A stretch of DNA of 64,000 bases from an uncultured Candidatus Saccharibacteria bacterium (GTDB lineage Bacteria; Patescibacteriota; Saccharimonadia; Saccharimonadales; CAYZZS01): NCBI GenBank assembly GCA_964620175.1, contig CAZUIL010000003.1, positions 4,281 through 68,280 on the forward strand. Reading direction: 5' to 3'. The notes below the pieces were generated by a model. That model was given only the letters and a program-made list of their open reading frames with translations. It was not told the origin of the DNA and did not search any database. Every line of letters begins with the position of its first letter. Within the stretch, counting starts at the first letter, position 1. The translations under genes and the position numbers were made by a program. Positions 1-64,000 of the stretch are shown in pieces.

Positions 1-348
1 AACTGCTACGAGGCAGTGGTTGGTGCGCTGTACCTGGACCAGGGGTATGACGCCAGCAGACAGTTCATCGAGAAGAGCCTGCTCGTGACGTTTGAGGACA
101 TACTGCAGACCGGATCCTGGCTCGACCCGAAATCCCACCTGCAGGAGCTTGCCCAAAGCCAGGAAGGGTACACCCCTGTCTACAAAGTGCTGGAAGAGGA
201 GGGTCCCGACCACGAGAAGACGTTTACTGTCGGGGTGTTCGTAAACAATGTACTCCGCGGCCAAGGTACCGGACCGAGCAAGCAAGCCGGACAGCAGAAA
301 GCGGCTGAGGCTGCCCTGATGCATTACCAGAAGTCATTAAAGCAGTAG
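1..348 (+). CDS. rnc: Ribonuclease III, C-terminal portion (gene starts upstream of the window)
   Basis: Frame 1 is open from base 1 (NCYEAVVGALYLDQGY...). dsRNA-binding-domain-like C-terminus (HEKTFTVGVFV...GTGPSKQAGQQKAAEAAL). Usual position upstream of rpsP. Confidence 0.8.
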   Translation, partial: NCYEAVVGALYLDQGYDASRQFIEKSLLVTFEDILQTGSWLDPKSHLQELAQSQEGYTPVYKVLEEEGPDHEKTFTVGVFVNNVLRGQGTGPSKQAGQQKAAEAALMHYQKSLKQ

Positions 349-374
349 TAACCATCCGCAAGCAAACTACCTGG

Positions 375-403
375 TTGACAACAGAGGCGGTAATCTGTAA
401 AAT
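375..403 (+). promoter_or_regulatory. sigma70-type promoter upstream of rpsP
   Basis: TTGACA (375-380), 17-nt spacer, TAAAAT (398-403); 57 nt before the rpsP ATG. Confidence 0.55.
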
Positions 404-460
404 AACCGGGAATTGCTTCATAAACCGTAACCTCGAGAGAAAGAGAGCCATTTAAGCAAT

Positions 461-931
461 ATGTTAGCTATTCGTTTGCAACGCACCGGCCGCAAAGGAC
501 ACGCGAACTTTCGCGTCGTGGTGCAGGATTCCCGCCAGACACCGACGAGCGGCAAGTTTGTCGCACTGCTTGGCAGCTATGACCCGCACTCTAAACAGGT
601 GACACTCGCAAAGGACAAAGCTGAATTCTATCTCGGTAACGGAGCACAACCGTCTGCCCGGGTTGCCCGGCTGTTGAAGGCTGAGGGCGTAAAGTTGCCT
701 GACTGGGTAAAAGTCAGCGAAACCCAAAAGCGCGAAGTCCGTAACCCTGAAAAGTTGCGCAAAAACCGCCCGGCGGAGGCTGCCGCTGATGAGGCGCCCA
801 AGCAGGAAGAGCCACCTGTAGCTGCTAAAGAAGAGCCCGAGGCCTCTGAAACAGTACCGGAGCAAACAGAAACCCCTCAGGCAGAGCAAACTGCTGAAGA
901 GGCCGGTACAACTGAAGAAACTAAAGAATAA
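461..931 (+). CDS. rpsP: 30S ribosomal protein S16 with long acidic C-terminal extension
   Basis: N-terminus MLAIRLQRTGRKGHANFRVVV... is typical S16. The last ~70 aa are Glu/Pro/Ala/Thr-rich low complexity. Confidence 0.9.
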   Translation: MLAIRLQRTGRKGHANFRVVVQDSRQTPTSGKFVALLGSYDPHSKQVTLAKDKAEFYLGNGAQPSARVARLLKAEGVKLPDWVKVSETQKREVRNPEKLRKNRPAEAAADEAPKQEEPPVAAKEEPEASETVPEQTETPQAEQTAEEAGTTEETKE

Positions 932-964
932 GCTTTTTGCTCATAGCTATAGCCGTAATGGTTT

Positions 965-973
965 TGCTATAAT
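965..973 (+). promoter_or_regulatory. extended -10 promoter element (TGcTATAAT) upstream of the KH-protein gene
   Basis: TG at 965-966 and TATAAT at 968-973. AGGAG Shine-Dalgarno at 993-997, 9 nt before ATG 1007. Confidence 0.45.
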
Positions 974-1006
974 GTGTCTTATTCGCTAAATTAGGAGTTA
1001 CTTCAA

Positions 1007-1408
1007 ATGAGCAGTATTGACCAGCAGTTTGTTGAATATATCGTGAAGTCGCTCGTTGGTAACCCGGACGCTGTAACGGTAGAGCGCCGGATTGATGAAA
1101 AAGGCGTCCTGTTAGAGCTTACTGTTGACCCTGAAGACCTTGGCAGGGTGATTGGTAAGCGTGGCGCCACGGCCCAAAGCCTTCGGACACTGCTGCGTGC
1201 GCTTGGCACCAAGAACGATGCCAGGTATAACCTCAAGATTGTGGACAACGGAACAGGCAGTAACGATGCGCCGCAGGCCGCTTCGTCCAGTTCGGATAAT
1301 GATAGCAGTGACGCTAATGACAATGGCGAAGATGAAGTCGCTGAGCATAGCAGCCGCGTGAGCAAGACCCGAAAAGAGCTGGAAGAGCTTGACGATCTCG
1401 ACGTTTAG
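1007..1408 (+). CDS. KH-domain RNA-binding protein (YlqC/UPF0109-like) with acidic C-terminal tail
   Basis: KH GXXG loop (VIGKRGATAQSLRTLL). Conserved position between rpsP and trmD. The tail is Asp/Ser/Asn/Glu-rich. Confidence 0.8.
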   Translation: MSSIDQQFVEYIVKSLVGNPDAVTVERRIDEKGVLLELTVDPEDLGRVIGKRGATAQSLRTLLRALGTKNDARYNLKIVDNGTGSNDAPQAASSSSDNDSSDANDNGEDEVAEHSSRVSKTRKELEELDDLDV

Positions 1409-1519
1409 GGTATGAAGCACCAGGCACGGCCCCGCCACAGCGGATCCTCCGGCTTGGGTTTTATAGCCTGGCCAGGAAAGCTTCCACTCTTTATGAAGAG
1501 CGTTATTGGCTTCATCGTA

Positions 1520-1547
1520 TTGTAAATTGAGGAAGGTCTGGTATAGT
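1520..1547 (+). promoter_or_regulatory. candidate sigma70-type promoter inside the KH-trmD spacer
   Basis: TTGTAA (1520-1525), 16-nt spacer, TATAGT (1542-1547). Confidence 0.4.
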
Positions 1548-1553
1548 GGTTGC

Positions 1554-1668
1554 AGTCGAAAGACAAGAACCCTTAACACCAAAACAAAGAAGCTCGTTGC
1601 GAGCCACTCATTGCCAAGGCATTGGATGGGAGCTTTATGTGGTAAAGAAATCCGTTTGATGCGGATTT
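1554..1668 (+). ncRNA. candidate small RNA or trmD leader/attenuator (promoter-to-terminator unit, about 115-125 nt)
   Basis: Bounded by the promoter-like element at 1520-1547 and the intrinsic terminator at 1648-1679. Contains the hairpin GCTCG-TTG-CGAGC. No convincing ORF (the 65-aa track ORF runs through the terminator). Confidence 0.3.
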
Positions 1669-1679
1669 TTTTTATTTTT
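1648..1679 (+). terminator. rho-independent terminator
   Basis: Stem AAATCCG (1648-1654) / CGGATTT (1662-1668), 7-nt loop, followed by TTTTTTTTATTTTT. Confidence 0.75.
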
Positions 1680-1740
1680 GGGCGAGCCTTCCATTACTTA
1701 TAGAATTAGCTATAATATAAAAGTAATATAACGTCAATCA

Positions 1741-2406
1741 ATGAAAACGATCCAGATAATCAGCCTATTTCCGGAAATGTTCGACGGTGTGCTCAATGCC
1801 AGCATGCTGTTGAAGGCGCAGCGGGGAAAACAAGTCGCGTTCCGTCACATCAATCTCAGGGATTTCGGCATCGGTCCGAGAAAGCAGGTGGATGATACCC
1901 CATATGGCGGCGGCGACGGCATGCTGCTGAAGCCGGAGCCGCTGGTAGCGGCGATTGAAGCGGCCAAGAAAAATGCGAAGGGCAGAGGGGCGAAAGTCAT
2001 CTTATTGACACCTCGGGGCAAACGCTACCGACAATCCGATGCCAAACGGCTGGCAGGCGACAAAGCAGACCTTATCCTGGTGTGTGCCCGTTATGAGGGT
2101 TATGATGAGCGCGTCACTGGATACATTGATGAACAGATCTCTATTGGCGATTACGTGCTGACCGGCGGCGAGCTGCCGGCGATGGTGGTGGTTGACAGTG
2201 TCGTGCGGCTGTTGCCGGGGGTGTTAGGCGGTGAGACATCAGCGGCAATTGAAAGCTTTAGCGATGGCACAACGCTCGAGTATCCCCAATATACCCGGCC
2301 AGAAGAGTTCAGGGGCGAAAAGGTGCCGGCAGTGCTGCTGAGCGGCAACCATGCCGAGATTGACGCGTGGCGCAAGAAGCACGCCAGGAGCGTTACCGCC
2401 AAGTAG
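1741..2406 (+). CDS. trmD: tRNA (guanine37-N1)-methyltransferase
   Basis: 221-aa ORF with TrmD-like sequence ([12 protein letters not shown]..., [40 protein letters not shown]) in the rpsP neighbourhood. Confidence 0.9.
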
Positions 2407-2481
2407 CTGTAGCAGCAGTGCTAGAAGCACGGCGATACCGGCCGGACGGGGTACAATAGGAGGGTAAGGAGGATTGGCAGT

Positions 2482-2865
2482 ATGAAACTATTCGCGATTA
2501 AAGACGTGTACGCACACTGTGATTTGCCGTGCGGCGTGTATGACCCGGCACAGGCCCGCATCGAGGCTGAGTCGGTGCATATGATCCAAAAGAAGTATGC
2601 GGACTTGCACGAGGAAGACAAGTGGCGGGCGGTGTTTATCAAAGAGCAGCGTGCTGAGCTCGTGAAGCACCATTTGTGGGTGCTTTGGACCGATTACTTT
2701 AAGCCAGAGCACCTCAAAAAATTTCCTGAGCTGCATGACTTGTTTTGGCGCGCGACGAAGGCCGCCGGCGACACTAAAAAATCGGTAGATCCTGCATCGG
2801 GACAGAAACTGCTTGATCTCATAGCAGAGATTACGCGTATATTTGATGAAACAAAGAAAGCGTAA
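2482..2865 (+). CDS. sodN: Nickel superoxide dismutase precursor
   Basis: 11-aa propeptide MKLFAIKDVYA followed by the Ni-hook HCDLPCGVYDP. AAGGAGG Shine-Dalgarno upstream. The rest aligns from memory with Streptomyces SodN (KEQRAEL..KHH..VLW.DYFKP). Confidence 0.9.
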   Translation: MKLFAIKDVYAHCDLPCGVYDPAQARIEAESVHMIQKKYADLHEEDKWRAVFIKEQRAELVKHHLWVLWTDYFKPEHLKKFPELHDLFWRATKAAGDTKKSVDPASGQKLLDLIAEITRIFDETKKA

Positions 2866-3160
2866 GTTGTTCCAGCGGCCGGTTATTGTCCGGCGGGTTG
2901 CTGGTGCGAGCATGCAGCCCGCACTGCGGCCAGGGAAGATTGTAGTTGGCTGGCAGTGGTTTAAGGTGGTGAGGCCGAGGGACATCGTTATTATCCGTCA
3001 TAACGGCATGGAGAAAATCAAACGGATTGAAAAAATGGCCGGCAATAAAATCTTTGTAGTGGGAGATAGTCCGGAACACAGCACAGACAGCCGGCATTTT
3101 GGCTGGGTAGAAACCGCTTCGGTATCTGCCAGGGTGGTATCATTTAAGCAAAAGCGCTAA
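2843..3160 (+). CDS. sodX: S26-family signal-peptidase-like protease, Ni-SOD maturation protease
   Basis: 105 aa with the Ser motif GASMQPAL and KIKR. Overlaps the sodN 3' end by 23 nt, the canonical sodN-sodX arrangement. Confidence 0.75.
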   Translation: MMKQRKRKLFQRPVIVRRVAGASMQPALRPGKIVVGWQWFKVVRPRDIVIIRHNGMEKIKRIEKMAGNKIFVVGDSPEHSTDSRHFGWVETASVSARVVSFKQKR

Positions 3161-3672
3161 TGGTATACTTACGTAGTATAGCCATGGATAAGAAACTGCT
3201 AGCAATTGCGACGGCAATATTGCTGCTCATAGGTGCCGGATTGGCCTATTTGGCTATGACTGATGAAGTAGCTCTAAAAACCGACAAGGAAACAGTGGAC
3301 AGTACTACGGCTTCCCCCTCCGTCACATCCGAGGAGGTTGCCAACAAAAATAATCCGTCTGCAACCGCCGGCACGTACACCGAATATTCTGCTAGTAAAC
3401 TTGCTGCTACTCCCGGTACAAAGATACTGTTTTTTCATGCTTCATGGTGCCCTCAGTGCCGGCAGCTGGAAGAAAGCATCGTAACGGGAACAGTGCCCCC
3501 GGGGGTGACAATCTTTAAGGTAGATTATGATACGAACCAGCAATTGCGGCAAAAATATGGCGTGACCATCCAGACGACTCTTGTCAAAGTCGATGATCAA
3601 GGGAACTTTGTTGAAAAATATGTTGCATACGATGAGCCCAGCCTGGATTCTCTAATTGAAAATATTTTATAA
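3160..3672 (+). CDS. membrane-anchored thioredoxin-like protein
   Basis: N-terminal TM helix, then a thioredoxin fold with WCPQC. TAATG overlap with sodX. Alternative start at ATG 3184. Confidence 0.8.
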   Translation: MVYLRSIAMDKKLLAIATAILLLIGAGLAYLAMTDEVALKTDKETVDSTTASPSVTSEEVANKNNPSATAGTYTEYSASKLAATPGTKILFFHASWCPQCRQLEESIVTGTVPPGVTIFKVDYDTNQQLRQKYGVTIQTTLVKVDDQGNFVEKYVAYDEPSLDSLIENIL

Positions 3673-4413
3673 ATGGGCCTTTTCATCCTATCCTTTATCG
3701 CCGGTGTGTTGACGATAGCAGCGCCGTGCATTTTGCCACTCTTGCCAGTGGTAGTTGGGGGCTCGGTAGTGAACTCCTTAGGCAAACCAGCTAGTAAACA
3801 GTGGTACCGGCCAATTATTATAGCTATAAGCTTAGCAGCTTCTGTCGTCAGCTTTACGCTGTTGCTAAAGTCTACTACGGCACTCCTTGGCGTACCCCAG
3901 GCCGTATGGAACATTGTAGCCGGCGGCATCATATTGCTGTTCGGCGCCAGCTTACTCTGGCCTGCAGGCTGGGAGAGGCTGATGGTTGCGAGTAGGCTAC
4001 ATACCAGGTCGAACCAATTGCTCAAGGCCTCGTATGCCAAGCAAGGCCTCAAGCGGGATGTGTTGGTAGGGGCTGCGCTCGGACCGGTTTTTGCCAGCTG
4101 CAGCCCGACATACGCATTTATTGTTGCCGTAGTGTTGCCGGAGACCTTTACTAAAGGCGTAATTTACCTAATGTCATACGCAGCAGGGTTGGCAGCGACG
4201 CTACTGATAGTTTCGATCATTGGCCAATCGGCTGCCCGAAAACTGGGGTGGCTCAGCAATCCCAATGGTTGGATCCGGCGTATCGTTGGGCTAATGTTTT
4301 TGGCAGTTGGAATAACGGTCCTGTTTGGGTGGGACAGGTCGCTACAATCTTACATACTCGATCAAGGATGGTACGATCCAATTGCCGATCTTGAGCACAG
4401 GCTACGTGACTAA
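3673..4413 (+). CDS. ccdA: CcdA/DsbD-family thiol-disulfide electron transporter
   Basis: Polytopic membrane protein with the AAPCILPLLP motif. Starts immediately after the thioredoxin-like gene stop. Confidence 0.8.
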   Translation: MGLFILSFIAGVLTIAAPCILPLLPVVVGGSVVNSLGKPASKQWYRPIIIAISLAASVVSFTLLLKSTTALLGVPQAVWNIVAGGIILLFGASLLWPAGWERLMVASRLHTRSNQLLKASYAKQGLKRDVLVGAALGPVFASCSPTYAFIVAVVLPETFTKGVIYLMSYAAGLAATLLIVSIIGQSAARKLGWLSNPNGWIRRIVGLMFLAVGITVLFGWDRSLQSYILDQGWYDPIADLEHRLRD

Positions 4414-4420
4414 CCAATTA

Positions 4421-4564
4421 CTAGACGCGTCGGGCGGTGACGGTGTTATAGATAAATACGATCAAGGCAGCCACCAGAAGCAGGTGTATAAGCGAGCCGC
4501 CAATGTCGGCCAGCAAGCCAAGCAGCCATAAGGCTCCCAAAATTAAAGCTACGGTAAGTAACAT
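4421..4564 (-). CDS. small membrane protein, lmo0937/DUF5670-like (47 aa; below ORF-track cutoff)
   Basis: Hand translation: MLLTVALILGALWLLGLLADIGGSLIHLLLVAALIVFIYNTVTARRV. AAAGGAGGA Shine-Dalgarno 4-12 nt upstream. The pattern matches the family as I remember it. Confidence 0.6.
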   Translation of the reverse strand: MLLTVALILGALWLLGLLADIGGSLIHLLLVAALIVFIYNTVTARRV

Positions 4565-4644
4565 GTATCCTCCTTTTATTGCTTAGGAGGAACTATAGCG
4601 GAACGGGACGCCATCGTCTGTTAGATAAATTGCCGTCGGCTATT

Positions 4645-4917
4645 TTAGTCGTTTGCATTACTGGCTAAAAAACGGTTGAGAGTTAGAAGGAATATTGCCC
4701 CGACAATCGCCACAAGCAAGCTCGGCGTGTTCAGGAGGCTGTCAAGCTGGAAGCTGCCCTCAAACGCCAGCATGAAGGTGCCACCAATCAAAGCGCCGAG
4801 TATGCCGACAAGCATGTGCCGCTGTACCGCAACGCTGTTGGCTGGAACCTCACGGATTGAAGCGGCGAGCCATCCGGCAATCGCCCCGAATACTATCCAC
4901 AAAGCTATGTTGATCAT
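4645..4917 (-). CDS. GlsB/YeaQ/YmgE-family (transglycosylase-associated) small membrane protein
   Basis: 90 aa, three Gly-rich TM segments (WIVFGAIAGWLA..., LVGILGALIGGTF). Confidence 0.65.
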   Translation of the reverse strand: MINIALWIVFGAIAGWLAASIREVPANSVAVQRHMLVGILGALIGGTFMLAFEGSFQLDSLLNTPSLLVAIVGAIFLLTLNRFLASNAND

Positions 4918-4928
4918 TGTACCTCCGC

Positions 4929-5288
4929 TTAATTCCTTATACTTTTCACCTTTTGCGAACTGGCAATTTTTACTATTTGCTGCGCAAGCAAGTTAAGCAA
5001 TATTACCGTTACGACAGCGATGCTGGTATGCACTTCGATAATGCCAGGGTCGTACGGAACCAGGGGCTTAAACGGGGCGAGCAGCGGTTTCGTAATAAAA
5101 TGGATGAACCCGACAAACGGCTGCTCGGGACTCGCTCCGATAAACGTCAATAATGCCCTAAAACTTAGCAATGTTGCGAGGAGCCAGGCGGTTATGCTGC
5201 TAGCTATCCTAACACGGTTGTAAGGAGTTTCTAGGTGAGCGATGCGTAACTTGCTGCCGTCACTGGAAAATTCATAAAGGCGTGGCAT
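4929..5288 (-). CDS. YggT-family membrane protein
   Basis: 119 aa with the motif FITKPLLAPFKPLVP...GIIEVHTSIAVV. AAGGAGGAAG Shine-Dalgarno upstream. Confidence 0.55.
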   Translation of the reverse strand: MPRLYEFSSDGSKLRIAHLETPYNRVRIASSITAWLLATLLSFRALLTFIGASPEQPFVGFIHFITKPLLAPFKPLVPYDPGIIEVHTSIAVVTVILLNLLAQQIVKIASSQKVKSIRN

Positions 5289-5344
5289 GCTTCCTCCTTA
5301 GCCATGCTATTTAAGTGTTGTGCAAGAGATGTAAGAAACCTGCA

Positions 5345-5458
5345 TCATGAGTAACTGGCGGCCGGGTTAAATACATCACGGATCAGATCTTGCCTGGCTG
5401 AATCCCTGAAGATTGTCACTTCCAACTCTCTTTTGCCGCTAAACTTGTCAGCAGTCAT
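5345..5458 (-). CDS. possible 37-aa small protein (hand-found)
   Basis: GGAGGAGGG Shine-Dalgarno 3 nt upstream of ATG. MTADKFSGKRELEVTIFRDSARQDLIRDVFNPAASYS. Same strand as and upstream of yggT-like. Confidence 0.3.
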   Translation of the reverse strand: MTADKFSGKRELEVTIFRDSARQDLIRDVFNPAASYS

Positions 5459-5639
5459 AAACCCTCCTCCGTGCTTGGCGGGCTACACATGTCCACCCAA
5501 CTTACGTTGTGCTTCACGCCAGATGCACGTCTTAATATTAAATTGCTAGACTAGCGTCGTCTGTAAGAACTCCCGTATTAAAATAGTTAAATATGTTACA
5601 GTCCAAGGCATGGCTGGCGAATACACTGATGGATAACAG

Positions 5640-7370
5640 ATGAATACGGCAATTTCATTCATAAAACGCGCGAGGGCGAGCGGCTTGACTCTGACCTTCA
5701 TCGTGCTCGTGGTATGTTTGCTGACTGTTTTTCTGGCATGGCAGTCAGCACAAACAAGCTTGGAAGCGGCAATCGACGGCAGGTTGGCAACGCGGGTGCG
5801 GACCGTAGAGGCAGCTGTCCAAAAGCGGTTGGCGGTGTATGAGGCAATTCTGCTCAGTGGCAAATCGCTATACCAAGCGAACGAAAACTCTCTGTCACGG
5901 CAGCAATGGAAAAATTTCGTTGACACGCTCGACATCCGCGGCCAGCATCCCGGATTACAGGGGGTGGGGTACGCACTGGTCATAGCGCCCGGCGAATTGG
6001 CAGTCCATGAACAGCGGGTAAGAAACGAAGGCTTCCCTGGTTATTCGGTGCATCCGGCTGGCCCGAGGGACAGCTATACCTCTATCGTTTATCTTGAGCC
6101 CTTCGATAAGCGTAACCAACGGGCGTTCGGGTATGATATGTTTACCGAACCGATTCGCCGGGCAGCGATGGAAGCGGCCCGCGACTCGGGTGAAATAGCC
6201 ATTTCGCACACAGTAGAGCTAGTGCAGGAAACTGATACGGACATACAAGCGGGCTTTCTTATCTATGTTCCGGTATACGCCGTGCCGAACCCGGCATCGC
6301 CTGAAGAACGCCGCGCGTTGCTGGAGGGCTATATTTATGCACCTATCCGTGTCAGCGATCTTTTTGAAGGCCTTATCGGCAATGAGGTGCCAGATGGAAC
6401 ACATGTGGCTGTCTATGACGGGGCATCAACCAATGCGAAGTTGATATACGAATCAGACGGCCGCCAAAATCACGCAAGAAGCGTAACCCAGGAAATCCGC
6501 TTAGAGAATGTCGAGTGGACAATTGTAGTAAGTGCTAACGCCACCAGTTTGCAACTGCCGGACACGACGCAGCCTCAAAGGGTTATTTTCGGTGGATTGA
6601 TCGCGACTTTCCTGCTAGTCAGTTTTATCCAGTACGTCATACGTACCCGCGCGAAAGAATTAGAATTCAGCCGTCAAACAGAAATACAGCAAGCAAAGGA
6701 TGATTTACTCTCGCTGGCATCGCACCAGTTACGCACGCCTGCCACTGGCGTGAAACAATACATCAGCATGGTGCTGCAGGGCTACGCAGGGCGAATTACC
6801 AAACAGCAGCGGGCAATGCTGCAAAAGGCGTTTGTCAGCAACGAACGGCAAATTGAAATCATCAACCAAATCCTCCATGTCGCACGGTTGGAGACGGGCC
6901 GGATAAAACTCAGCAAGTCCAAGGAAAATATCGTCGCAATGGTCCAGGAACTCATCGATGAACAGGCCAGCGAGTTTGCAGCCAGGGAGCAGCAGGTAAC
7001 GTACAAGCCCCAGAAGAAGCGGCTGTACGCGCGGGTTGATAGCCAGTATATGCGGATGGCCATTGAAAACCTTTTAACCAATGCCAGTAAGTACACGCAT
7101 CCAGGCGGTAAAATTACAATTACCGTAAAGGAGGTTGACAATAAGATGGAAGTGAAAGTCAGCGATACCGGCGTGGGCATATCCGGCCAGGATCTGCCAA
7201 AGCTGTATGAAAAGTTTTCACGGATCGACAACGAGCTTTCAATGCAGGTAGGCGGCAGTGGGATCGGGCTGTACTTAGCGAAGCAGGTGGTAGATATGCA
7301 CCGGGGGTCTATTGCTGTTGATTCGACCCCGAGCCGGGGCAGTACTTTCACCATAAAATTCCCAAAGTGA
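5640..7370 (+). CDS. sensor histidine kinase with extracytoplasmic CHASE domain
   Basis: TM - CHASE-like region (YLEPFDKRNQRAFGYDMFTEPIRRAAMEAARDSG) - TM - HisKA (SHQLRTPATG) - HATPase (DTGVGI..., GGSGIGLYLAK). Confidence 0.85.
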   Translation: MNTAISFIKRARASGLTLTFIVLVVCLLTVFLAWQSAQTSLEAAIDGRLATRVRTVEAAVQKRLAVYEAILLSGKSLYQANENSLSRQQWKNFVDTLDIRGQHPGLQGVGYALVIAPGELAVHEQRVRNEGFPGYSVHPAGPRDSYTSIVYLEPFDKRNQRAFGYDMFTEPIRRAAMEAARDSGEIAISHTVELVQETDTDIQAGFLIYVPVYAVPNPASPEERRALLEGYIYAPIRVSDLFEGLIGNEVPDGTHVAVYDGASTNAKLIYESDGRQNHARSVTQEIRLENVEWTIVVSANATSLQLPDTTQPQRVIFGGLIATFLLVSFIQYVIRTRAKELEFSRQTEIQQAKDDLLSLASHQLRTPATGVKQYISMVLQGYAGRITKQQRAMLQKAFVSNERQIEIINQILHVARLETGRIKLSKSKENIVAMVQELIDEQASEFAAREQQVTYKPQKKRLYARVDSQYMRMAIENLLTNASKYTHPGGKITITVKEVDNKMEVKVSDTGVGISGQDLPKLYEKFSRIDNELSMQVGGSGIGLYLAKQVVDMHRGSIAVDSTPSRGSTFTIKFPK

Positions 7371-7439
7371 ATGTGGAAAATCTCACAGTTAAGTGGCTCA
7401 AGCTTGTTAGAATGGAACAAGTAAATAATAGAGACGATT

Positions 7440-7847
7440 ATGGCAAGGGCAGGCAAACCGTTGATTCTAGTTGTAGAGGACGAAACGACGCTGAACGAAG
7501 CGTACCAGACCATCCTTACAAAAGAAGGTTACCAAGTCGCGACTGCTTACAACGGCGAAGAAGCGATCGAAAAGATACGTAAGGACACGCCGGACCTAAT
7601 TTTGCTGGATTTGCGCATGCCGAAGATGGATGGGATCGAGTTCTTGCGGTCGATCGACGCGGAGAAAAACTTGCCAAAAACCAAAATAATAATCTTCAGT
7701 AACTATGACGCACAAAAGGAAATTGATGAAGCTTACCGGCTGGGAGCCCAACGCTACATTCTTAAAGCCTGGGCGACGCCAAAAGAACTGGTGCACTTGG
7801 TAAAAGAGACACTAAGCAAGGCGAAACCGCGAGCCAAGTCTAAATAG
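7440..7847 (+). CDS. single-domain response regulator (receiver only)
   Basis: 135 aa, CheY-like (ILVVEDE..., DLILLDLRMPKMDG, ...SNYD...). Confidence 0.85.
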   Translation: MARAGKPLILVVEDETTLNEAYQTILTKEGYQVATAYNGEEAIEKIRKDTPDLILLDLRMPKMDGIEFLRSIDAEKNLPKTKIIIFSNYDAQKEIDEAYRLGAQRYILKAWATPKELVHLVKETLSKAKPRAKSK

Positions 7848-8511
7848 CTACTTCCTTAAATTCATCACCGCCAGTAACGCGCAGCAGCGCCGGAAGGTTA
7901 ACGGTGTATTGGAAGGCAGAATAGCTGATTATTTTCCTGTCACGCAGCTTCCCAAGTTCGATGGCGGCCGTTTCCCGTGAGACCCCGACTGTCGCTGCGA
8001 TATCCTGGTGCGTGAGCCGTAAGCTGATGGTATAAATGCCCTCCCGTTTTTCCTTGCCGAACCGCAACACCAGGAAGTGCAGGATCCGGACGATTTTTTC
8101 TTGTGCTTTGGCATGTTCAAGCGCATGGATGTGCAGCGTAGAGCCGACATAGAGCTTCATATAGTGGCCAAACAATGCTTCCTTGAGGTCGGGATTACGC
8201 TGTATTTGGTCATTAAACCAGTGCTTTGACATTGCCACGAGCTCACAATCGGTAAATGCGTCATAGTAGTAAAGGCATACCTTTGATACGCCAAACAGCC
8301 ATCCGGCAGGCAGTAAATCTCCAGGTGCGTGAAATGAAACGATGCGCTCCTCTCCCTCGTTGCTGATCCCGTAGCTCCTGGCTACGCCTTTCTTAATCAA
8401 ATACGCGGTGTTCGGTACCTCACCTTGGAAGAATATAGTATTACCCTTCCTGTATTTGTGGACGGGTTGCTGTGTAATCAGCCTGTCAAAAACCCTGCTG
8501 TACTGCTCCAT
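7840..8511 (-). CDS. Crp/Fnr-family transcriptional regulator
   Basis: cNMP-binding-like N-terminal domain and a C-terminal HTH (LTHQDIAATVGVSRETAAIELGKLRDRKII). Confidence 0.8.
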   Translation of the reverse strand: MEQYSRVFDRLITQQPVHKYRKGNTIFFQGEVPNTAYLIKKGVARSYGISNEGEERIVSFHAPGDLLPAGWLFGVSKVCLYYYDAFTDCELVAMSKHWFNDQIQRNPDLKEALFGHYMKLYVGSTLHIHALEHAKAQEKIVRILHFLVLRFGKEKREGIYTISLRLTHQDIAATVGVSRETAAIELGKLRDRKIISYSAFQYTVNLPALLRVTGGDEFKEVAI

Positions 8512-8581
8512 ATGCCATACAGTATAACCAAGGGGAAACTATTACGCTACGGAAGTCATCGGTAAAACAATTTGCGTAAAA

Positions 8582-9859
8582 ATGATAAGATGTTGTATAG
8601 GAAGCTTTATGGAGAGGCGCAGAGACGAACATCTTGCATTGGGGCAGCTACCCGCAGTAACTGACGCTTCGGTCCCACTTGAAGTTCGCCTGGACAAGTT
8701 TCGTTATGCGCTCGAGCAGTATCCTAAGGAAATATTTGGGCCGGACGAACGGCTGCATTCCTTTGCCGAGGCGCTTGTTCGAAAATTGGACCATCCGGAG
8801 GTAAGGCGCGAATTCGGAAACGTATTTCATCTCCGTACCATAACTGCTCAGGACATTTCCATTCCTGTAATGGCCAATCTCACGTTTCGCGCGGTCCAGA
8901 AGCAACTCTTGCGACAACGTGAGGAGCTCAATTACCCTGAGGCCTTTCAGGACCGAGCAACATGGGAGAAGGCACTAAGGCCGCTATTGCAGCACGCGCG
9001 CTTGCAGCCTCAGTCGCAAAGCATTTACCCGGACTTATTGTGGAGGAGGGTGCAAAGCAACCTCGCTGTCCGTTACTTCACCCATAAAATACTTGCCCAT
9101 TTGTATAGGGATCTCGTTGGAGAAAATCCTACCATGCTCGACGTAGGCAGCGCGCAAAACCAAGGTGCCAAACAGCTTGCGTTAAACTTACCGTTCCAGC
9201 CGGTTTCGGTGGGAACGGCACTGGACTACTCCAATGGCCGCTCGCACCCATCAGTCGTCCACGACCATTCCCTCAGCGAGACATTGAACGGGCTGGCGAA
9301 TACCCCGATACAGTGGGGTGAAATTTACGGTGCTGACATATTCGAGGCTGAAGATCGGGAAAACCAGGAATGGGCTAAAAGCTGCTCATTTACGCCGTCG
9401 GAGCTTTTGGACCGGCGAAAGGAAGCCCAGTACGACAAGCGCAACAATGCGCGACCGGAGAACGTCAAATCCGTACGGTGGGACTTTGGAGCGCGAGAAC
9501 TTCCCGACATTTTTATTGACAGGCCGCCAGAAAAAGATAAAAACAAATTTGGCATTGGTTCGCTTACGACAGTGATTTACCAGGAGGGGGAAAACAGGCG
9601 ACGACGCAAAATTGTCCGGCTTCTCTCTAACTATGCGAAGGTACTGGTGGTACAGGATTTTGTCCGGCCTACGGGCAGCCGGTTCGGGTTTAGCGTGGCA
9701 GACGCGCTTCATGAGCGTCCGTTTGGCTACCGGATATACGTCCGTGACATTAGGCATAAGGAGGATGGATTTCAAGAGTTCGGCCGCTGGAACAATGGCC
9801 GGTGTACCGAACTATTGCTCGGCAAACTAGCCCTTGATCGTCTGGCGGAGTTTGCGTAG
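8582..9859 (+). CDS. hypothetical protein (425 aa), possibly a degenerate class-I methyltransferase fold
   Basis: Long ORF with coding-like composition. Weak SAM-motif-I resemblance (TMLDVGSAQNQG). An alternative start at ATG 8609 has an AGGAAG Shine-Dalgarno. Confidence 0.6.
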   Translation: MIRCCIGSFMERRRDEHLALGQLPAVTDASVPLEVRLDKFRYALEQYPKEIFGPDERLHSFAEALVRKLDHPEVRREFGNVFHLRTITAQDISIPVMANLTFRAVQKQLLRQREELNYPEAFQDRATWEKALRPLLQHARLQPQSQSIYPDLLWRRVQSNLAVRYFTHKILAHLYRDLVGENPTMLDVGSAQNQGAKQLALNLPFQPVSVGTALDYSNGRSHPSVVHDHSLSETLNGLANTPIQWGEIYGADIFEAEDRENQEWAKSCSFTPSELLDRRKEAQYDKRNNARPENVKSVRWDFGARELPDIFIDRPPEKDKNKFGIGSLTTVIYQEGENRRRRKIVRLLSNYAKVLVVQDFVRPTGSRFGFSVADALHERPFGYRIYVRDIRHKEDGFQEFGRWNNGRCTELLLGKLALDRLAEFA

Positions 9860-10447
9860 CGTTGATTTGACGCCCCATCTATGGGCGGAATCCTTCAGCT
9901 TGTCGGCAACAAGCTTGCTATAAGCGTCCGCAAAAGCTTTGTGCTCGTTAGTAAAATTTTCCGGGGGCTGGAAGAAACTGAAAATCATTGCCCCACCATG
10001 CTTCAAGCCGCGCAAAGGGTATACTATGCTGCACTCTATGCCCGCGCCAGCCTGGTTAAAGCGTGCCTGGCGGGCAGTCATCGCCGGGACGAACAAGTAC
10101 TTCCAGTCGGTAGTCATTTGCGGCTGGCCTGAGCGGATGGCCTTGGCGATTATGTTGTCCTCATCGTCCATTGGAATTTTTATTGCTTTGAACGGTTTGG
10201 CAGACATGTTTACTGCCCCTTCAGCATGTTCTGTGTCGGAGAGCGCTATCCGGTCAATGTTTTTCGTCTTACTGTTAACCATTAGCAGGACAAGGATGCC
10301 GAGGTCTATCTCGGTAGCCTTTAGCCGGTCACGGAAAGGAGCGTTTACGATGGCTTCATAGAGCCCTTCTTTGTTTTGTGCCGCGTTTAACAGTGCCTTT
10401 AACTGCTTGTAATACCGGCTCCGTTCAACCGCAACCTTTCTTGCCAT
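9827..10447 (-). CDS. GAF-domain-like protein (stand-alone)
   Basis: 206 aa with a GAF-like pattern by eye. Its 3' end overlaps the convergent 425-aa ORF by 33 nt. Confidence 0.45.
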   Translation of the reverse strand: MARKVAVERSRYYKQLKALLNAAQNKEGLYEAIVNAPFRDRLKATEIDLGILVLLMVNSKTKNIDRIALSDTEHAEGAVNMSAKPFKAIKIPMDDEDNIIAKAIRSGQPQMTTDWKYLFVPAMTARQARFNQAGAGIECSIVYPLRGLKHGGAMIFSFFQPPENFTNEHKAFADAYSKLVADKLKDSAHRWGVKSTLRKLRQTIKG

Positions 10448-10517
10448 AGTTACAGAATTATACCATTAAACCAGAGGTGCTAAGTGAGACTGAAGCAAAA
10501 GTTCAGCTGTAAGTACG

Positions 10518-10793
10518 ATGCCGTATAATCAAAGGATGGCAAAAGCAAGAAAAGCAGCCAAGAAGTTTGCAGTTTCCATCGTGGGCTTTCCTTTGCTCGC
10601 GTTCGGACTTGTACTGATCCCGTTGCCAGGGCCGGGACTGCTTCTCTGCTTCTTGTCGCTTTTTATTTTATCGCTGGAATTCGAGTGGGCCAGCAAACAC
10701 GTTGAGCGCGCCAAGGCACAACTACACAAGATCTACCAGGAAGCCAAAGCCCGCGGCGATAGGATTAGAGAAAAGGCAGAGACTAAAGACTGA
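10518..10793 (+). CDS. PGPGW-domain small membrane protein
   Basis: Two TM segments with LIPLPGPGLLL. Alternative start at 10536 (MAKARK...). Confidence 0.6.
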   Translation: MPYNQRMAKARKAAKKFAVSIVGFPLLAFGLVLIPLPGPGLLLCFLSLFILSLEFEWASKHVERAKAQLHKIYQEAKARGDRIREKAETKD

Positions 10794-10980
10794 GTAGTTC
10801 TAGCGCCCGGTGCATGACGAATGCCGGCCAGACAGCGGCTTTTAAGATGGCCAGCAAAAACCCGCCGAAACCTTCGGAATTCTGTACGAAGTAAACCAGT
10901 GCTCCAATGAACGATAGAAAATACATGCCCCCGAAACCGCCTTTTTCAACGATCTTTACTTTGCTGTCCCCTTTTGCCAT
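10783..10980 (-). CDS. small membrane protein (65 aa)
   Basis: Start moved to ATG 10980, which has an AAGGAG Shine-Dalgarno. MAKGDSKVKIVEKGGFGGMYFLSFIGALVYF...; two TM segments. Confidence 0.5.
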   Translation of the reverse strand: MAKGDSKVKIVEKGGFGGMYFLSFIGALVYFVQNSEGFGGFLLAILKAAVWPAFVMHRALELLSL

Positions 10981-11099
10981 GGTGTTCTCCTTATAACGCT
11001 TATGGTTATAGTATATAGCAACTGTTACGCAGGCTTGTAACATGGTGCCAATGTCATGGAAATTTTGTCGGCGGCTTTTTTCGCGGGTACAATGGTGTA

Positions 11100-12008
11100 A
11101 TGATAAAAGCTGAGCATCTTAGCAAGAGGTATCGTCGAAAACTGGCGGTCGATGATGTTTCATTTGAGGTAGCAACCGGGAAAGTTACGGGATTTCTGGG
11201 GCCTAATGGTGCCGGCAAATCTACGACTATGCGGCTAATGCTGGGACTTGACAAGGGCGGGGGGACCACCACCTTTGACGGGAAAAGGCTGCACGAGTAC
11301 GCCCAACCGTCGAAAGTTGCCGGTATCCTGCTGGAAGCCAAGGCGTTCCACCCGACGCGCTCAGCCGAGAGTCACCTGAAGGTATTGGCAGATGCCGGCA
11401 GTATTCCGCACTCGCGCGTGGCTGAAGTGCTTGAAATTGTCGGGCTGAAAGACGTTGGCCGCAAAAGGCCTGGAAAATTCAGTTTGGGCATGAGCCAGCG
11501 ACTGGGGGTGGCCGCAGCCATCCTTGGCCAGCCCAAATACCTGCTCCTAGACGAGCCGGCGAACGGGCTGGATCCTGAAGGAATTGCCTGGTTACGTGAT
11601 TTTTTGAAAAACTATTCCGGCGAGGGGAACGCTGTGCTGGTATCGAGCCATCTCCTCAGTGAAATGGCACTTATGGCAGATAACGTAATAGTGATAGGCA
11701 AGGGTAAACTAATTGCCAATACGTCAATAAAGGCGCTCGTTGCCGGCAATGGGCACTCGAGCGTTTTCGTACGCAGCAACAAGCGGCGTGCCTTGAGCTC
11801 CGCACTCGGTAAGGCGGGTTTCGCCGCCGACAGTCATGATGGTGGGTTGCTGGTGAAAGGCGCCAGGACGGACGAGATTGGAAAAATCGCGTTCAAGCAC
11901 GGCGTAACCATCCTGGAGCTGTCGCAGCGTAACGCCTCGCTTGAAGAGGCATTCCTTGAGCTTACGGCAGGGACCCAGGAATACCAGGCTTTGAAAGGCG
12001 GTAAATGA
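11100..12008 (+). CDS. ABC transporter ATP-binding protein (ABC-2 type)
   Basis: Walker A GPNGAGKST, signature LSLGMSQRL, Walker B LLLDEP. Confidence 0.9.
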   Translation: MIKAEHLSKRYRRKLAVDDVSFEVATGKVTGFLGPNGAGKSTTMRLMLGLDKGGGTTTFDGKRLHEYAQPSKVAGILLEAKAFHPTRSAESHLKVLADAGSIPHSRVAEVLEIVGLKDVGRKRPGKFSLGMSQRLGVAAAILGQPKYLLLDEPANGLDPEGIAWLRDFLKNYSGEGNAVLVSSHLLSEMALMADNVIVIGKGKLIANTSIKALVAGNGHSSVFVRSNKRRALSSALGKAGFAADSHDGGLLVKGARTDEIGKIAFKHGVTILELSQRNASLEEAFLELTAGTQEYQALKGGK

Positions 12009-12772
12009 TGGACGCATCTCTCAGGTCAGAATTTAGAAAACTACTGACTGTCCGTTCAACGTACGTAATGCTCGCCCTTGCATTATTGCTTGTTGGCGTC
12101 ATGGCCTTTTGGGTAGAAGGCTACAAGGGTATTAGCGGATCGCCGGCTTCGGTGCTGGGCACAGGTGCGATAGAAGAGATCGTTAGGAATACGGCTTTGA
12201 CGGCCAGCACGTTCGGCACCATCGTCGCTATCCTTATTATGGCCCATGAATACCGGTACAACTTGATTACGTATACCTTAACGCTTACTGGTAGCCGCAC
12301 AAAAGTACTGCTATCAAAAATCATCACCATGGTCGCTTACACGCTCGTCTTTACGTTGATATGCGGCATCTGCGGCGTCGTCTTCTACTATTTGGGCGTT
12401 TCATCCCGCGGTGCGGCATTGCCTCCACAGGATATTGACTGGCTGTATATGGCGGGCAGGATCGTATTCTACAACGTTGGACAAGTCTTGCTGGCTTTGT
12501 TGATCACCGTACTGGTCCGGAGTGTTACAGCGGCCATCGCCATATTTTTCTTGTTTCCTGCCACCGTCGAGCCGCTGCTTGGCTTGCTCCTAAATGAACG
12601 GGCAGTGTACCTTCCCTTTGCCGCGTTTGGCCAGGTAGTTGCTGCGCCAGGCAGCGAAACAATGGTTCAGGGGCAGCTGACGGTAGTGCAGGCTATCGTT
12701 GTCTGTAGCATTTACTTAGTGGCTGGCTGGCTGGTGACGTGGCAGGTATTCCTGCGACGCGATGCAAATTAG
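12005..12772 (+). CDS. ABC-2 family transporter permease
   Basis: ATGA overlap with the ATPase gene; about 6 TM segments. Confidence 0.75.
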   Translation: MMDASLRSEFRKLLTVRSTYVMLALALLLVGVMAFWVEGYKGISGSPASVLGTGAIEEIVRNTALTASTFGTIVAILIMAHEYRYNLITYTLTLTGSRTKVLLSKIITMVAYTLVFTLICGICGVVFYYLGVSSRGAALPPQDIDWLYMAGRIVFYNVGQVLLALLITVLVRSVTAAIAIFFLFPATVEPLLGLLLNERAVYLPFAAFGQVVAAPGSETMVQGQLTVVQAIVVCSIYLVAGWLVTWQVFLRRDAN

Positions 12773-12791
12773 CCATAAGCGTCGTTAGGCA

Positions 12792-12820
12792 TTGACAAGA
12801 AACAATCCATTAAGTAATAT
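12792..12820 (+). promoter_or_regulatory. sigma70-type promoter of the ArsR-family gene (leaderless geometry)
   Basis: TTGACA (12792-12797), 17-nt spacer, TAATAT (12815-12820), 8 nt to ATG 12829, no Shine-Dalgarno. Confidence 0.6.
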
Positions 12821-12840
12821 TTAACCAAATGGTTGAATAT
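12817..12840. promoter_or_regulatory. 11-2-11 imperfect inverted repeat, putative ArsR/SmtB operator
   Basis: ATATTTAACCA-AA-TGGTTGAATAT (10/11 complementary). Overlaps the -10 box and the start codon of the ArsR gene. Confidence 0.55.
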
Positions 12841-13158
12841 ACACTACAGCTTGATGACGTTTTCCATTCACTCTCCGATCCGATTCGGCGTGATATCCTG
12901 CGTCGGGCATCACGCTGCGAGCTAACGGTGGGCGAGTTGGTAAAGCAGTATGACGTTAGTTTTGCAGCAGTATCAAAGCATCTTAAGGTACTGGAAGCGG
13001 CCCGGCTTATAACAAAGCGAAAGGAGGGCAGGAAGCGTATGATTCGCGTATCGCCAGCCGGGCTTCGGCAAGCTGACGCCTATCTGGAGCAATATCGGCG
13101 GATGTGGCAAGGCAGGTTCGATAAACTGGAAATGTTATTAAACGAGAAGGAGTTATAA
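12829..13158 (+). CDS. ArsR/SmtB-family transcriptional regulator
   Basis: LSDPIRRDILR..., winged HTH (VGELVKQYDVSFAAVSKHLKVLEAARLI). Confidence 0.85.
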   Translation: MVEYTLQLDDVFHSLSDPIRRDILRRASRCELTVGELVKQYDVSFAAVSKHLKVLEAARLITKRKEGRKRMIRVSPAGLRQADAYLEQYRRMWQGRFDKLEMLLNEKEL

Positions 13159-13662
13159 ATGGCAGACGTAAAAGTAACCAAAGATCTGGAGAATAAGACA
13201 CTGACAATCGAGTATGCGCTCAGCGCTCCAAAAGAGAAGGTTTGGCGGGCCTATGCCGACAAAGAGTGGTTCGAGAAGTGGTGGGGACCGGAAGGTTGGG
13301 AAACAACTACTAAGCAGTTTGATTTCAAGCCGGGCGGCACAATCCATTACGGCATGAAGTGCGTAGATAAGAGCCAAGGTGAATGGTTTGGGCAGGAATC
13401 TTGGGGGCTGATGAAGATTGAGTCGGTTGATGAACCAAACAGCTTTACGGCAAAGGATTATTTTTCAGATCCCGAGGGCGGTATTAAGGAAGATATGCCA
13501 GGGCAGCAATTCGTAGTCGAACTCATCGAAGAAAATGGCAAGACGCGGCTTATTTCCCGCAGCATTGTTGAGTCAGCCGAGCAGCTTGAGGAACTTATAA
13601 AGATGGGCATGGTGGAAGGCTTCTCCAGCCAGCTTAATAAGCTTGACCGCTTGGTAGCCTGA
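13159..13662 (+). CDS. SRPBCC-superfamily protein (Aha1/AHSA1-like)
   Basis: 167 aa (WFEKWWGPEGW...). Starts 1 nt after the ArsR stop; ArsR-SRPBCC is a common gene pair. Confidence 0.7.
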   Translation: MADVKVTKDLENKTLTIEYALSAPKEKVWRAYADKEWFEKWWGPEGWETTTKQFDFKPGGTIHYGMKCVDKSQGEWFGQESWGLMKIESVDEPNSFTAKDYFSDPEGGIKEDMPGQQFVVELIEENGKTRLISRSIVESAEQLEELIKMGMVEGFSSQLNKLDRLVA

Positions 13663-13714
13663 CGGAAGCAGGTGAATATGGTGCAGGTAGGTGTAGCAGC
13701 CGATTGGCTAAGGC

Positions 13715-14242
13715 TTAACTCTCCGCAAACTCTTTCAAAAACGCAGTAGCCTTTCTGACGACAGCCTTGGATTTGTGACGTTGCTGGATTTTGAGCAATG
13801 CCACCGTTTCATTTGCAGGAAACTTTCCCGCTTTTGTAAATTGCACGAGTGTTGCCATCCCGTTTGCTGCCACGATCCAGTCGACATCTTTGCTAGACAA
13901 AAGTATCTTAAGCCAGCGTTGGACTGCGCTTCTTTGTTGGCTTGTTAAAGCGACCTGGGCGAAGATCTGTGCCAGGTGCCACTGGATAGAAGGCTGGCTG
14001 CTTGTGGTAAGTTCGTCGAGCAACTTGTCAACGTAAGGCTGCAGCCATTCAGGATGCTCACGGCAGACCTTTTCCAGGGCATCCGCGGCCCGCATCCGTG
14101 TCCACGCGTTTCCATCGAACAAGCATTCGTACAATTCATCAAGCCTCGACCTGTCATTCAGCACCTCTGCAATAACTTCATTAACCAGGCCAAGTGAGTT
14201 AGATTTACCGCCAACGGTCAGCATTTCTGCGAAACTTCTCAT
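13715..14242 (-). CDS. HEAT-repeat protein, DNA alkylation repair enzyme-like
   Basis: All-helical 175-aa ORF resembling the DNA alkylation repair family by eye (NAWTRMRAADALEKV...). Confidence 0.45.
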   Translation of the reverse strand: MRSFAEMLTVGGKSNSLGLVNEVIAEVLNDRSRLDELYECLFDGNAWTRMRAADALEKVCREHPEWLQPYVDKLLDELTTSSQPSIQWHLAQIFAQVALTSQQRSAVQRWLKILLSSKDVDWIVAANGMATLVQFTKAGKFPANETVALLKIQQRHKSKAVVRKATAFLKEFAES

Positions 14243-14295
14243 TCCTTAATCATAACAATGAACAGTGAAAGCCAGGTGATAAAATAGGGGACATT

Positions 14296-14649
14296 ATGAC
14301 AAAACACAGAATTTACTCAATGAGTTTTGCAAGCGTTTACCCACTGTATGTAGCCAAAGCGGAGAAGAAGGGACGCAGTAAGGCAGAAGTTGATGAGATA
14401 ATCCGTTGGCTGACAGGGTACAGCCAACAGGGCTTGGAGGCCGAACTGCAGAAACAGACGGATTTTGAGACCTTTTTTGCTAAGGCGCCTGGGCTGAATC
14501 CTTCTCGCAGGTTAATCACCGGAATAATATGCGGCGTCCGGGTAGAAGACATCAAAGAACCGACTATGCAGGAAATCCGCTACTTGGATAAGCTCATCGA
14601 TGAGCTCGCCAAAGGCAAGGCGATGGAGAAAATCCTAAGAAAACCATGA
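14296..14649 (+). CDS. DUF2200-family protein
   Basis: [39 protein letters not shown] matches the family as I recall it. Confidence 0.65.
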
Positions 14650-14785
14650 TTTCTTGAAGTCAGGAAATATTCATAGAACGGAATTAATTAAGTAAGTAAG
14701 GTAAGTCCTGTGTAGATTTAGCAGTAAGAATTCTCATTATTTGGCAAGCCACAGGCTTTACTTTGATGAATTAATAATAACTTTA

Positions 14786-14837
14786 GCGGACGGGAGCTGT
14801 TTATGGTCTACAGACCTGATTACGAGCTCCCGTCCGC
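14786..14837. terminator. long hairpin, probable terminator between convergent genes
   Basis: 13-bp perfect arms GCGGACGGGAGCT (14786-14798) / AGCTCCCGTCCGC (14825-14837). 26-nt loop with an inner GGTC-TACA-GACC hairpin. Only weak T-tracts flank it. Confidence 0.45.
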
Positions 14838-14883
14838 ATTGTCTTCCGCTATTTGCTGGAAAAAATTGCTGCTAAAAGCATAC

Positions 14884-15372
14884 CTATTGCGTAAAAAAAG
14901 CTACAACCATAGCATATATTATCAGTGCAACTGCGTAGATTAAAATTACACCTGTAAAGATGAGAAGATCGCCGGTTGACGCGAGAACATCCCTTTCACC
15001 TATCGTCAAGGAGCCACCACTGATTATGATGCAAGTGACCAGGATGACCGCGATTGTTAGTAGACCGAGCACTAAAAAGGTATGTAATTGCAACGTTACA
15101 TTACTTGCATGCGCGTCACAATCACCAAACCTGCCAGTAAATAGAAACTTCCAAATACCAAGTGTATTAAAAGCTTCATCTGCGCAATTGCCTCTGGTAA
15201 CCTCTCGTCCACGGGCTATGCCTCCGATAAATTTAGGTGTACCAAAGAATATTATTGCTGCAGTGACGAGCCAAAGCGCGATGACTCGAACTAACGCTGT
15301 ATTTCGTGTCCGGGTATACACACTACCTTCTCCTTTTATAACGGTACTCATCCAGCAATCGGAAGTAGACAT
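14884..15372 (-). CDS. hypothetical membrane protein (162 aa) in AT-richer islet
   Basis: Four hydrophobic segments. Visibly lower GC than the neighbours. Confidence 0.5.
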   Translation of the reverse strand: MSTSDCWMSTVIKGEGSVYTRTRNTALVRVIALWLVTAAIIFFGTPKFIGGIARGREVTRGNCADEAFNTLGIWKFLFTGRFGDCDAHASNVTLQLHTFLVLGLLTIAVILVTCIIISGGSLTIGERDVLASTGDLLIFTGVILIYAVALIIYAMVVAFFTQ

Positions 15373-15745
15373 ATTGTACTTTTTATGTTGTAAAAATCCA
15401 AATCGGGCTATTTATTAAAAGACTTCAGGAAATGGTGATCTGAATATTCAAAAGGCACTATCAAGTTAAGTCTGCTGTTCGAATTAACAGTCGCTATTGA
15501 CTTAACGATGAGTTGTCAGATGGGGGAAAGTCGGGAATGTTCATGTACCGTTTTGGCATGGCGCTGCCGCGCAGCCTGCCTTCATGGGGATTTAAATCCA
15601 CGGTTGCCAGCTTATCGGTAACAAAATTTTTAGCGGCAATAAGGCGGCCTGCTATATACCCTAACCATCGTTGCCTGGAGTCATGTGGCTCTTGCTCGTG
15701 AAAATCTGCCAATTCGTTTAACCTGAATGATTATTCATGAATAAA

Positions 15746-15819
15746 TGGCTTCGGGACTAGGATTCGAACCTAGATTGCCAGGGCCAGAACCTGGTGTCCT
15801 ACCATTAGACGATCCCGAA
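15746..15819 (-). tRNA. tRNA-Gln (anticodon CUG), CCA encoded
   Basis: Hand-folded cloverleaf. Acceptor TTCGGGA/TCCCGAA (U1-A72), D arm GTCT-AATGGTA-GGAC, anticodon arm CCAGG-TTCTGGC-CCTGG, T arm CTAGG-TTCGAAT-CCTAG, discriminator G, CCA. Confidence 0.9.
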
Positions 15820-15921
15820 CTATCAGCATAAAAATCCTCAACATTATACAAAAATTTACTTCTTACGTACAGGTGTGCTACCCTTAGATAAAGCGCAAAC
15901 GTAAACCTATAAATAAAAATA

Positions 15922-16848
15922 ATGAAGACAATTTACTATAGCAATGCCCGGAATCCTGCGCTCCAAGTGCTTGAAAAGCCGAAGGTCGGCAGTTGGGTTC
16001 ATGTTGTCCAGCCAAGTGACGCCGAACTTTCTGAGCTTGCCGAAGAGCTGAAACTTGACCTCAACCTGCTCAAGGACGCCAACGATTTGTTTGAGACGCC
16101 ACGTGTAGAACAAGATGGCAAAAGCATCTACGTATATACACGGTACTGTTTTCCTTCGGGTACGGAGATTGCTACCGAGCCATTGCTCATAATCTACACG
16201 CCTGACTATCTGGTGACAATCATGCGCAACGAGTCCAGTGTACTGATGAACCTCACCGGCGGTTTGGTAACGGTGCTGACGACGCAACGCACCAAAACGT
16301 TTCTGCAGATATTATCCGCTGTCAACATGTCGTATACCCGCCATATCCATAAGATCAGCCGGCAAATCCTCAGCATCCGCGGCATGCTCCGCAAAACGTC
16401 GATTAACAACCAAGTGTTCATTGACTTTATCGACATCGAGGAAGACCTCAATGAAATCCTCTCTGCGCTGCAATCACAAGGCGTGATACTACGGACACTG
16501 CTGAGCGGCCGGTTCATTAAACTGTACGAAGAAGACGAAGACCTGATCGAGGACCTCTCGCTCGGTACGAACGAGCTTATCGAGCTGTCGCGCAGCCGGC
16601 TGGTCACTATTTCCACGACGCGGGAAGCCTACTCAACCATCATGGCCAATAACCTTAATAAGATATTTAAGCTGCTTACCAGTATCGGCATATTCCTCTC
16701 AATCCCAATGATTATTACCAGTTTGTACGGTATGAATGTCACGTTGCCACTCACGAACCACCCCGGAGCGTTTTGGATTATTGTCGCGCTGACCACGGGA
16801 TTTACAGCGTTTTCTATCTGGCTGTTCAAAAAACTACGCTGGCTGTAG
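15922..16848 (+). CDS. corA: CorA-family magnesium/cobalt transporter
   Basis: 308 aa, two C-terminal TM helices with the YGMN motif (SLYGMNV). Confidence 0.85.
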   Translation: MKTIYYSNARNPALQVLEKPKVGSWVHVVQPSDAELSELAEELKLDLNLLKDANDLFETPRVEQDGKSIYVYTRYCFPSGTEIATEPLLIIYTPDYLVTIMRNESSVLMNLTGGLVTVLTTQRTKTFLQILSAVNMSYTRHIHKISRQILSIRGMLRKTSINNQVFIDFIDIEEDLNEILSALQSQGVILRTLLSGRFIKLYEEDEDLIEDLSLGTNELIELSRSRLVTISTTREAYSTIMANNLNKIFKLLTSIGIFLSIPMIITSLYGMNVTLPLTNHPGAFWIIVALTTGFTAFSIWLFKKLRWL

Positions 16849-16909
16849 CGCAAGAATTCTTACTTTTCTAAGCAGGCGGGCGCACTATTATAAAAAGTGA
16901 GGAGGTGAC

Positions 16910-17152
16910 ATGGCTGAAACCGAAGCTATAACGCCGACAAGCGGCATCTGGGATTTGGATATCGCCGAGGTAACGGGCCATAATATCGAAACGCAGGGCC
17001 GGGAGGAGGTCAACAGGCTGCTCACGGAAGGGTGGCTGCTCCTCCATATCTACACGCTCAAGTACCGCGAAGATGGGGTATGGCGGGAGCGCCCAATGGC
17101 GATACTCGGCCGGCCGCATCGAAAAGGGAAAGCCAAACGGTCAGCAAAGTAG
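16910..17152 (+). CDS. hypothetical protein (80 aa)
   Basis: GAGGAGG Shine-Dalgarno 5 nt upstream of ATG. Basic C-terminus. Confidence 0.5.
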   Translation: MAETEAITPTSGIWDLDIAEVTGHNIETQGREEVNRLLTEGWLLLHIYTLKYREDGVWRERPMAILGRPHRKGKAKRSAK

Positions 17153-17162
17153 CCAGCCTGGC

Positions 17163-18176
17163 TTATGAAACAACGTTTTTCGGCTCACCTTTGAAGTAGT
17201 TGCGAATGTTATCTATGGTCGTTTGGTTGATGCGGCTGATTGCTTCCTTGGTGTTAAAGGCGTTGTGGTTGGTAATAATCACGTTCGGCAGTTTTTTAAG
17301 TATGGAAACTTCCAGGCTGTGCCGAAGGCTTTCGGCGGCGGCATTTTCCGCGCGTATAAGCAGCAGCTCTTCTTCGACATCAATAAGCTGTTCGCCTTCC
17401 AGTACGTCCATTGCCGCACCGCCGATTTGTCCGCTTTCAAGCGCCTGGATAAGCGCTCGGTTATCAACCAGCTCGCCACGGGCGGTGTTGATGAGCAGCG
17501 CACCGCGTTTCATATGGGCAATACGTTCAGCGTTAAGCAGGTGATGGTTCTCTTTGGTATAAGGAGCGTGCAGGCTGACCACATCACTTTCAGCGAGCAG
17601 CTGCTCGATGTTAACATGCTCGTACCCAATTTTTTGTGCTGCTTCCTCATTTGGGAACGAATCATTCGCGATAACCCGCATACCAAACCCCTTGGCTATC
17701 TGCGCGCTACAGGTACCGATGCGTCCGGCCCCGATAATACCGAATGTCTTGCCGTTGAGGTCAAAGCCCTGCAGTTCGAGCCGGTTCGTCACGCCTTGTT
17801 GCGCTGACTCGATCGCTTGATGAATCTTGCGGCTTAATGTAAGCAGCAGTGCGAACGCGTATTCGGCGACGGTGTGTGAACCGTACGTCGGTACGTTGCT
17901 TACGGTAATTCCGTGCTGCTTGGCGGCCGTCATATCAACATTGTTATAGCCGGTAGAGCGGCAGGACAGGTGTTTAAGCTTGCCGGTCTTGGCAAGGATA
18001 TCAGCCGTTGCCTCGCTGCTGACAAAGATTGATATAACTTCGGCTTCTGGATCGACGTTGTCAATGGTCAGCTCATCGGTAACAGCAATTACTTCATGGC
18101 CGCTGCCCACAAACGCCTGTTCCAGCTGTGGCCTATCTTGGTCATTGACATCATAAAAAACAATCCGTGCCATCAA
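17163..18176 (-). CDS. D-isomer-specific 2-hydroxyacid dehydrogenase (D-lactate dehydrogenase-like)
   Basis: NAD-binding GIIGAGRIG; the catalytic-domain pattern (..NTARG..VD...L...L) is typical of the family. Confidence 0.8.
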   Translation of the reverse strand: MMARIVFYDVNDQDRPQLEQAFVGSGHEVIAVTDELTIDNVDPEAEVISIFVSSEATADILAKTGKLKHLSCRSTGYNNVDMTAAKQHGITVSNVPTYGSHTVAEYAFALLLTLSRKIHQAIESAQQGVTNRLELQGFDLNGKTFGIIGAGRIGTCSAQIAKGFGMRVIANDSFPNEEAAQKIGYEHVNIEQLLAESDVVSLHAPYTKENHHLLNAERIAHMKRGALLINTARGELVDNRALIQALESGQIGGAAMDVLEGEQLIDVEEELLLIRAENAAAESLRHSLEVSILKKLPNVIITNHNAFNTKEAISRINQTTIDNIRNYFKGEPKNVVS

Positions 18177-18292
18177 CAGCTATTGTTCCATAACTATAAT
18201 GTTTTTTGAAGGCTAACATGCCACGCCGATAGCGCAGGCATTTGGTTTGCGGTATTCATTGACTGCTAATGTATTGCTGCAGCTCTTCTAAT

Positions 18293-18301
18293 TGCTACAC
18301 T
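18293..18301 (+). promoter_or_regulatory. extended -10 element TGcTACACT (leaderless geometry)
   Basis: 6 nt upstream of ATG 18308 (3 nt upstream of ATG 18305). No Shine-Dalgarno. Confidence 0.4.
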
Positions 18302-18304
18302 TAA

Positions 18305-18679
18305 ATGATGGTGACATTGAGCCAGGAGGAATTCGAAACAGTTGTCGGCCGGGCAATTGATCAGTTGCCTAAAAAATACCTTACCCGCTTAAAGAACCTG
18401 GCAATTACAGTTGAAGACGAACCGACACCAGAACAACGTCAAAAGCTACATCTGCATGATGGTACGCTTTTGTTTGGGCTGTACGAAGGTGTGCCTATGG
18501 TGGCGCGTAGCGGCGGACAACCAATTATGCCGGACAAGATAACGCTCTTTAAGCGGCCGATCGAATTGGTGAGCGGCAGTGTTGAAGAATTGCAGGAGCA
18601 GGTATACCGGACGCTTTGGCACGAAGTGGCGCATTACTTTGGCTTGGACCATGACCAGATCCACCGGCGAGGAGCGTAG
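18305..18679 (+). CDS. zincin-like metallopeptidase-family protein
   Basis: HEVAHYFG (HExxH) near the C-terminus, about 124 aa. The true start may be the second ATG at 18308. Confidence 0.7.
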   Translation: MMVTLSQEEFETVVGRAIDQLPKKYLTRLKNLAITVEDEPTPEQRQKLHLHDGTLLFGLYEGVPMVARSGGQPIMPDKITLFKRPIELVSGSVEELQEQVYRTLWHEVAHYFGLDHDQIHRRGA

Positions 18680-18746
18680 TTTATATACGGCAGCTCGTAC
18701 AGATGCTACCGCCGGCTGCTTGGTATGCAAGAGTACAATATAGGGT

Positions 18747-19307
18747 ATGGATGAGCGGGTGGCACAAGCGATGAAGTCGGTACCCAGGGAGCACTTTCTG
18801 CCGCATGAGGTGAAAGGCCAAGCGAACATGGATATGCCGCTACTTATTGGCTTTGACCAGACGAACAGCCAACCGTCGACGGTAGCAATGATGCTCGGCT
18901 GGCTGCAAGTCGAGCCGGGGCAAAAAGTGCTTGACGTTGGTTCGGGTTCCGGGTGGACAACAGGTTTGTTGGCTCATTTGACAGGCGAAGACGGCAGCGT
19001 TGACGCGGTAGAGCGTATCCTTCAGCTTGTACGTTTTGGCGAACAAAACTGCAAAAGTCTGGGGATAGCTAATGTGCATTTTCATCAGGCACTGGCTGAT
19101 CCCGGCTGGCCTGAGAACGCGCCGTACGACCGAATCCTGGTAAGCGCGGCTGCCGATGAAATACCGGAAAGCTTAGTCAGGCAGCTGAAGGAAAATGGGC
19201 GTATGGTCATCCCGGTAAAAGGCAGTATCTGGGTGGTGGCAAAGAACGGCAGTGGCCACATTTCGAAGGACGAATATCCTGGGTTCGCATTTGTTCCGCT
19301 GCTTTAG
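18747..19307 (+). CDS. pcm: protein-L-isoaspartate O-methyltransferase
   Basis: SQPSTVAMML..., SAM motif VLDVGSGSGW, ...YDRILVSAAA. Confidence 0.85.
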   Translation: MDERVAQAMKSVPREHFLPHEVKGQANMDMPLLIGFDQTNSQPSTVAMMLGWLQVEPGQKVLDVGSGSGWTTGLLAHLTGEDGSVDAVERILQLVRFGEQNCKSLGIANVHFHQALADPGWPENAPYDRILVSAAADEIPESLVRQLKENGRMVIPVKGSIWVVAKNGSGHISKDEYPGFAFVPLL

Positions 19308-19355
19308 CAGCAGCTTTCGGTTATTGCCATAGCGGTTCATTGATATGCAAAAAGC

Positions 19356-19381
19356 AACATGCCGCTTGGCAGCGGCATGTT
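19356..19381. terminator. bidirectional terminator hairpin between convergent genes
   Basis: AACATGCCGC (19356-19365) / GCGGCATGTT (19372-19381), 6-nt loop, preceded by an AAAAA run on the plus strand. Confidence 0.55.
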
Positions 19382-19403
19382 CACTAGACCAATCCGAACT
19401 GTT

Positions 19404-20171
19404 TTAATGCGCGTAAGTTACGCGGTAATTTTTCTCATGATGGACCTTACGTCCCTCATAGTCATCCTTGTCGCATGAGCAATCACATTGCCCTTTGGTA
19501 TCTTTCTTATCTGAATAGTGGCTTACTTTCTTGAAATGGTGGTCATCTTTTTTATAGCCATGGAATGAGCCATCATTATAGTGCTTCTGTCTGTGGTCGT
19601 AGGTAACTTTCTTCTTGTAGTTAGATTTCTTATGACTGTCCTTATCATGGTGACTATGACGCTTGCCATCATCCTTGTGCGTCTTTTTATATACGGCTTT
19701 TGTTACGCCATATTTGCCATGTCCATGCTTGTCGTCTGATTTACGGTAGTCTGCCTTATGGTACGTATGCTTCTTGTCCGGCTTGCTGTAGTGATGCTTG
19801 TTATTACTGTGGTCGTCATGCTTGTGTTCGTACTTGCTGCCATACCCCTGGCTTTTATGCCGGTTAGTATCATATTTGGTGTTATGTGCAGCCAAGTAAT
19901 TGCGCGGATGTCGTTCGCTACGGGACGCATGCTTATGACTGTCCTTATGTGCGTGCTTGCTGTAAGTCCTATGCTTGTCTGATTTTCCGGTCCGATGTTG
20001 CGCGGAGTGCTTATAATCCGAATCATGGTTGCCTGAAGGTATCTTTTTGGAATGGTCCTTTTTCTCGGGTTTTTGATGGCCATATGATTTGACCTTATGC
20101 TGTTTGTCGTACGAATGGCTTCCGCTGTGCGTCACTCCAAACGCCGGGAAAACGCTAATAGCGATAATCAC
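19404..20171 (-). CDS. secreted or membrane-anchored His/Lys/Tyr-rich low-complexity protein
   Basis: 255 aa. N-terminal hydrophobic segment, then by my count 39 His and 48 Lys with almost no aliphatic residues. CDCSCD near the C-terminus. GTG start in the track. Confidence 0.7.
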   Translation of the reverse strand: MIIAISVFPAFGVTHSGSHSYDKQHKVKSYGHQKPEKKDHSKKIPSGNHDSDYKHSAQHRTGKSDKHRTYSKHAHKDSHKHASRSERHPRNYLAAHNTKYDTNRHKSQGYGSKYEHKHDDHSNNKHHYSKPDKKHTYHKADYRKSDDKHGHGKYGVTKAVYKKTHKDDGKRHSHHDKDSHKKSNYKKKVTYDHRQKHYNDGSFHGYKKDDHHFKKVSHYSDKKDTKGQCDCSCDKDDYEGRKVHHEKNYRVTYAH

Positions 20172-20364
20172 GACAAACGCTGAAACTGTGTGGAATATAC
20201 CTGCCTCCTATAAAAGTCAATTATGATTAATATTTGTCAGACGAGCCTCCTTTCTGGTTATGATGTCGGCTCTAGTAGTAGCAAGGAGGAAAGCAGTTTG
20301 ATAGTAATTTTCTCACGCCTAGGTTGCAGCGCGGTGCAAAATAGCATTAAGCGTAAGCACTGTA

Positions 20365-20373
20365 TGCTACACT
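20365..20373 (+). promoter_or_regulatory. extended -10 element TGcTACACT (leaderless geometry)
   Basis: 6 nt upstream of ATG 20380. The 9-mer is identical to the one at 18293-18301. Confidence 0.4.
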
Positions 20374-20379
20374 CTGTTT

Positions 20380-20940
20380 ATGGCGAAGAAAACAATACTA
20401 CAAACAGACTGGCTACAGAGACGGGCCTTAAATTTGACCCGTATACACTTTGGTTTCATTGCTCTTTACGCGGCAGTTATTGTCGCGAGCGATGCGTGGA
20501 ACCTGGTAACGCGGGAATTGACTTGGGAGCGGTGGCGGATGGCAGGGGTGCTGTTGATCGCCAACACCGCAATCTGGTACCTGGCGCGGGTTAATGCACG
20601 GAGTAATTCGTACTACCGGCTGCTAATTATCGGTATTGTGGCGCTCGGGATTATCTTGGCGACATTCACGGTGTATACGGAGCGCGGTATGGCAAGCCGC
20701 GGTGTGGCGCTCTATGCCCTGCCTATCGCATCAGCGGCAGCATTGCTCAACCGGAGCGCTATCTTTGGGGCAGCAGCCATCAGCACCGCAGCGTACGTCC
20801 TGGCAGCTACCCGGTACTTTTATGTCTTTTTTAACGAAGGGTACAAGGTTGAGCTGTATACGACGCTTGCATTTTATAGCGGCACGTTCTTTGTATTCGC
20901 GGCGATATTATGGATAGTGATTGGGCCGAATAAAGACTAG
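20380..20940 (+). CDS. hypothetical polytopic membrane protein (186 aa)
   Basis: About five TM segments; no recognisable soluble domain. Confidence 0.6.
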   Translation: MAKKTILQTDWLQRRALNLTRIHFGFIALYAAVIVASDAWNLVTRELTWERWRMAGVLLIANTAIWYLARVNARSNSYYRLLIIGIVALGIILATFTVYTERGMASRGVALYALPIASAAALLNRSAIFGAAAISTAAYVLAATRYFYVFFNEGYKVELYTTLAFYSGTFFVFAAILWIVIGPNKD

Positions 20941-21015
20941 CTGCTCCTGTCTGACTGCTAGCTACTGATTGTGATAGCACCAACGTTATAAGGCACCCTG
21001 TGTATAATATGGCCC

Positions 21016-21489
21016 ATGGGCACAGGCCACACCTTTGAGAGCCTGCTAGACATCGGGCAGCATATCCTAAACTCAAGCATTCAAGTCAGCCCTTCTGGCC
21101 AACTGAAAATTTTTCGGCCGGAGGGCTCTAAAGCGTGTCCACTATATTGGAGCTCGCGTAATGGTGTGCAGCCGATGCTTAAAATCGTACGCGGGATTTT
21201 TGAAGCGGAGCGGATATGGAATCCGAACGGGCAACTGCACTCCATGACAGCGGTGTTTGATAATGTGGCGATAAGAGCTTCAAGGGATATGGCAACAGAG
21301 AAATTGGATAGCATAGATGAATACGTACTCTCCGCCTTTCAGGTGTATTGGAACTTAGCGGAGGCACGAAAAGTAGCAATCCCTCCACTCATACGCTCAT
21401 ATTTAGACACGGAAGATTTTGTGTCGCCCACTACGACTGAAGAGGAATGGTCTATGGAATCGGAAATGCTTGACGAGGCCGAGGTATAG
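21016..21489 (+). CDS. hypothetical protein (157 aa)
   Basis: ORF only; acidic C-terminus; no family recognised. Confidence 0.45.
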   Translation: MGTGHTFESLLDIGQHILNSSIQVSPSGQLKIFRPEGSKACPLYWSSRNGVQPMLKIVRGIFEAERIWNPNGQLHSMTAVFDNVAIRASRDMATEKLDSIDEYVLSAFQVYWNLAEARKVAIPPLIRSYLDTEDFVSPTTTEEEWSMESEMLDEAEV

Positions 21490-21526
21490 CATTCCTAATT
21501 GCTAAGGCTTATGCTTAACTTTATCC

Positions 21527-22030
21527 ATGGCAAATTATAAAGGGCATATGGCCGGAGCAGTTCTGACATGTGGTGCGTACGTTGGCGGACTAAAGCTGGC
21601 ACCGGGTGAGTTATTGGCTGAAACCGCTGGGATTTTAAGTAATTGGCAGATGGTGGTTGCCATGTTTGTCGTAGCGGTCTTATTTGGGCTGTTTCCAGAT
21701 ATTGATACCAATTCCAAAGGCCAAAACCTATTTTATGGCGTCGCCCTGGTGGCGGATATCGCGCTTATCGCAACGGGGCGGATAGAAGCTGCCGCTTATT
21801 TAGGGCTGCTCGCAATGACGCCGATAGTCGGCAAGCACAGAGGGTGGACGCACAGCTTCTTGGCCATGGTGCTTGTGCCGGCGCCGATCCTGCTTATTCC
21901 ATACCTGAACAACCAATATATTCTACCAACAGCATTCTTGTTTTATGGCGCTGCAGTTGCCGGCTATTTTAGCCACCTTATGCTCGATGGCCGGGTGCTG
22001 AAAATCTTTAGGGTACGTGGTGGCTGGTAG
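21527..22030 (+). CDS. membrane-bound metal-dependent hydrolase-like protein (YdjM/DUF457-like)
   Basis: Polytopic 167-aa protein with conserved-looking His/Asp (GHMAG..., PDIDT..., HRGWTHS). Confidence 0.45.
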   Translation: MANYKGHMAGAVLTCGAYVGGLKLAPGELLAETAGILSNWQMVVAMFVVAVLFGLFPDIDTNSKGQNLFYGVALVADIALIATGRIEAAAYLGLLAMTPIVGKHRGWTHSFLAMVLVPAPILLIPYLNNQYILPTAFLFYGAAVAGYFSHLMLDGRVLKIFRVRGGW

Positions 22031-22040
22031 GGCTGCCGGC

Positions 22041-22841
22041 TTACGCGCCGATATCGCGGCGCCGGAAGGCAATGTACGAAATGATTCCAGCCCCGAGCAG
22101 TAGGCCGGCAATCACCCAGAACACCGTATAGCTGTAGTTGCCTTCCAGCATATCGCCCGGGTGAAAGTAATTGTATATGAAAAGTTTGCTTGGCCATTGT
22201 AACCATTCAACACTGCTACTGAGTGACACTACAATGTAGCCGCCCAAGGCATAAAGCGTAGCGATGCCAATGCTGCCGGCTCTGGCATTGCGGCCCAGCG
22301 TGGTAATAGCGAGCGCTATGGCCCCAAACGACAGTCCTAACAACGTAGCAGCGGCGCCGGCAAGCATGATGTTGCCGGTTGGGACTGCAAGGTCAACCAT
22401 TTTTGCCATTGCCGCGGTCGTCACGGTACCGAGCAAACCGGCCGCCAACACTATGAGAATACCGACCAGTGCCTTGGCGGCAAGCAGCTGCCCCCGAGAA
22501 ATCGGCCGGCTGAGCAGTAGCTCAACCGTACCTTCTTTTTCTTCTTTGCCAATGAGGGAAGCGCCGAGCGTTATAGCTAAGATGCCGACAAGCAGCGGCA
22601 TCATTAGATAGAATACCTGGCTGCTCAGGTATCCGGCCGGCGAAAGGAAATCCCCAGTGTCCGATAGCAGCGCTTTGGCAGTTTCAGGTATCTGTTGGAA
22701 CGTCTGCTCGAACTCGGCGGCTTGGTCACGGAACGAAGGGTAAAAGATTAAGTTTATAAAAATGAATGCAAAAATTCCGAGCATCCACCACGCCGTGAAC
22801 CAACGGCGTTGCCAAAGTCCCCAGCGGACTATTCCCCTCAT
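22041..22841 (-). CDS. ABC-2 family transporter permease
   Basis: Six TM segments; ATGA-type overlap with the upstream ATPase gene. Confidence 0.7.
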   Translation of the reverse strand: MRGIVRWGLWQRRWFTAWWMLGIFAFIFINLIFYPSFRDQAAEFEQTFQQIPETAKALLSDTGDFLSPAGYLSSQVFYLMMPLLVGILAITLGASLIGKEEKEGTVELLLSRPISRGQLLAAKALVGILIVLAAGLLGTVTTAAMAKMVDLAVPTGNIMLAGAAATLLGLSFGAIALAITTLGRNARAGSIGIATLYALGGYIVVSLSSSVEWLQWPSKLFIYNYFHPGDMLEGNYSYTVFWVIAGLLLGAGIISYIAFRRRDIGA

Positions 22842-23758
22842 TGCTCGGCCTCCACTTCGTAGTAACGCATAAACTCCTGCTCGAGGTTTAATTCCCGTGT
22901 CTCGAAGCGCGTAACGGTGTGTTTTGCGAGCAGGGCGAAGAGTTGCGAATAGTCGCCGCTGAACTCCAATGTCACGTTAGTGCCTTGGCGTTCAAGCGCA
23001 TGAATGCCGGGAATCTGCTTCAGCTGCCCAACTGGCGGCTGCTTGGCAAAGGTAATGTCGATGGTCTGCGAAGCCTTGAGCTCCATGTCTTCAATGCTGT
23101 TTTCGTTCACTAAAACGCCGTTCTTAATGATGCCGACACGGTCACACATTTTTTGCACTTCACTGAGGTTGTGGCTGCTCACGAATACCGTTGCCCCCTT
23201 GCTGCTAACTTCTTGGACTAAGCCATAGAATACTTCCTGCATCAGCGGGTCAAGCCCATCAGTAGGCTCATCCAGGATGAGCACGTCCGGTTGGTGCATA
23301 AACGCTTGTATGATGCCGATTTTTTGCTTATTGCCCTTGCTCAGCGTGCCGATTGGCTTACTGAGGTCTGCGTTAAACATACGCGCCAGCTCAGTGGCAC
23401 GTGACTGGCGCTTGGGCGGTTGCAGTTCACCCATGTACTCGAAAAATTGTTTGCCGGTCATTTTAGGGTAGGCAGCGAAATCACCGGAGAGGTACCCGAC
23501 ATAACGGCGGATTGCTACACTGTCCCGTACGATATCTTTACCAAGTATTTTTGCCGAACCGCCGGTTGGCTGGATGAAATTAAGCAGCAGGCGGATTGTG
23601 GTTGATTTGCCGGCTCCGTTCGGACCGAGGAAGCCAAACACCTCTCCTTTATTGACCTCCAGGCTCAGCGCATCGAGCGCTCTGGCAGGCGAGTGAGGGT
23701 ACTGCTTGGACAGGCTATCAAAAACGATTGCAGCTTGGCTGCTGCTGTTGCTCGGCAT
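22838..23758 (-). CDS. ABC transporter ATP-binding protein
   Basis: Walker A GPNGAGKST, signature LSKGNKQK, Walker B LILDEP. Confidence 0.9.
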   Translation of the reverse strand: MPSNSSSQAAIVFDSLSKQYPHSPARALDALSLEVNKGEVFGFLGPNGAGKSTTIRLLLNFIQPTGGSAKILGKDIVRDSVAIRRYVGYLSGDFAAYPKMTGKQFFEYMGELQPPKRQSRATELARMFNADLSKPIGTLSKGNKQKIGIIQAFMHQPDVLILDEPTDGLDPLMQEVFYGLVQEVSSKGATVFVSSHNLSEVQKMCDRVGIIKNGVLVNENSIEDMELKASQTIDITFAKQPPVGQLKQIPGIHALERQGTNVTLEFSGDYSQLFALLAKHTVTRFETRELNLEQEFMRYYEVEAEQ

Positions 23759-23783
23759 GTTAGCTTGAGTATACCATTAAGCT

Positions 23784-24389
23784 ATGGGACATTCTGTGAT
23801 CAACCTACAAGATATGCTCTCCAGACCGTCACTGGAAGCAGCAAAGCTTTTACTTGGCTCCAGGATAGAGCGGACCATCGGCAACGAGAAACTTGCCGGC
23901 ATAATTGTTGAAACCGAGGCGTATGACCAGGATGATGCCGCGAGTCATAGCTATCGTGGCATGACTGAAAGGAATCGGATCATGTTTGGTCCGTCTGGAC
24001 ACGCCTACGTTTATTTTACCTACGGCATGCACTATTGTTTTAACATCGTAACCGGAGCCAAGGGCCGGGGTTGCGGCGTGTTGATCCGGGCGATTGAACC
24101 AATTGCGGGTATTGAAACAATGCTGCGACATCGCGGCCGGACGCCATTGGGCAACCTTACCAACGGACCGGCGAAGCTCTGCCAAGCGCTGGCGATTGAC
24201 AAGTCGCTCAACGGTCACGATTTACGCGAGCCGCCGCTGAGATTGCTGCCAGGCGAGTCAATTGATGAATCGTCTATTGTGCAAACAACGCGTATCGGCA
24301 TACGGCAGGCAGTGCATGAGCCATGGCGCTTCTTTATTAGGGGTAATGAACATGTTTCCAAGCCGGAATCGACGCCCCGTGGGACTTGA
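23784..24389 (+). CDS. mpg: DNA-3-methyladenine glycosylase (Mpg/AAG family)
   Basis: IVETEAY...DAASHSYRGMTERNRIMFGPSGHAYVYFTYGMHYCFN. Confidence 0.85.
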   Translation: MGHSVINLQDMLSRPSLEAAKLLLGSRIERTIGNEKLAGIIVETEAYDQDDAASHSYRGMTERNRIMFGPSGHAYVYFTYGMHYCFNIVTGAKGRGCGVLIRAIEPIAGIETMLRHRGRTPLGNLTNGPAKLCQALAIDKSLNGHDLREPPLRLLPGESIDESSIVQTTRIGIRQAVHEPWRFFIRGNEHVSKPESTPRGT

Positions 24390-24440
24390 ATTTAGTAGCG
24401 TTTAGGCATAAGCTTAAAGTGGAAGTGTGAGGCTTCCAAC

Positions 24441-24473
24441 GAGTCCCGAAATACTCGGGACTCATTTTATTTT
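24441..24473 (+). terminator. rho-independent terminator after mpg
   Basis: GAGTCCCGA-AATA-CTCGGGACTC stem-loop (24441-24463) followed by ATTTTATTTT. Confidence 0.75.
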
Positions 24474-24528
24474 GCAATGGCACTTGGTGTGCTGCTCTGC
24501 TAATGTTATAACTAGGAGCAATTCTATT

Positions 24529-25290
24529 ATGGCAACAATTTGGCACGTACTGTTCTTTTCCCTGGTTGGTGGCGTTGTTTCGCTTATCGGCGGGCTGTTG
24601 CTGCTCAGAAAGCAGTCGACAGCTGACAGATTGGCGAAATACGCGACACCATTTGCAGCCGGCGCGCTGCTGGCAGCGGTGTTTTTGGACCTGTTAAAGG
24701 AAGGGATTGAGCTGGCAGCGTCTGACCGCGTGCTGCTCGCAGCGCTCATCGGCTTGCTGCTGTTTTTTATTGCTGAGCGGTTCCTGCATTGGTTCCACCA
24801 CCATCACCAGCATGAAGGTTCGGATCCATCGGTGGCTTTGGTCATCATCGGCGACACAGTCCATAACATGCTTGACGGGATAGTTATTGCTGCTGGCTTT
24901 TTAGTGAGCGTGCCAACAGGTATCATTACAACCTTGGCAGTTGCCGCTCACGAAATACCGCAGGAGATCGGTGATTTTGGCTTGCTGCTCAAAAAGGGGT
25001 TACAACGTCGCAAGGTGCTGTTGGTGAACATACTCAGCGCCCTCGCAACGACTGTCGTGGCCTCTATAACCTTTTACGCCGGCAACGATGACCAGTTACC
25101 GCTTGGAGTGCTACTAGGCTTAAGCGCCGGGTTTCTCCTTTACATCGCGGCCAGCGATATTATCCCGGAAATTCACGAGTCCGCTCAGAAGCGGCGGTTG
25201 CTGGACTGGCAACCGCTTATGTTGCTTATCGGCGTGGCTATCGTTGCCATTGCCATCCAAATATCGCATAGCGTAACCCATTTGGAATAG
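24529..25290 (+). CDS. ZIP-family divalent metal transporter
   Basis: Start moved to ATG 24529 (TAGGAG upstream). HHHHQHEGSD loop. HEIPQEIGDFGLL signature. Confidence 0.85.
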   Translation: MATIWHVLFFSLVGGVVSLIGGLLLLRKQSTADRLAKYATPFAAGALLAAVFLDLLKEGIELAASDRVLLAALIGLLLFFIAERFLHWFHHHHQHEGSDPSVALVIIGDTVHNMLDGIVIAAGFLVSVPTGIITTLAVAAHEIPQEIGDFGLLLKKGLQRRKVLLVNILSALATTVVASITFYAGNDDQLPLGVLLGLSAGFLLYIAASDIIPEIHESAQKRRLLDWQPLMLLIGVAIVAIAIQISHSVTHLE

Positions 25291-25350
25291 AAGGAAACTG
25301 CCCGCCCACATAACGGGAGGCCAGCGGTAGCCACCGGAGCTCTCATCAGT

Positions 25351-25356
25351 TACAAT
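25351..25356 (+). promoter_or_regulatory. -10 box TACAAT in leaderless geometry upstream of rmuC
   Basis: 6 nt before ATG 25363. No Shine-Dalgarno. Confidence 0.35.
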
Positions 25357-25362
25357 GGGCTT

Positions 25363-26424
25363 ATGAATAACGTGTTGGTGGTGATCGGGATAGCAAATGT
25401 TCTGCTGCTTGCGTACCTGATTGTTACGTCAAACGGCAGAAAAACCGAAGATGTTGGAACCCAGTTGCTTAAACAGGATCTTTTGGCGCTTAATGACAGC
25501 GTCAGCAAGCTGAAGGACGGCTTGCAGACACAGCTGTCCGAGCGGTTGGATAAATCGAGCCAGCAAATGGCCCATCAGTTTGAGGAAAGCGCCAAAATCA
25601 TCCGCGATGTCACCCAAAAGCTAACCATGCTGGAAAAGACCAACCAGCAGGTGGGCGACATAGCTGGCGAGCTCAGGGTCTTGCAAAACGTCCTGACCAA
25701 CCCTAAGCAACGCGGGGTGCTTGGCGAGTACTACTTAAACCAGGTGCTTGAGAACGTATTGCCGCCGGACAGGTTCCAGCTGCAATACCGCTTCAAGGAT
25801 GGAGAAACGGTTGACGCGGTTATCAAGCTGGACGGCAAGGTGTTGCCGGTAGACAGTAAATTTTCGCTGGAAAATTACAATAGGGTCCTTGAGGAAAACG
25901 ATAAAGTGCGCAAAGAGACGCTGGTCAAGGCATTTAAGGCTGACCTGAAAGGCCGGATAGATGAGACGGCCAAGTACATACGTCCCAAAGAGGGCACGAT
26001 GGATTATGCGTTCATGTTCATACCGAGCGAAGCGATTTACTATGACCTACTCATTAACAAAGTCGGCGCCACCGGTACGAGTGCCCGGGATTTGCTGGAG
26101 TACGCGTTTCGGGAAAAGAAAGTGATTATTGTCAGCCCGACGACATTTATGGCGTACTTGCAAACAGTGTTGCAGGGGCTTAGGGCACTGCAAATTGAAG
26201 ACCAGGCAAAAGAGATCCAGGAGCGGGTCGGAGAACTCGGCCGCCATATCGCCAGTTACGACGTTTATATGAACAAGCTCGGCGCAAGCCTTGGTGTTAC
26301 CGTGAACCACTACAACACCGCGCATAAGGAGCTCAAAAAAATCGACAAGGACGTGGTGCGGATTGCAGACGCTTCGCCCAGCGTAGAGCCGTTAACGCTT
26401 GAACGTCCCCAGCTGGACGACTAG
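25363..26424 (+). CDS. rmuC: DNA recombination protein RmuC
   Basis: N-terminal TM plus coiled coil, then an RmuC nuclease-like C-terminal domain (VDAVIKL...VLPVDSKFSLENY..., FMFIPSEAIY). Confidence 0.85.
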   Translation: MNNVLVVIGIANVLLLAYLIVTSNGRKTEDVGTQLLKQDLLALNDSVSKLKDGLQTQLSERLDKSSQQMAHQFEESAKIIRDVTQKLTMLEKTNQQVGDIAGELRVLQNVLTNPKQRGVLGEYYLNQVLENVLPPDRFQLQYRFKDGETVDAVIKLDGKVLPVDSKFSLENYNRVLEENDKVRKETLVKAFKADLKGRIDETAKYIRPKEGTMDYAFMFIPSEAIYYDLLINKVGATGTSARDLLEYAFREKKVIIVSPTTFMAYLQTVLQGLRALQIEDQAKEIQERVGELGRHIASYDVYMNKLGASLGVTVNHYNTAHKELKKIDKDVVRIADASPSVEPLTLERPQLDD

Positions 26425-27741
26425 TCACTTTGCCAGGTCAATCGTGAGTGCGGCTGTCCATGAGAAGTTAGCCGCGCCGGCCGGGGTGCCGTCGATTGGA
26501 GAGAAATACTCACCAAAGCCGTTGTTTGCCACCATTTCCAGTGTCGTTTCAGCCAATGCATCAGCATGATCACTGAACCCGTAGCGGCGCAGGCCGTCGA
26601 TAATAAGCCAGTTCATGTTGACCCAGGTTGGGCCTTGCCAGTACCTGTGGGGCCTAAACCAAGGCGAGTTCACTGGCGTGCTCGGAACTGGATAGTTGGT
26701 ACCGAATTGGTGTTCATCTTCCAGCAGTTTCACGATTTTTTTGGCTCGCTCATCGCTGATGCTTCCGGAGTAAAGCGGCAACAAGGCGCCGATACTTGGC
26801 GCTTTGAGCAGCCGGTGCGAAACAAACTCCCGCGAAAAGAACTGATTGGAATAGGGATCCCATAAATTATCTAGCGCATCTTCAGTACGCTGCATGCGCT
26901 CCTTCAGGTCATCCGGCAGTTTTTTGCCGATCGCTTTGGCAATTGCCTTTACATGGTAGTTAGCCCGTATGAATATCGAGTTGAAGGTGACGTCTTCTAT
27001 CGCGAACAGCGAATGGGCTAAGATTCGCTTTATATCGTAGTTCTTACGGCGAAGCCGGCGTAAGACGCTAAAAAAGGCGAGTGCATCAGTGGTAGGGAGC
27101 CGTTGGTCAACTGCGACGAGCCGGGTGTCTCGCCGCATAAGCGTTAGGAGGTGGTCAAGGCGTGTCTTGTCGATAAGCCGTATCCAGAGCGGCATTTGGT
27201 GGTCATGGAGCTCCTGAATCCACGGTGGCGTACTGTCAAGTCCTGTCTCCCAGGGGTGTATTTGCAATACGAGCCCCTCGGCATGTGGATCGCGCTCGGC
27301 ATAGAGCCACTGGTGGTAGGCCAGCAATGCCGGATACATCGTCTTATACCAAGTTCGGCGCTCAGCCTTATTGAGTTTTTTACCAACTTGGACAACGGCT
27401 TCGGCAAGCATAGGTGGCTGGGTAATGCCGCTGGTAAACACACTATCGGGAGCGTTGGGACTCAGCCAGCTGCGCCAGATATTCACGTCCCGGTCGCGCC
27501 GGGAGCCTGAACTAAAGATGATGTTTGGCAGCATGCCGTTGGCCCACTGGCCGCGGAGCAGACTGGTAAGCTCTTGCTGGGCCCGGCTTACGTCAACGTG
27601 CCGCAGGCCAATTGCGATGAAGCAGCTGTCCCAAAGCCACTGGTGAGGGTAAAGGCCTTCGGCAGGGACGGTAAATGTACCGCGGTCATTTGCCTGCAAA
27701 ACGGCTTTGGCCTGTTCGACTAAATCCGTCCCTGATTCCAT
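26425..27741 (-). CDS. GH63-like / MGH1-like glycoside hydrolase (glucosyl- or mannosylglycerate hydrolase-like)
   Basis: YPHQWLWDSCFIAIGL and an (alpha/alpha)6-type C-terminal pattern (YWQGPTWVNMNW..., GFGEYFSP.DG). Start moved to ATG 27741; the track start at 27777 is TTG and lies inside the promoter. Confidence 0.7.
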   Translation of the reverse strand: MESGTDLVEQAKAVLQANDRGTFTVPAEGLYPHQWLWDSCFIAIGLRHVDVSRAQQELTSLLRGQWANGMLPNIIFSSGSRRDRDVNIWRSWLSPNAPDSVFTSGITQPPMLAEAVVQVGKKLNKAERRTWYKTMYPALLAYHQWLYAERDPHAEGLVLQIHPWETGLDSTPPWIQELHDHQMPLWIRLIDKTRLDHLLTLMRRDTRLVAVDQRLPTTDALAFFSVLRRLRRKNYDIKRILAHSLFAIEDVTFNSIFIRANYHVKAIAKAIGKKLPDDLKERMQRTEDALDNLWDPYSNQFFSREFVSHRLLKAPSIGALLPLYSGSISDERAKKIVKLLEDEHQFGTNYPVPSTPVNSPWFRPHRYWQGPTWVNMNWLIIDGLRRYGFSDHADALAETTLEMVANNGFGEYFSPIDGTPAGAANFSWTAALTIDLAK

Positions 27742-27748
27742 GGTTGAT

Positions 27749-27777
27749 AGTATAGCGTGAGTAGAAACCACTACCAA
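27749..27777 (-). promoter_or_regulatory. sigma70-type promoter of the glycoside hydrolase gene (leaderless geometry)
   Basis: On the minus strand: TTGGTA (27777-27772), 17-nt spacer, TATACT (27754-27749), 7 nt to ATG 27741. Confidence 0.5.
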
Positions 27778-27797
27778 TTTTATTGCTTTGCACCAGG

Positions 27798-27806
27798 TGA
27801 GATAAT
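27798..27806 (+). promoter_or_regulatory. extended -10 element TGaGATAAT (leaderless geometry)
   Basis: 6 nt upstream of ATG 27813. Back-to-back with the divergent promoter at 27749-27777. Confidence 0.45.
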
Positions 27807-27812
27807 GGAACT

Positions 27813-28595
27813 ATGCCGATCAGTGAATCGTTTGACGCGTCCAAGGATATGCCACCGCCAGAGGAGACGGCACACTTTCTCGCACACCTGCACCTGGCCC
27901 GCGTGGCACTGAAGGAAAGTGTCGCGATGGCGTTGCCAGAGAAAATGATGGACCATTTTGAACGTGAGGTTGGGCAAATAACGACGCCAAGTAGCCGGTT
28001 CAGCCGACTGCCAAGGTATGAGCCTTACTTGCTGAGGGCCCTCTCGATGGAGCTGCCAATGTTCCCAGCCGGCCGGTATGCATCAGTTGCCCAACAGCGG
28101 ACAAACCATAGCTTCGCCAACCTCATCAATGATATTTCACCCCGCGTCGTTTTTAACCCACGGACCAGCCGCGAAATGCGCCGCTCCCTTCAAGATACGC
28201 GGGAACATGTCCGTAAAATGGCAGTTGTTGACGGCTTGCGGCGTCTGGGTGTGTTGGAAATCGGTGAACGCGACAATTATTTTGTGCCGCGCGGGTTGAT
28301 CGGTGCGGCGTCGTACCTGCGGGCGGATATAGATGACCTGTTTGACAGGACGATCCATACCGAGCACGCCAGTATCCAGCGGCATTTGAAAAAGTACCAA
28401 GTGCGTCCACGGAACGTCATTGGGGCTGACGGCCGCATGCAGTTGTTTTACAATTTGCTGCCGGAACTGTCAGAGGACGTAAATGGGAAAGTTGCTATCG
28501 ACGGCAAAAAGAACACGAAGTACAAGCTTTTTTGGAACGAAATCAAAAACGACGTGAACCGCATACGAAAGACGCATGGAACTTCGGCCGATTAG
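27813..28595 (+). CDS. hypothetical protein (260 aa)
   Basis: ORF with coding-like composition; no family recognised. Confidence 0.55.
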   Translation: MPISESFDASKDMPPPEETAHFLAHLHLARVALKESVAMALPEKMMDHFEREVGQITTPSSRFSRLPRYEPYLLRALSMELPMFPAGRYASVAQQRTNHSFANLINDISPRVVFNPRTSREMRRSLQDTREHVRKMAVVDGLRRLGVLEIGERDNYFVPRGLIGAASYLRADIDDLFDRTIHTEHASIQRHLKKYQVRPRNVIGADGRMQLFYNLLPELSEDVNGKVAIDGKKNTKYKLFWNEIKNDVNRIRKTHGTSAD

Positions 28596-28600
28596 GATCA

Positions 28601-28744
28601 GTGGGTGCACAAGTAGTCCAGATCGTAACAGGCATAAGACAGCGTAGAGGCCGTGTCGCTCGTGACATTAATCAGGGATTACTCGAATATATGGAGCGTG
28701 ACGGGGTGGAAAATATTGAAGCATACGTTGGGGTAGCTGCTTAG
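28601..28744 (+). pseudogene. C-terminal remnant of a dihydroorotate/dihydropyrimidine dehydrogenase-like TIM-barrel flavoenzyme
   Basis: VGAQVVQIVTGIRQRRGRVARDINQGLLEYMERDGVENIEAYVGVAA resembles the family C-terminus (GA..VQ..T....G......I...L..[YF]M...G..SI.E..G.A). No upstream part of such a gene is present. Confidence 0.35.
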
Positions 28745-29238
28745 CGGTAGTTCGTAAAGCTGAGCGGGAAGTCAAAATCCTGCCCGTTTAGCAGCTGCAT
28801 AACAGCTTGCAAGTCATCTTTGCTGCCGCTCATCACACGGACAGCATCACCTTGTATTTGCGTCTTGACTTTCGGGAATTTGTCACGGATTAGACCAGTA
28901 ATTTTCTTGGCCTTTTCTTGGTCGAGCCCTTTCTTAAACGGCACTTCTTTGGTGGCTTGCATATTGCTCTCTGTCACGTCCCGGGAAGTGTCGAGTACCT
29001 TTTGGCTCTGGCCGCGTGCAGCGAGCTTTTTGCGGAAAATGTCAAGGATGGCATCTATTTGCCACTCACCGCTGCCGGTCACTTTAATGCCATTCTTGTC
29101 GCCGTCCAGCCACTCAACAGCAGCCGGTGTACCCTTAAAATCATAGCGGTTCGCCATCTCCCGCTGGGTTTGGTCCAGCACGTTGTTCATTTCCGCTTTG
29201 TCGTAATCACTAATCACATCAAATGAAAAGTTGGCCAT
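28741..29238 (-). CDS. yajQ: YajQ-family nucleotide-binding protein (UPF0234)
   Basis: MANFSFDVISDYDKAEMNNVLDQTQREMANRYDFKGT... The track ORF (322 aa) is over-extended; the true ATG is at 29238. Confidence 0.85.
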   Translation of the reverse strand: MANFSFDVISDYDKAEMNNVLDQTQREMANRYDFKGTPAAVEWLDGDKNGIKVTGSGEWQIDAILDIFRKKLAARGQSQKVLDTSRDVTESNMQATKEVPFKKGLDQEKAKKITGLIRDKFPKVKTQIQGDAVRVMSGSKDDLQAVMQLLNGQDFDFPLSFTNYR

Positions 29239-29301
29239 GCCACCAGTTTTGCATTCCTTTGGGGCAGATGCAAGCGGACTGGTGCAGCCTGGTAGCTGAA
29301 C

Positions 29302-29310
29302 TGCTATAAT
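29302..29310 (+). promoter_or_regulatory. extended -10 element TGcTATAAT upstream of pheS (leaderless geometry)
   Basis: 8 nt upstream of ATG 29319. No Shine-Dalgarno. Confidence 0.5.
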
Positions 29311-29318
29311 TTGATGAA

Positions 29319-30323
29319 ATGAACTATCAGAATCCTCGTATTGCTGAAATTGCGGGCACCCTAAAGAAGCGCCTGGCTCAGCAGGAAAACAAAGCCTCAG
29401 TGCTGCGGGCTGAAGAGCTTCGCTCTCTGTACGCCGAAATTCCCACGTTGCCAGCTGATGAGCGGGCAGCGTTCGGAAGAGAGCTGAACCAGCTGAAAGC
29501 TGAACTCGAGGCACTGGTAGCTGGTTCGGCAGAAGCAGACGAAGTACTGGCTCCGATTGACGTGACCGCGCCGTTCGACAGCAATACGGACCAGGCCAAA
29601 CGGCCGACGCTGCTGACTGCCGACAAGGGGAGCAAACATCCGCTGATGGCGGAAATAGAGAAGGTGCTCGACATATTTGCACGGATGGGCTTTGAAGCGG
29701 TGGAATCACGGCAGCTGGATGACGACTATCACATGTTCGGGTCGCTTAATTTTCCAGAAGGCCACCCAGCGCGCGATGACTACGATACCTTTATGACAGA
29801 GGAGGGCCTTATCCCGCCTGCTCACACCAGCACCATGCAGAACCGGGTGCTGCGGCAACAAAAAGGCAAGCTCGCTGTTGGCCAGCCGATTAGTGTTGTC
29901 ATCCCCGGCCGGGTCTTTAGGAACGAAGATCTGGATGCTACGCATGAGCACACGTTCTATCAACTCGAAGGCATCTATGTTGATAAGGGAATCCACGCCG
30001 GCCATCTGGTAGCGACGCTGAAGACGTTTCTGGAAGAATATTTTGGTGAGCAATTGGAGGTCAAGACCCAGCCGTTCTATTTCCCGTTTACCGAGCCAAG
30101 CTTCGAGTTTGCGATTAAGCGTCCGGGCCGGGACTGGCTTGAGTTGCTCGGTTGCGGCATGATCCATCCGAGCGTTTTGGCCGAAGGCGGTATCAATCCG
30201 AACGAATATACCGGCTTTGCCTGGGGCTTTGGTATCGACCGCCTGGTGCTTATGAAATACGGCATTGAAGACATCCGGCACTTCGAGTCCGGCAAACTAG
30301 CATTTCTGAGGCAATTCGCATGA
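29319..30323 (+). CDS. pheS: phenylalanine--tRNA ligase alpha subunit
   Basis: Class II motifs (FPEGHPARD, RVFRNEDLDATHEHTFYQLEG, GFAWGFGIDRL). Confidence 0.95.
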   Translation: MNYQNPRIAEIAGTLKKRLAQQENKASVLRAEELRSLYAEIPTLPADERAAFGRELNQLKAELEALVAGSAEADEVLAPIDVTAPFDSNTDQAKRPTLLTADKGSKHPLMAEIEKVLDIFARMGFEAVESRQLDDDYHMFGSLNFPEGHPARDDYDTFMTEEGLIPPAHTSTMQNRVLRQQKGKLAVGQPISVVIPGRVFRNEDLDATHEHTFYQLEGIYVDKGIHAGHLVATLKTFLEEYFGEQLEVKTQPFYFPFTEPSFEFAIKRPGRDWLELLGCGMIHPSVLAEGGINPNEYTGFAWGFGIDRLVLMKYGIEDIRHFESGKLAFLRQFA

Positions 30324-30724
30324 ACAGAGAGAGGCGTCCCGCTGAAGTTATTGATTTGCCCGTACGCGCGGCTGGGGAAAAGGATGCCGTCGCAATGCCT
30401 ATGGGCGAGGTTAGCGAGGATGCTGTTGTTATGAGCTCGTTTAGTAGCCGCCGGTTCCAGCAGCGTCTCGGAGAAGCCTTTAAGTCTGAAATGAGCCGCA
30501 AGCTTGGCCGTAGTGATGCTGAGAAGTTTGGCAAGCCTGAGTTTGATTCAAAAGCCTACAGTGCGGGCTTGGTGGGCCTGCAGGTTACCGTCGGTATGGA
30601 AGTGGCAACTGAAATGTTTGGTTCGCTTGATAACGCACGTAACTATTTGAACACGGTGCCGTGGCACCGTTCACAAAGTCGGGCTAACCATCCGTCGAAT
30701 TCGGGGGGCAAGCATGAAAGTTAG
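30320..30724 (+). CDS. hypothetical protein (134 aa) inserted between pheS and pheT
   Basis: ATGA overlap with the pheS stop; its end overlaps the pheT start by 11 nt. The ORF fills the whole 390-nt gap. Codon usage resembles the neighbours by eye. Confidence 0.55.
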   Translation: MNRERRPAEVIDLPVRAAGEKDAVAMPMGEVSEDAVVMSSFSSRRFQQRLGEAFKSEMSRKLGRSDAEKFGKPEFDSKAYSAGLVGLQVTVGMEVATEMFGSLDNARNYLNTVPWHRSQSRANHPSNSGGKHES

Positions 30725-33230
30725 CCTGAACTGGATTAAGGAATTTACTGACGTTCGCCTGCCGGTACAAACGCTGGTAGAAAAGATTGGCGGGCAGCTT
30801 GGGGCGGTGGAGGAGGTGATTGAGCTTGGCAAAAAGTATGAAGGCGTCATCGTGGCCAAAGTGGTGTCCTGCCAAAAGCATCCTAACGCGGACAAGCTGA
30901 GCATATGCCTGATTGATGACGGAGGAAAGGCTGAGGCGGTTACCAGAGACGATAGCGGTTACGTACAAGTAGTATGCGGTGCCCCGAATGTACGGGAAAC
31001 GCTATATGTAGCGTGGATACCCCCAGGTGTAGTGGTGCCGAACACGTTTGATAAGGCCCCGTTTACCCTTGAAGCGAAGGAAATACGCGGTATCGTCAGT
31101 AATGGCATGATTGCCAGTGCCCACGAATTAGCGCTAAGCGACGACCATACCGGTATCGTCGAACTCGAGGCTGACAACGCGCAGCCGGGCAAGCCACTGG
31201 CGGAGCTGCTGCAGCTTGATGATTTTATCATTGATATCGAAAATAAGATGTTTACCCGCCGGCCCGATTGTTTCGGGCAGCTCGGTGTTGCCCGGGAAAT
31301 TGCCGGCATTACCAACCAGGCATTTACATCGCCGGCTTGGTATTTGGATAAGCCGGTGTTCAAAAATGCTGGCAGGGCGCATTTGGCGGTTAATAATGCG
31401 CTGCCGGAGCAAGTGCCTCGGTTTGCCGCTGTCATCCTGGATGGTGTGAAAGTGGGGCCGAGTCCGCTCTGGCTGCAGAGTTACCTTGTCAGGGTAGGGA
31501 TACGGCCGGTAAACAACGTAGTTGATATTACGAATTACCTAATGATGCTGACCGGCCAGCCGCTCCATGCATACGACGCTGATAAGCTTCGGACGCTTAG
31601 CTCGTCTGAGGAGTACATCAGCCTTGAAACGCGCTTGTCAAAGCCGGGCGATACGCTGACGTTGCTTGGCGGCAAGGTGGTGACCTTCCGTGACGACAAG
31701 TCCATACTCATTACCTCGAATGACACACCGGTAGGTATCGGCGGTGTTATGGGTGGTGCGGCAACAGAAGTTGACGACTCTACCACAAGTGTCGTGCTGG
31801 AGTGCGCCACGTTCGATATGTACAGTATCCGGCGGACTAGCATGCAGTACGGGCTGTTCACCGAAGCGGTTACCAGGTTTACGAAAAACCAGTCGCCAAT
31901 GCAAAACGCCAAAATCGTCGCGAAAGCTATCGGCCTGTTCAACGAATTGGCTGGTGCCGAGCAGGCCAGCACAGTAATTGACAGCGCGCACAACCTGCCG
32001 GCACCGCCGACTATCCGTACGACTGCCGCCTTCATTAATGAGCGGCTCGGCCTTACGCTCGAATCGCACGAGATCGCCAGGCTATTGCAGAATGTAGAGT
32101 TTGGCGTACAGGTGGAAGCGGAAAGCCTGGTAATCATGCCGCCGTTTTGGCGCACGGATCTGCACATTCCCGAAGATATTGTTGAAGAGGTGGGTCGGCT
32201 GTACGGATACGATCATTTGCCGCAAGCGCTGCCGACACGGAGTCTGAAACCGGCTGTTAATAACGACCTGATCGCATTGAAGCAAAGAGTACGGGAAATC
32301 CTGAAAGAGGCTGGTGCCAATGAAGTGTTGACGTACAGTTTCGTACCCGCCAGCTTAATGGAAAAAACCGGCCAAAACCCTGCTAACGCCTATAAAATCA
32401 GCAACGCCCTCAGCCCTGGCCTGCAATATGTCCGCATGAGCTTACTGCCAAGTTTGCTTGAGAAAATCCACCCGAACGTAAAAGCAGGGGCCGGCGAATT
32501 TGCACTTTTTGAGATTAACCAGACACACGGCAAAGACTATATCAGCAAAGAAGACGGGCTGCCGATTGAGGAGCACCGCGTCGCGTTGGTGTTTGCGGCC
32601 GACGATAAAACCGCGGCTTCGAATTACGGAGGTGCCCCATACTTCCTGGTGCGGCGGTACGTAGACCATTTGCTAAACCGCCTCGGCATTGATCCAACCT
32701 ATGTGTCCGCCAAGGGCTATGTCCCGGAAATGGAGATCAGCAAAGCAGCAATCGCGCCGTTCAACCAAGATAGGGCAGCTTTGATAAAGGACCAGGACGG
32801 CCGGTTTATCGGCGAAATTGGCGAGTTTAAGGACAGTGTGCGGCGGGGACTGAAACTGCCGGCGTTTGTTGCAGGGTGCGAGCTTGACATCAAGCAGCTG
32901 CTTAAGCTTGCCGGCCAGGCGTCGCCGTACGTACCGCTGTCACGCTATCCTGGCGTAGAGCAAGATATTTGTCTGGCCGTTCCCCTGGACGCCGAGTACG
33001 CAGCAGTGTCGACGTTTGTGCGCGGGCAGCTGCAGCAGCAGTCCATGCCGACACGCACTTCTTTTACCTTAACTCCGATCGATATTTACCAAAAGGCCGA
33101 CCGCAAGCAAATAACGTTCCGGATCAATGTTGCTTCGCACGAACGCACACTCAGGACCGAAGAAGTAAGCAAACTGCTTGATACGGTTGCCCGCGCTGCA
33201 AAGTTGCAGCTCGGCGCCGAACGCATCTAA
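30714..33230 (+). CDS. pheT: phenylalanine--tRNA ligase beta subunit
   Basis: MKVSLNWIKEF... N-terminus, tRNA-binding, B3/4 and B5 regions, 838 aa. GGGGGG Shine-Dalgarno upstream. Confidence 0.95.
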   Translation: MKVSLNWIKEFTDVRLPVQTLVEKIGGQLGAVEEVIELGKKYEGVIVAKVVSCQKHPNADKLSICLIDDGGKAEAVTRDDSGYVQVVCGAPNVRETLYVAWIPPGVVVPNTFDKAPFTLEAKEIRGIVSNGMIASAHELALSDDHTGIVELEADNAQPGKPLAELLQLDDFIIDIENKMFTRRPDCFGQLGVAREIAGITNQAFTSPAWYLDKPVFKNAGRAHLAVNNALPEQVPRFAAVILDGVKVGPSPLWLQSYLVRVGIRPVNNVVDITNYLMMLTGQPLHAYDADKLRTLSSSEEYISLETRLSKPGDTLTLLGGKVVTFRDDKSILITSNDTPVGIGGVMGGAATEVDDSTTSVVLECATFDMYSIRRTSMQYGLFTEAVTRFTKNQSPMQNAKIVAKAIGLFNELAGAEQASTVIDSAHNLPAPPTIRTTAAFINERLGLTLESHEIARLLQNVEFGVQVEAESLVIMPPFWRTDLHIPEDIVEEVGRLYGYDHLPQALPTRSLKPAVNNDLIALKQRVREILKEAGANEVLTYSFVPASLMEKTGQNPANAYKISNALSPGLQYVRMSLLPSLLEKIHPNVKAGAGEFALFEINQTHGKDYISKEDGLPIEEHRVALVFAADDKTAASNYGGAPYFLVRRYVDHLLNRLGIDPTYVSAKGYVPEMEISKAAIAPFNQDRAALIKDQDGRFIGEIGEFKDSVRRGLKLPAFVAGCELDIKQLLKLAGQASPYVPLSRYPGVEQDICLAVPLDAEYAAVSTFVRGQLQQQSMPTRTSFTLTPIDIYQKADRKQITFRINVASHERTLRTEEVSKLLDTVARAAKLQLGAERI

Positions 33231-33233
33231 CGC

Positions 33234-33262
33234 TTGCAAATCACTCAATATGAGTATAGAAT
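33234..33262 (+). promoter_or_regulatory. sigma70-type promoter at the pheT 3' end, reading into the structured spacer
   Basis: TTGCAA (33234-33239), 17-nt spacer, TAGAAT (33257-33262). Confidence 0.45.
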
Positions 33263-33403
33263 AATGTTCGTTTGGTTGAGTCCCGGAGGATTCCCAAAAC
33301 GTACTTTGACAGGCGTGGTTACAGGGAATGCATAGGTAATGGCAGTGCTGTCCGGTTGCGTTTAGCGACCCGACACCACTGCTTTTATTCTTTGACATTC
33401 CCA

Positions 33404-33496
33404 GCACGTGTAGCTCAATTGGTTAGAGCCCCATAACATGCCTTGGCTCAAGTCCATGGCAGGTATGGGTGTATGGGTTCGAATCCCATCGCGTGC
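33404..33496 (+). tRNA. aberrant 93-nt tRNA-like gene with a 21-nt extension of the anticodon arm (apical loop CUCAAGU, CAA)
   Basis: Acceptor 33404-33410/33490-33496. D arm GCTC-AATTGGTTA-GAGC. T arm ATGGG-TTCGAAT-CCCAT. Anticodon stem 33431-33435/33464-33468 encloses 28 nt that stack into ~10 more pairs capped by a 7-nt loop. No CCA encoded. Confidence 0.6.
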
Positions 33497-33666
33497 GCTA
33501 TGAGAGCGAGCTCGGCATACAGCTTTGCAGCTCAGGAAGCTGGGGACTTCCTTCGGCGTTAGCCGGCTCTCACCTTCGCGCGAGTATCTACTCGCCATGC
33601 TCGGGTCCCGCGGGTACCTGCTTACTGTGCCCCTCGTAAGCTAGGTCCGCCCGCCCGCGGGACCCG
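33497..33666 (+). ncRNA. structured RNA element of unknown class immediately 3' of the tRNA-like gene
   Basis: Hand-found helices: 33501-33507/33566-33572; 33520-33525/33537-33542; 33580-33585/33590-33595; a 13-bp perfect GC-rich pair 33602-33614/33654-33666 with nested 33616-33625/33638-33648. No ORF. Confidence 0.35.
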
Positions 33667-33696
33667 TCTTCGCCATAAGCTACTCTGGAGTAAAAA

Positions 33697-33843
33697 ATGC
33701 CAGATGAAACGGACGAGCCCGTTACCCTGAAACAAGGACGGTGCATTAACAAGCATACGACCTATTTCGTACCATCAGCACCACCCGGGCAGAGGGTGCG
33801 CTGCTACAAATGTGACGAAGAGGTTACAGTCCCATTTTCATAG
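33697..33843 (+). CDS. possible 48-aa Cys/His small protein (zinc-ribbon-like; hand-found)
   Basis: GGAG 7 nt upstream of ATG. MPDETDEPVTLKQGRCINKHTTYFVPSAPPGQRVRCYKCDEEVTVPFS (C-x3-H ... C-x2-C). Confidence 0.35.
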   Translation: MPDETDEPVTLKQGRCINKHTTYFVPSAPPGQRVRCYKCDEEVTVPFS

Positions 33844-33849
33844 CAGAGC

Positions 33850-33916
33850 AAGACGGCAGTGAGCATGCGAAGGCTCAATTTGGGTTCATCCCAAATGCAC
33901 CACGCCTGTCCGTCTT
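33850..33916 (+). other. two-tier hairpin downstream of the small ORF
   Basis: AAGACGGCAG (33850-33859) pairs with CTGtCCGTCTT (33906-33916), one bulge. Inner stem 33878-33884/33890-33896. No U-tract follows. Confidence 0.4.
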
Positions 33917-33983
33917 CCCAAGCAAGCTTATCCAGCTTATTTAGGAAGGCGGCCCAACCACTATTTAAGCAAGTTACTTAGCG

Positions 33984-33992
33984 TGTTAAGCT
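33984..33992 (+). promoter_or_regulatory. extended -10 element TGtTAAGCT (leaderless geometry) upstream of the ABC exporter
   Basis: 7 nt upstream of ATG 34000. No Shine-Dalgarno. Confidence 0.35.
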
Positions 33993-33999
33993 TTAAGCA

Positions 34000-35772
34000 A
34001 TGAAGCACATTTGGCGGATTATCCGGTTTTCGGGAAGTTTGTGGCGGTACTACGCTGCAATTTCAATTTTTACGGTTTTGCTGAGCTTGATGAGCCTGCT
34101 CCAACCGCTGTTTACCGGTTGGGCGATTGATGAGATACGGCTTGGTACTGACGCTCATGTCGGCTATGTCGCGATGCTGGCAGTGGCGATTTTTGCGCTG
34201 GATCTAAGCGCAACAGTCTTCAGTAATATTAGCGGCTATTTAGGCGATCAAATGTCCGCCAAACTGAACAAACTATTGAGCCACCGGTATTTCGAACATT
34301 TATTGACGCTGCCCCAACGTTACTTCGATACTGAACTCTCCGGTACGATAATCAACCGTCTCAACCGTTCCATAACGCAAATCACCACGTTCATGCAAAT
34401 GATGAGCAACAACTTTTTGCAGTTCATTTTCAGTACGTTGTTTTCGCTCGTTGTCGTGGCGTTCATCAGTTGGCCGGTAGCGGCGATGCTGTTTGCCCTG
34501 TATCCGATTTACGTGTGGCTTACCTTCCGTACCAGCAACCGGTGGCAGAAATACCAGGAACAGAAAAACCGGCACTTGGATATTGCAACAGGACGGTTTG
34601 CTGAGGCAATTGGCCAGATAAAGGTCGTCAAAAGCTTTATCCAGGAGAGGCGTGAACTTGGCTTCTTTAACAGGCATATGGATGCGTACGCCGCGGTGAA
34701 CCGTCCCCAGTCCAGATTTTGGCACGTTCGCGACGTGCAACGGCGTTTAATCCTGAACGTCATCTTCCTGGGTGTTTTTATGTACGTGTTTGTGCAGGGG
34801 GCGCAAGGCATGCTTTCGCCGGGTGAAGCGGTAACGCTTATACTCTACGCGATGCAGATCCGTATCCCTATCTTTACCATCAGCTTTTTGGTTGAAAACA
34901 CCCAACGGGCAGTTACTGACAGCAAGGACTATTTTGAAATTATGAATATCAGGCCGCAGATAGAAGATGCAGCAGCAGCCAAGCCGCTGAAAGTAACCGC
35001 CGGCCAGGTGGTGTTTGATGACGTGACCTTTGGTTACGATAAGGGGCAGATGGTGCTAAAGGGTATGTCATTTGCGATCGAGCCTGATACCAAGGTCGCA
35101 CTGGTGGGGGAAAGCGGTGAGGGCAAGACGACGCTTACTAACTTGCTCATGCGCCTCTACGAGCCGCAGCGCGGAACAATCATGATTGACAGCCAGGACA
35201 TCCGGCTTGTCACACAAAAAAGCCTGCGCCAAAATATTGGCGTTGTATTCCAGGACCCTGCCCTGTTTAGCGGCACTATTAAGGAAAATATCGGCTATGC
35301 GAAGCCGGGGGCTGATGGCGAAGCGATTATAGCCGCCGCTAAGGCAGCCAATGCCCATGAGTTTATTACGAAGTTTGAGAAGGGATACGATACAGAAATT
35401 GGCGAGCGGGGCTTGAAACTGAGCGGCGGACAGAAACAGCGTATCGCGATTGCACGTGCCTTGCTCAAGGACGCGCCGATACTGATTTTGGACGAAGCGA
35501 CGAGCAGTTTGGATAGCCGCAGTGAAGCAATGGTGCAAGAGGCTTTGGAGCGGCTCATGAAAGGACGTACTACTATAATTATTGCCCATCGCTTGAGCAC
35601 CATCCAAAACGTTGACCAAATCATTACCATCGCCAATGGCAAGATTGGCGAGATGGGGACGCCGCGCAAGTTGGCAGCGAGCGGCGGTATTTACGCCCAG
35701 TTGCTGAAGTTGCAACAAGGGGGGTCAGAAGCAAACAAAAAGAAACTCAAGCAATTTGAAATTTCGGCATAA
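34000..35772 (+). CDS. ABC exporter, fused permease/ATPase (MsbA/type I exporter-like)
   Basis: Six N-terminal TM helices. Walker A GESGEGKTT, signature LSGGQKQR, Walker B ILILDEATS. Confidence 0.9.
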   Translation: MKHIWRIIRFSGSLWRYYAAISIFTVLLSLMSLLQPLFTGWAIDEIRLGTDAHVGYVAMLAVAIFALDLSATVFSNISGYLGDQMSAKLNKLLSHRYFEHLLTLPQRYFDTELSGTIINRLNRSITQITTFMQMMSNNFLQFIFSTLFSLVVVAFISWPVAAMLFALYPIYVWLTFRTSNRWQKYQEQKNRHLDIATGRFAEAIGQIKVVKSFIQERRELGFFNRHMDAYAAVNRPQSRFWHVRDVQRRLILNVIFLGVFMYVFVQGAQGMLSPGEAVTLILYAMQIRIPIFTISFLVENTQRAVTDSKDYFEIMNIRPQIEDAAAAKPLKVTAGQVVFDDVTFGYDKGQMVLKGMSFAIEPDTKVALVGESGEGKTTLTNLLMRLYEPQRGTIMIDSQDIRLVTQKSLRQNIGVVFQDPALFSGTIKENIGYAKPGADGEAIIAAAKAANAHEFITKFEKGYDTEIGERGLKLSGGQKQRIAIARALLKDAPILILDEATSSLDSRSEAMVQEALERLMKGRTTIIIAHRLSTIQNVDQIITIANGKIGEMGTPRKLAASGGIYAQLLKLQQGGSEANKKKLKQFEISA

Positions 35773-35799
35773 CATGTCAAAATTGTACCAGGAATACCT

Positions 35800-38646
35800 A
35801 TGGCGCGACCGAAATCCCGTAAGTCCAGCACAACAAACGGCCGATTGACCAAACTGCAACGTTTCGGGTTGTATTTTCACGACCGGGTATTTGTTACGTT
35901 ATTCCTATGGCTGGTACTCATTGCCATAGGGGTATTTTGTTACGCTAAGCTGTTAACCCGCGAGGGCTTTCCCCGTGTCGAATTGCCGGTCAGCGTAGTG
36001 AGCGGGACATATTTTGTAAACAGCGCTGAACAGGTAGACGCTGAAGTCACGAAGCCTCTGTCCGAATTCATTACGCAGCTGCCGGCCGTCGAAAGCGTCC
36101 ACGCCAGCAGCGGTACCAATTTTTTTACCCTCCAGGTTGAGCATACGGAGGGAACAGACTCCGGCGCGGCGAGCAATACCCTAAAAGAGCGGGTGGCGAA
36201 CGCCGGCTTCTTGCCTGAACGGGCAACGCTGGAGTTTCGGCCAGTACTTTTCGGGGTAGACTTTGCCGGCGAAGGCGATGACATACACATTTCGTTCTTT
36301 AGCCGCAGCGAAGTAAGCGCCGAAACATTAGAAGCCAAGGCGAAATCGGCAGCCGAATACCTGTCTGGCCCTTTCGGGATTGTGGGGGCAGAGCGGGTCA
36401 GGCCGGTAAGTTTGTTTCGCACCGGGAGTGATCCGGCGAGCGGGCAGCCGGTTTCCGAACAAAGCACGTTTGACAAAGTAGGGGTAAGCAACGGCGGCTT
36501 TGTGTTCTATGATTCGGCGATAGTCGCCGTAAAGGCTGAGGCGGGTATTGATGACCTCGAACTCTATGACGCTACGCAAATGGCGCTCGAGCGGCTTCGC
36601 AACGATGCCGCGTTTGAAGGGTATGACGCGGTAATATCAGCCAATTTCGCCGAAGGCATCCGGACACAAATTGCCGGTTTGCAGGAAAGTCTGTTAATTG
36701 GTTTGCTCGCGGTAACGACCGTCTGTTTTCTGCTGATTAGTCTCAGGGCCTCAATTGTTGCAGCTGTTGCAATGGTTTCAGTCATTACGATAACGTTGGG
36801 TATTGTCTATGCTGTTGGGCTGACGCTTAACACAGTAACGCTCTTTTCATTGGTACTCTCGCTTGGGCTGATCGTAGACGATACCATTATCGTTACTGAA
36901 GCGATAGATGCAGGGCGCAGTAAGCGCCTAAAGCGCCGTACCATAGTCGCCGGAGCAATTAAAAAAGTAGCGCTTGCAAGCGTGGCCGGAACATTCACGA
37001 CGATGCTTGCATTCGCTCCCATGTTGTTTATAGGGGGGATTCTAGGCACAATCATTGTAGCGATACCAGTCACGGTTATTATCAGCCTGGCCGTATCACT
37101 ACTCGTTTCGCTAACACTCGTACCATTCCTCTCGCGACTTCTTGTCAACCGCACGGGCCGGAGTTTCAGCCCGCTAAGGGGCATCGAATCTTACATCAGC
37201 GCTCGGTTGGCCGGCGTGATTAGCATAGGCAAGCGTTCATTGAAAAGGCTGGCTGTGATTGGATCTGCGGCGATTCTGTTGAGCATTGCTATGGTGGTGG
37301 CCGGCGTGGTCTTGTTCCAGCATGTGAAGTTTAATATTTTTCCGGCAGCCAAAGATACCAATGCGCTTCAGTTGGCGCTGCGTTTTCCGCTGTCAACAGA
37401 TTTGCAGCGTGCAGAAGAACTGACGGGGGAGGTAGCCGGCAGGGCGGCTGAGGTACTGGGGCCCAACATCGAGCAGGCGACGCTGAGTGGTACAGGATCC
37501 GCAAGCGGCGTGCTCCTGAATATGGAGTTGATACCGTATGACGAGCGTGAGGTAACTTCACCGCAGCTTGTCAACCAATTGGAGACGGCATTTGCCCAGT
37601 ATGACAAGGCTGATGTGCAGGTGCGGCAAATCGATGTTGGGCCGCCGCCTGGTACGTTCGGCGTTCGGATTTATGCCGAGGACCGGGACCGCGCGCTCCA
37701 GCTGGCGCGGGACATCGCAGCGTTTTTGGCGGATCAAACGGTTACCCGCCCCACCGGTACGACTGCAAGGCTGGAGGACGTACAGGTGGCAAACGAAACC
37801 TCAATCCTCAGGAGCGACGGACGGAAATATGTCGAGGTACGGGCTGGATTTGATGCGAACGATACGTCGGCCTTGGTGACGCTAGCTCAGGATTTGGTAG
37901 AGGAGGAGTTCACACCGGACCGTATCGCCCAGTACGGATTGGACGAAGCAGCGCTGGCCTATGATTTCGGCAGTGAATCTGATAACCAGGAATCGTTTAA
38001 ATCTATGGTTATTGCATTTCCAATCCTATTGGCTGCCATGTATCTGCTACTGGCGTTTCAGTTCCGTAGCCTCTCCCAGCCGCTTATGATATTTCTAGCC
38101 ATACCGTTCAGCATATTCGGAGTTACCGGCGGCCTGCTTATAACCAATAACCCGTTCAGCTTTTTCACCTTAATCGGGGTGTTCGCGCTTATCGGCATTA
38201 GCGTCAATAACACGATACTGCTCACAGACTATGCGAACCAGGCACGCCGGACCGGGAAGCGCCGCCTTGAGGCGATTGCCTCGGCGGTCCAAGAACGGTT
38301 CCGACCGTTACTGACTACCAGTTTGACGAGCGTTGTGGCACTCATTCCCTTGGCGTTGACCGATCCGTTTTGGGAAAGCCTAGCCGTAACGCTGATGTTT
38401 GGGCTACTTTCCAGCACGTTCTTGGTCGTCGTCGCGTTTCCGTATTATTACCTGGCGGTAGAGGTGCTGCGGCTACGCTTTTCAAGGCTTGCGGTTATCA
38501 CTTGGATACTGCTGCTTGGCGGCGGCACCCTAGCATTATCTAAGTTCGCGCAGACTGAGGTCGTCATAGTCTGGGCCATGGTATGGCTGCTTTACCCCAT
38601 CATGCGGAGCATTACCTCTAAGATCACCCAGCGCTTGGTATACTAA
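35800..38646 (+). CDS. RND-superfamily efflux transporter (AcrB-like, 948 aa)
   Basis: 12-TM architecture with two large extracytoplasmic loops. AcrB-like motifs (LSLGLIVDDTIIVTEAI, IGISVNNTILL). Confidence 0.8.
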   Translation: MARPKSRKSSTTNGRLTKLQRFGLYFHDRVFVTLFLWLVLIAIGVFCYAKLLTREGFPRVELPVSVVSGTYFVNSAEQVDAEVTKPLSEFITQLPAVESVHASSGTNFFTLQVEHTEGTDSGAASNTLKERVANAGFLPERATLEFRPVLFGVDFAGEGDDIHISFFSRSEVSAETLEAKAKSAAEYLSGPFGIVGAERVRPVSLFRTGSDPASGQPVSEQSTFDKVGVSNGGFVFYDSAIVAVKAEAGIDDLELYDATQMALERLRNDAAFEGYDAVISANFAEGIRTQIAGLQESLLIGLLAVTTVCFLLISLRASIVAAVAMVSVITITLGIVYAVGLTLNTVTLFSLVLSLGLIVDDTIIVTEAIDAGRSKRLKRRTIVAGAIKKVALASVAGTFTTMLAFAPMLFIGGILGTIIVAIPVTVIISLAVSLLVSLTLVPFLSRLLVNRTGRSFSPLRGIESYISARLAGVISIGKRSLKRLAVIGSAAILLSIAMVVAGVVLFQHVKFNIFPAAKDTNALQLALRFPLSTDLQRAEELTGEVAGRAAEVLGPNIEQATLSGTGSASGVLLNMELIPYDEREVTSPQLVNQLETAFAQYDKADVQVRQIDVGPPPGTFGVRIYAEDRDRALQLARDIAAFLADQTVTRPTGTTARLEDVQVANETSILRSDGRKYVEVRAGFDANDTSALVTLAQDLVEEEFTPDRIAQYGLDEAALAYDFGSESDNQESFKSMVIAFPILLAAMYLLLAFQFRSLSQPLMIFLAIPFSIFGVTGGLLITNNPFSFFTLIGVFALIGISVNNTILLTDYANQARRTGKRRLEAIASAVQERFRPLLTTSLTSVVALIPLALTDPFWESLAVTLMFGLLSSTFLVVVAFPYYYLAVEVLRLRFSRLAVITWILLLGGGTLALSKFAQTEVVIVWAMVWLLYPIMRSITSKITQRLVY

Positions 38647-38651
38647 TTGGC

Positions 38652-39137
38652 ATGAGAAAGGCGGTACGGGCGATCATAGTCCGCGGCAATAAGCTGCTGG
38701 CCATGAAGCGCAATAAGTTTGGAAAAGAATACTATACCCTGGTTGGCGGCGGCATAGACTATGGCGAATCCGCCGAGCAGGCGCTCGCCCGTGAGGTTAG
38801 GGAGGAATCAGGGCTGACAGTTACCGATTGTCGCCTTGTGTACATAGAGGAAGCCGGTGACCCTTTTGGGACACAGTACATATACCTTTGCAGTGACAAT
38901 GGCGGTGATATCGCCCTGTCGCCTGATTCCGAAGAAGCCGCCATCCATCTGCTCGGTGAGAACCAGTATCTCCCGGTATGGATCAGTATCAAGGAGCTGG
39001 CAGCGCTGCCATTCAGGTCGGAAACGCTTAAGCAGCATTTGCTTGAATCGTTCAAAAACGGCTTTCCCCTCTCACCAAAGACTTTACAACCAACTGTTGA
39101 CATACGGTACAATAACTCAAAGCGGAAAGGAGATTAA
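38652..39137 (+). CDS. NUDIX hydrolase
   Basis: Nudix box GGGIDYGESAEQALAREVREESGL. Confidence 0.85.
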   Translation: MRKAVRAIIVRGNKLLAMKRNKFGKEYYTLVGGGIDYGESAEQALAREVREESGLTVTDCRLVYIEEAGDPFGTQYIYLCSDNGGDIALSPDSEEAAIHLLGENQYLPVWISIKELAALPFRSETLKQHLLESFKNGFPLSPKTLQPTVDIRYNNSKRKGD

Positions 39138-39692
39138 ATGGCCAGTAAAAAGCAAAGGGCCTTGGCCCTGATAATTGCAGTTTTGTTTTTTGCCACTTCA
39201 GTAGCGACGACCGGCCTGGTGCTGTGGCAAATGCAGGAAGAGAAGGACCAGCAACAGGCGCTCGCCACTATCCAAGAAGAGTTAAACGCTAATGTCAACC
39301 AAACGCCATCAGGAGAAAATATGCTTAAAGGAACCAAGCTCGAAAACTTCACGCCCGTAAGCAGTGTCGAATCATTACAAATCACAGACGTCAGTGTCGG
39401 CTCCGGCGCTGAAGCGAAACCCGGCGCTGTCGTAACCGCCCACTACACCGGAGCACTCGCGAAGGACGGGACGATATTCGAAAGCTCGAAAGACGCCGGC
39501 CAACCGGCAACCTTCCCATTGGCGCAGGTTATCCAAGGGTGGCAGGAGGGAGTTCCAGGCATGAAAGAGGGCGGTGTCCGGCGCTTGATTATTCCGGCTG
39601 CGATGGCGTACGGTGAAGCAGGTGCCCCGCCGACTATCGGACCCAACGAACCGCTGGTTTTTGATATCGAACTTGTGAAAGTGGAGCAATAA
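39138..39692 (+). CDS. FKBP-type peptidyl-prolyl cis-trans isomerase, membrane-anchored
   Basis: N-terminal TM plus an FKBP domain (VTAHYTGAL.DGTIFESS..., VIQGWQEGVPGMKEGGVRRLIIP, LVFDIELV). Confidence 0.85.
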   Translation: MASKKQRALALIIAVLFFATSVATTGLVLWQMQEEKDQQQALATIQEELNANVNQTPSGENMLKGTKLENFTPVSSVESLQITDVSVGSGAEAKPGAVVTAHYTGALAKDGTIFESSKDAGQPATFPLAQVIQGWQEGVPGMKEGGVRRLIIPAAMAYGEAGAPPTIGPNEPLVFDIELVKVEQ

Positions 39693-39710
39693 ACACAACA
39701 TATAGCGTAC

Positions 39711-39739
39711 TTGACATTAATGGAAACGCTAGATATGCT
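39711..39739 (+). promoter_or_regulatory. sigma70-type promoter upstream of the glutaredoxin-like gene
   Basis: TTGACA (39711-39716), 17-nt spacer, TATGCT (39734-39739). GAAGGAGGG Shine-Dalgarno before ATG 39788. Confidence 0.5.
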
Positions 39740-39787
39740 AAAGGTTATCACGACCGCTAAAATAAATAATGGCTGAAGGAGGGTACC

Positions 39788-40036
39788 ATGCCAAAAAACA
39801 TTACTATATTTACGACCAACACTTGCGCTTACTGTGTAATGGTCAAGCGTTGGCTAAGCAGCAAAGGCTTGCCGTACGAGGAAGTCAACCTCGAGGAACA
39901 CCCGGAACGCCAAGCGGAGGCGCTTGAAGTCAGCGGCGCGTTGACCGTACCGGTCACCGTTGTTACCAGACAGGACGATTCCAAGGAGGTGGTGGTAGGG
40001 TATAACCTCGCAAAACTGGCGCCAGCCGTAGCTTAA
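39788..40036 (+). CDS. glutaredoxin-like protein (NrdH-like)
   Basis: 82 aa, CAYC redox motif near the N-terminus (IFTTNTCAYCVMVKRWL), TVP...G. Confidence 0.75.
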   Translation: MPKNITIFTTNTCAYCVMVKRWLSSKGLPYEEVNLEEHPERQAEALEVSGALTVPVTVVTRQDDSKEVVVGYNLAKLAPAVA

Positions 40037-40104
40037 GATCACTGCCGGGGAGCACAGCCTGCGGCAAGCAGCCCTTCACGCGTTACAAAAATAATGAGAA
40101 GATA

Positions 40105-41109
40105 ATGGCAATGGAAGAACAACATGCACCGGTCACCGGTAAAGTATGGGATGTAGTAATCATCGGCGGCGGCCCAGCCGCATTATCAGCAGCGATATAT
40201 ACCACAAGGGAAGATATCGATACGTTGGTTATAGAAAAGGGTGTGGTCGGCGGACTGGCGGCGATTACCGATTGGGTGGACAATTACCCGGGCTTTGCCA
40301 AAGGCGTGTCGGGACTTGAGCTTGCAGAAGCAATGCGCCAGCAGGCTGAGCGCTTCGGCACTCAATTTGAATATGCTGAAGTAACCGGCATTCAGGACAA
40401 GGGCAGCACCAAAGTACTGGCTACCACCAGTGGTGAAATAAAGGCCAGGGCCATATTAATTGCTACAGGCAGTGACTATAAAAAAATCGGGGTTCCGGGA
40501 GAGCAGGAGTTCTATGGACGTGGTGTCCACTACTGTGCGACATGCGACGGGGCGTTCTATCGTGACAAGCACCTCGTGCTGGTAGGGGGAGGTAATTCAG
40601 CCGTGCAGGAAGCTGTTTTTTTGACCCGTTTTGCCTCCGGCATTGATTTGCTGGTACGGAGCGACAAGCTGCGGGCGTCTGAAATCCTGCAGCATGAACT
40701 AGGCCGGCATAAGGATAAGATCAAGGTGCACTTTAATACCACGACCGATGAAATCATCGGCGAGAACGGCAAGGTCACGAAGGTAGTTGGTACCGACAAA
40801 GTAACGGGTAAAAAGGTGGAGTTTCCCACGGACGGCGTGTTTGTTTTTGTCGGTTTGAAGCCGAACACCCAGTTCCTCCAGGGGATAGTACAGTTGGACG
40901 AGATCGGGTTTGTAAAGTCCAATACCGAGCTGGCCACGAATATACCAGGCATTTTTGTGGCAGGTGACGTCCGAAGCGGTGCCACTATGCAAATTGCCAG
41001 TGCAACCGGCGAAGGCGCAACTGCCGCGCTGATGATACGCAAATACCTTGAGGTGCTTGACAAGCACGTCCCGACCGCTGAGCATCCCTCGCAAATGGCC
41101 AAAGTATAG
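40105..41109 (+). CDS. trxB: thioredoxin-disulfide reductase
   Basis: FAD motif GGGPAALSAAIY, redox-active CATCDG, NADPH motif GGGNSAVQEA. Confidence 0.9.
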   Translation: MAMEEQHAPVTGKVWDVVIIGGGPAALSAAIYTTREDIDTLVIEKGVVGGLAAITDWVDNYPGFAKGVSGLELAEAMRQQAERFGTQFEYAEVTGIQDKGSTKVLATTSGEIKARAILIATGSDYKKIGVPGEQEFYGRGVHYCATCDGAFYRDKHLVLVGGGNSAVQEAVFLTRFASGIDLLVRSDKLRASEILQHELGRHKDKIKVHFNTTTDEIIGENGKVTKVVGTDKVTGKKVEFPTDGVFVFVGLKPNTQFLQGIVQLDEIGFVKSNTELATNIPGIFVAGDVRSGATMQIASATGEGATAALMIRKYLEVLDKHVPTAEHPSQMAKV

Positions 41110-41118
41110 CAAAACTAT

Positions 41119-41145
41119 TTGACGGCTAATTTCTCTTGCTACAAT
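41119..41145 (+). promoter_or_regulatory. promoter with extended -10 (TGcTACAAT) upstream of the cupredoxin gene
   Basis: TTGACG (41119-41124), 15-nt spacer, TG at 41137-41138, TACAAT at 41140-41145. GGAGGAGG Shine-Dalgarno follows. Confidence 0.45.
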
Positions 41146-41165
41146 AGAGCAGGAGGAGGTATGTC

Positions 41166-41645
41166 ATGAGACGAGCAATCATAACAATAGTAGTAGTCAT
41201 CGGGCTTGTGGTGGCAGCGGTGCTGCTCATACCCGCATTAGGCAGTGACAACGGCGAGGAGAACACTGCCGACACATCGGAGGTAGAATTCGGGAATAGC
41301 ACCAGTGGCGAAAACGGTGCTGTGCAGAATGGCCAGTCGCCATCTGGCCAGACAGACGACGGAACGAACGGCGGGGACGAGGACCAGGGCGAAGCGTCAG
41401 TCAATATTGATAATATGCAATTTTCGCCCGGTACCATAACGGTAAAGAGAGGGACGACGGTCACCTGGACTAACAACGATAGCCTGACGCATACTGTCAC
41501 GCCTGATAGCGAAACGGATGAATTCCGGGGCAGCTCATTGAGTCCTGGCGAGACATATGCGGTTACATTCAATACAACCGGTACCTATAACTACCATTGC
41601 CAGCCCCATCCGCATATGACGGGTACGGTAACCGTTATAGAGTAG
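41166..41645 (+). CDS. secreted type-1 copper protein (cupredoxin, amicyanin/plastocyanin-like)
   Basis: N-terminal TM/signal and a Gly/Asn/Glu-rich linker. Copper ligands THTV...YHCQPHPHMTG (C-x2-H-x2-M as in amicyanin). Confidence 0.8.
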   Translation: MRRAIITIVVVIGLVVAAVLLIPALGSDNGEENTADTSEVEFGNSTSGENGAVQNGQSPSGQTDDGTNGGDEDQGEASVNIDNMQFSPGTITVKRGTTVTWTNNDSLTHTVTPDSETDEFRGSSLSPGETYAVTFNTTGTYNYHCQPHPHMTGTVTVIE

Positions 41646-41655
41646 ACGCTAACTG

Positions 41656-42357
41656 TCAAACCGGTGTGTAACCGGGGAAACTATCGATGACGAGTTGCAT
41701 ACGGTCCGCTCCACTATCGAGCAGTTGCTCGTTCAGTGCTGCCACCATTGGTTCTGGACCTGAAAGATAAATGAGGCGTTCGTTCGCTGACGGGCATAGC
41801 CCCAGTATGCGCTTACCGGTAAGCCGGCCGGATTGGCCGCTCCAACCGGCTGGCGGATCCCTGGGTACTAAAGTGACCGGTATTCCCGCTGCCTCAAACA
41901 GCTCCAAAAAAGCCGCTTGTTCGGCGGAGCTAACGGCGTAAATCATTTGGATGTCGCGTCTTGAGCCGGTGTCGAGCAGCCATTTGGCCATGCTGCGCAT
42001 AGGGGTCAGGCCTATACCCCCGGCAACAAAAAGCAACGGCCGGGCTTGGTCTTGCGGCAAGACAAAATCACCCATCGGTTCCGATACCTCTATACTGTCG
42101 CCAGGCCGCAGCGCGCGCAGGTATTGCTTGAACGCGCTGCCCTTATGGCTAAGCTTGGTCGTTATGCTGATGAGTTGTTCGGTTGGCGAAGAAGATAGGG
42201 TAAACCAATGTGCTGTGCCCCGTTCATCAGGGTTTGGTATCGGCAACGACACCGCGATGAACTGCCCTGCAGTGTACGAAAGAGGTTTCTCTGGCGTAAA
42301 CCAAAACGTCATGATGTCTTTCGTTTCAGGATGGGTATGGCTCAGGACAGCTCTCAT
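41656..42357 (-). CDS. FNR-family FAD/NAD(P)-binding oxidoreductase
   Basis: Start moved to ATG 42357 to avoid overlapping the upstream gene. RxYS-like HWFTLSS, then GGIGLTPM and a C-terminal NAD domain. Confidence 0.7.
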   Translation of the reverse strand: MRAVLSHTHPETKDIMTFWFTPEKPLSYTAGQFIAVSLPIPNPDERGTAHWFTLSSSPTEQLISITTKLSHKGSAFKQYLRALRPGDSIEVSEPMGDFVLPQDQARPLLFVAGGIGLTPMRSMAKWLLDTGSRRDIQMIYAVSSAEQAAFLELFEAAGIPVTLVPRDPPAGWSGQSGRLTGKRILGLCPSANERLIYLSGPEPMVAALNEQLLDSGADRMQLVIDSFPGYTPV

Positions 42358-42380
42358 AGCACTTTTAGTATAGCCTGCCT

Positions 42381-43046
42381 TTAATTTATCAATCGGTCTG
42401 GCCGATCGGTAATTACGCCTGCCAACCCATACCGTGCCATGTGGTGGGCCCGTTCGGGTGCGTTCAGAGTATATGTGTCGAGCTGGTACCCCAGCCGAGT
42501 GAATGCGATGATGGCGCCGGGCCACAGAACGTTTTTGTTCATGGCTATGTGGCGGGTGTTGAACCGCCTGGCTTTCAGTAGGGCCCTAATTCCCGACCAG
42601 CGTTCGTTAATTACGATTGGTATCCCAGGTTGGTGCAGCTGCAGCTGTGACAGGGTATTGGCATCAAATGCGGCAAACACGAAGTCGTTCGGCTGCCATC
42701 CCTTGGCAAGGAACGCGCTTACTACTGTCACCACCGACGGGACTGCTGAGCGGTCTTTTATGTCTATTCGGAGCGGTACTTTGCGCCCGACGGCGCCGAT
42801 TGCCGCTTCGAGTGTGGCAAGGCCTGGTAGCGCTCGTTGGAGCTCGTCCAGCGTGAGCATCGATACCGATGAATGCCCTTTGCCGGTGCCAACCTTTGGA
42901 TCGTGCAACAGAACGACCACGTTGTCTTTAGTCGCGTGGACGTCAACTTCAATTTCCTGGGCGCCGCATTGCAGCGCCTTTTTAATTGCGGCGAGCGAAT
43001 TGGCCGGCGCGAGTCCGGCAGCACCGCGGTGGCCGATTACCTTCAT
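42381..43046 (-). CDS. glycerophosphodiester phosphodiesterase family protein
   Basis: VIGHRGAAGLAPANSL...EIEVDVH... Confidence 0.8.
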   Translation of the reverse strand: MKVIGHRGAAGLAPANSLAAIKKALQCGAQEIEVDVHATKDNVVVLLHDPKVGTGKGHSSVSMLTLDELQRALPGLATLEAAIGAVGRKVPLRIDIKDRSAVPSVVTVVSAFLAKGWQPNDFVFAAFDANTLSQLQLHQPGIPIVINERWSGIRALLKARRFNTRHIAMNKNVLWPGAIIAFTRLGYQLDTYTLNAPERAHHMARYGLAGVITDRPDRLIN

Positions 43047-43202
43047 CCGGCGAAAGGCCTGGCGATTAGTGCCCAGCGTAGTGCTGCCGATGCCAGGGAT
43101 TGGCGTCGGTTATTTATTCGGCATTGGCGAGCCCACAGGTTCTTGACAGGATTCATTCAGCAATTAGTGTACAATACAATCGAGAAGTAAAGGAGGTCTG
43201 CT

Positions 43203-43730
43203 ATGGCGGATTTTGACGCGCTATTCGATTTCGGTAAGAAAGATGAGTTCATCAATACGGTTTGTGAGATACCTAAGGGCTCAATGCTGAAGATCGAGTA
43301 TGACCGCGAAAAGAAAGTATTTCTGCTCGATCGGGTTGAGCCAGGTATTTTTGCGAAGCCGGTGAACTATGGGTTTATACCCCGGACGCTCGATGAGGAC
43401 GGCGATGCGCTGGATACGCTGATACTAACGGATGAGCCATTGCCAACGGGCGTAGCGCTAACCGCCCGTGTCGTCGGCATACTCAACTTTGAAGACGGCG
43501 GCGAAAATGACCACAAGGTGGTGTGCGTGCCGACCGATGACAGGCATTGGGGAAACGATATCAAGGACCTGGATGACATCGCAGACAGCTGGATTAAGCA
43601 AATTGAGCACCATTTCAGCCACTACAAAGACCTCAAAAAGCCTGGTACGACGAAGGTATTGGGATGGGGGAAAGCCAGTGAAGCCTGGAAGGTAATCGAG
43701 GCATGTGCCAAAGAGTACGCTAAAGCGTAA
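43203..43730 (+). CDS. ppa: inorganic pyrophosphatase (family I)
   Basis: 175 aa: EIPKGS..K.EYD, YGFIPRTLDEDGDALD. AAGGAGG Shine-Dalgarno upstream. Confidence 0.9.
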   Translation: MADFDALFDFGKKDEFINTVCEIPKGSMLKIEYDREKKVFLLDRVEPGIFAKPVNYGFIPRTLDEDGDALDTLILTDEPLPTGVALTARVVGILNFEDGGENDHKVVCVPTDDRHWGNDIKDLDDIADSWIKQIEHHFSHYKDLKKPGTTKVLGWGKASEAWKVIEACAKEYAKA

Positions 43731-43795
43731 GGCGCCTTGAGCTTGCAAGCATTAGCATATACAATAAGGCTAAAGCTAAACAAAGGGTAGGCAGA

Positions 43796-44878
43796 GTGAA
43801 AACGCGGGTTGCCATCAACGGATTCGGACGTATCGGCCGCAGCGCCTTTAAAGTCGCATTCGAGCGTACGGACCTTGAAATAGTTGCGATTAATGATTTA
43901 GCCGATACCAAAACACTGGCGCACCTTTTAAAGCATGACAGTAATTACGGAGCATACCGCTATCCGGTCGGCTTTGATGAAAACGGCATTACTGTCAATG
44001 GTACGCACATCAATGTGCTGGCAGAAAAGGATCCGGCGGCACTGCCCTGGAAAGACCTGGATATAGACGTTGTGATTGAATCGACAGGCCTCTTCGTGGA
44101 TCCCGCAAAAGCCAAGGCGCACTTGACTGCGGGAGCAAAACGAGTAGTTCTTTCGGCTCCGGCGAAAGGAGAAGGCGCGACAACAGTCGTCCTCGGTGTA
44201 AATGACGATGCGTTGCAAGGGGGAGATGAAGTTATCAGCAACGCGTCTTGTACGACCAACTGCATCACGCCAGTTGCCGCAGTGGTAGAGACGACGTTTG
44301 GCATTGACAAGGCAATGATGACGACAGTGCACAGCTACACAGCGAGCCAACGCCTCCAGGATGCCCCTGCCAAAGACCTCCGGGAGGCACGGAATGCGGC
44401 CGAGAATATCGTCCCGACTACCACCGGTGCTTCTATTGCCGCCGCCAAGGCCTTGCCGGCGCTGGAGGGAATATTCGGTGGTATGAGCGTCAGAGTGCCC
44501 ACACCGGTGGTATCGCTCAGCGATTTTGTTTTCATTACCAAGCGCCCGGTAACGGTTGAAGAAGTCAATGAGGCGTTTAAAGCGGCTGCCAAAGAGCCGT
44601 ATTACCAAGGCATACTCGCCGTAACCGAAGAAGAGCTCGTGTCGAGTGATTTTATCGGCAACAGCCACTCGGCGATTGTTGACCTGAAACTGACCGCCGT
44701 AGTAGGCGGCACTATGTTGAAAGTTGTCGCTTGGTACGATAATGAATGGGGGTACAGCAATCGTCTGGTTGAGGTAGTATCGGATGTTGGCCGCTTGCTC
44801 CAGCGCCAGGTACCAGAACCGCCGTCTGCCCAAATCAACAGCGAGCAGGAGCAGCCAACCCCGCAAGCAATCGCATGA
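43796..44878 (+). CDS. gap: glyceraldehyde-3-phosphate dehydrogenase (type I)
   Basis: INGFGRIGR, active site SNASCTTNC, WYDNEWGYS. GTG start. About 25-aa Pro/Gln-rich C-terminal tail. Confidence 0.95.
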   Translation: MKTRVAINGFGRIGRSAFKVAFERTDLEIVAINDLADTKTLAHLLKHDSNYGAYRYPVGFDENGITVNGTHINVLAEKDPAALPWKDLDIDVVIESTGLFVDPAKAKAHLTAGAKRVVLSAPAKGEGATTVVLGVNDDALQGGDEVISNASCTTNCITPVAAVVETTFGIDKAMMTTVHSYTASQRLQDAPAKDLREARNAAENIVPTTTGASIAAAKALPALEGIFGGMSVRVPTPVVSLSDFVFITKRPVTVEEVNEAFKAAAKEPYYQGILAVTEEELVSSDFIGNSHSAIVDLKLTAVVGGTMLKVVAWYDNEWGYSNRLVEVVSDVGRLLQRQVPEPPSAQINSEQEQPTPQAIA

Positions 44879-45321
44879 AGATCTATATAGGCGCCGACCA
44901 TAACGGTTTCCAGCTGAAAGCCGAGCTCATCGAATACCTCAACAAGCTTAAATATGAAGTTATTGACGTCGGCAATCAGATTTACGACCCGGATGACGAT
45001 TTCCCGCAATTTGCCGCCCGGCTGGTAAGCGAGCTGCTCGCCAGTGATGATCTTGATTCGAAGGGAATCTTAATTTGCGGCAGCGGCCAAGGGGTTTGTA
45101 TGGCGGCGAATCGTTTCAAAGGAATCCGCGCCGGAGTCGTTTGGGATATTTACGAGGCACGGGCAGTTCGCAATGACGATGACAGCAACGTGCTTTGCCT
45201 TCCAGCCCGCTCGCTAAAGAAAAACGAAGCGAAGCGGATTGTCGACACCTGGCTCAATACCAATTTTGAGCGTGCCGCCCGGTTCGTACGGCGGATAAGG
45301 CAAATGGACGAGCTAGGGTAG
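44875..45321 (+). CDS. rpiB: ribose-5-phosphate isomerase B
   Basis: MKIYIGADHNGFQLK..., CGSGQGVCMAANR. ATGA overlap with gap. Confidence 0.9.
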   Translation: MKIYIGADHNGFQLKAELIEYLNKLKYEVIDVGNQIYDPDDDFPQFAARLVSELLASDDLDSKGILICGSGQGVCMAANRFKGIRAGVVWDIYEARAVRNDDDSNVLCLPARSLKKNEAKRIVDTWLNTNFERAARFVRRIRQMDELG

Positions 45322-45326
45322 CGGCC

Positions 45327-45959
45327 ATGGCGGCCATTTGTCCTACGGTCACGGCATACGACCGGAAAACGTTTGCGGAGCAGGTTGCAAAGCTGACGCC
45401 TTTTGCCCAGCGGATCCATCTCGATTTTATGGAGCGAAGCTTTACCGGCGTGGATTCCCCAAAACCGAATGAGGTAATGGCACCTGCCGGCGTAGCGTTT
45501 GACATCCATTTGATGTATAAACAGCCACTCGATTATATCGAGGCGGTCACGGCACTGCGGCCTGGGCTGGTAATAGTGCATGCTGAGGCAGAGGGCAATT
45601 TCATAACTTTTGCCGACGCCATGCATCGCGCTGGCATAAAGGCCGGCGTAGCGCTTCTGCAAAAGACCCCGGTTGGCATTATCCGGCCGGCATTGGAAGC
45701 TATCGACCACGTGCTGATTTTTTCGGGTAAGCTGGGTCACCATGGCGGCCTGGCGGATCTCGCATTGCTGGATAAGGTGAAAGAGATTCGGCAGGTAAAG
45801 CCAGCTGTCGAAATCGGTTGGGATGGTGGCGTTAACGCAAGCGTCGTGAAGGAATTATCAGCCGCTGGCGTGGATGTTTTGAACGTAGGCGGCGCAATCC
45901 AGGAGTCATCAGACCCAGGCGCGGCATATGGTAAACTAAAGGCATTAGCGGAATCTTGA
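45327..45959 (+). CDS. rpe: ribulose-phosphate 3-epimerase-like TIM-barrel protein (divergent)
   Basis: IHLDFME, DIHLMY, VHAEA, IGWDGGV fit the Rpe scaffold. The usual PGFGGQ loop reads SGKLGHHGG. Confidence 0.6.
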   Translation: MAAICPTVTAYDRKTFAEQVAKLTPFAQRIHLDFMERSFTGVDSPKPNEVMAPAGVAFDIHLMYKQPLDYIEAVTALRPGLVIVHAEAEGNFITFADAMHRAGIKAGVALLQKTPVGIIRPALEAIDHVLIFSGKLGHHGGLADLALLDKVKEIRQVKPAVEIGWDGGVNASVVKELSAAGVDVLNVGGAIQESSDPGAAYGKLKALAES

Positions 45960-45960
45960 T

Positions 45961-46818
45961 ATGACACAAAAACTGACTTTAGAAGAGTTAGAGCTCAAGG
46001 CTAATGCCATCCGGCAGGATATCATCCGTATGCTAGAGCATGCTGGCAGTGGCCATAGCGCGGGACCGCTCGGTTTAGCAGATATCTTTACAGCGCTTTA
46101 CTTCGATATCTTAAAACACAATCCTAAAAAACCTGAATGGGAAGAACGCGATATCCTTCTGCTGAGCAATGGCCATTGTGTCCCAGTGCAATATGCGGCT
46201 ATGGCGCATGCCGGTTATTTTGATAGGAAGGAGTTATTGACTCTTAGGCAATTTGGTTCACGGCTCCAAGGCCATCCGGAACGCTTGAAGCTGCCTGGAC
46301 TCGAAAACACCAGCGGACCTTTGGGGTGTGGGTTGAGCCAAGCCGCCGGCATGGGGCTTGCCATGCGGATGAATAAGGATATGCATCGCTGGATCTATGT
46401 CGTTATGGGAGACGGGGAGCTTAACGAGGGCAATATATGGGAGGCAGCGATGCTGGTAGCAAAGTACAAGCTTACCAATGTCATTGGCATCATCGACCGC
46501 AATAACATCCAAATTGACGGCCCGACTGAAAAGGTCATGCCCCTCGAGGAATTGCGCGATAAATGGGAAGCCTTTGGCTGGCATGTCATCGAGATTGACG
46601 GCAATAACGTTGAGGCGGTAATTGACGCATGCGCTATGGCCAGGGCAATCGTCGAGCAGCCGGTGATGATAATTGCACATACGGTGCCAGGTAAAGGCGT
46701 ACAGTTCATGGAGTATGATTTCCATTGGCACGGCGCGCCGCCTAACCACGAGCAGGCGGCCAAGGCATTGAAAGAACTGAGAACGCTGCAAGGTAAAATC
46801 AGGAGCGAGCATGAGTAG
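45961..46818 (+). CDS. tkt: transketolase, N-terminal (TPP-binding) subunit
   Basis: GHSAGPLGLADI..., GDGELNEGNIWEA. Split-gene form. Confidence 0.9.
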   Translation: MTQKLTLEELELKANAIRQDIIRMLEHAGSGHSAGPLGLADIFTALYFDILKHNPKKPEWEERDILLLSNGHCVPVQYAAMAHAGYFDRKELLTLRQFGSRLQGHPERLKLPGLENTSGPLGCGLSQAAGMGLAMRMNKDMHRWIYVVMGDGELNEGNIWEAAMLVAKYKLTNVIGIIDRNNIQIDGPTEKVMPLEELRDKWEAFGWHVIEIDGNNVEAVIDACAMARAIVEQPVMIIAHTVPGKGVQFMEYDFHWHGAPPNHEQAAKALKELRTLQGKIRSEHE

Positions 46819-47812
46819 CGAAGGATTTCTTATCAAGGATTATCTGAGCGATGGTATTGAGAAGGAGCCAACGCGAAAAGGGTTTGGCCGTGGGCTGCTT
46901 GCGGCCGGCAAAAAATTTGATAACGTCGTCGCAGCGTGTGCGGATCTAACTGAAAGCACGCAGATGCATCTCTTCGCTCAGGAGTACCCGGAACGCTTCG
47001 TTGAAGTGGGGGTAGCGGAGCAGAATCTGGTGACGGTCGGATCTGGGTTGGCGGCAATGGGTAAGATTCCGTTCGTGTCCAGCTACGCTGCTTTCAGTCC
47101 TGGCCGCAACTGGGAGCAAATTCGAACCACCATTTCCCTTAATGAACAGCCGGTAAAGATTATTGGCTCCCATGCGGGCGTATCGGTAGGACCCGACGGC
47201 GCAACCCATCAAATGCTGGAGGACATTGCGCTTATGAGGGTGTTGCCTAATATGGTCGTGCTGGCTCCGGGGGATAGCCGGGAAGCTGAGCGTGCGACGC
47301 TGGCGCTGGCTGCTGACAAGCGCCCAGGCTATATGCGGTTGGCGCGAGAGGCAACTGCGGTATTTACGAGTGAAAGCGCTGCGTTCCAGATCGGCAAAGC
47401 TTACACGTTAGTAGAGGGGACGGACATAACAGTGGTTGCAACCGGCACAATGACGTATCAGGCGCTCATAGCGGCGGAAAAGCTGTTTAAGGAGGGGATT
47501 GATTTGGAGGTTATCCACTGTCCTACCGTCAAACCGCTTGACACGAAAACCATACTAAGAAGCGTACGCAAAACGAGCGCGGTCATTACGGCCGAGGAAG
47601 GGCAGGCGGCAGGCGGGCTGGGTGGTGCGGTCGCTGAACTTATCAGCGAAGAAGTTCCCCGTCCCATGCGGCGCGTGGGAGTGAAGGACCGTTTTGGCGA
47701 GTCTGGCAAGCCGGAGGAGTTACTTGAGCACTTCGGACTGACGGCACGGCATATAATGTACGCGGCTCACGATGTGATGCAGCAGGCTGAAAAATTGCCC
47801 AAAAAAGCATAA
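46811..47812 (+). CDS. tkt: transketolase, C-terminal (pyrimidine-binding) subunit
   Basis: FVEVGVAEQNLV..., GPDGATHQMLEDIALMR. 8-nt overlap with the N-terminal subunit gene. Confidence 0.9.
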   Translation: MSSEGFLIKDYLSDGIEKEPTRKGFGRGLLAAGKKFDNVVAACADLTESTQMHLFAQEYPERFVEVGVAEQNLVTVGSGLAAMGKIPFVSSYAAFSPGRNWEQIRTTISLNEQPVKIIGSHAGVSVGPDGATHQMLEDIALMRVLPNMVVLAPGDSREAERATLALAADKRPGYMRLAREATAVFTSESAAFQIGKAYTLVEGTDITVVATGTMTYQALIAAEKLFKEGIDLEVIHCPTVKPLDTKTILRSVRKTSAVITAEEGQAAGGLGGAVAELISEEVPRPMRRVGVKDRFGESGKPEELLEHFGLTARHIMYAAHDVMQQAEKLPKKA

Positions 47813-47829
47813 CCTTTTACAATGTTGCT

Positions 47830-48741
47830 ATGTCGTTAACCCTAAGACACATACGTGAAAATTGTAAAAGGGCCCGTGAGGCGATGCAAAGAGCGCGCAA
47901 TGAGCACTTTGCCTTGGGCGCGTTTAACCTTGATAACCAGGAAACGCTTATCGCGGTTGCCAGGGCAGCGAAAGCGAAGCAGGCGCCGGTGTTGGTAGAA
48001 GTCAGCAAAAGCGAAGTGGAAATGCTCGGCATTGAGAACGTTCGAGATATGGTGGACAACTACATCCAGGAATATGGCATAGAAATGTATGTCAATCTCG
48101 ACCACAGTCCCAGTGTCGCTGAAGCGATCGAGGGCATAGAAGCTGGCTTTGAATTTATTCATATAGATGTATCCCAAGCGAACCATGACGCCAGTGAGGA
48201 AGAAATTATCGCAAAGACCAAAGAGGTAGTTGAAGCCGCTAAGCTGACTGGGGCGCTAGTGGAAAGCGAACCGCATTATTTCGGAGGCAGCTCCAACCTC
48301 CATACCGAACAAATCAATTATGATGAGATACGCAAGACCTTTAGCACGCCGGAAGGCGCCAAACAGTTCGTTGAGGCGACCGGCATAGATACGTTTGCGG
48401 CTGCTATTGGCAATTTGCACGGCCAGTATCCGGTGCCCAAAATGCTGGATATGGAGTTGCTAAAGAGCATCCGTGAAGCGATTGACTGCAACATCAGTCT
48501 CCACGGTGGCAGCGGTACGCCGGAACACTATTTCAGGGAGGCGGTAAAGATTGGGGTGTCCAAAGTAAATATTAACTCTGACATGCGGGTAGCCTACAGG
48601 AAAACGCTGGAGCGGGTGCTGGATGAAAATCCTACGGAGTACGCAGTTATAAAATTAATGGATGAAGTAGTAGACGCTGTCCAGGCTGTCGTTGAAAATA
48701 AGATAGAGATGTTTAACGCCGCCGGTAAGGCAAAAGTGTAA
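47830..48741 (+). CDS. fba: class II fructose-bisphosphate aldolase family protein
   Basis: NLDHS..., HIDVS, LHGGSGTP, INSDMR motifs. Confidence 0.85.
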   Translation: MSLTLRHIRENCKRAREAMQRARNEHFALGAFNLDNQETLIAVARAAKAKQAPVLVEVSKSEVEMLGIENVRDMVDNYIQEYGIEMYVNLDHSPSVAEAIEGIEAGFEFIHIDVSQANHDASEEEIIAKTKEVVEAAKLTGALVESEPHYFGGSSNLHTEQINYDEIRKTFSTPEGAKQFVEATGIDTFAAAIGNLHGQYPVPKMLDMELLKSIREAIDCNISLHGGSGTPEHYFREAVKIGVSKVNINSDMRVAYRKTLERVLDENPTEYAVIKLMDEVVDAVQAVVENKIEMFNAAGKAKV

Positions 48742-48810
48742 CTATTTGCCTTTCAATGGTCGGCGTGGCACAATGGTTGTAGCATAAGCATGTAAAAGAA
48801 AGATGGTGGG

Positions 48811-49812
48811 ATGGCAAAAATTGACGTGCTGGCTGTAGGGGACATCGTTACCGATGCATTTATCAAACTCGTCGATGACCAGGCGGTGGCGTTTGAAAAC
48901 GAGGGAGGCAAATGGTTGGCAATGCCATTTGCTACCAAGATTCCCTTTGACTTTGTGGAAGTTGTTGATGGAGTCGGTAACGCGTCAAATGCAGCTGTTT
49001 GCCTTGCTCGGCTTGGCTTTAATAGCGGGTTGGTTACAAACGTCGGCGGTGACCAAAATGGCCGTGATATGATCACCGCTTTGCACGCCAATAATGTCGA
49101 TACCCGCTTCGTAAAAATCAACCCTGACAAAAAGAGCAATTACCATTATGTGCTGTGGTACAAAGACGAGCGGACTATCCTGATAAAGCATGAAGAGTAC
49201 ATGTACCATTGGCCGCAGCTCAGGCCCGATGAAATACCGGAGTGGATCTACTTTAGCTCAGTCAGTAAGAATGCGCTTGGCTTCCATGATGATTTAGCAG
49301 ACTGGCTGGAGGCAAACCCACAGATCAAGTTGGCTTTTCAGCCTGGAACGTTCCAAATGGAAGCTGGCGCTGAAAGGCTAAAGCGTATTTACCAGCGGTC
49401 ACAGGTTGTTGTCCTAAACCGCGAGGAAGCGGTAAAAGTCGGCGGCGGTAATCATGGAGATATTCATGATTTATTCGACAAAATGCATGCTTTAGGGCCA
49501 CAAATAGTCGTGATCACTGATGGTCCTGCAGGCGCGTATGCCAGTGACGGGCAAAACCGGTTTAAAATGCCGCTTTATCCCGACCCTAAACCGCCGTACG
49601 ACAGAACCGGCGCCGGTGATGCCTTTGCGTCAACTTTTGTAGCGGCCATTATGAAGGGCGCTAATATTGAAGGTGCATTGCAGTGGGCACCGATTAACTC
49701 AATGAACGTAGTGCAGCATGCGGGAGCGCAAAAAGGCCTGCTGACCGAACAGCAACTTGGCGATTACTTACGTCAGGCTCCTCATTGGTACCGGCCAGAA
49801 CGCTTGCCGTAG
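48811..49812 (+). CDS. PfkB-family carbohydrate/nucleoside kinase
   Basis: N-terminal VGDIVTD and the C-terminal DRTGAGDAFASTF anion-hole motif. Confidence 0.8.
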   Translation: MAKIDVLAVGDIVTDAFIKLVDDQAVAFENEGGKWLAMPFATKIPFDFVEVVDGVGNASNAAVCLARLGFNSGLVTNVGGDQNGRDMITALHANNVDTRFVKINPDKKSNYHYVLWYKDERTILIKHEEYMYHWPQLRPDEIPEWIYFSSVSKNALGFHDDLADWLEANPQIKLAFQPGTFQMEAGAERLKRIYQRSQVVVLNREEAVKVGGGNHGDIHDLFDKMHALGPQIVVITDGPAGAYASDGQNRFKMPLYPDPKPPYDRTGAGDAFASTFVAAIMKGANIEGALQWAPINSMNVVQHAGAQKGLLTEQQLGDYLRQAPHWYRPERLP

Positions 49813-49869
49813 GCTTGGGCAAGCATAACCTTTACTGGGCTGCCTCTCCTGTGGTAACCTGAAGCTAAT

Positions 49870-51129
49870 ATGTGCCGTATGTTATCCGAACTATTGGGGG
49901 CTAGTGAGCCAGTGTTCAGCGTAGCGTTGCGGCACCTGGAACAACAGACCGGACGCCACGCGGTTGATATCCGGTTGAGCTCAGACATTAACTCCAGGGT
50001 GCGGCTAAAGGTCGGACAGCTGTTGCCGTATAACACCAATCCGACACCGCTCGAAGTGTACGCTGCACTGCTGCATAAAGTTGGTGAGCACGATAAGACA
50101 CTGGTCAGGGCCTTGGGTGGGGCGGATCCATTAGATGCGGATGATGTGCTGCGCCGGGTTGTCAAGGCCGCGCAATCGGCAGGCATCAAGAAGGAATGCT
50201 GGGCGCTCAAGACAAACGCCGCGAAGCAGCTGCTGCGCAAGCAGCCTCCTAAGCGGACCATGAAACTCTTAGGCTATAAGTCACTGGATTCGATGCTGAA
50301 GCGCGAACAGTTAAGCCGGCTGTTCGCAGCGGTCAGGCTGGCAGAGAGCCCGAAATGGCTGGCAACTTTTGAAGGCCAGTACGAGGCGCTACAACCTTCT
50401 GATTTTGAAACGAGGGAAATAGAAATCGTGGCCGCAAATGACAAAAAGTGGCAGAGAATCGGCGAGCTGTTTGTAGCGATGAACCGCCACAGCCTTATTG
50501 TCGTCAAGGAGCTCGGAACAATTGTTGTATTGCCTCTCCCTGTAAAGCGAATGCAGGGAGTAGCCATCACCTTGCTACCGCAAATCATCCACCACATCGA
50601 TGAGTTAAGGACGTACGCGACGTATCTCAAGCTACGGCAAACAAGGCCGGACTTCGGCAGAAGCCTTGGGCGAGCGCTGTTCCAGCGGGAGTTGCCTGGC
50701 GCGCACATAGCTGACCACGACATCGAATGGCCGGTGTTGCACCGCTATTTTGCCGCCAATGGACGTTGTCCTGGCGTGCTGGAGCCGCACATTCAGCCCG
50801 AAGACCTGTCGTGGCGGCATGCCGGTCGGGTGCTGGCTGATTGGGTTCCTGACTGCATGTTCTGGCATGACCTTGATTACGTCGGCATGGCCGATGGAAG
50901 GGGCGGTGTCATCTCGTTTAACCTGGCTGATGCGGCCATTAATTATTGCAATAAGCTGCCTATGAACCGCCAGGCCAATTACCATATGCGCGATGCACTC
51001 TGGAATGAAATCCTCACGCGTTACGTTGGGTTGGAGTATGTCGAGCGCCAAGTGCTGGACCAGCTGAACAGCGGCGCCGGCTTTTTGGAAGGTGCCGCCC
51101 ATGGACCGTTGGTAATGGAGATCGCGTAA
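49870..51129 (+). CDS. hypothetical protein (419 aa)
   Basis: Long ORF with coding-like composition. TAATG coupling to the downstream LOG-like gene. No family recognised. Confidence 0.6.
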   Translation: MCRMLSELLGASEPVFSVALRHLEQQTGRHAVDIRLSSDINSRVRLKVGQLLPYNTNPTPLEVYAALLHKVGEHDKTLVRALGGADPLDADDVLRRVVKAAQSAGIKKECWALKTNAAKQLLRKQPPKRTMKLLGYKSLDSMLKREQLSRLFAAVRLAESPKWLATFEGQYEALQPSDFETREIEIVAANDKKWQRIGELFVAMNRHSLIVVKELGTIVVLPLPVKRMQGVAITLLPQIIHHIDELRTYATYLKLRQTRPDFGRSLGRALFQRELPGAHIADHDIEWPVLHRYFAANGRCPGVLEPHIQPEDLSWRHAGRVLADWVPDCMFWHDLDYVGMADGRGGVISFNLADAAINYCNKLPMNRQANYHMRDALWNEILTRYVGLEYVERQVLDQLNSGAGFLEGAAHGPLVMEIA

Positions 51130-51698
51130 TGTACCAGATCTGTGTTTCCGGAGCAGCCAAGGGGCAGAGCGTGGAAGAAGGCAGGCAGCTAGCGGAGTCA
51201 TTGGGCACAGCTGTCGCTAAAGGCGGGCATGCCTTATTGACTGGCGCAACCGTCGGCCTGCCCAATTACGCCGCTGAAGCCTACAAAAAGGCCGGCGGCA
51301 AGATGAGCCTGGGTGTTAGCCCTGCCTCAAGCAAAATTGAGCATGTCATTAAGTATCGCCTGCCGACAAAAGCCTACGATGCTATCCTGTACACCGGCCT
51401 TCGTTACGTTGGCCGCGACACCCTGCTGATTAGTTCCGCTGACGCTGTCGTAAGCGTTGGTGGCCGCATCGGTACGCTTCATGAATTTACCATTGCTATG
51501 GAACTTGAGACACCGATAGGCTTTTTGCAAGGCGCTGGCGGTATCAGCAATGAGATAATGGACATACTGCATGCCGCTGGCGAAAGCCGTGCTTCCAACG
51601 TTTTCTTTAGCGAAGCAGCTGACGAACTGGTTCGGCAAGTCGTTGAACGGCTCGATAAAGAACGTAAGCAGTACCTCCATTTGTACGGCCGGCACTGA
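51129..51698 (+). CDS. TIGR00725/LOG-like (SLOG superfamily) protein
   Basis: ICVSGAAKG N-terminus and SVGGRIGTLHEF, a variant of the LOG PGGxGTxxE motif. Confidence 0.6.
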   Translation: MYQICVSGAAKGQSVEEGRQLAESLGTAVAKGGHALLTGATVGLPNYAAEAYKKAGGKMSLGVSPASSKIEHVIKYRLPTKAYDAILYTGLRYVGRDTLLISSADAVVSVGGRIGTLHEFTIAMELETPIGFLQGAGGISNEIMDILHAAGESRASNVFFSEAADELVRQVVERLDKERKQYLHLYGRH

Positions 51699-51719
51699 GT
51701 ATCCTTCGGCCGTTTCCTT
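51685..51719 (+). terminator. possible terminator overlapping the LOG-like stop codon
   Basis: ACGGCCG (51685-51691) / CGGCCGT (51707-51713), 15-nt loop, then TTCCTTA (weak T-tract). Confidence 0.35.
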
Positions 51720-51754
51720 AAGAATAGCGGATCTGCTACAGTTAACTATTGCCT

Positions 51755-53719
51755 ATGAGCATGTTTAAGTTAACCTCTGATTACAAACCGACAGGTGACC
51801 AACCTGCGGCTATTGATGCACTGGCCAACGGTTTGGTAAACGGCGAAAAAGAGCAGGTGTTGCTGGGTGTAACCGGTTCCGGCAAAACATTTACGATGGC
51901 GAATGTTATTGAACGGCTACAGAAGCCGGCCTTGGTGCTCAGCCATAACAAGACACTGGCTGCTCAGCTGTACAGCGAATTTAAATCATTTTTTCCGAAT
52001 AATGCGGTCCACTACTTTGTCAGCTATTTCGATTACTACCAACCAGAGGCGTACATTCCCCGCACTGACACCTACATCGAAAAGGACAGTCAAATTAATG
52101 AAGAGATCGACAGACTGCGACACGCTGCTACTGATGCGCTTTTAACCCGCAAAGACGTACTGATTGTCGCGAGTGTCAGCTGCATTTACGGTATCGGTTC
52201 AGTGGAAGATTATGGTGAAATGTCCCTTTCGGTGCGGCGGGGCGAGGTACGGAAACGCGACAAGTTTATGCGCCATTTGACCGATATCCAATACCAGCGC
52301 AATGACATTGATTTCCACCGCGGCACATTCCGGGCAAGGGGTGACGTGGTCGATGTGTATCCGGCCGGCGAAGAAGTCGCGTACCGGGTTGAGTTTTTTG
52401 GCGATGAGGTTGAGCGCATTACGAAAATCGATCCGCTCACCGGCGAAATCCTAGCCGAGCTCGATATGGTTCGCATATTCCCCGGATCCCACTATGTGAC
52501 GCCGTACGACAAACTAAAAGTTGCGCTCGGCCACATTGAGCGTGAGCTTGATGAGCGGCTGCAGTACTTTAACCAGCGAGGCATGCTACTGGAGGCTCAG
52601 CGTTTGCAGCAGCGTACACGGTTTGACCTTGAAATGCTCGAGGAAACAGGGTTTGTCAAAGGGATTGAGAACTATAGCCGCTACCTTACGAACCGTGCCC
52701 CTGGCGAGCAGCCGGCTACGTTGCTTGACTACTATCCGGACGATTTCTTGATGTTCGTTGATGAGTCACACATGACGATGCCGCAGATCCGCGGCATGTA
52801 TAACGGCGACCGGGCAAGGAAAGAGGTGTTGGTGGAGCATGGTTTTCGACTGCCAAGTGCGCTTGATAACCGGCCGCTGACGTTTACGGAATTTGAAAGA
52901 CATATCAATCAGGTGGTGTATGTAAGCGCGACTCCGGCAGCGTATGAGCTAACACGCAGTCCTAAGCCGGTTGAGCAGGTGATCAGGCCTACCGGCTTGC
53001 TCGATCCGATCATCGAGGTGCGGCCAATAAAAGGGCAAATCGATGATCTCATAAGTGAAATTAAGCAAACCGTAGACAAACGGCAACGGGTGCTGGTCAC
53101 AACACTGACGAAACGCATGGCGGAAGATCTTACTGAATACCTGAAGGAAATTGACATTAAAGTAACGTATCTGCACAGTGATATTGATACTCTCGAGCGC
53201 ACTGACATACTCCGTGATTTACGGCTTGGCACCTATGATGTCGTGGTAGGTATCAACCTGCTCCGTGAAGGCCTTGATTTGCCTGAAGTTAGCCTGGTGG
53301 CGATTCTTGATGCTGATAAGGAAGGTTTTTTAAGGAGCGAGCAGGCATTGATCCAAACAGTAGGCCGCGCGGCAAGGCACATCGAAGGCAGGGTCATTAT
53401 GTATGCTGATTCGGTTACCGGCAGCATGGAGCGTACTATTAATGAAACGAACCGACGGCGAAAAATCCAGGAACACTACAACAAGGAACACGGGATTACG
53501 CCAAAAGGTATCGCCAAGGCGATAGAAAAAGGCCTCAGGCCGGATTTGCCTGAGGAAGCGAAGCGGGCAAAACTCGACCTAAAAAAGATACCGAAAGATG
53601 AATACGGCCACTTACTCAAAGACCTCACAGCCCAGATGGATATGGCAGCCGCAAACCTAGAGTTTGAGAAGGCGGCAGAGCTGCGTGACATTATTGCCGA
53701 CATTAAGAAGCGGCTTTGA
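51755..53719 (+). CDS. uvrB: excinuclease ABC subunit B
   Basis: [12 protein letters not shown], Walker [10 protein letters not shown], helicase motifs, C-terminal UVR domain. The track start at 51749 is TTG; ATG at 51755 or 51761 is more likely. Confidence 0.95.
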
Positions 53720-53758
53720 CGGGCGCTACGGACAACCTCTGTTAGAGATTGAAATCTT

Positions 53759-53767
53759 TGCTATACT
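53759..53767 (+). promoter_or_regulatory. extended -10 element TGcTATACT upstream of gatC (leaderless geometry)
   Basis: 7 nt upstream of ATG 53775. No Shine-Dalgarno. Confidence 0.45.
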
Positions 53768-53774
53768 AAGCTGA

Positions 53775-54065
53775 ATGACGAGACTTACCAAAGACGATAT
53801 ATTAAAGCTGGCCCGTTTAGCCCGCCTCCGGCTTGAAGACAATGAGATTGATAGGTTTGCTCGTGAAATCAGTGCTATCCTGGCGTACGTTGAGCAGCTC
53901 CAGTCAGTCGATGTAAAGGGATTAAAGCCCACTTCACAGGTCACCGGCCTTAAAAATGTCATGCGCCCTGACGTACTGACCAAAGAAGGACCAAGCGCAA
54001 AGGAATTACTACGCAATGTCCCGGCAACTGAAGATGGCCATATCAAAGTGAGACGGATGATATGA
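53775..54065 (+). CDS. gatC: Asp/Glu-tRNA amidotransferase subunit C
   Basis: 96 aa: ILKLARLARLRLEDNEIDRF...ILAYVEQL. Confidence 0.9.
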   Translation: MTRLTKDDILKLARLARLRLEDNEIDRFAREISAILAYVEQLQSVDVKGLKPTSQVTGLKNVMRPDVLTKEGPSAKELLRNVPATEDGHIKVRRMI

Positions 54066-55507
54066 CAATGACCAGGGACAGTGCCGCCGGGCAGTGGCCG
54101 GCAATACCGGCTATTGCTGCAGAAGTACAGGCAGGAAAGCTCAAAGCCGCCGACATGGTCGAAAAGGCATTGACGCTCATTGATCAGCATAAAGAATTCA
54201 ATACGGTGATCGCGACAACGTCACAGCGGGCAAGGGAGCGTGCCGAGGAAATTGACAGGAAAGTTGCTGAAGGTGAAACGGTCGGTAGGTTAGCGGGCGT
54301 TCCATTTATCGCTAAAGACAACTTTTTAACGTTCGGGGCAGAAACCACAGCTGCCAGCAATATTCTCAAAGGTTTTGAAGCCCCATATCAGGCGACAGCC
54401 ATCGAACGGCTTGAACAAGAAGGCGCCATTTGCGTTGCAAAAGCAAACCTTGATGCTTTTGCCCATGGGTCGAGCACTGAACACAGCGATTTTATGGTCA
54501 CTCGCAACCCTCACGATACAACCCGCGTGCCCGGTGGCAGTAGCGGCGGTTCGGCCGCTGCCGTCGCACTGAGGTTGGCTCCCTTTGCGCTTGGTACCGA
54601 TACCGGCGGTTCGATACGCCTGCCGGCGAGTTTTACCGGCACGGTCGGGTATAAGCCGACATACGGGCTTGTTTCCCGCTATGGGGTAGTTGCAATGGCA
54701 AGCAGCACCGATGTGATAGGGCCAATCACTATGACAGTGGAAGATGCCGCGTTAATCCTCGATGTTATTGCTGGTCGCGACCGGTACGACAGCACCACGA
54801 TTGACCGTGATCCGGCTGGATACATCCAACTGCCAGACAATACCAAAGGCAAGAAAATCGGTGTTGTCAAAGAGTATATGGAGGAGGGGATTGAACCAGG
54901 GGTAAAACAGGTGATTGATGACAACATCAATGCCCTGAAGCAGGCTGGTTACGAAATAACCAGCGTTAGCTTGCCATCGCTGCCGCTTGCACTGGCGGTG
55001 TACTACATAATTTGCCCGGCTGAAATAAGCAGTAACCTGAGCCGGTATGACGGACAGCGGTTCGGCTATAGTTTTGGAGAGGCGAATGACCTGGAGGAGA
55101 GCTTTAGCTTGACACGGTCAGTTGGCTTTGGCGACGAGGCCAAACGGAGGATTATGATAGGGACCTATGTACTTAGCAGCGGTTACTACGACGCTTACTA
55201 CAAGAGGGCCCAAACCGTTCGGACCAAATTGATACAAGAGTTCGAAGCAGCTTTTAACAAATACGACTTTTTACTTGGCCCGACTGCCCCGTCGGTCGCG
55301 TTTAAGCTTGGTGAAAACGTCCAAGAGCCCCTGAAAATGTACCTTACTGACATAATGACGGTTGCTGCTAACCTCACTGGCATACCGTCAATCAGCATAC
55401 CAAGCGGCACGGTCGATGGGTTGCCGGTCGGGATGCAGCTTATGGCGGCGCAAAAGCAAGACAGGCAGTTATTGGGCCTGGCAAGAGCAGTAGAGGGTCT
55501 GCTGTAA
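54062..55507 (+). CDS. gatA: Asp/Glu-tRNA amidotransferase subunit A
   Basis: Amidase signature GGSSGGSAAAV. ATGA overlap with gatC. Confidence 0.95.
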   Translation: MTMTRDSAAGQWPAIPAIAAEVQAGKLKAADMVEKALTLIDQHKEFNTVIATTSQRARERAEEIDRKVAEGETVGRLAGVPFIAKDNFLTFGAETTAASNILKGFEAPYQATAIERLEQEGAICVAKANLDAFAHGSSTEHSDFMVTRNPHDTTRVPGGSSGGSAAAVALRLAPFALGTDTGGSIRLPASFTGTVGYKPTYGLVSRYGVVAMASSTDVIGPITMTVEDAALILDVIAGRDRYDSTTIDRDPAGYIQLPDNTKGKKIGVVKEYMEEGIEPGVKQVIDDNINALKQAGYEITSVSLPSLPLALAVYYIICPAEISSNLSRYDGQRFGYSFGEANDLEESFSLTRSVGFGDEAKRRIMIGTYVLSSGYYDAYYKRAQTVRTKLIQEFEAAFNKYDFLLGPTAPSVAFKLGENVQEPLKMYLTDIMTVAANLTGIPSISIPSGTVDGLPVGMQLMAAQKQDRQLLGLARAVEGLL

Positions 55508-55941
55508 TGTCACTGGAACAAGTGGCGGTACTGCTCGGAGCGGCTATCGGTTTTTTCGCCGTCTTTCTGGTGGTGCATAAAAAACGCCCGAAAAAACTGA
55601 AAGTTGAAAGGTATAATCAGAAGTGGAAAGAGCTGCAGCAGTTCTGTAAGGATAAGGCAACGTGGCCCGAAGCGATTTTCGCAGCTGATGCCCTGCTTGA
55701 CGAGGCGTTAAAGAGGCGGCGTTTTAAAGGTAAAAGCATGGGCGAGCGGATGGTAGCTGCACAGCGGAAATTCAGTGATAATGATCTTGTTTGGTATGCG
55801 CATAACTACTGTAAAAAAATTCGCGAACAGCCAACCAAGCGCCTTAAGAAAGCGGATGTACAAGAAGCGCTTATGGGATTCAGGCAAGCGCTTAAGGATA
55901 TAGGAGCTTTAGGAAATGACCAGCCAGGCAAACGGCGTTAA
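55507..55941 (+). CDS. hypothetical membrane-anchored basic protein (144 aa) inserted between gatA and gatB
   Basis: TAATG overlap with the gatA stop; its end overlaps the gatB start by 26 nt. One N-terminal TM, then a Lys/Arg-rich helical region. Confidence 0.55.
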   Translation: MSLEQVAVLLGAAIGFFAVFLVVHKKRPKKLKVERYNQKWKELQQFCKDKATWPEAIFAADALLDEALKRRRFKGKSMGERMVAAQRKFSDNDLVWYAHNYCKKIREQPTKRLKKADVQEALMGFRQALKDIGALGNDQPGKRR

Positions 55942-57394
55942 ATATATACCGACAATAGGCATCGAGACCCATGTCCAGCTTAAGACGGTAACGAAGCTTT
56001 TTTCCGCAGTTGCCAATGACGCTCGTGAAGCTCCGGCGAACACACTTATCAGTCCGGTATGCATGGGGCTACCCGGTGCGTTGCCGGTATTGAATGAGGC
56101 GGCGGTGCATGTAGCCATTAAGGCAGCCTTTGCCCTCGGGACCGAGCCTCAGCCTTTTAGTAAGTTTGATAGGAAGCATTACTTCTATCCCGATCTGCCA
56201 AAGGGCTACCAGATTACCCAATATGACCAGCCGATTATTGTCGGCGGATCGATAGAATTCGAAGTAGACGGCGAAAGTAAGCGTATCGGCATAACACGCG
56301 CCCATCTGGAAGAAGATGCCGGCAAGTCAATGCATCCGGCTGGCAAGGATTACAGTCTTGTTGACCTCAATCGGGCCGGTACGCCACTGCTCGAAATCGT
56401 TTCCGAACCCGAAATGCATAGCTCGGCGGAGGCCAAGGCTTATGCCAAGGAACTTTACTTAAGAATGAAGTATGCAGGCGTCTCAGATGCCGATCTGTTT
56501 TACGGCAATATGCGTTTTGACGTGAATGTCAGCGTTAGCCGGGAGCCAGGAAAACTCGGCACGCGTACCGAAACAAAAAACCTCAACAGCTTCCGGGCGA
56601 TCGAGAAAGCAGTCGAATATGAAATAAGCCGGCAAACCGAATTGCTTGAAAAGGGCCAGGCAATCATCCAGGAAACGAGAGGGTGGGATGATGCCAAGCA
56701 AAAGACCTTCTCCCAGCGTGAGAAGGAAGAAGCGCATGATTATCGGTATTTCCCTGAACCCGACCTGCCACCGATTGTGCTGAGCCCCGCGATGATCGAA
56801 CGTGCCAAGCGCGAGATGCCGGTTATGCCAGACGAGTGGCGCGAGCGTCTCGCACATCTCGGGCTTGACCGTAGCCAAACCAGTACTTTGTTAGAAGCTG
56901 AAGTCGAAGAAGGGGGAACGCACTACCTGCAGATCATTGACGCACTGTCAGAACAGAAGGACACCGCCAAGTCGGCTGCGAATTTAATGGTGAACGTCGA
57001 AATCCCCTTGCGTCGGTCTGGAAAAGTAGCGGCCAGCATGAATGATGAAGAACGTCAGCAGCTATACGAGGGAATTATTGGGTTGGCAAAAGCCGGCAAG
57101 CTAAGCTCTACAGGGAGCAAGAGCTTGCTTGAAACTATCCTAACCAGCGGTGCAAAGCCGAAGGCGATTGAACAGTACGCAGAGCAACAGGGCTTTATCC
57201 AGGTCTCGGACGAAAAGGAAATTGCCGCTATCGTAAAGGAGGTGATTAGCAACAATCCCACTGCTGTGAAGGATATCCAAGGCGGTGAAATGAAAGCAAT
57301 CGGCTTTCTTGTCGGGCAAATAATGAAAGCCAGCCAAGGCAAAGCTAATCCGCAGCTGGCGCAAAAGCTGATTAATGAGCAGCTCAATCTGTAG
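55916..57394 (+). CDS. gatB: Asp/Glu-tRNA amidotransferase subunit B
   Basis: IGIETHVQL..., ITRAHLEEDAGK, C-terminal YqeY-like domain. Confidence 0.95.
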   Translation: MTSQANGVKYIPTIGIETHVQLKTVTKLFSAVANDAREAPANTLISPVCMGLPGALPVLNEAAVHVAIKAAFALGTEPQPFSKFDRKHYFYPDLPKGYQITQYDQPIIVGGSIEFEVDGESKRIGITRAHLEEDAGKSMHPAGKDYSLVDLNRAGTPLLEIVSEPEMHSSAEAKAYAKELYLRMKYAGVSDADLFYGNMRFDVNVSVSREPGKLGTRTETKNLNSFRAIEKAVEYEISRQTELLEKGQAIIQETRGWDDAKQKTFSQREKEEAHDYRYFPEPDLPPIVLSPAMIERAKREMPVMPDEWRERLAHLGLDRSQTSTLLEAEVEEGGTHYLQIIDALSEQKDTAKSAANLMVNVEIPLRRSGKVAASMNDEERQQLYEGIIGLAKAGKLSSTGSKSLLETILTSGAKPKAIEQYAEQQGFIQVSDEKEIAAIVKEVISNNPTAVKDIQGGEMKAIGFLVGQIMKASQGKANPQLAQKLINEQLNL

Positions 57395-57444
57395 CTTGCA
57401 ATCCGCAAAGTTTAGTATAATGATACACATGGTAAGGTAAGGCT

Positions 57445-57726
57445 ATGGATATGAATACCAGCGAACAGGTCCTCGTCATATTTCTGTCAAGCGCACTAGC
57501 GGTGTTCCTGCTGGTGGCGATAATCGCGACCATTAAGCTGATCCAGATACTGAATCACATTAAGCGGATTACAGAAAAAGCTGAACAACTGGCTGATAAG
57601 GCGGAGGCGGTCGGTGAGTTCTTCCGCAAATCTGCCGGTCCGATCGCTGTCGGCAAACTGCTCTCAAATATCGTTGAAACAGTCTTCAAGCGAAAGCAAG
57701 GCAAGCGGAGGCGGTCTGATGGATAA
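57445..57726 (+). CDS. DUF948-like small membrane/coiled-coil protein
   Basis: N-terminal TM followed by a coiled coil (ITEKAEQLADKAEAVGEFF). Confidence 0.5.
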   Translation: MDMNTSEQVLVIFLSSALAVFLLVAIIATIKLIQILNHIKRITEKAEQLADKAEAVGEFFRKSAGPIAVGKLLSNIVETVFKRKQGKRRRSDG

Positions 57727-58129
57727 ACGGGCTAAGCGGCTGGCGGCCAGCGCACTCTTTGCAGGAGTTGCCGGCTACGTGGCAGGGATCCTTACGGCTC
57801 CTAAGAGCGGCAAGGAAACACGTAAGGACCTTCACAGGGCTGCGCTAAAGGCAAAAACAGAAGCAGAAAAGCAGTTGAAGGCACTGCACAGCGAGCTTGC
57901 AGTAACAATTGAGACGGGCAAACGGCAGGCAGGTAAATTAAAGAGTAAGGCACGGACAGAGCTTGACGCAGCTTTACAAAAGGCGACGAAGGCGAAGGAA
58001 AAATCACGGATACTATTGAGTGCCGTACGGGAAGGCCAGGCCGAAGATGAGGATTTGCAAAAAGCAATCAATGAAGCAAAGAGGGCAATCAAAAACCTAA
58101 AAAAGTACCTCAAAAAGAATGACAAATAA
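57719..58129 (+). CDS. YtxH-domain protein
   Basis: Start moved to ATG 57719. GILTAPKSGKETRKDL is the YtxH signature. Overlaps the upstream gene by 8 nt. Confidence 0.7.
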   Translation: MDKRAKRLAASALFAGVAGYVAGILTAPKSGKETRKDLHRAALKAKTEAEKQLKALHSELAVTIETGKRQAGKLKSKARTELDAALQKATKAKEKSRILLSAVREGQAEDEDLQKAINEAKRAIKNLKKYLKKNDK

Positions 58130-58379
58130 AGAAGAGAAGAAGCAATACGAACAACTTGGCAAGATGCTGGTAAGCATTTATGAAACCGGGTACCTGGACA
58201 AAGCCAAGTTCTACAAGATGAATTTTATCAAAGGCCTGGTTGCCGGGTTCGGCGGTGTCATAGGTGCCACTATCGTTGTTGCCCTGTTGTTATGGATACT
58301 GTCGCTCTTTCAGGAAATACCAATCATAGGGCCGCTCGTAGACAACCTGCGGGGCACGCTACAGGAGAACGGCAACTAG
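58119..58379 (+). CDS. DUF5665-like small membrane protein
   Basis: 86 aa: YLDKAKFYKMNFIKGLVAGFGGVIGATIVVALLLW. Confidence 0.5.
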   Translation: MTNKEEKKQYEQLGKMLVSIYETGYLDKAKFYKMNFIKGLVAGFGGVIGATIVVALLLWILSLFQEIPIIGPLVDNLRGTLQENGN

Positions 58380-58448
58380 CGCGTTGTAAAACTCACGAGA
58401 CATCAACCCGCTTAATCCATTTATAATAAGGTGGTAGATTGGGGGATT

Positions 58449-61400
58449 ATGGCTAAACACACCGCTAATGCTGGATTGGCAGTGGGGGACTTTGTCCACT
58501 TGCACAACCACACGCAATACAGCCTGCTCGACGGACTCACCAAGATTCCGCAACTACTTGATTTTGTTAAAACGTCAGGCATGGATGCCGTTGCCATGAC
58601 CGACCATGGCACACTGAGCGGCGCAATTGAATTCTATAAGGAGTGCAAAGCGCGTGGCGTAAAGCCAATTATTGGCATAGAAACCTATGTGGCGGCACGC
58701 AAGCATACGGACAAGGACCCGCAAAAAGACAAAAACCGCTTTCATCTTATAGTGCTGGCCATGAACAATACCGGCTACCAAAACCTTATGCGGCTTTCGA
58801 CGGTAGCAAACATGGACGGGTTTTACTACTTTCCAAGGGTTGACCACGAATTGCTTGAGCGCTACAACGAAGGGCTGATTGTATTGAGCGCCTGTATGGG
58901 TGGTGAGATAGGGAGTGCACTCAAAGAAGGGGACGTAGTTTCAGCTGAGAAAATTGCCAGGTGGTATAAGGGCGTGTTCGGTGACCGCTATTACCTGGAG
59001 ATCCAGGACCATGGACACCCTGATAACCCTAACAGTAACGACGAGCAGCGACAAATCAATGAAGCCATCCTCGCGCTTGGCAAGCGGCTCGGCATACCAG
59101 TCGTGGTGACGTGTGATGCACACTACCTCCAGCATGAGGACCAGGACGCGCACGAGGTACTGTTGTGCGTTGGGACCGGAGCGTTTTTGGCCGATGAAAA
59201 CAGGATGTCGTTAAAAGACTTCCCGCTGCATGTCACACCGCCAAAAGAGATCATAAGCAGGTGGGGAAGTTCGCACCCTGAAGTCGTTTTGAACACCAAA
59301 GCGATAGCTGAGCGCTGCAACGTTGAAATCGAGCTCGGCAAGATACTTATCCCGAAGTTTCCGGTTCCAGATGGCGAGACTGAGAAATCATACCTAACGC
59401 AACTAGTCTACCGTGGGCTCGCCCACCGCTATGGTGGCATCAGTGAGCCGGAAGCGGCTAAGCTTCAGTTTGAAGACGCAAAAAAAGCCCTGCCGACTGA
59501 CATTGCTGACCGTGCAGCCTACGAGCTGCAGGTGATAGATTCCATGGGATTTAACGGTTATTTTTTAATCATATGGGACTTTATAAAGTGGGGTAAGGAC
59601 AAGGGGATTGTCTTTGGCCCCGGACGCGGCTCGGCGGCAGGCTCCATCATCGCATATGCTCTTCGGATTACGGAACTCGATCCGATAAAGTATGATTTGC
59701 TGTTCGAGCGGTTCCTCAACCCTGATCGGATATCGATGCCGGACATTGATATTGACATCCAAGATACCCGACGCGATGAAGTTATCCAATACTGCATTGA
59801 AAAATACGGGTCGGACCGCGTCGCGAATATTGTTACTTTCGGCAGGATGGCAGCCCGCGCGGCAGTCCGTGATGTGGCGCGTGTACTGCAGGTTCCTTAC
59901 GCTGATGCGGATCGCATTGCCAAAATGATACCGCCTCCGGTACAGGGCCGACACGTGCCGCTTGAACGGTCAATCCAGGAAAGCCCGGAGCTGCACCACG
60001 AATACGAATCTAACCAGGCTGCTAAGCAGGTTTTTGACATGGCAGTACGTCTGGAGGGGACTATCCGAAGCCATGGCGTGCATGCCGCAGGCGTGGTAAT
60101 TGCACCAGGCGACATCGTCAAATACACACCACTGGAAATGGCGCAAAAGGGCGTAGTGACTACCCAATACTCCATGGGACCGATTGAGGACCTGGGATTG
60201 TTGAAAATGGATTTCCTTGGCTTATCAAACCTGACAATTATAAAAAATGCCCTCCGTATCATACGCAAGGTCTATGGCAAGGATATCGATATTGCCACCA
60301 TCCCGCTGGATGACAAGAAAACATACGAGCTTTTCCAGCGCGGTGATACAACAGGGGTCTTCCAGCTGGAGTCATCCGGCATGAAGCGTTACTTGAAAGA
60401 GCTAAAACCTACCGTCTTTGATGACATCATCGCGATGGTGGCGCTGTACCGGCCGGGTCCTTTGGCAGCCGGCCTTACCGATAAATTTATTGCCCGCAAA
60501 AACGGCCTGGAACAGGTCAGCTATGATCACCACCTCATGGAAACTGCGCTTAAGACTACCTACGGTGTACTTGTTTACCAGGAGCAAGTGATGCAGATTG
60601 CCAAGGACATGTGCGGCTTTACAGGCGGCGAAGCTGATACGCTTCGGAAGGCGGTCGGGAAGAAGATTCGGGAAATGATGGCTAAGCTTCGCGACAAAAT
60701 TGTCCAAGGCGCGGTGGATAATGGTGTAGAAAAACGCATTGCCGAAAAGTTCTGGAAAGACCTCGAGGGCTTTGCCGACTATGCCTTCAACAAGTCCCAT
60801 GCCGCTTGCTACGCGCTTATCGCATATCACACCGCGTATCTCAAAGCCAATTACCCTGAGGCATTTATGGCTGCACTCATGACCAGTGACTATGATGATA
60901 CCGACCGTTTAGCCATAGAAATCAATGAATGCCGGCACGTAGGGATAGACGTACTGCCGCCAGATGTTAACGAATCGTTCGTGGAGTTTGCGGTAGTGCC
61001 CAAGTCTCACCAGATCCGCTTCGGCATGGCCGCCATCAAGAACGTCGGCACTGGCGCGGTTGAGGAAATACTGCGTGCCCGTTCGATTGACGGTGCCTTT
61101 AAGAGCCTGGAAGACTTCCTTTCTAAGGTTAACTGCCGGATTGTTAACCGCAAAGCTCTGGAAAGCTTGGTTAAATCCGGTGCGTTTGACCGGTTTGGGG
61201 ATCGCGGCCAACTGTACAACAATCTTGAGGTTATGTTAGCGTACGCGAACCGGGTGCAAAAGGCAGCCAGCAGCGGCCAGACCGACCTGTTCGGCAACTC
61301 ACAGGAAAGCGGTGAGGATTTTACGCCCAAGCTCGTGCTTGATGAAACACTGCCGCCCATACCAGACAGGGAGCAGCTGCTTTGGGAGCGAGAACTGCTT

Positions 61401-62102
61401 GGCCTCTACCTTTCGCGTGATCCGCTCCAGGCCTTTGAAACTTTCCTCGCTGAACACACCGTGCCACTCAATACGATTAAACAGGAGCACGACAAGCGCA
61501 GCGTGACGGTCGGTGGCAGCATAAATGACAAACGGGAAATCACGACGAAAAACGGCCAAAAGATGGCGTTTATAAAGGTAGCTGACCAGTTTGATGAGAT
61601 CGAACTGGTACTGTTTCCAAGTATTTACCAGCAGACAATTGATATTTGGGACCGTGACAGAGTAGTGCTTGTAAAAGGCAAGGTTACTGCCAGGGACCGG
61701 GACGGCAACGTCAGCGAAGAGGTGAAAATACTGGTTGACGATGCCAGAGAGATAACATCAGCTCAAGCTGCCGCTTACCAGCCAACCGGCAAGAAACACA
61801 AACCCTTGGCGGCAAAGCGTCAAAAGGTAGCACAATCAGCTGCGCTCTCGGCCGCCGCGCCACCGGTGACGGATATAACCGAGCGCGTTTATATACGGCT
61901 CACCAGTACGGATGATCAAGAGGTGCTTACGCGGCTCAAGCAAACGATTGACGAACATCAAGGTGAAACGGAAGTAGTGCTGGTGCTTGGACCGCCAGAT
62001 AACAAACAAATAATAAAGCTGCCGATGAGAATGACAAGGAACGACATAGCTCTTGACCGGTTACAAAGCTTGGTGGGTGAGAACAATGTCCGGGTGCAGT
62101 GA
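58449..62102 (+). CDS. dnaE: DNA polymerase III alpha subunit
   Basis: PHP domain FVHLHNHTQYSLLDG, polymerase core, OB fold. ATG 58449 is preceded by GGGGGA; the track start at 58431 is less likely. Confidence 0.95.
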   Translation: MAKHTANAGLAVGDFVHLHNHTQYSLLDGLTKIPQLLDFVKTSGMDAVAMTDHGTLSGAIEFYKECKARGVKPIIGIETYVAARKHTDKDPQKDKNRFHLIVLAMNNTGYQNLMRLSTVANMDGFYYFPRVDHELLERYNEGLIVLSACMGGEIGSALKEGDVVSAEKIARWYKGVFGDRYYLEIQDHGHPDNPNSNDEQRQINEAILALGKRLGIPVVVTCDAHYLQHEDQDAHEVLLCVGTGAFLADENRMSLKDFPLHVTPPKEIISRWGSSHPEVVLNTKAIAERCNVEIELGKILIPKFPVPDGETEKSYLTQLVYRGLAHRYGGISEPEAAKLQFEDAKKALPTDIADRAAYELQVIDSMGFNGYFLIIWDFIKWGKDKGIVFGPGRGSAAGSIIAYALRITELDPIKYDLLFERFLNPDRISMPDIDIDIQDTRRDEVIQYCIEKYGSDRVANIVTFGRMAARAAVRDVARVLQVPYADADRIAKMIPPPVQGRHVPLERSIQESPELHHEYESNQAAKQVFDMAVRLEGTIRSHGVHAAGVVIAPGDIVKYTPLEMAQKGVVTTQYSMGPIEDLGLLKMDFLGLSNLTIIKNALRIIRKVYGKDIDIATIPLDDKKTYELFQRGDTTGVFQLESSGMKRYLKELKPTVFDDIIAMVALYRPGPLAAGLTDKFIARKNGLEQVSYDHHLMETALKTTYGVLVYQEQVMQIAKDMCGFTGGEADTLRKAVGKKIREMMAKLRDKIVQGAVDNGVEKRIAEKFWKDLEGFADYAFNKSHAACYALIAYHTAYLKANYPEAFMAALMTSDYDDTDRLAIEINECRHVGIDVLPPDVNESFVEFAVVPKSHQIRFGMAAIKNVGTGAVEEILRARSIDGAFKSLEDFLSKVNCRIVNRKALESLVKSGAFDRFGDRGQLYNNLEVMLAYANRVQKAASSGQTDLFGNSQESGEDFTPKLVLDETLPPIPDREQLLWERELLGLYLSRDPLQAFETFLAEHTVPLNTIKQEHDKRSVTVGGSINDKREITTKNGQKMAFIKVADQFDEIELVLFPSIYQQTIDIWDRDRVVLVKGKVTARDRDGNVSEEVKILVDDAREITSAQAAAYQPTGKKHKPLAAKRQKVAQSAALSAAAPPVTDITERVYIRLTSTDDQEVLTRLKQTIDEHQGETEVVLVLGPPDNKQIIKLPMRMTRNDIALDRLQSLVGENNVRVQ

Positions 62103-62105
62103 TTG

Positions 62106-63146
62106 CTACAGGACTGTGCCAGCCGTCTGGGCGAGGATGTAGCTTAGTACAAGCAGGCTGATAATAACGAGGTCAAATACGGCATGCTTCATGATGAACC
62201 GCTCACCCCTTTTAATCATCTTGCGTAAGCCCAGGCCATGCTTTAGCAGCAAGTAAGCCGCGCTTCCGCCGCTAAACAAACCAATTGCGAATAAGCTCCA
62301 TGGCGCCTTACCGTCTGTTATTGCCTGGATCCGTGAAATCTTTCTAGCAGGGATGGCTGCCAGGGACGTCACTTCTTCGGTTGTCGGGATGTTTTGTTCC
62401 GCTGCATGTGTCTCATCGGCTTGTGGTGGGGTTGCTTCGGGCTTGGCTGGTTCAGCAGGAGTGCTGGCAACAGGAGCAGTCGTTGGGGCCGGTGATGGGG
62501 TTGCTGCCGGCGCCGGTGGTGTCGGATTCGTATTCGCTGGCGGTGCAGCCGCTACCTGGGCAGGCTTGCCGTACATGGCGACGACGACTGTGGCTGGCCC
62601 CTGGCCCTGATAATTGGCTGCATTGGCGATGCCGAACCCAACATCAGCATAGTCACTATCCAGCATGTTTGCTTTGTGTGACGGGCTGTTCATCCAGCCA
62701 GCAATGGTTGCCTCACTTGTCAGGAAGCCATAGGCCAAGTTCTCACCCGCTTTAACATAGTCGTATCCGGCTTGGTCGATAAACACCCATGGCGGATTGC
62801 CTTCGGGCGTATTGTGGGACCAGTAGTCCCGCGTTGCCATGTCACTTGCCTTTGCCTGGGCCGCTTGGTTTAAAAGCGAGTTGCTGCCAAGCGAAGCTTT
62901 GCCATGGCCAGCACGCTGGACGTTAGTGGCTTGCAAGAGGCCGCTTATACTAACGTCAGTAGCATAGGCAAGCACCCCGTTGCTATAAGCGAGCCGCGGC
63001 TGCCACTGGCTATTAATCGCCAGCCCTACCATCACAATGACCAATATGGGTAAGTACGGCCAGTATGTTTTTAGGAAATGCTTCGTGTGTTTTTGGTGTT
63101 TTCCCTGGCGCTTGCGGTGCGGGACAGGGCGGGTGTGAGTAGCCAT
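62106..63146 (-). CDS. CAP/SCP/PR1-domain protein with N- and C-terminal TM segments and a Pro/Ala/Thr-rich linker
   Basis: CAP-domain motifs (MATRDYWSHNTPEG..., GENLAYGF, GWMNSPSHKANML..DVGFG). Linker AAPPANTNPTPPAPAATPSPAPTTAP... Confidence 0.8.
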   Translation of the reverse strand: MATHTRPVPHRKRQGKHQKHTKHFLKTYWPYLPILVIVMVGLAINSQWQPRLAYSNGVLAYATDVSISGLLQATNVQRAGHGKASLGSNSLLNQAAQAKASDMATRDYWSHNTPEGNPPWVFIDQAGYDYVKAGENLAYGFLTSEATIAGWMNSPSHKANMLDSDYADVGFGIANAANYQGQGPATVVVAMYGKPAQVAAAPPANTNPTPPAPAATPSPAPTTAPVASTPAEPAKPEATPPQADETHAAEQNIPTTEEVTSLAAIPARKISRIQAITDGKAPWSLFAIGLFSGGSAAYLLLKHGLGLRKMIKRGERFIMKHAVFDLVIISLLVLSYILAQTAGTVL

Positions 63147-63152
63147 GAGCTT

Positions 63153-63158
63153 ATTGTA
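63153..63158 (-). promoter_or_regulatory. -10 box TACAAT in leaderless geometry upstream of the CAP-domain gene
   Basis: On the minus strand, TACAAT lies 6 nt before ATG 63146. The -35 is weak. Confidence 0.3.
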
Positions 63159-63186
63159 GCTTGAACCGCGCTAGAGTGGAATATTC

Positions 63187-64000
63187 TTATGCCTGCGGCC
63201 CGTTTCGGTAGCGACCACCGAGCAAGTAGTAGATGACAGCGATGGTGACAATTCCAAACAGCCAATAGTACCAAGGTGTACCACTCCCTTGGGTGTCCGC
63301 TTGTTCATCACCTTCGCGTTCGTTGTCTTGTCCGTCCTCGGTTTCGTCCTGTCTTTCATCTTGACTGTCGTTTGTAGTGCTTACAGCACCGTCATCCACC
63401 GCTACGATATTTCCATCACCTTTACCGGCGGTAAATGAGAATGAGCGTACGCTGGCAGGAGTTACAACTGCAGGCGTTGGAGAATTGGTAGTGTCAGTCC
63501 CTTGTACGCCGCCTGCGCGGTAAGACAAGACGCCACGCCGCATTGTTATCGCGATTAACGGGCAGTACCAGCCACTGCACTCATCTGTTTCAACAGCTGT
63601 CGCTAGGGCGTTCATATCTTCGCTGGCTGCTTGATTGCCCGACCAGTGCTGCTGGCAAAAGGCGGGCTCTGTGGGGTAAGCAAAATCGCCTTGCCGGTCA
63701 CGGACTTCGCCGAATGCATCTTCGCAAGCAACCGTCTCATTAGAGCGCGCAATTGCGGTAAAGAGCGTGTTCTGTGCCATTGGATTGAGTGTCACCGTTC
63801 CTGCCGGCAGTGTCCATGTGCCGTTACCGTTATTGGTAGCCTTATAAGGTACACCATTGACCCGCACGATGACGATTGCGTCAGGATCGCTGACCGTACC
63901 GCTGAGTTCCGGCGAAGTCTTGTCAGTAAATATCGGATGTATATCAACCAGTTTGCTTACCGGCAATAATGGCATATCTACCACATGCACCTGTACGCTT
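63187..64000 (-). CDS. cell-surface protein with Ig-like domain, acidic tail and C-terminal TM anchor (5' end probably outside the window)
   Basis: The frame stays open to base 64000. The SGTVSDPDAIVIVRVNGVPYKATNNGNGTWTL pattern is typical of bacterial Ig-like repeats. C-terminal WYYWLFGIVTIAVIYYLLGG anchor. Confidence 0.5.
   Translation of the reverse strand, partial: SVQVHVVDMPLLPVSKLVDIHPIFTDKTSPELSGTVSDPDAIVIVRVNGVPYKATNNGNGTWTLPAGTVTLNPMAQNTLFTAIARSNETVACEDAFGEVRDRQGDFAYPTEPAFCQQHWSGNQAASEDMNALATAVETDECSGWYCPLIAITMRRGVLSYRAGGVQGTDTTNSPTPAVVTPASVRSFSFTAGKGDGNIVAVDDGAVSTTNDSQDERQDETEDGQDNEREGDEQADTQGSGTPWYYWLFGIVTIAVIYYLLGGRYRNGPQA

What the first reader, a model, noticed from the sequence alone, without database searches (positions are those of the whole stretch)
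33231..33999. 769-bp ORF-poor, helix-dense spacer: candidate large structured-RNA locus with an embedded tRNA-like module
Most gene gaps in this window are under 100 bp and many genes overlap. This is by far the longest stretch without a substantial ORF. In order it contains:
- A near-consensus promoter overlapping the pheT end (TTGCAA-17-TAGAAT, 33234-33262).
- A ~135-nt leader with a GAGTCC-CGGA-GGATTC hairpin.
- A 93-nt tRNA-like gene with an abnormal anticodon arm (33404-33496).
- About 170 nt containing at least four strong helices, including a perfect 13-bp GC-rich pair.
- A 48-codon Cys/His ORF with a GGAG site.
- A two-tier hairpin (33850-33916).
- The leaderless-type promoter of an ABC/RND efflux operon.
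None of the hairpins is followed by a U-tract, so they do not look like simple terminators. From memory, large ornate bacterial RNAs (GOLLD, ROOL) are often found next to tRNAs. I cannot test homology here, and I saw no RNase P, SRP, tmRNA, T-box or common riboswitch signatures.
Basis: partly seen in the sequence, partly recalled or inferred. Interest (0 to 1): 0.75.

Follow-up and report, generated by a model that had tools for sequence, protein, structure and literature searches.

The report
Large structured RNA with tRNA-like domain
The 769-bp gap is a separate gene for a roughly 680-nt, densely folded RNA containing a non-decoding tRNA look-alike and a 48-codon zinc-ribbon ORF; it recurs with compensatory base-pair changes in about 23 related Saccharibacteria loci, matches no catalogued RNA family, and its function is unknown.

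Summary
Window 33231-33999, in a Saccharimonadales (TM7/CPR) genome, lies between pheT and an ABC-RND exporter pair and is a separate transcription unit. It consists of a sigma-70 promoter, a 5' hairpin (P1), the conserved single-stranded motif GYACNUUGACAG, and a 12-bp long-range helix (33308-33319 with 33899-33910) that closes about 600 nt. A two-tier terminal hairpin follows.

The same frame occurs in about 23 loci whose PheT is only about 50% identical. The closing helix, P1, a 43-50-nt hairpin (P3) and the tRNA-like acceptor/T arms all covary. The window RNA folds with a z-score of -10.

The cargo inside the frame differs between loci:
- tRNA-like units with expanded, deleted or mutated anticodon arms; the window unit carries a 21-23-nt extension.
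- GC-rich four-way junctions.
- Optional small ORFs with strong Shine-Dalgarno sites.

Rfam 15 matches only the tRNA model. No GOLLD, ROOL, YrlA, tmRNA or other family matches, and there is no sign of a decayed protein gene.

My best reading is an uncatalogued stable structured RNA built on an rRNA-operon-like frame: a boxB-like hairpin, a boxA-like motif and a leader-trailer helix. Its tRNA module is a structural or processing element, not a decoder. The function is unknown.

The parts
33234..33262 (+). Sigma-70-type promoter (TTGCAA, 17-nt spacer, TAGAAT). The transcript probably starts near 33269-33271.
   Evidence: An equivalent -35 and (often extended) -10 box sits at the same distance upstream of P1 in the homologous elements (5' segments).
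33271..33298 (+). P1, the 5' hairpin (boxB-like position). Layout: UUUGG, UU bulge, GAGUCC, loop CGGA, GGAUUC, CCAAA.
   Evidence: It covaries in 14 elements and has a conserved G.U pair (helix 1: 93.6% paired, 4 pairs with changes on both sides).
33301..33312 (+). Conserved motif GUACUUUGACAG (family consensus GYACNUUGACAG). It resembles the rRNA-operon boxA. Its 3' part begins the closing helix.
   Evidence: ACAG invariant in the first 20 elements found, variant forms in L004b, L029, L032. Compared with E. coli rrn boxA UGCUCUUUA(ACAA) (PMC2724277) and the consensus GYTCTTTAANA (PMC5725501): 8-10 of 11 positions match. NusB/NusE binding is inferred, not tested.
33308..33319 (+). Closing (leader-trailer) helix, 5' strand: GACAGGCGUGGU.
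   Evidence: It pairs with 33899-33910. In 20 elements, 12 of 16 pairs change on both sides; covariation score 0.583 against 0.195 for shuffles (0 of 500 shuffles reach it).
33324..33402 (+). P3 long hairpin. Its conserved core is GGCAGUG...CACUGCU at 33341-33383.
   Evidence: The core spans 43-49 nt in 15 elements; 9 of 10 pairs change on both sides; one G.U pair is conserved.
33404..33497 (+). tRNA-like module. It has a 7-bp acceptor stem, a D arm, a T arm with GUUCGAAUC, and discriminator G.
   Evidence: Acceptor and T stems covary across 8 tRNA-like units with an invariant T loop.
33435..33464 (+). Abnormal anticodon region: about 30 nt where 7 are expected. It folds into an extension of roughly 11 bp capped by the loop CUCAAGU.
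   Evidence: plus direct reading. This region is not conserved in relatives: L005 has insertions of about 85 and about 30 nt, L095 has a 3-nt loop, and L064 has a normal loop with anticodon AUC.
33501..33572 (+). P6 domain: a 72-nt four-way junction closed by a 7-bp stem (UGAGAGC/GCUCUCA). It is cloverleaf-like and includes a 6-bp hairpin with the 7-nt loop CUGGGGA.
   Evidence: z = -2.9. A closing stem of different sequence lies directly 3' of the tRNA-like unit in L005, L049, L060, L064 and L067b.
33573..33595 (+). Motif CCUUCGCG followed by hairpin P7 (GCGAGUA/UACUCGC).
   Evidence: The motif occurs after the P6 3' strand in window, L005 and L067b, with variants in L004 and L095.
33602..33666 (+). 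P8: a perfect 13-bp G+C-rich helix (CGGGUCCCGCGGG/CCCGCGGGACCCG) enclosing an inner hairpin.
   Evidence: Equivalent 12-14-bp helices were read in L005 (CUCCUGCGUACC/GGUACGCAGGAG) and L028.
33687..33843 (+). Shine-Dalgarno GGAG (33687-33690) and a 48-codon Cys-rich ORF (33697-33843, C-x5-H...C-x2-C). It is zinc-ribbon-like.
   Evidence: (weak zinc-ribbon Pfam hits only). ORFs with 7-11-nt Shine-Dalgarno sites sit at the same relative place in L028, L060, L067a and L095 (stop 66-84 nt before the end of the closing helix). L004b and L029 also carry small ORFs inside the frame, farther from its 3' end. No database homologue was found.
33850..33860 (+). Segment X (AAGACGGCAGU). It can pair with 33905-33916 and so competes with the closing helix and the terminal hairpin.
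   Evidence: A comparable segment ends 46-63 nt before the end of the closing strand in the ORF-bearing elements window, L028, L060, L067a and L095. The energy is not significant in the window alone (z = -0.14). A switch role is inferred.
33899..33910 (+). Closing (leader-trailer) helix, 3' strand: ACCACGCCUGUC.
33910..33952 (+). Terminal two-tier hairpin: CCGUCUUCC/GGAAGGCGG around AAGCU/AGCUU. It is the probable 3' end or terminator. The window copy has no U-tract.
   Evidence: The same element follows the closing helix directly in the relatives, with a U-tract in L005, L032, L054 and L095.
33984..34002 (+). Not part of the RNA: an extended -10-like box, TGTTAAGCT, 7 nt before the ABC start codon, with no Shine-Dalgarno site. 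This is a leaderless-type promoter of the ABC-RND genes.
   Evidence: A -10-like box lies 7-9 nt before the ATG in relatives, including loci without the element.

Best explanation
The spacer is an independent gene for a stable, highly structured RNA of about 680 nt. It belongs to a family found so far only in Saccharimonadales and matched by no Rfam 15 model except the generic tRNA model.

The conserved part is a frame:
- its own sigma-70 promoter;
- a 5' hairpin (P1);
- a single-stranded GYACNUUGACAG motif;
- a leader-trailer helix that ties the 5' region to the 3' end;
- a constant-size hairpin (P3);
- a two-tier terminal hairpin.

In order and sequence this frame looks like the boxB-boxA-leader/trailer-helix arrangement of rRNA operons. 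I therefore infer that NusB/NusE-type antitermination carries RNA polymerase through about 600 nt of mostly untranslated, hairpin-rich RNA. I also infer that the end-pairing helix stabilises or processes the product.

The cargo in the window is:
- a tRNA-derived module that keeps the acceptor stem, D arm and T arm but has a 21-23-nt extension in its anticodon arm;
- a second cloverleaf-like four-way junction;
- G+C-rich helices;
- a translated 48-codon zinc-ribbon ORF.

The tRNA module is not a decoding tRNA. It most likely serves as a folded handle for tRNA-recognising enzymes (RNase P, RNase Z, CCA-adding or T-loop enzymes) or as a structural elbow.

Shown: the transcription-unit anatomy, conservation, covariation and absence of a coding signal.
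Inferred: Nus-dependent antitermination, processing, and any cellular role.
For: 1. Homologues. The same architecture occurs in about 23 elements: window, L004 (two copies), L005, L017, L020, L028, L029, L032, L036, L037, L039, L049, L054, L060, L064, L067 (two copies), L088, L095, L099, L113 and L116. The PheT proteins of these loci are only 50-57% identical to the window's.
2. Closing helix. 85% of cells are paired, 12 of 16 pairs change on both sides, and the score is 0.583 against 0.195 (0 of 500 shuffles). Slid controls score 0.18 or less. Even the ACAG/CUGU core covaries in L004b (GACAAG/CUUGUC), L029 (GAGAG/CUCUC) and L032 (AAGG/CCUU).
3. P1 and P3. 93.5% paired, 13 of 19 pairs change on both sides (0 of 500 shuffles), with conserved G.U pairs that only work on the + strand RNA.
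4. tRNA-like acceptor and T stems. 11 of 12 pairs change on both sides and the T loop is invariant.
5. Stability. z = -10.2 for the whole RNA, and the unconstrained MFE reproduces the comparative helices.
6. G+C content. The element is above its locus in 19 of 20 cases.
7. Transcription signals. Promoters are conserved upstream, and the terminal hairpin has a U-tract in L005, L032, L054 and L095.
8. Not protein-coding. There are no Pfam families beyond weak zinc-ribbon hits, no similarity to proteins that fill the gap in other lineages, and no homologue of the ORF.
9. boxA resemblance. The motif and its order (hairpin, motif, leader-trailer helix) resemble rrn boxB/boxA/hLT (PMC2724277, PMC5725501, PMC10250234). 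boxA also protects other long non-coding transcripts such as CRISPR arrays (PMC7665894).
10. Not a decoding tRNA. The anticodon region differs in every unit and acceptor identities differ.
Against: - There is no expression data: transcription, RNA ends and stability are all inferred.
- The boxA match is imperfect. Consensus positions 3 and 8 usually differ and position 5 is variable. Part of the motif is later base-paired.
- I could not obtain a Saccharibacteria rRNA leader for comparison.
- Most elements were found by requiring the closing helix, and P1, P3 and the tRNA arms were hand-anchored. The percent-paired values are therefore partly circular, although the compensatory changes are not.
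- The central cargo aligns poorly and is heterogeneous. L004b and L029 carry little more than an ORF, so 'one RNA family with one function' may be too simple.
- The element is absent from most orthologous pheT/ABC loci, so it is not essential.
- The window copy has no close relative, so its anticodon-arm extension cannot be tested by covariation.
Confidence: 0.55

Rival explanations
1. A cis-acting, ribosome-sensing attenuator for the downstream ABC-RND exporter genes. Translation of the 48-codon ORF would decide between two structures. If segment X (33850-33860) is free, it pairs with 33905-33916 and prevents the terminal hairpin, allowing read-through. If a terminating ribosome covers X, the closing helix and terminal hairpin form instead. 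This resembles leader-peptide control of drug exporters such as B. subtilis bmrB-bmrCD (from my own knowledge).
For: - The element lies directly upstream of the ABC exporter orthologue in nearly all loci.
- ORF-bearing copies (window, L028, L060, L067a, L095) place the stop codon 66-84 nt before the helix end, and a segment complementary to the helix/hairpin junction ends 46-63 nt before it.
- The terminal hairpin carries a U-tract in four relatives.
Against: - About two thirds of the elements have no ORF.
- The ABC gene has its own -10 box 7-9 nt before the ATG and no Shine-Dalgarno site, so a read-through transcript would be poorly translated.
- Elements occur in tandem (L004, L067), 700 nt away from the ABC gene (L088), and in another context (L029).
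- The X duplex is not better than shuffles in the window (z = -0.14).
- A simple attenuator does not need about 430 nt of tRNA-like and G+C-rich structure.
Confidence: 0.14
2. Mainly an mRNA for a small zinc-ribbon protein. The structured RNA would be only a long stabilising or regulatory 5' UTR, and the tRNA-like piece a processing signal.
For: - Strong Shine-Dalgarno sites (up to AAGGAGGUGAU) and ORFs occur inside the frame in 7 elements.
- L004b and L029 consist of the frame plus an ORF with almost no other cargo.
- Four of the ORFs are Cys-rich and zinc-ribbon-like.
Against: - Most elements have no ORF of 25 aa or more with a Shine-Dalgarno site.
- The ORFs are not homologous to one another throughout: they include zinc-ribbon, charged-helical and transmembrane types.
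- No homologue exists among 5.8 billion clustered proteins under the word-sharing prefilter.
- The conserved, covarying parts are RNA helices, not the coding sequence.
Confidence: 0.12
3. A decaying tRNA operon: relics of one or more tRNA genes with their promoter and terminator, drifting without function.
For: - L064 still has a canonical cloverleaf (64.8 bits).
- Other units show insertions, deletions and odd anticodons.
- P6 is cloverleaf-like.
- The element is missing from many orthologous loci.
Against: - Compensatory changes maintain helices across lineages as divergent as 50% PheT identity.
- The frame sequence is strongly conserved, G+C is elevated, and z = -10.
- These compact genomes have gaps of 0-60 bp where the element is absent, so they do not keep 0.5-1.1 kb of junk for long.
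Confidence: 0.1
4. A genuine tRNA-Met gene interrupted by a short intron, next to an unrelated spacer.
For: ARAGORN calls tRNA-Met(CAT) with an insertion. Rfam tRNA scores 49.1 bits.
Against: - With CAU at positions 34-36, position 33 is A rather than U, and there is no clean 7-nt loop after removing any single block (direct reading).
- Known bacterial tRNA introns are self-splicing group I introns of about 200 nt or more, and bacteria lack the bulge-helix-bulge (BHB) splicing endonuclease (my own knowledge). 21-23 nt is too short, and Rfam finds no intron.
- The orthologous unit in L005 has quite different insertions, and anticodons differ in every unit.
- The flanks belong to one conserved structure.
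Confidence: 0.03
5. A DNA-level feature rather than an RNA: a miniature transposable element bounded by terminal inverted repeats, or a decayed protein gene.
For: A 12-17-bp inverted repeat bounds 0.3-1.1 kb. Presence is patchy, tandem copies exist, and one copy lies elsewhere in the genome.
Against: - The variable inner part of the repeat stays complementary while its sequence changes freely, which terminal inverted repeats recognised by one transposase would not do.
- Conserved promoter/P1 and terminal hairpin lie outside the repeat, in a fixed orientation.
- G.U pairs are conserved on one strand.
- There is no transposase and no hit in viral contigs beyond chance.
- There are no protein matches in any frame.
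Confidence: 0.04

Closest known systems
rRNA-operon leader: boxB hairpin, boxA, boxC and the leader-trailer helix (Nus-factor antitermination complex)
   Same: - The order is promoter, hairpin, a CUUUGA/CUUUAA-type motif about 35-45 nt into the transcript, then a long-range helix pairing leader with trailer around a long untranslated structured RNA.
- The helix covaries while the motif stays fixed.
- Sources: PMC10250234, PMC2724277, PMC5725501.
   Different: - The cargo is not rRNA.
- The helix is only 11-17 bp and starts inside the boxA-like motif rather than about 18 nt after it.
- The motif differs from the consensus GYTCTTTAANA at 1-3 positions.
- Binding by NusB/NusE was not tested, and the lineage's own rRNA boxA is unknown to me.
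tRNA (Rfam RF00005)
   Same: A 7-bp acceptor stem, D arm, T arm with GUUCGAAUC and a discriminator base; 49.1 bits.
   Different: - The anticodon arm carries 28-30 nt instead of a 7-nt loop.
- Neither anticodon nor identity is conserved among homologous units.
- It is embedded in a larger conserved fold.
Bacterial Y RNA / YrlA (RF02553)
   Same: A non-coding RNA that combines a stem formed by its two ends with a tRNA-like module. The weak Rfam hit (21.9 bits) comes from the D-arm-like GUAGCUCAAUUGGUUAGAGC.
   Different: - The score is far below the gathering threshold of 69.
- YrlA is about 110 nt with a permuted tRNA-like domain and a Ro-binding stem (my own knowledge). Here the tRNA has normal topology inside a 0.45-1.1-kb RNA.
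- The genes checked around the element are pheS, pheT, ABC, RND, NUDIX and FKBP; none is an rsr/Ro60 gene.
tmRNA
   Same: It combines a tRNA-like domain with a short reading frame in one structured RNA. Two relatives (L049, L060) even carry G3.U70 with A73.
   Different: - In tmRNA the 5' and 3' ends themselves form the tRNA-like domain, and the tag frame has no Shine-Dalgarno site or start codon (my own knowledge).
- Here the tRNA module is internal and the ORF has a strong Shine-Dalgarno site and an ATG.
- ARAGORN and Rfam find no tmRNA.
Large ornate bacterial RNAs (GOLLD, ROOL, OLE, raiA)
   Same: Size of 0.45-1.1 kb, many helices, unknown function, and a link with tRNAs. GOLLD and ROOL are often found next to tRNAs (PMC5737381).
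   Different: - There is no sequence or structure match to any of them at E <= 10.
- There is no phage context.
- The tRNA-like unit lies inside the fold rather than beside it.
- Some copies carry translated small ORFs.
tRNA-like modules in long non-coding RNAs (MALAT1 mascRNA)
   Same: A tRNA-like fold embedded in a longer transcript, with leader-trailer pairing next to the acceptor stem (PMC8457004). L049 has CUCCAG/CUGGAG flanking its unit.
   Different: mascRNA is eukaryotic and is proven to be cleaved by RNase P and RNase Z. No processing data exist here.

Membership tests
tRNA (functional decoding tRNA) | Cloverleaf that scores above the Rfam tRNA gathering threshold | tested here: met
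   49.1 bits against a threshold of 29. ARAGORN also reports a hit.
tRNA (functional decoding tRNA) | 5-bp anticodon stem with a 7-nt loop, U33, and an anticodon conserved among orthologues | tested here: not met
   The loop position holds 28 nt. With CAU at 34-36, position 33 is A. Homologous units have different, expanded or deleted anticodon arms.
Intron-containing bacterial tRNA | A self-splicing group I intron (about 200 nt or more) in the anticodon loop, or a bulge-helix-bulge (BHB) motif | tested here: not met
   The insertion is 21-23 nt. Rfam finds no intron family at E <= 10. I saw no 3-4-3 BHB on reading the sequence.
rrn-type antitermination leader (boxB-boxA-leader/trailer helix) | boxA sequence close to the consensus (E. 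coli UGCUCUUUA; GYTCTTTAANA) | tested here: inconclusive
   GUACUUUGACA matches 9 of 11 positions. L054 matches 10 of 11 and L032 8 of 11. Positions 3, 5 and 8 deviate (PMC2724277, PMC5725501). [quoted passage not shown]
rrn-type antitermination leader (boxB-boxA-leader/trailer helix) | Promoter-proximal order of hairpin, then boxA, then a covarying leader-trailer helix around an untranslated RNA | tested here: met
   compared with PMC10250234.
rrn-type antitermination leader (boxB-boxA-leader/trailer helix) | The same motif in the rRNA leader of the same lineage, and binding by NusB-NusE | not testable with these tools
   No rRNA gene is present in the window or the held loci. A TM7 16S probe is absent from viral contigs.
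YrlA / bacterial Y RNA | Rfam RF02553 score at or above 69 bits; neighbouring rsr (Ro60) gene | tested here: not met
   The score is 21.9 bits, E = 0.058. The neighbours are pheS, pheT, ABC, RND, NUDIX and FKBP.
tmRNA | tRNA-like domain formed by the RNA's two ends, plus a tag reading frame; detection by ARAGORN or Rfam | tested here: not met
   Neither tool finds a tmRNA. The topology differs.
GOLLD, ROOL, OLE, raiA, HEARO, 6S, RNase P, SRP, T-box, riboswitches | Match to the family covariance model | tested here: not met
   cmscan of 33150-34050 with permissive filters at E <= 10 returns only tRNA, YrlA (weak) and mir-34 (noise). The 13 related loci return only the L064 tRNA.
Ribosome-mediated transcription attenuator (leader-peptide type) | Leader ORF, mutually exclusive terminator and antiterminator helices, a U-tract terminator, and co-transcribed target genes | tested here: inconclusive
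   An ORF and an alternative helix X are present in 5 elements. U-tracts occur in only 4 relatives and not in the window. The target gene looks leaderless with its own promoter.

The most novel reading that the evidence does not exclude
This may be a previously undescribed class of large (0.45-1.1 kb) ornate RNA specific to Saccharibacteria (CPR). It would be transcribed like an rRNA, with a boxA-type leader and a leader-trailer helix. Its core would be built from exapted tRNA folds: one recognisable tRNA-like domain whose anticodon arm is free to vary, plus further cloverleaf-like junctions. Some members would double as mRNAs for micro-proteins. Such an RNA could act as a new ribonucleoprotein or as a ribosome- or tRNA-enzyme-interacting RNA in organisms with minimal genomes. 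It would not be a relic or a simple leader.
Probability: 0.35. Interest if true: 0.85.

Novelty: new variant of a known kind. Interest (0 to 1): 0.68.

Why it matters
Saccharibacteria and other CPR bacteria have tiny genomes with almost no spare DNA. A 0.5-1.1-kb non-coding transcription unit kept by compensatory evolution across deep lineages is therefore very likely functional. No large structured RNA specific to this group turned up in Rfam 15 or in my literature searches.

If real, it would add a new member to the short list of large bacterial RNAs of unknown function. It would show that tRNA folds can be reused as building blocks of bigger RNAs. It would also extend boxA/leader-trailer 'rRNA-style' transcription to a new kind of cargo.

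The hypotheses are concrete and testable: Nus-factor binding, RNase P/Z processing, and translation-sensing pairing next to a drug-exporter operon. The RNA is large and well-folded enough to be a reasonable cryo-EM candidate.

Tried and rejected
1. Known RNA families. Rfam at gathering threshold over the whole window, at E <= 10 over the spacer, and at gathering threshold over 13 related loci returned only tRNA hits.
2. Decayed protein gene. I ran Pfam on all spacer ORFs of 40 aa or more on both strands. I ran tblastn with the proteins that fill the pheT-ABC gap in other lineages (alpha/beta-hydrolase-like, sugar-transferase-like). I also ran a 5.8-billion-protein search with the 48-aa ORF. 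Nothing was found.
3. Synteny-only expectation. ARAGORN found almost no tRNA downstream of pheT in 80 relatives. This first looked like 'no conservation'. Plain blastn and nhmmer with the spacer gave only faint hits. The homology became visible only through the motif plus the long-range helix.
4. MAFFT alignment of whole elements or of the 5' domain aligns the middle and the P3 5' strand poorly. I therefore used fixed-length, hand-anchored arm alignments for counting. These are partly circular for percent paired.
5. Phage association. A frame-pattern scan of IMG/VR gave 32 hits. None had the closing helix, so they are at chance level.
6. rRNA leader comparison for boxA. No rRNA gene is present in the held loci, and a TM7 16S probe is absent from viral contigs.
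7. Literature. Searches for a described Saccharibacteria or CPR large RNA, or a tRNA-like ncRNA, found nothing relevant. Weinberg 2017 lists only the small lysM-TM7 motif.
8. The conserved TTGACA as an internal -35 box. Rejected because no -10 follows at 16-18 nt in any element (direct reading).
9. Antisense pairing of the RNA with the ABC mRNA 5' end. Checked by eye in two loci; the 7-nt match seen in the window (33891-33897 with 34008-34014) was not seen in L049, so the idea was dropped.


Full report
**Context.** The window comes from a Saccharimonadales (TM7, candidate phyla radiation) genome. The best relatives of its PheT are Saccharimonadales MAGs (metagenome-assembled genomes) at 50-57% identity. 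Left of the spacer lie pheS (29319-30323) and pheT (30714-33230). Right of it lie an ABC exporter with ABC_membrane and ABC_tran domains (34000-35772) and an AcrB-like RND protein (35800-38646).

**Checking the observation.** Every listed item is present.
- Promoter TTGCAA-17-TAGAAT at 33234-33262.
- Hairpin GAGUCC-CGGA-GGAUUC.
- A tRNA-like gene at 33404-33497. ARAGORN calls it tRNA-Met(CAT), 95 nt. Rfam scores it at 49.1 bits, with 28 nt where the 7-nt anticodon loop belongs.
- A perfect 13-bp G+C-rich helix (33602-33614 with 33654-33666).
- A 48-codon Cys-rich ORF with GGAG six nt upstream.
- No hairpin followed by a U-tract.

The 683-nt stretch 33270-33952 folds at -296.8 kcal/mol, against -231.9 +/- 6.4 for dinucleotide shuffles (z = -10.2).

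Two details need correcting. First, mechanically the longest stretch free of ORFs of 100 aa or more is 10448-11099, not this one, although that gap holds two small membrane-protein genes. Second, the 'two-tier hairpin 33850-33916' overlaps a strand of a long-range helix (see below).

**Finding relatives.** ARAGORN found almost no tRNA downstream of pheT in 80 related loci, and blastn and nhmmer gave only faint hits. Synteny is informative, however. Many loci keep pheT followed by ABC, with three kinds of gap:
- a 0-61-bp gap;
- a protein gene in the gap;
- an ORF-poor gap of 660-1350 bp.

Reading the ORF-poor gaps revealed a shared architecture. The key feature is that the conserved ACUUUGACAGGnnnn, about 40 nt into the transcript, is complementary to a sequence just before a final hairpin.
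- In the window, GACAGGCGUGGU (33308-33319) pairs with ACCACGCCUGUC (33899-33910).
- The inner part of this helix differs in every locus but stays complementary. Examples: L064 GACAGAUAUGAUGAU/AUCAUCAUAUCUGUC, L060 AACAGGCGUGGUAC/GUACCACGCCUGUU, L049 GACAGGUAUGAAAAUA/UAUUUUCAUACCUGUC.

A scan of 80 ABC-anchored metagenome loci added L088, L095, L099, L113 and L116. A profile of the 5' frame added a second copy in L004 and a copy in a different genomic context in L029. A generic long-range-helix search added L032. That makes about 23 distinct elements, including tandem pairs in L004 and L067.

**Covariation.**
- *Closing helix, 20 elements.* 85.3% of cells are paired (65.6% in shuffles). 12 of 16 pairs change on both sides. 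The covariation score is 0.583 against 0.195 (0 of 500 shuffles), and slid controls score 0.18 or less. Even the 'invariant' ACAG/CUGU core covaries in the later finds: GACAAG/CUUGUC, GAGAG/CUCUC and AAGG/CCUU.
- *P1 and P3.* P1 is the 5' hairpin (UUUGG-uu-GAGUCC...GGAUUC-CCAAA). P3 has the core GGCAGU...ACUGUC and a constant span of 43-49 nt. Together they give 93.5% paired, with 13 of 19 pairs changing on both sides (0 of 500 shuffles). Both contain conserved G.U pairs that are possible only in the + strand RNA.
- *tRNA-like units.* Eight units share an invariant GUUCRANUC T loop, and 11 of 12 acceptor and T-stem pairs change on both sides.
- *Caveat.* Most elements were ascertained through the closing helix, and the arm alignments were hand-anchored. 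Percent-paired values are therefore partly circular. The diversity of compensatory pairs, the conserved flanking promoter and hairpins, and the fixed position are not.
- *Other support.* Elements are richer in G+C than their loci in 19 of 20 cases. Each element has a -35/-10 promoter upstream. Each ends in a two-tier hairpin directly after the closing helix, with a U-tract in L005, L032, L054 and L095.

**Anatomy of the window copy.** The unconstrained MFE agrees with the comparative helices. In order:
1. Promoter.
2. P1, 33271-33298.
3. Motif GUACUUUGACAG, 33301-33312.
4. Closing helix, 5' strand.
5. P3, 33324-33402.
6. tRNA-like module, 33404-33497.
7. P6, 33501-33572: a 72-nt four-way junction with a 7-bp closing stem.
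8. CCUUCGCG followed by P7.
9. P8, the 13-bp helix.
10. Shine-Dalgarno site and 48-codon ORF, 33687-33843.
11. Segment X and two small hairpins.
12. Closing helix, 3' strand.
13. Terminal hairpin, 33910-33952.

A stem of different sequence closes a 70-130-nt domain directly after the tRNA-like unit in L005, L049, L060, L064 and L067b.

**The tRNA-like module is not a decoding tRNA.**
- In the window the anticodon arm is a 5-bp stem followed by an imperfect extension of about 11 bp, capped by CUCAAGU. If CAU is read as the anticodon, position 33 is A.
- The orthologous unit in L005 has the same T arm and a near-identical acceptor stem. It carries insertions of about 85 nt in the D loop and about 30 nt in the anticodon loop.
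- L095 has a 3-nt 'anticodon loop' and a second tRNA-like unit.
- L064 is a canonical cloverleaf (64.8 bits) but has anticodon AUC.
- L067a retains only a T-loop hairpin.
- Acceptor identities differ. L049 and L060 happen to have G3.U70 with A73.
- A 21-23-nt insertion cannot be a group I intron, and no bulge-helix-bulge motif is present.

What is conserved is the acceptor/T-arm minihelix and, in several units, the D stem. These are the parts read by RNase P, RNase Z, CCA-adding and T-loop enzymes (general knowledge). They could also serve as a structural elbow.

**Frame versus cargo.** The frame (promoter, P1, motif, closing helix, P3, terminal hairpin) is conserved. The interior is heterogeneous. 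L004b (about 330 nt) holds little more than a Shine-Dalgarno site and a 39-aa ORF with two CxxCxGxG motifs. L029 holds an 83-aa ORF with a transmembrane segment. L095 is 1146 nt long.

ORFs with very strong Shine-Dalgarno sites (up to AAGGAGGUGAU) occur in seven elements. In five of them (window, L028, L060, L067a, L095) the stop codon lies 66-84 nt before the end of the closing helix. Four ORFs are Cys-rich and zinc-ribbon-like. The window ORF has no detectable homologue. About two thirds of the elements have no such ORF.

**Mechanistic reading.** The sequence and order of the 5' frame resemble the rRNA-operon antitermination leader.
- E. coli rrn boxA is UGCUCUUUA(ACAA) (PMC2724277).
- The gamma-proteobacterial consensus is GYTCTTTAANA (PMC5725501).
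- The rrn order is boxB hairpin, boxA, then a covarying leader-trailer helix (PMC10250234).
- The family motif GYACNUUGACAG matches 8-10 of 11 positions and sits right after a hairpin and at the start of a leader-trailer helix.
- boxA is known to protect other long untranslated RNAs, such as CRISPR arrays, from Rho (PMC7665894).

I therefore infer that the frame recruits Nus factors, so that polymerase completes a long, hairpin-rich, largely untranslated RNA. I also infer that the end-pairing helix stabilises or processes the product. This step is inferred. I could not obtain a Saccharibacteria rRNA leader to check the lineage's own boxA. The match is imperfect.

**Alternative pairing.** Segment X (33850-33860), seven nt after the ORF stop, can pair with 33905-33916. 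That is the junction of the closing strand and the terminal hairpin. Comparable segments lie at the same relative place in the other ORF-bearing elements L028, L060, L067a and L095.

It suggests a translation-sensitive switch, which is the basis of the attenuator rival. Several points argue against that rival:
- The ABC gene has its own -10 box 7-9 nt before the ATG and no Shine-Dalgarno site.
- Most elements lack an ORF.
- Tandem and displaced copies exist.
- The X duplex is not significant in the window alone.

**Comparison with known systems.** No Rfam 15 family other than tRNA matches.
- The YrlA hit (21.9 bits against a threshold of 69) reflects only the D-arm sequence.
- tmRNA, GOLLD, ROOL, OLE, raiA, RNase P, 6S, SRP and T-box are all absent.
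- No phage link was found.
- Literature searches found no description of such an RNA in Saccharibacteria or CPR.

The closest functional analogies are the rrn leader/trailer frame, tRNA-like modules embedded in longer RNAs (YrlA, mascRNA), and the large ornate RNAs of unknown function.

**Verdict.** The locus encodes a conserved, covarying, apparently uncatalogued structured RNA with an embedded non-decoding tRNA-like domain and, in this copy, a small ORF. Confidence by claim:
- a real structured-RNA family: about 0.9;
- rRNA-style antitermination frame: about 0.4;
- cellular function: unknown.

I rate it as a new variant built from known kinds of parts. There is a substantial chance (about 0.35) that it is a genuinely new class of large functional RNA in CPR bacteria.

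Noticed in passing
L067 8253-8956 and 8913-9631 (identical in L084); L004 6514-7313 and about 7318-7700: Two complete elements stand in tandem, each with its own promoter, closing helix and terminal hairpin but different cargo. In L004 the second copy is a minimal form of about 330 nt with a 39-aa ORF carrying two CxxCxGxG motifs.
   Followed up: partly
L029, minus strand, about 300-1160: A copy of the frame lies in a different genomic context, about 3 kb upstream of pheT on the other strand. Its closing helix is GAGAGUAGUA/UACUACUCUC and its cargo is an 83-aa ORF with a transmembrane segment. It has no tRNA-like unit.
   Followed up: partly
L095 1700-2990: This is the largest element (1146 nt between the helix ends). 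It has two tRNA-like units, one with a 3-nt 'anticodon loop', a 17-bp closing helix, a 58-aa charged helical ORF, and a terminal hairpin with a U-tract.
   Followed up: partly
L049 8475-8554 and L060 6686-6754: The tRNA-like units of these two relatives carry G3.U70 plus discriminator A73. This is the alanine identity set used by tmRNA. The window, L005 and L064 units have A3-U70 plus G73.
   Followed up: no
L064 6739-6809: This unit is a canonical 71-nt cloverleaf (Rfam 64.8 bits) inside the element, but its anticodon is AUC. A34 is unusual for bacteria outside tRNA-Arg.
   Followed up: no
window 33984-34002 and the equivalent place in L005, L020, L028, L037, L049, L064, L095, L113: The ABC exporter gene has a -10-like box (TAAGCT, TACAAT, TACACT or TATACT) 7-9 nt before its ATG and no Shine-Dalgarno site. 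It therefore looks like a conserved leaderless mRNA.
   Followed up: partly
window 30320-30724: A 134-aa ORF with no Pfam match is wedged between pheS and pheT, overlapping both by a few bases.
   Followed up: no
window 10448-11099: The other long gap in the window holds two convergent small membrane-protein ORFs: 91 aa on the + strand at 10518-10793 and 86 aa on the - strand at 10783-11043.
   Followed up: partly
window 5640-7370: This is a histidine kinase with an extracellular CHASE sensor domain (E = 6e-63), an uncommon sensor type to find in a reduced CPR genome.
   Followed up: no
window 49870-51129 and 8582-9859: Two ORFs of about 420 aa (419 and 425 aa) have no Pfam family at E <= 0.001.
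   Followed up: no
L016 (DATKKU010000029.1) and L069 (CAJCIR010000002.1): These records are titled 'Candidatus Binatia' and 'Chlamydiae' but carry a Saccharimonadales-type PheT (54% and 50% identity over the full length). The contigs are probably mis-binned.
   Followed up: no
L169 (IMGVR_UViG_3300035522_000179, 249.6 kb), minus strand, 1518-1563: The viral-collection hit with the best profile score among those that look like P1 plus the motif: GGUUGAGACUCUUCAGAAGAGAUUCCGCC...GUACAUUGACAG (nhmmer E = 0.008). No closing helix was found in the 1.5 kb held. It could be chance or a CPR-derived contig.
   Followed up: partly

What the first reader, a model, noticed from the sequence alone, without database searches (positions are those of the whole stretch)
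33404..33496. tRNA-like gene whose anticodon arm is lengthened by about one helical turn (21 extra nt)
The canonical parts of the cloverleaf are:
- Acceptor stem 33404-33410/33490-33496: 7 bp, one G-U.
- D arm GCTC-AATTGGTTA-GAGC with the GG.
- T arm ATGGG-TTCGAAT-CCCAT.
- A 4-nt variable region.
- A 5-bp anticodon stem CCATA/TATGG (33431-33435/33464-33468).
The anticodon stem should close a 7-nt loop. Instead it encloses 28 nt (33436-33463) that stack further. The pairs are C33437-G33463, T33439-A33461, G33440-C33460, C33441-G33459, C33442-G33458, T33444-A33456, G33445-C33455 and G33446-C33454, with one bulged A, one A-G mismatch and one T-T mismatch. The cap is CTCAAGT (33447-33453), which has perfect anticodon-loop syntax (Y32, U33, CAA, purine 37).
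An arm this long should not fit between the ribosomal decoding centre and the peptidyl-transferase centre. Bacterial tRNA-Leu species are class II with a long variable arm, whereas this body is class I with discriminator G and no encoded CCA. I could not draw a canonical 37/38 intron or a bulge-helix-bulge motif, and the insert is far too short for a group I intron.
Possible explanations: a non-decoding tRNA mimic, for example an RNase P/Z processing handle for the flanking RNAs; a novel short intervening sequence; or a pseudogene created by a 21-nt insertion.
Basis: partly seen in the sequence, partly recalled or inferred. Interest (0 to 1): 0.7.

Follow-up and report, generated by a model that had tools for sequence, protein, structure and literature searches.

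The report
tRNA-shaped module inside large RNA
The odd "tRNA" is real, but it is a non-decoding, tRNA-shaped arm built into a previously undescribed ~650-nt structured RNA of Saccharibacteria (tiny CPR bacteria), and its extra-long anticodon arm is a lineage-specific helix expansion rather than an intron.

Summary
ARAGORN and Rfam both find a tRNA body at 33404-33497 with 28 nt where the 7-nt anticodon loop should be.

It is not a free-standing gene. It lies inside a ~640-680-nt structured RNA (about 33270-33951, + strand) in a Saccharibacteria chromosome, between pheT and an ABC exporter. The unit has:
- its own sigma70-like promoter;
- a 5' hairpin followed by a boxA-like motif (GUACUUUGACA);
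- a 12-bp long-range closing helix (33308-33319 / 33899-33910).

I found 15 copies in 14 genomes. The closing helix covaries: 10 of 14 pairs show double changes, and 0 of 500 shuffles reach the observed score.

The tRNA-like unit is an optional module, present in 7 of 15 copies. Only its acceptor/T-arm minihelix is conserved and covaries. The anticodon arm is normal in L064 (anticodon AUC), differently expanded in L005, and replaced by other hairpins elsewhere. So the 21-nt extension is a lineage-specific expansion of a non-decoding arm. No excision of 15-29 nt restores a canonical loop, and there is no BHB motif or group I signal.

The most likely role is an RNase P/Z processing handle, like rrn spacer tRNAs. 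This is inferred, not shown. No Rfam family or paper matches the large RNA.

The parts
33234..33262 (+). Sigma70-like promoter TTGCAA-17-TAGAAT. It places the transcription start at about 33269-33271.
   Evidence: Promoter scan. All 15 family copies have a comparable promoter, with the -10 box ending mostly 42-48 nt before the RACAG box.
33269..33301 (+). P1, the 5' hairpin (UUUGG-UU-GAGUCC...GGAUUC-CCAAA). It occupies the position of boxB in an rrn leader.
   Evidence: MFE folds. The GGUUGAG...UUCC motif is conserved across members.
33301..33311 (+). boxA-like motif GUACUUUGACA. Its last bases also start the closing helix.
   Evidence: It matches 9 of 11 positions of the published search consensus GYTCTTTAANA (PMC5725501). 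The family mean is 8.5 of 11, and 8 of 15 copies score at least 9 of 11, against a background of 1e-3 per position. Identity as a NusB/S10 site is inferred.
33308..33319 (+). Closing helix, 5' arm: GACAGGCGUGGU.
   Evidence: Exact complement of 33899-33910. Pair probabilities 0.72-1.0. Covariation across 14 copies.
33324..33402 (+). P3, a long irregular hairpin.
   Evidence: z = -7.3, with 0 of 200 shuffles folding as well. Equivalent long hairpins sit at the same place in all members, with a conserved base UAGGCARU/AYUGUCUA in several.
33404..33497 (+). tRNA-like module. Acceptor stem 33404-33410/33490-33496; D arm 33413-33429; anticodon stem 33431-33435/33464-33468; 28-nt insert 33436-33463; T arm 33473-33489; discriminator G33497.
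   Evidence: ARAGORN, Rfam 49.1 bits, fold. Homologous modules in L005, L064, L049, L060, L067a and L067b. Minihelix covariation.
33436..33463 (+). The extension: 28 nt in place of a 7-nt anticodon loop, folding into about 8 further pairs.
   Evidence: It is not conserved: L064 has a 7-nt loop and L005 a different 37-nt insert.
33501..33572 (+). Three-way junction domain (UGAGAGC.../...GCUCUCA enclosing two hairpins).
   Evidence: MFE fold. Analogous GC-rich domains follow the module in L005 and L064. Prediction only.
33573..33873 (+). 3' domain closed by predicted long-range helices 33573-33579/33867-33873 and 33597-33602/33861-33866. It contains hairpin 33580-33595 and the 13-bp GC-rich hairpin 33603-33665.
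   Evidence: MFE fold. A CCUUCGCG-plus-hairpin motif was seen by eye in L004, L005, L028 and L067b. Prediction only.
33697..33843 (+). 48-aa ORF with a GGAG Shine-Dalgarno sequence (MPDETDEPVTLKQGRCINKHTTYFVPSAPPGQRVRCYKCDEEVTVPFS), lying inside the closing helix.
   Evidence: ORF scan. Weak similarity to Cys-rich ORFs at the same place in L060, L067a and L028. Only generic zinc-ribbon Pfam hits below threshold. Whether it is translated is unknown.
33878..33896 (+). Small hairpin just before the 3' closing arm.
   Evidence: MFE fold. Prediction only.
33899..33910 (+). Closing helix, 3' arm: ACCACGCCUGUC.
33911..33951 (+). 3' terminal hairpin (CGUCUUCC...GGAAGGCG). It is terminator-like but has no U-run in the window.
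   Evidence: MFE fold. In L005, L054 and L064 the homologous YAUCUCCC...GGGAGAU hairpin is followed by a U-run.

Best explanation
The element is an optional, non-decoding tRNA-shaped module. It forms one arm of the central multi-way junction of a ~640-680-nt structured RNA (about 33270-33951, + strand) in a Saccharibacteria chromosome.

The RNA is an autonomous unit, laid out like a miniature stable-RNA (rrn-type) operon:
- its own promoter;
- a 5' hairpin plus a boxA-like motif, arranged like the nut-like site of an rrn leader;
- a covarying long-range closing helix that brings the 5' and 3' ends together;
- a terminal hairpin.

Because the module does not decode, its anticodon arm is a peripheral helix that is free to change length. 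The 21 extra nucleotides in this lineage are such a helical expansion. They are neither an intron nor a conserved device.

Selection keeps the acceptor stem stacked on the T arm with a canonical T loop, and in three lineages also the D arm (the tRNA 'elbow'). That is the determinant read by RNase P, RNase Z and other tRNA-shape readers. The most likely function is therefore a processing handle that cuts the primary transcript at the module's two ends, as spacer tRNAs do in rRNA operons and as mascRNA does in MALAT1. The closing helix would hold the flanking pieces together.

Shown: the embedding, the family, the covariation and the variability of the anticodon arm. I put that part at about 0.85. 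Inferred: boxA function (about 0.5) and RNase P/Z cleavage (about 0.4).
For: Organism and context:
- Saccharibacteria by PheT relatives.
- Gene order pheS-pheT-RNA-ABC exporter.

The closing helix:
- It was found in 11 of 13 loci picked on the 5' motif alone.
- A motif-free detector returns essentially only this family in 80 loci plus the window.
- On 14 copies, 93.4% of cells are paired against 26-46% when slid, 10 of 14 pairs have double changes, and 0 of 500 shuffles reach the observed score.
- Unconstrained MFE folds of 11 members recover P1 and the closing helix, as do the folds of L017, L020, L036 and L037.
- Pair probabilities are about 1.0 in the window.

Strand and transcription signals:
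- The sense strand folds better than the antisense strand in 11 of 11 members.
- All 15 copies have a promoter at a fixed distance.
- L005, L054 and L064 have terminator hairpins with U-runs.

The tRNA-like module:
- T-loop hairpins occur in 6 of 14 copies (7 of 15 with the weaker L060 module), always 125-275 nt after the 5' arm, against a background of 0.05 per 600 nt.
- Acceptor plus T minihelix in 6 species: 95.8% of cells paired, 10 of 12 pairs with double changes, 0 of 500 shuffles.
- The anticodon arm is not conserved: L064 has 5 bp plus CUAUCAA, L005 has 5 bp plus 37 nt and an ~85-nt D-loop insertion, and other members carry unrelated hairpins.

Against an intron:
- No excision restores a canonical loop and there is no BHB motif.

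The boxA-like motif:
- Mean 8.5 of 11 matches, with strong enrichment over background.
- The hairpin-boxA-stalk strand order is that of rrn leaders (PMC8632103).

Precedent:
- tRNAs are covalently embedded in the large GOLLD RNA (PMC12286853).
Against: - No expression or cleavage data are available.
- Half of the family lacks the module, so whatever it does is dispensable for the RNA's core function.
- Only 1 nt separates P3 from G1, and 3-4 nt separate the discriminator from the next domain. That leaves a poor single-stranded leader and trailer for RNase P and RNase Z.
- The closing helix (12-16 bp) is shorter than classic RNase III stalks.
- The boxA assignment rests on similarity to a proteobacterial consensus. 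The boxA of Saccharibacteria rrn leaders could not be examined.
- Three members were discovered through the closing helix, and I chose the minihelix strands by eye, so both covariation counts lean towards the structure.
- The RNA is absent from the window's three nearest relatives.
Confidence: 0.55

Rival explanations
1. Same embedded module, but it is never cut out. The L-shaped tRNA fold stays as an arm of the junction. It would act as a structural or docking element, either for a tRNA-elbow-binding protein or RNA or for tertiary packing of the large RNA. The longer anticodon arm would simply be a longer strut.
For: The module is tightly joined to its neighbouring helices, with gaps of 1 nt and 3-4 nt. 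Its peripheral arms vary in length like expansion segments. The D/T elbow is intact in the window, L005 and L064. T-loop modules are common building blocks of large RNAs (general knowledge).
Against: In four members the D arm is lost while the acceptor/T minihelix is kept. That pattern fits enzymes that read the minihelix better than it fits elbow docking. A specific loop-to-P1 tertiary pairing that I tested was not supported.
Confidence: 0.28
2. The large RNA carries genuine tRNA cargo, as GOLLD does in its linker. L064 would have a working tRNA, and the window and L005 copies would be degenerating versions.
For: The L064 module is a canonical 71-nt tRNA scoring 64.8 bits. GOLLD provides a precedent (PMC12286853).
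Against: The L064 anticodon is AUC. A34 is not used for Asp in bacteria (general knowledge). The anticodon region differs in every member, while the acceptor and T stems covary. That is the pattern expected for a shape under selection, not for a decoder or a decaying pseudogene.
Confidence: 0.08
3. The whole unit is a highly structured mRNA or leader, either for the small zinc-ribbon ORF inside it or for the downstream ABC exporter. The tRNA-like module would act as a cis-regulatory sensor or stabiliser.
For: Four members have a 48-50-aa Cys-rich ORF with a Shine-Dalgarno sequence at the same relative position. In 9 of 13 loci an orthologous ABC exporter follows on the same strand.
Against: Eleven of 15 copies have no such ORF. 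Several have an intrinsic terminator before the exporter. In L036, L037, L049 and L067 the RNA is not next to the exporter. Relatives keep pheT-exporter synteny without the RNA.
Confidence: 0.1
4. A bona fide tRNA gene (ARAGORN's tRNA-Met CAU, or the reader's tRNA-Leu CAA) interrupted by a new kind of short intron.
For: ARAGORN makes an intron-type call. Patescibacteria are known to carry unusual tRNA introns (PMC13011429).
Against: Those introns are self-splicing group I introns of more than 200 nt, and there is no group I hit here. None of the contiguous deletions of 15-29 nt gives a 5-bp stem and 7-nt loop with U33 and R37, and there is no BHB motif. ARAGORN's reading needs A33 and drops position 26. 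The homologous modules have other, unrelated inserts or none.
Confidence: 0.02
5. The unit is a non-autonomous mobile DNA element. The 'closing helix' would be its terminal inverted repeats, and the tRNA-like part captured cargo or an integration target.
For: Patchy distribution on the PheT tree. A variable interior between conserved ends. A tandem pair in L067.
Against: The arms differ in every genome beyond GACAG yet stay complementary, whereas transposase-recognised repeats would be conserved. There is one copy in 64 kb. Ten of 13 loci have it at the same position after pheT. Folding is strand-asymmetric. The promoter and P1 lie outside the repeats. Viral contigs yielded no members.
Confidence: 0.03

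Closest known systems
rRNA operon architecture: leader nut-like site (boxB-boxA-boxC), long-range processing stalk, spacer tRNAs
   Same: The order is a hairpin, then a boxA-like 11-mer, then the 5' strand of a long-range helix whose partner lies after the enclosed structured RNA (PMC8632103). A tRNA-shaped unit is embedded in a non-coding transcript, where RNase P/Z could use it as a cutting signal.
   Different: The enclosed RNA is about 590 nt and has no similarity to 16S, 23S or 5S rRNA (no Rfam hit). The tRNA-like unit lies inside the stalk rather than between two stalks, and it is non-decoding. The stalk is only 12-16 bp. The boxA-like motif overlaps the helix. Nus factor binding is untested.
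GOLLD RNA (and ROOL), large ornate bacterial/phage RNAs
   Same: A large (0.5-0.8 kb), highly structured non-coding RNA of unknown function, with a conserved part and a variable part. tRNAs are sometimes covalently embedded in GOLLD (PMC12286853; PMC5737381).
   Different: No hit to the GOLLD, ROOL, OLE, HEARO or raiA models even at E<=10. The RNA is chromosomal at a conserved locus and was not found in viral contigs. The embedded unit is not a normal tRNA.
mascRNA / menRNA (tRNA-like units at the 3' end of MALAT1 and NEAT1)
   Same: A tRNA-shaped, non-decoding unit inside a long non-coding RNA, where the acceptor/T minihelix serves as an RNase P/Z processing signal (general knowledge; PMC8457004 title and abstract).
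   Different: Those are eukaryotic, lie near the 3' end, and have a small anticodon arm. Here the unit is bacterial, internal, and has an enlarged anticodon arm. Cleavage is not shown here.
YrlA / bacterial Y RNA tRNA-like domain
   Same: A bacterial non-coding RNA in which a tRNA-like domain is joined to a long helix formed by the RNA's two ends.
   Different: The Rfam YrlA match is 21.9 bits against a gathering score of 69, and it comes from the D arm only. YrlA is about 110 nt with a permuted tRNA-like domain. No Ro/Rsr link was examined.
Group I introns in Patescibacteria tRNA genes (position 35/36)
   Same: The same phylum, and tRNA genes that standard tools mis-call because of inserts in the anticodon loop (PMC13011429).
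   Different: [quoted passage not shown] Here the insert is 21 nt, has no intron signature, and the tRNA frame is non-decoding.
tmRNA tRNA-like domain
   Same: Keeps the acceptor stem and T arm while the anticodon arm is replaced. In some members it is joined to an ORF-bearing structured RNA.
   Different: In tmRNA the RNA's own 5' and 3' ends form the acceptor stem. Here the module is internal and complete. ARAGORN and Rfam give no tmRNA call.

Membership tests
Canonical decoding tRNA (Rfam RF00005) | Cloverleaf with a 7-bp acceptor stem, a D arm with G18G19, a T arm with a UUCRANY loop, and a score above the gathering threshold | tested here: met
   49.1 bits against a threshold of 29, with full model coverage. 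Fold.
Canonical decoding tRNA (Rfam RF00005) | 5-bp anticodon stem closing a 7-nt loop with U33 and a purine at position 37 | tested here: not met
   28 nt lie between the stem strands. No excision restores the canonical loop.
Canonical decoding tRNA (Rfam RF00005) | Anticodon conserved among orthologues | tested here: not met
   L064 has AUC in a normal loop. L005 has a 37-nt insert. L049, L060 and L067 have unrelated hairpins.
tRNA with archaeal/eukaryal-type short intron | Bulge-helix-bulge motif, or a 37/38 intron whose removal leaves a canonical loop | tested here: not met
   No hBHBh motif, and none of the deletions of 15-29 nt passed.
tRNA with group I intron (as in Patescibacteria) | Insert of more than 200 nt with a group I core (RF00028 or related) | tested here: not met
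   The insert is 21 nt. No group I hit at E<=10. Criteria taken from PMC13011429.
GOLLD / ROOL / OLE / HEARO / raiA large RNAs | Match to the family covariance model | tested here: not met
   No hit in the window at gathering thresholds, at E<=10 in 33150-34100, or at E<=1 in six member loci.
tmRNA | Acceptor stem formed by the RNA termini, tag reading frame, detection by ARAGORN or Rfam | tested here: not met
   The module is internal and has its own two acceptor strands 86 nt apart.
YrlA / Y RNA-like | Match to RF02553 at the gathering score | tested here: not met
   21.9 bits against 69, E = 0.061.
YrlA / Y RNA-like | Association with a Ro (Rsr/TROVE) protein | not tested
   The window's proteins were annotated only for 26-40 kb. 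No TROVE domain was seen there.
rrn-type nut-like site (boxB-boxA-boxC) | boxA sequence matching the consensus | tested here: inconclusive
   The window matches 9 of 11 positions of GYTCTTTAANA. The family mean is 8.5 of 11, and 8 of 15 copies score at least 9 of 11, against a background of 1e-3 per position. The consensus is proteobacterial and is known to drift with phylogenetic distance (PMC7665894).
rrn-type nut-like site (boxB-boxA-boxC) | Hairpin immediately upstream of boxA, and the 5' strand of a long-range stalk immediately downstream | tested here: met
   P1 at 33269-33301, the boxA-like motif at 33301-33311, and the closing-helix arm at 33308-33319. Arrangement as described in PMC8632103.
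rrn-type nut-like site (boxB-boxA-boxC) | Same motif in the organism's own rRNA leaders, and NusB/S10 binding | not testable with these tools
RNase P / RNase Z substrate (tRNA-like processing handle) | Acceptor stem coaxial with a T stem-loop bearing a canonical T loop | tested here: met
   A 7 + 5 bp minihelix with GUUCGAAUC. It is conserved and covaries in 6 species.
RNase P / RNase Z substrate (tRNA-like processing handle) | Actual cleavage at position -1/+1 and after the discriminator | not testable with these tools
   Needs end mapping or in vitro assays.
Mobile element with terminal inverted repeats | Repeat sequence conserved among copies, multiple copies per genome, target-site duplication | tested here: not met
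   The arms differ in every genome beyond GACAG. There is a single copy in the 64-kb window. The locus is conserved.

The most novel reading that the evidence does not exclude
This is the first sighting of a new class of large (0.5-0.8 kb) 'ornate' stable RNA specific to Saccharibacteria. It would be made by an rrn-like pathway: Nus/boxA-assisted transcription that delivers the 5' arm to the 3' arm, followed by tRNA-shape-guided processing. It has a modular interior that can hold a tRNA mimic or a small zinc-ribbon protein gene. It could be the RNA core of an unknown RNP or RNA-only assembly in these ultra-small epibionts.
Probability: 0.45. Interest if true: 0.8.

Novelty: new variant of a known kind. 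Interest (0 to 1): 0.68.

Why it matters
Large, intricately folded bacterial RNAs are rare. Every class found so far (RNase P, group I and II introns, OLE, GOLLD, ROOL, raiA) has led to new biochemistry or new structures. CPR/Saccharibacteria have tiny genomes under strong reduction, so keeping a ~650-nt non-coding unit with its own promoter argues for function.

The family gives a natural series in which a tRNA shape is kept while its anticodon and D arms are expanded, swapped or lost. That series is useful for asking which parts of a tRNA are read by processing enzymes.

If the boxA-like site is genuine, it would extend Nus-dependent 'RNA chaperoning' of long-range helices beyond rRNA and CRISPR arrays.

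There is also a practical point. Such modules will be mis-annotated as intron-containing tRNAs (here 'tRNA-Met') or as odd-anticodon tRNAs ('tRNA-Asp AUC'), which distorts the tRNA inventories of CPR genomes.

Tried and rejected
1. Intron readings. ARAGORN's tRNA-Met(CAU) call needs A33 and has no position 26. Enumerating all contiguous deletions of 15-29 nt gave no canonical loop, and a strict bulge-helix-bulge search found nothing. The group I idea from PMC13011429 does not fit a 21-nt insert with no Rfam hit.

2. A kissing interaction between the loop capping the extended arm (CUCAA) and the conserved P1 strand (UUGAG). This would have explained the extra helical turn. The complementarity is reached by 25% of shuffles in the window and 40% in L005, and only L064 is nominally significant. 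Dropped.

3. Phage origin. There was no blastn match in 50,697 phage records. Two IMG/VR pattern scans gave only chance hits, none with a closing helix even allowing 2 mismatches.

4. Metagenome pattern scan. It returned 16 chance hits and no members, so that one scan was wasted on too narrow a pattern.

5. Closer relatives, to test compensation within the extension. The best PheT identity anywhere is 58%. The three nearest loci keep the synteny but lack the RNA. Compensation inside the window's own extension therefore could not be tested.

6. RNAalifold on the MAFFT alignment of the 5' region gave no structure because the alignment is too gappy. P1 is supported only by per-sequence folds.

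7. Tracing the non-proteobacterial boxA consensus (Arnvig 2008). The paper is not held, and a sequence-word search was uninformative.

8. T-box, tmRNA, SRP, RNase P and 6S identities were considered for the large RNA. None is supported by Rfam.
Full report
**1. The observation**

The sequence at 33404-33497 (+) is as described. ARAGORN reports a 95-nt tRNA at 33404-33498 and forces it into 'tRNA-Met, anticodon CAT at position 34'. The Rfam tRNA model matches end to end at 49.1 bits (gathering score 29), with 28 nt where the 7-nt anticodon loop belongs.

RNAfold gives the cloverleaf with an extended anticodon arm. The energy is -37.8 kcal/mol, z = -3.3, and no shuffle out of 200 folds as well. 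The extended arm on its own is only modestly non-random: z = -1.9, with 10 of 200 shuffles as good. RNAfold adds a C33447-G33452 pair, so the cap may be a tetraloop rather than a 7-nt 'anticodon loop'.

**2. Organism and context**

The flanking genes are pheS (29319-30323), a 134-aa ORF, pheT (30714-33230) and, after 770 nt of non-coding DNA, an ABC exporter (34000-35772).

PheT relatives are all Saccharibacteria (TM7, CPR/Patescibacteria). The best identity is 57% among one genome per species and 58% in the 5.8-billion-protein collection. The window therefore comes from a Saccharibacterium with no close sequenced relative available here.

**3. The tRNA-like unit is part of a much larger RNA**

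In loci fetched through PheT, ARAGORN found almost no tRNA after pheT. Sequence searches showed that L005 carries the same acceptor, D and T frame spread over about 185 nt. L064 carries a normal-length tRNA at the same place.

Reading these loci side by side revealed two shared features:
- an upstream motif, TTTGGTTGAG...TTCCCAAA...GTACTTTGACAGG;
- a perfect reverse complement, several hundred nt downstream, of the sequence that follows GACAG.

That complement differs in every genome. Examples: window GACAGGCGTGGT/ACCACGCCTGTC, L064 GACAGATATGATGAT/ATCATCATATCTGTC, L049 GACAGGTATGAAAATA/TATTTTCATACCTGTC.

Eleven of 13 candidates chosen on the 5' motif alone had such an 11-16-bp complement 470-785 nt away. 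A motif-free detector looked for RACAG + N of at least 11 nt with an exact reverse complement 400-1100 nt downstream. It returned essentially only this family in 80 loci plus the whole window, and added L017, L020 and L036. A relaxed version added L037.

In total there are 15 copies in 14 genomes, two of them in tandem in L067. The 64-kb window holds one copy.

**4. Evidence that this is a structured + strand RNA**

- Closing helix: on the 14-copy alignment, 93.4% of cells pair, against 26-46% when the partner is slid. Ten of 14 pairs show changes on both sides (47 cells). No shuffle out of 500 reaches the observed covariation score. Caveat: three copies were found through this helix.
- Folding: unconstrained MFE folds of the first 11 copies recover the 5' hairpin P1 and the closing helix. 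So do the folds of L017, L020, L036 and L037. In the window's partition function the closing pairs have probabilities of 0.72-1.0 and the acceptor pairs 0.9-1.0.
- P3 (33324-33402) has z = -7.3.
- Strand: the sense strand folds more stably than the antisense strand in 11 of 11 copies, by 4-77 kcal/mol.
- Promoters: every copy has a sigma70-like promoter whose -10 box ends mostly 42-48 nt before RACAG. The window has TTGCAA-17-TAGAAT at 33234-33262, L036 matches 12 of 12 positions and L039 11 of 12. Transcription should therefore start at the conserved UUUGGUUGAG.
- Terminators: directly after the 3' arm comes a hairpin. In L005, L054 and L064 it is a classic terminator (YAUCUCCC...GGGAGAU followed by a U-run).

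Sequence conservation is confined to P1, the UUGACAG box and the base of P3 (UAGGCARU/AYUGUCUA). The interior is conserved only as structure.

**5. The 5' end looks like an rrn leader**

The conserved 11-mer is GUACUUUGACA in the window (33301-33311) and GUACUUUAACA in L054. It resembles boxA, for which a published search consensus is GYTCTTTAANA (PMC5725501, Methods).

The family matches 8.5 of 11 positions on average. Eight of 15 copies match at least 9 of 11 at the single aligned position, where the background rate is 1.0e-3 per position in 1.75 Mb.

The context also fits. In rrn leaders the order is boxB hairpin, boxA, boxC. BoxC is the 5' strand of the long-range stalk, held at the RNA exit channel and 'delivered' to its complement once the enclosed RNA has been made (PMC8632103, sections 13 and 16). 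Here the order is P1, then the boxA-like motif, then the 5' closing arm.

boxA-dependent antitermination is also used for other long untranslated transcripts such as CRISPR arrays, and the consensus drifts with phylogenetic distance (PMC7665894).

This assignment is an inference. I could not look at Saccharibacteria rrn leaders, and NusB/S10 binding is untestable here.

**6. What the tRNA-like module is within the family**

T-loop hairpins (5-bp stem, UUCRANN loop) occur in 6 of 14 copies, and a weaker one in L060. They always lie 125-275 nt after the 5' arm, against 0.05 per 600 nt in the background. L037 shows no T-loop motif on the + strand. The module is therefore present in 7 of 15 copies.

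The forms differ:
- The window, L005 and L064 have a full frame: A3-U70, U6, G7-C66, U8A9, a GCUC/GAGC D stem, G18G19 and discriminator G.
- L049, L060 and L067b keep the acceptor stem and T arm but replace the D and anticodon arms with other hairpins.
- L067a keeps only an extended T hairpin.

For the six copies with both stems, the acceptor + T minihelix is 95.8% paired, against 35-53% when slid. Ten of 12 pairs show double changes, and no shuffle out of 500 matches. I chose the strands by eye, which favours the structure.

The bases after the acceptor stem are R-C-Y and never CCA.

The anticodon arm is the least conserved part:
- L064 has a normal 5-bp stem and the loop CUAUCAA (anticodon AUC).
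- The window has 5 bp plus 28 nt.
- L005 has 5 bp (UCCAA/UUGGA) plus 37 nt with a different inner helix, and also an ~85-nt structured insertion in the D loop.

The compensatory evolution of the minihelix argues equally against a decaying pseudogene.

**7. Intron hypotheses**

None of the contiguous deletions of 15-29 nt between the D and T stems yields a 5-bp stem and 7-nt loop with U33 and R37. The two relaxed solutions need a 4-bp stem and nonsense loops. There is no helix-bulge-helix-bulge-helix motif.

[quoted passage not shown] Rfam finds no group I signal here at E<=10.

**8. Known families**

No Rfam 15 family other than tRNA matches the window at gathering thresholds. The same holds for the 33150-34100 region at E<=10, apart from a 21.9-bit YrlA match caused by the D arm and a chance miRNA hit, and for six member loci at E<=1. 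GOLLD, ROOL, OLE, HEARO, raiA, tmRNA, RNase P, SRP and 6S are therefore excluded as far as covariance models can tell.

Full-text searches found no description of such an RNA in Saccharibacteria/CPR.

The nearest analogies are:
- rrn operons, for the nut-like site, the stalk and the embedded tRNAs;
- GOLLD, whose linker 'sometimes' contains covalently linked tRNAs (PMC12286853);
- mascRNA-type processing handles.

**9. Distribution**

Ten of 13 carrier loci have the RNA right after pheT. L005 has one extra ORF in between. Nine are followed by the orthologous ~590-aa ABC exporter. In L036, L037, L049 and L067 the RNA lies 2-2.5 kb further downstream, after another gene.

Carriers are scattered over a star-like PheT tree. 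Only L004, L020 and L036, all lacking the tRNA module, cluster together.

The window's three nearest relatives (58% PheT identity) keep the gene order GH-YajQ-pheS-pheT-exporter/RND-FKBP but have no room for the RNA and no closing helix.

There are no members in viral contigs or phage genomes. The single metagenome scan returned only chance hits.

This pattern fits an old chromosomal RNA gene that is often lost or relocated. It does not fit a mobile element, because the arms are not conserved in sequence and the copy number is one.

**10. The small ORF**

Inside the closing helix, the window has a 48-aa ORF with a GGAG Shine-Dalgarno sequence (33697-33843). L060, L067a and L028 have 48-50-aa Cys-rich ORFs at the same relative place.

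These ORFs share a (V/L)TCxxCxN(T/S)..V motif. BLASTP gives E = 0.035 for the window against L060, and 2e-4 for L067a against L028. The only Pfam hits are sub-threshold generic zinc-ribbon matches. Eleven copies lack the ORF. This region is predicted to be less tightly structured than the rest.

The ORF may be a second optional module. Whether it is translated is unknown.

**11. Mechanism**

Shown: the tRNA-like unit is one arm of the central junction of a ~650-nt covarying RNA. It is optional. Only its acceptor/T minihelix (plus the elbow in three lineages) is maintained. Its anticodon arm varies freely.

Inferred:
- (a) The 21 extra nt are a neutral or structural expansion of a peripheral helix in a module that no longer decodes, or never did.
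- (b) The maintained minihelix is what RNase P, RNase Z and the CCA-adding enzyme read. The module is therefore most likely a processing handle that cuts the transcript into a 5' piece (P1, 5' arm, P3) and a 3' piece, which would stay paired through the closing helix.
- (c) The boxA-like site would recruit Nus factors to protect this long untranslated transcript and to help the distant arms find each other.

Against (b): the linkers are very short (1 nt and 3-4 nt), and half the family does without the module. I give the non-cleaved 'structural elbow' reading substantial weight (0.28).

**12. Verdict**

The finding is real. Its most cautious interpretation, a non-decoding tRNA mimic serving the flanking RNAs, points the right way. 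The striking feature, the extra helical turn, is lineage-specific and probably incidental.

It is an apparently undescribed family of large structured RNAs in Saccharibacteria, with an rrn-like 5' end and a modular interior.

Noticed in passing
window 33697-33843 (+); L060 6900-7046; L067 8664-8816; L028 7113-7265: A 48-50-aa Cys-rich (zinc-ribbon-like) ORF with a Shine-Dalgarno sequence sits inside the closing helix of 4 of the 15 RNA copies. The ORFs share a (V/L)TCxxCxN(T/S)..V motif and have only weak generic Pfam hits.
   Followed up: partly
L064 6739-6809: A perfectly canonical 71-nt tRNA (Rfam 64.8 bits) with the unusual anticodon AUC is embedded at the module position of the large RNA. 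Annotation pipelines would call it tRNA-Asp(AUC).
   Followed up: partly
L005 7307-7490: The same tRNA frame as in the window, but with an ~85-nt structured insertion in the D loop and 37 nt in place of the anticodon loop. ARAGORN and Rfam both miss it.
   Followed up: partly
L067 8320-8890 and 8985-9560: Two diverged copies of the large RNA lie in tandem. The first has the small ORF and only a T hairpin. The second has an acceptor + T minihelix and no ORF.
   Followed up: partly
window 33334-33391; L004, L005, L020, L036, L039, L049 P3 hairpins: The base of hairpin P3 is conserved as UAGGCARU/AYUGUCUA with a fixed G-U (C-U in L049). Like the closing helix, its 3' strand contains CUGUC, which might mark a repeated protein-binding site.
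   Followed up: no
window 30320-30724 (+): A 134-aa ORF without a Pfam hit is wedged between pheS and pheT and overlaps both. Relatives have a different ORF there: 150 aa with no hit in L217, a GDSL lipase in L219, and none in L218.
   Followed up: no
L036 ~6539 and L012 ~6646: A boxA-like TTTGACAGG / TTTAACAGG lies directly after pheT but without a closing helix. In L036 the complete RNA lies 2.4 kb further downstream, after a collagen-like Gly-X-Y repeat gene. These may be remnants of the RNA's 5' end.
   Followed up: no
window 28741-29709 (-): The mechanical ORF holding the YajQ/DUF520 domain is 322 aa, with the domain only in residues 162-322. Relatives' YajQ genes are 165-177 aa, so the real start is probably internal.
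   Followed up: no
window 14001-16000, tRNA-Gln 15746-15819 (-): The only other tRNA in the window, tRNA-Gln(CUG) with the bacterial-type U1-A72/G73, lies in the lowest-GC stretch of the window (0.44 against about 0.52).
   Followed up: no
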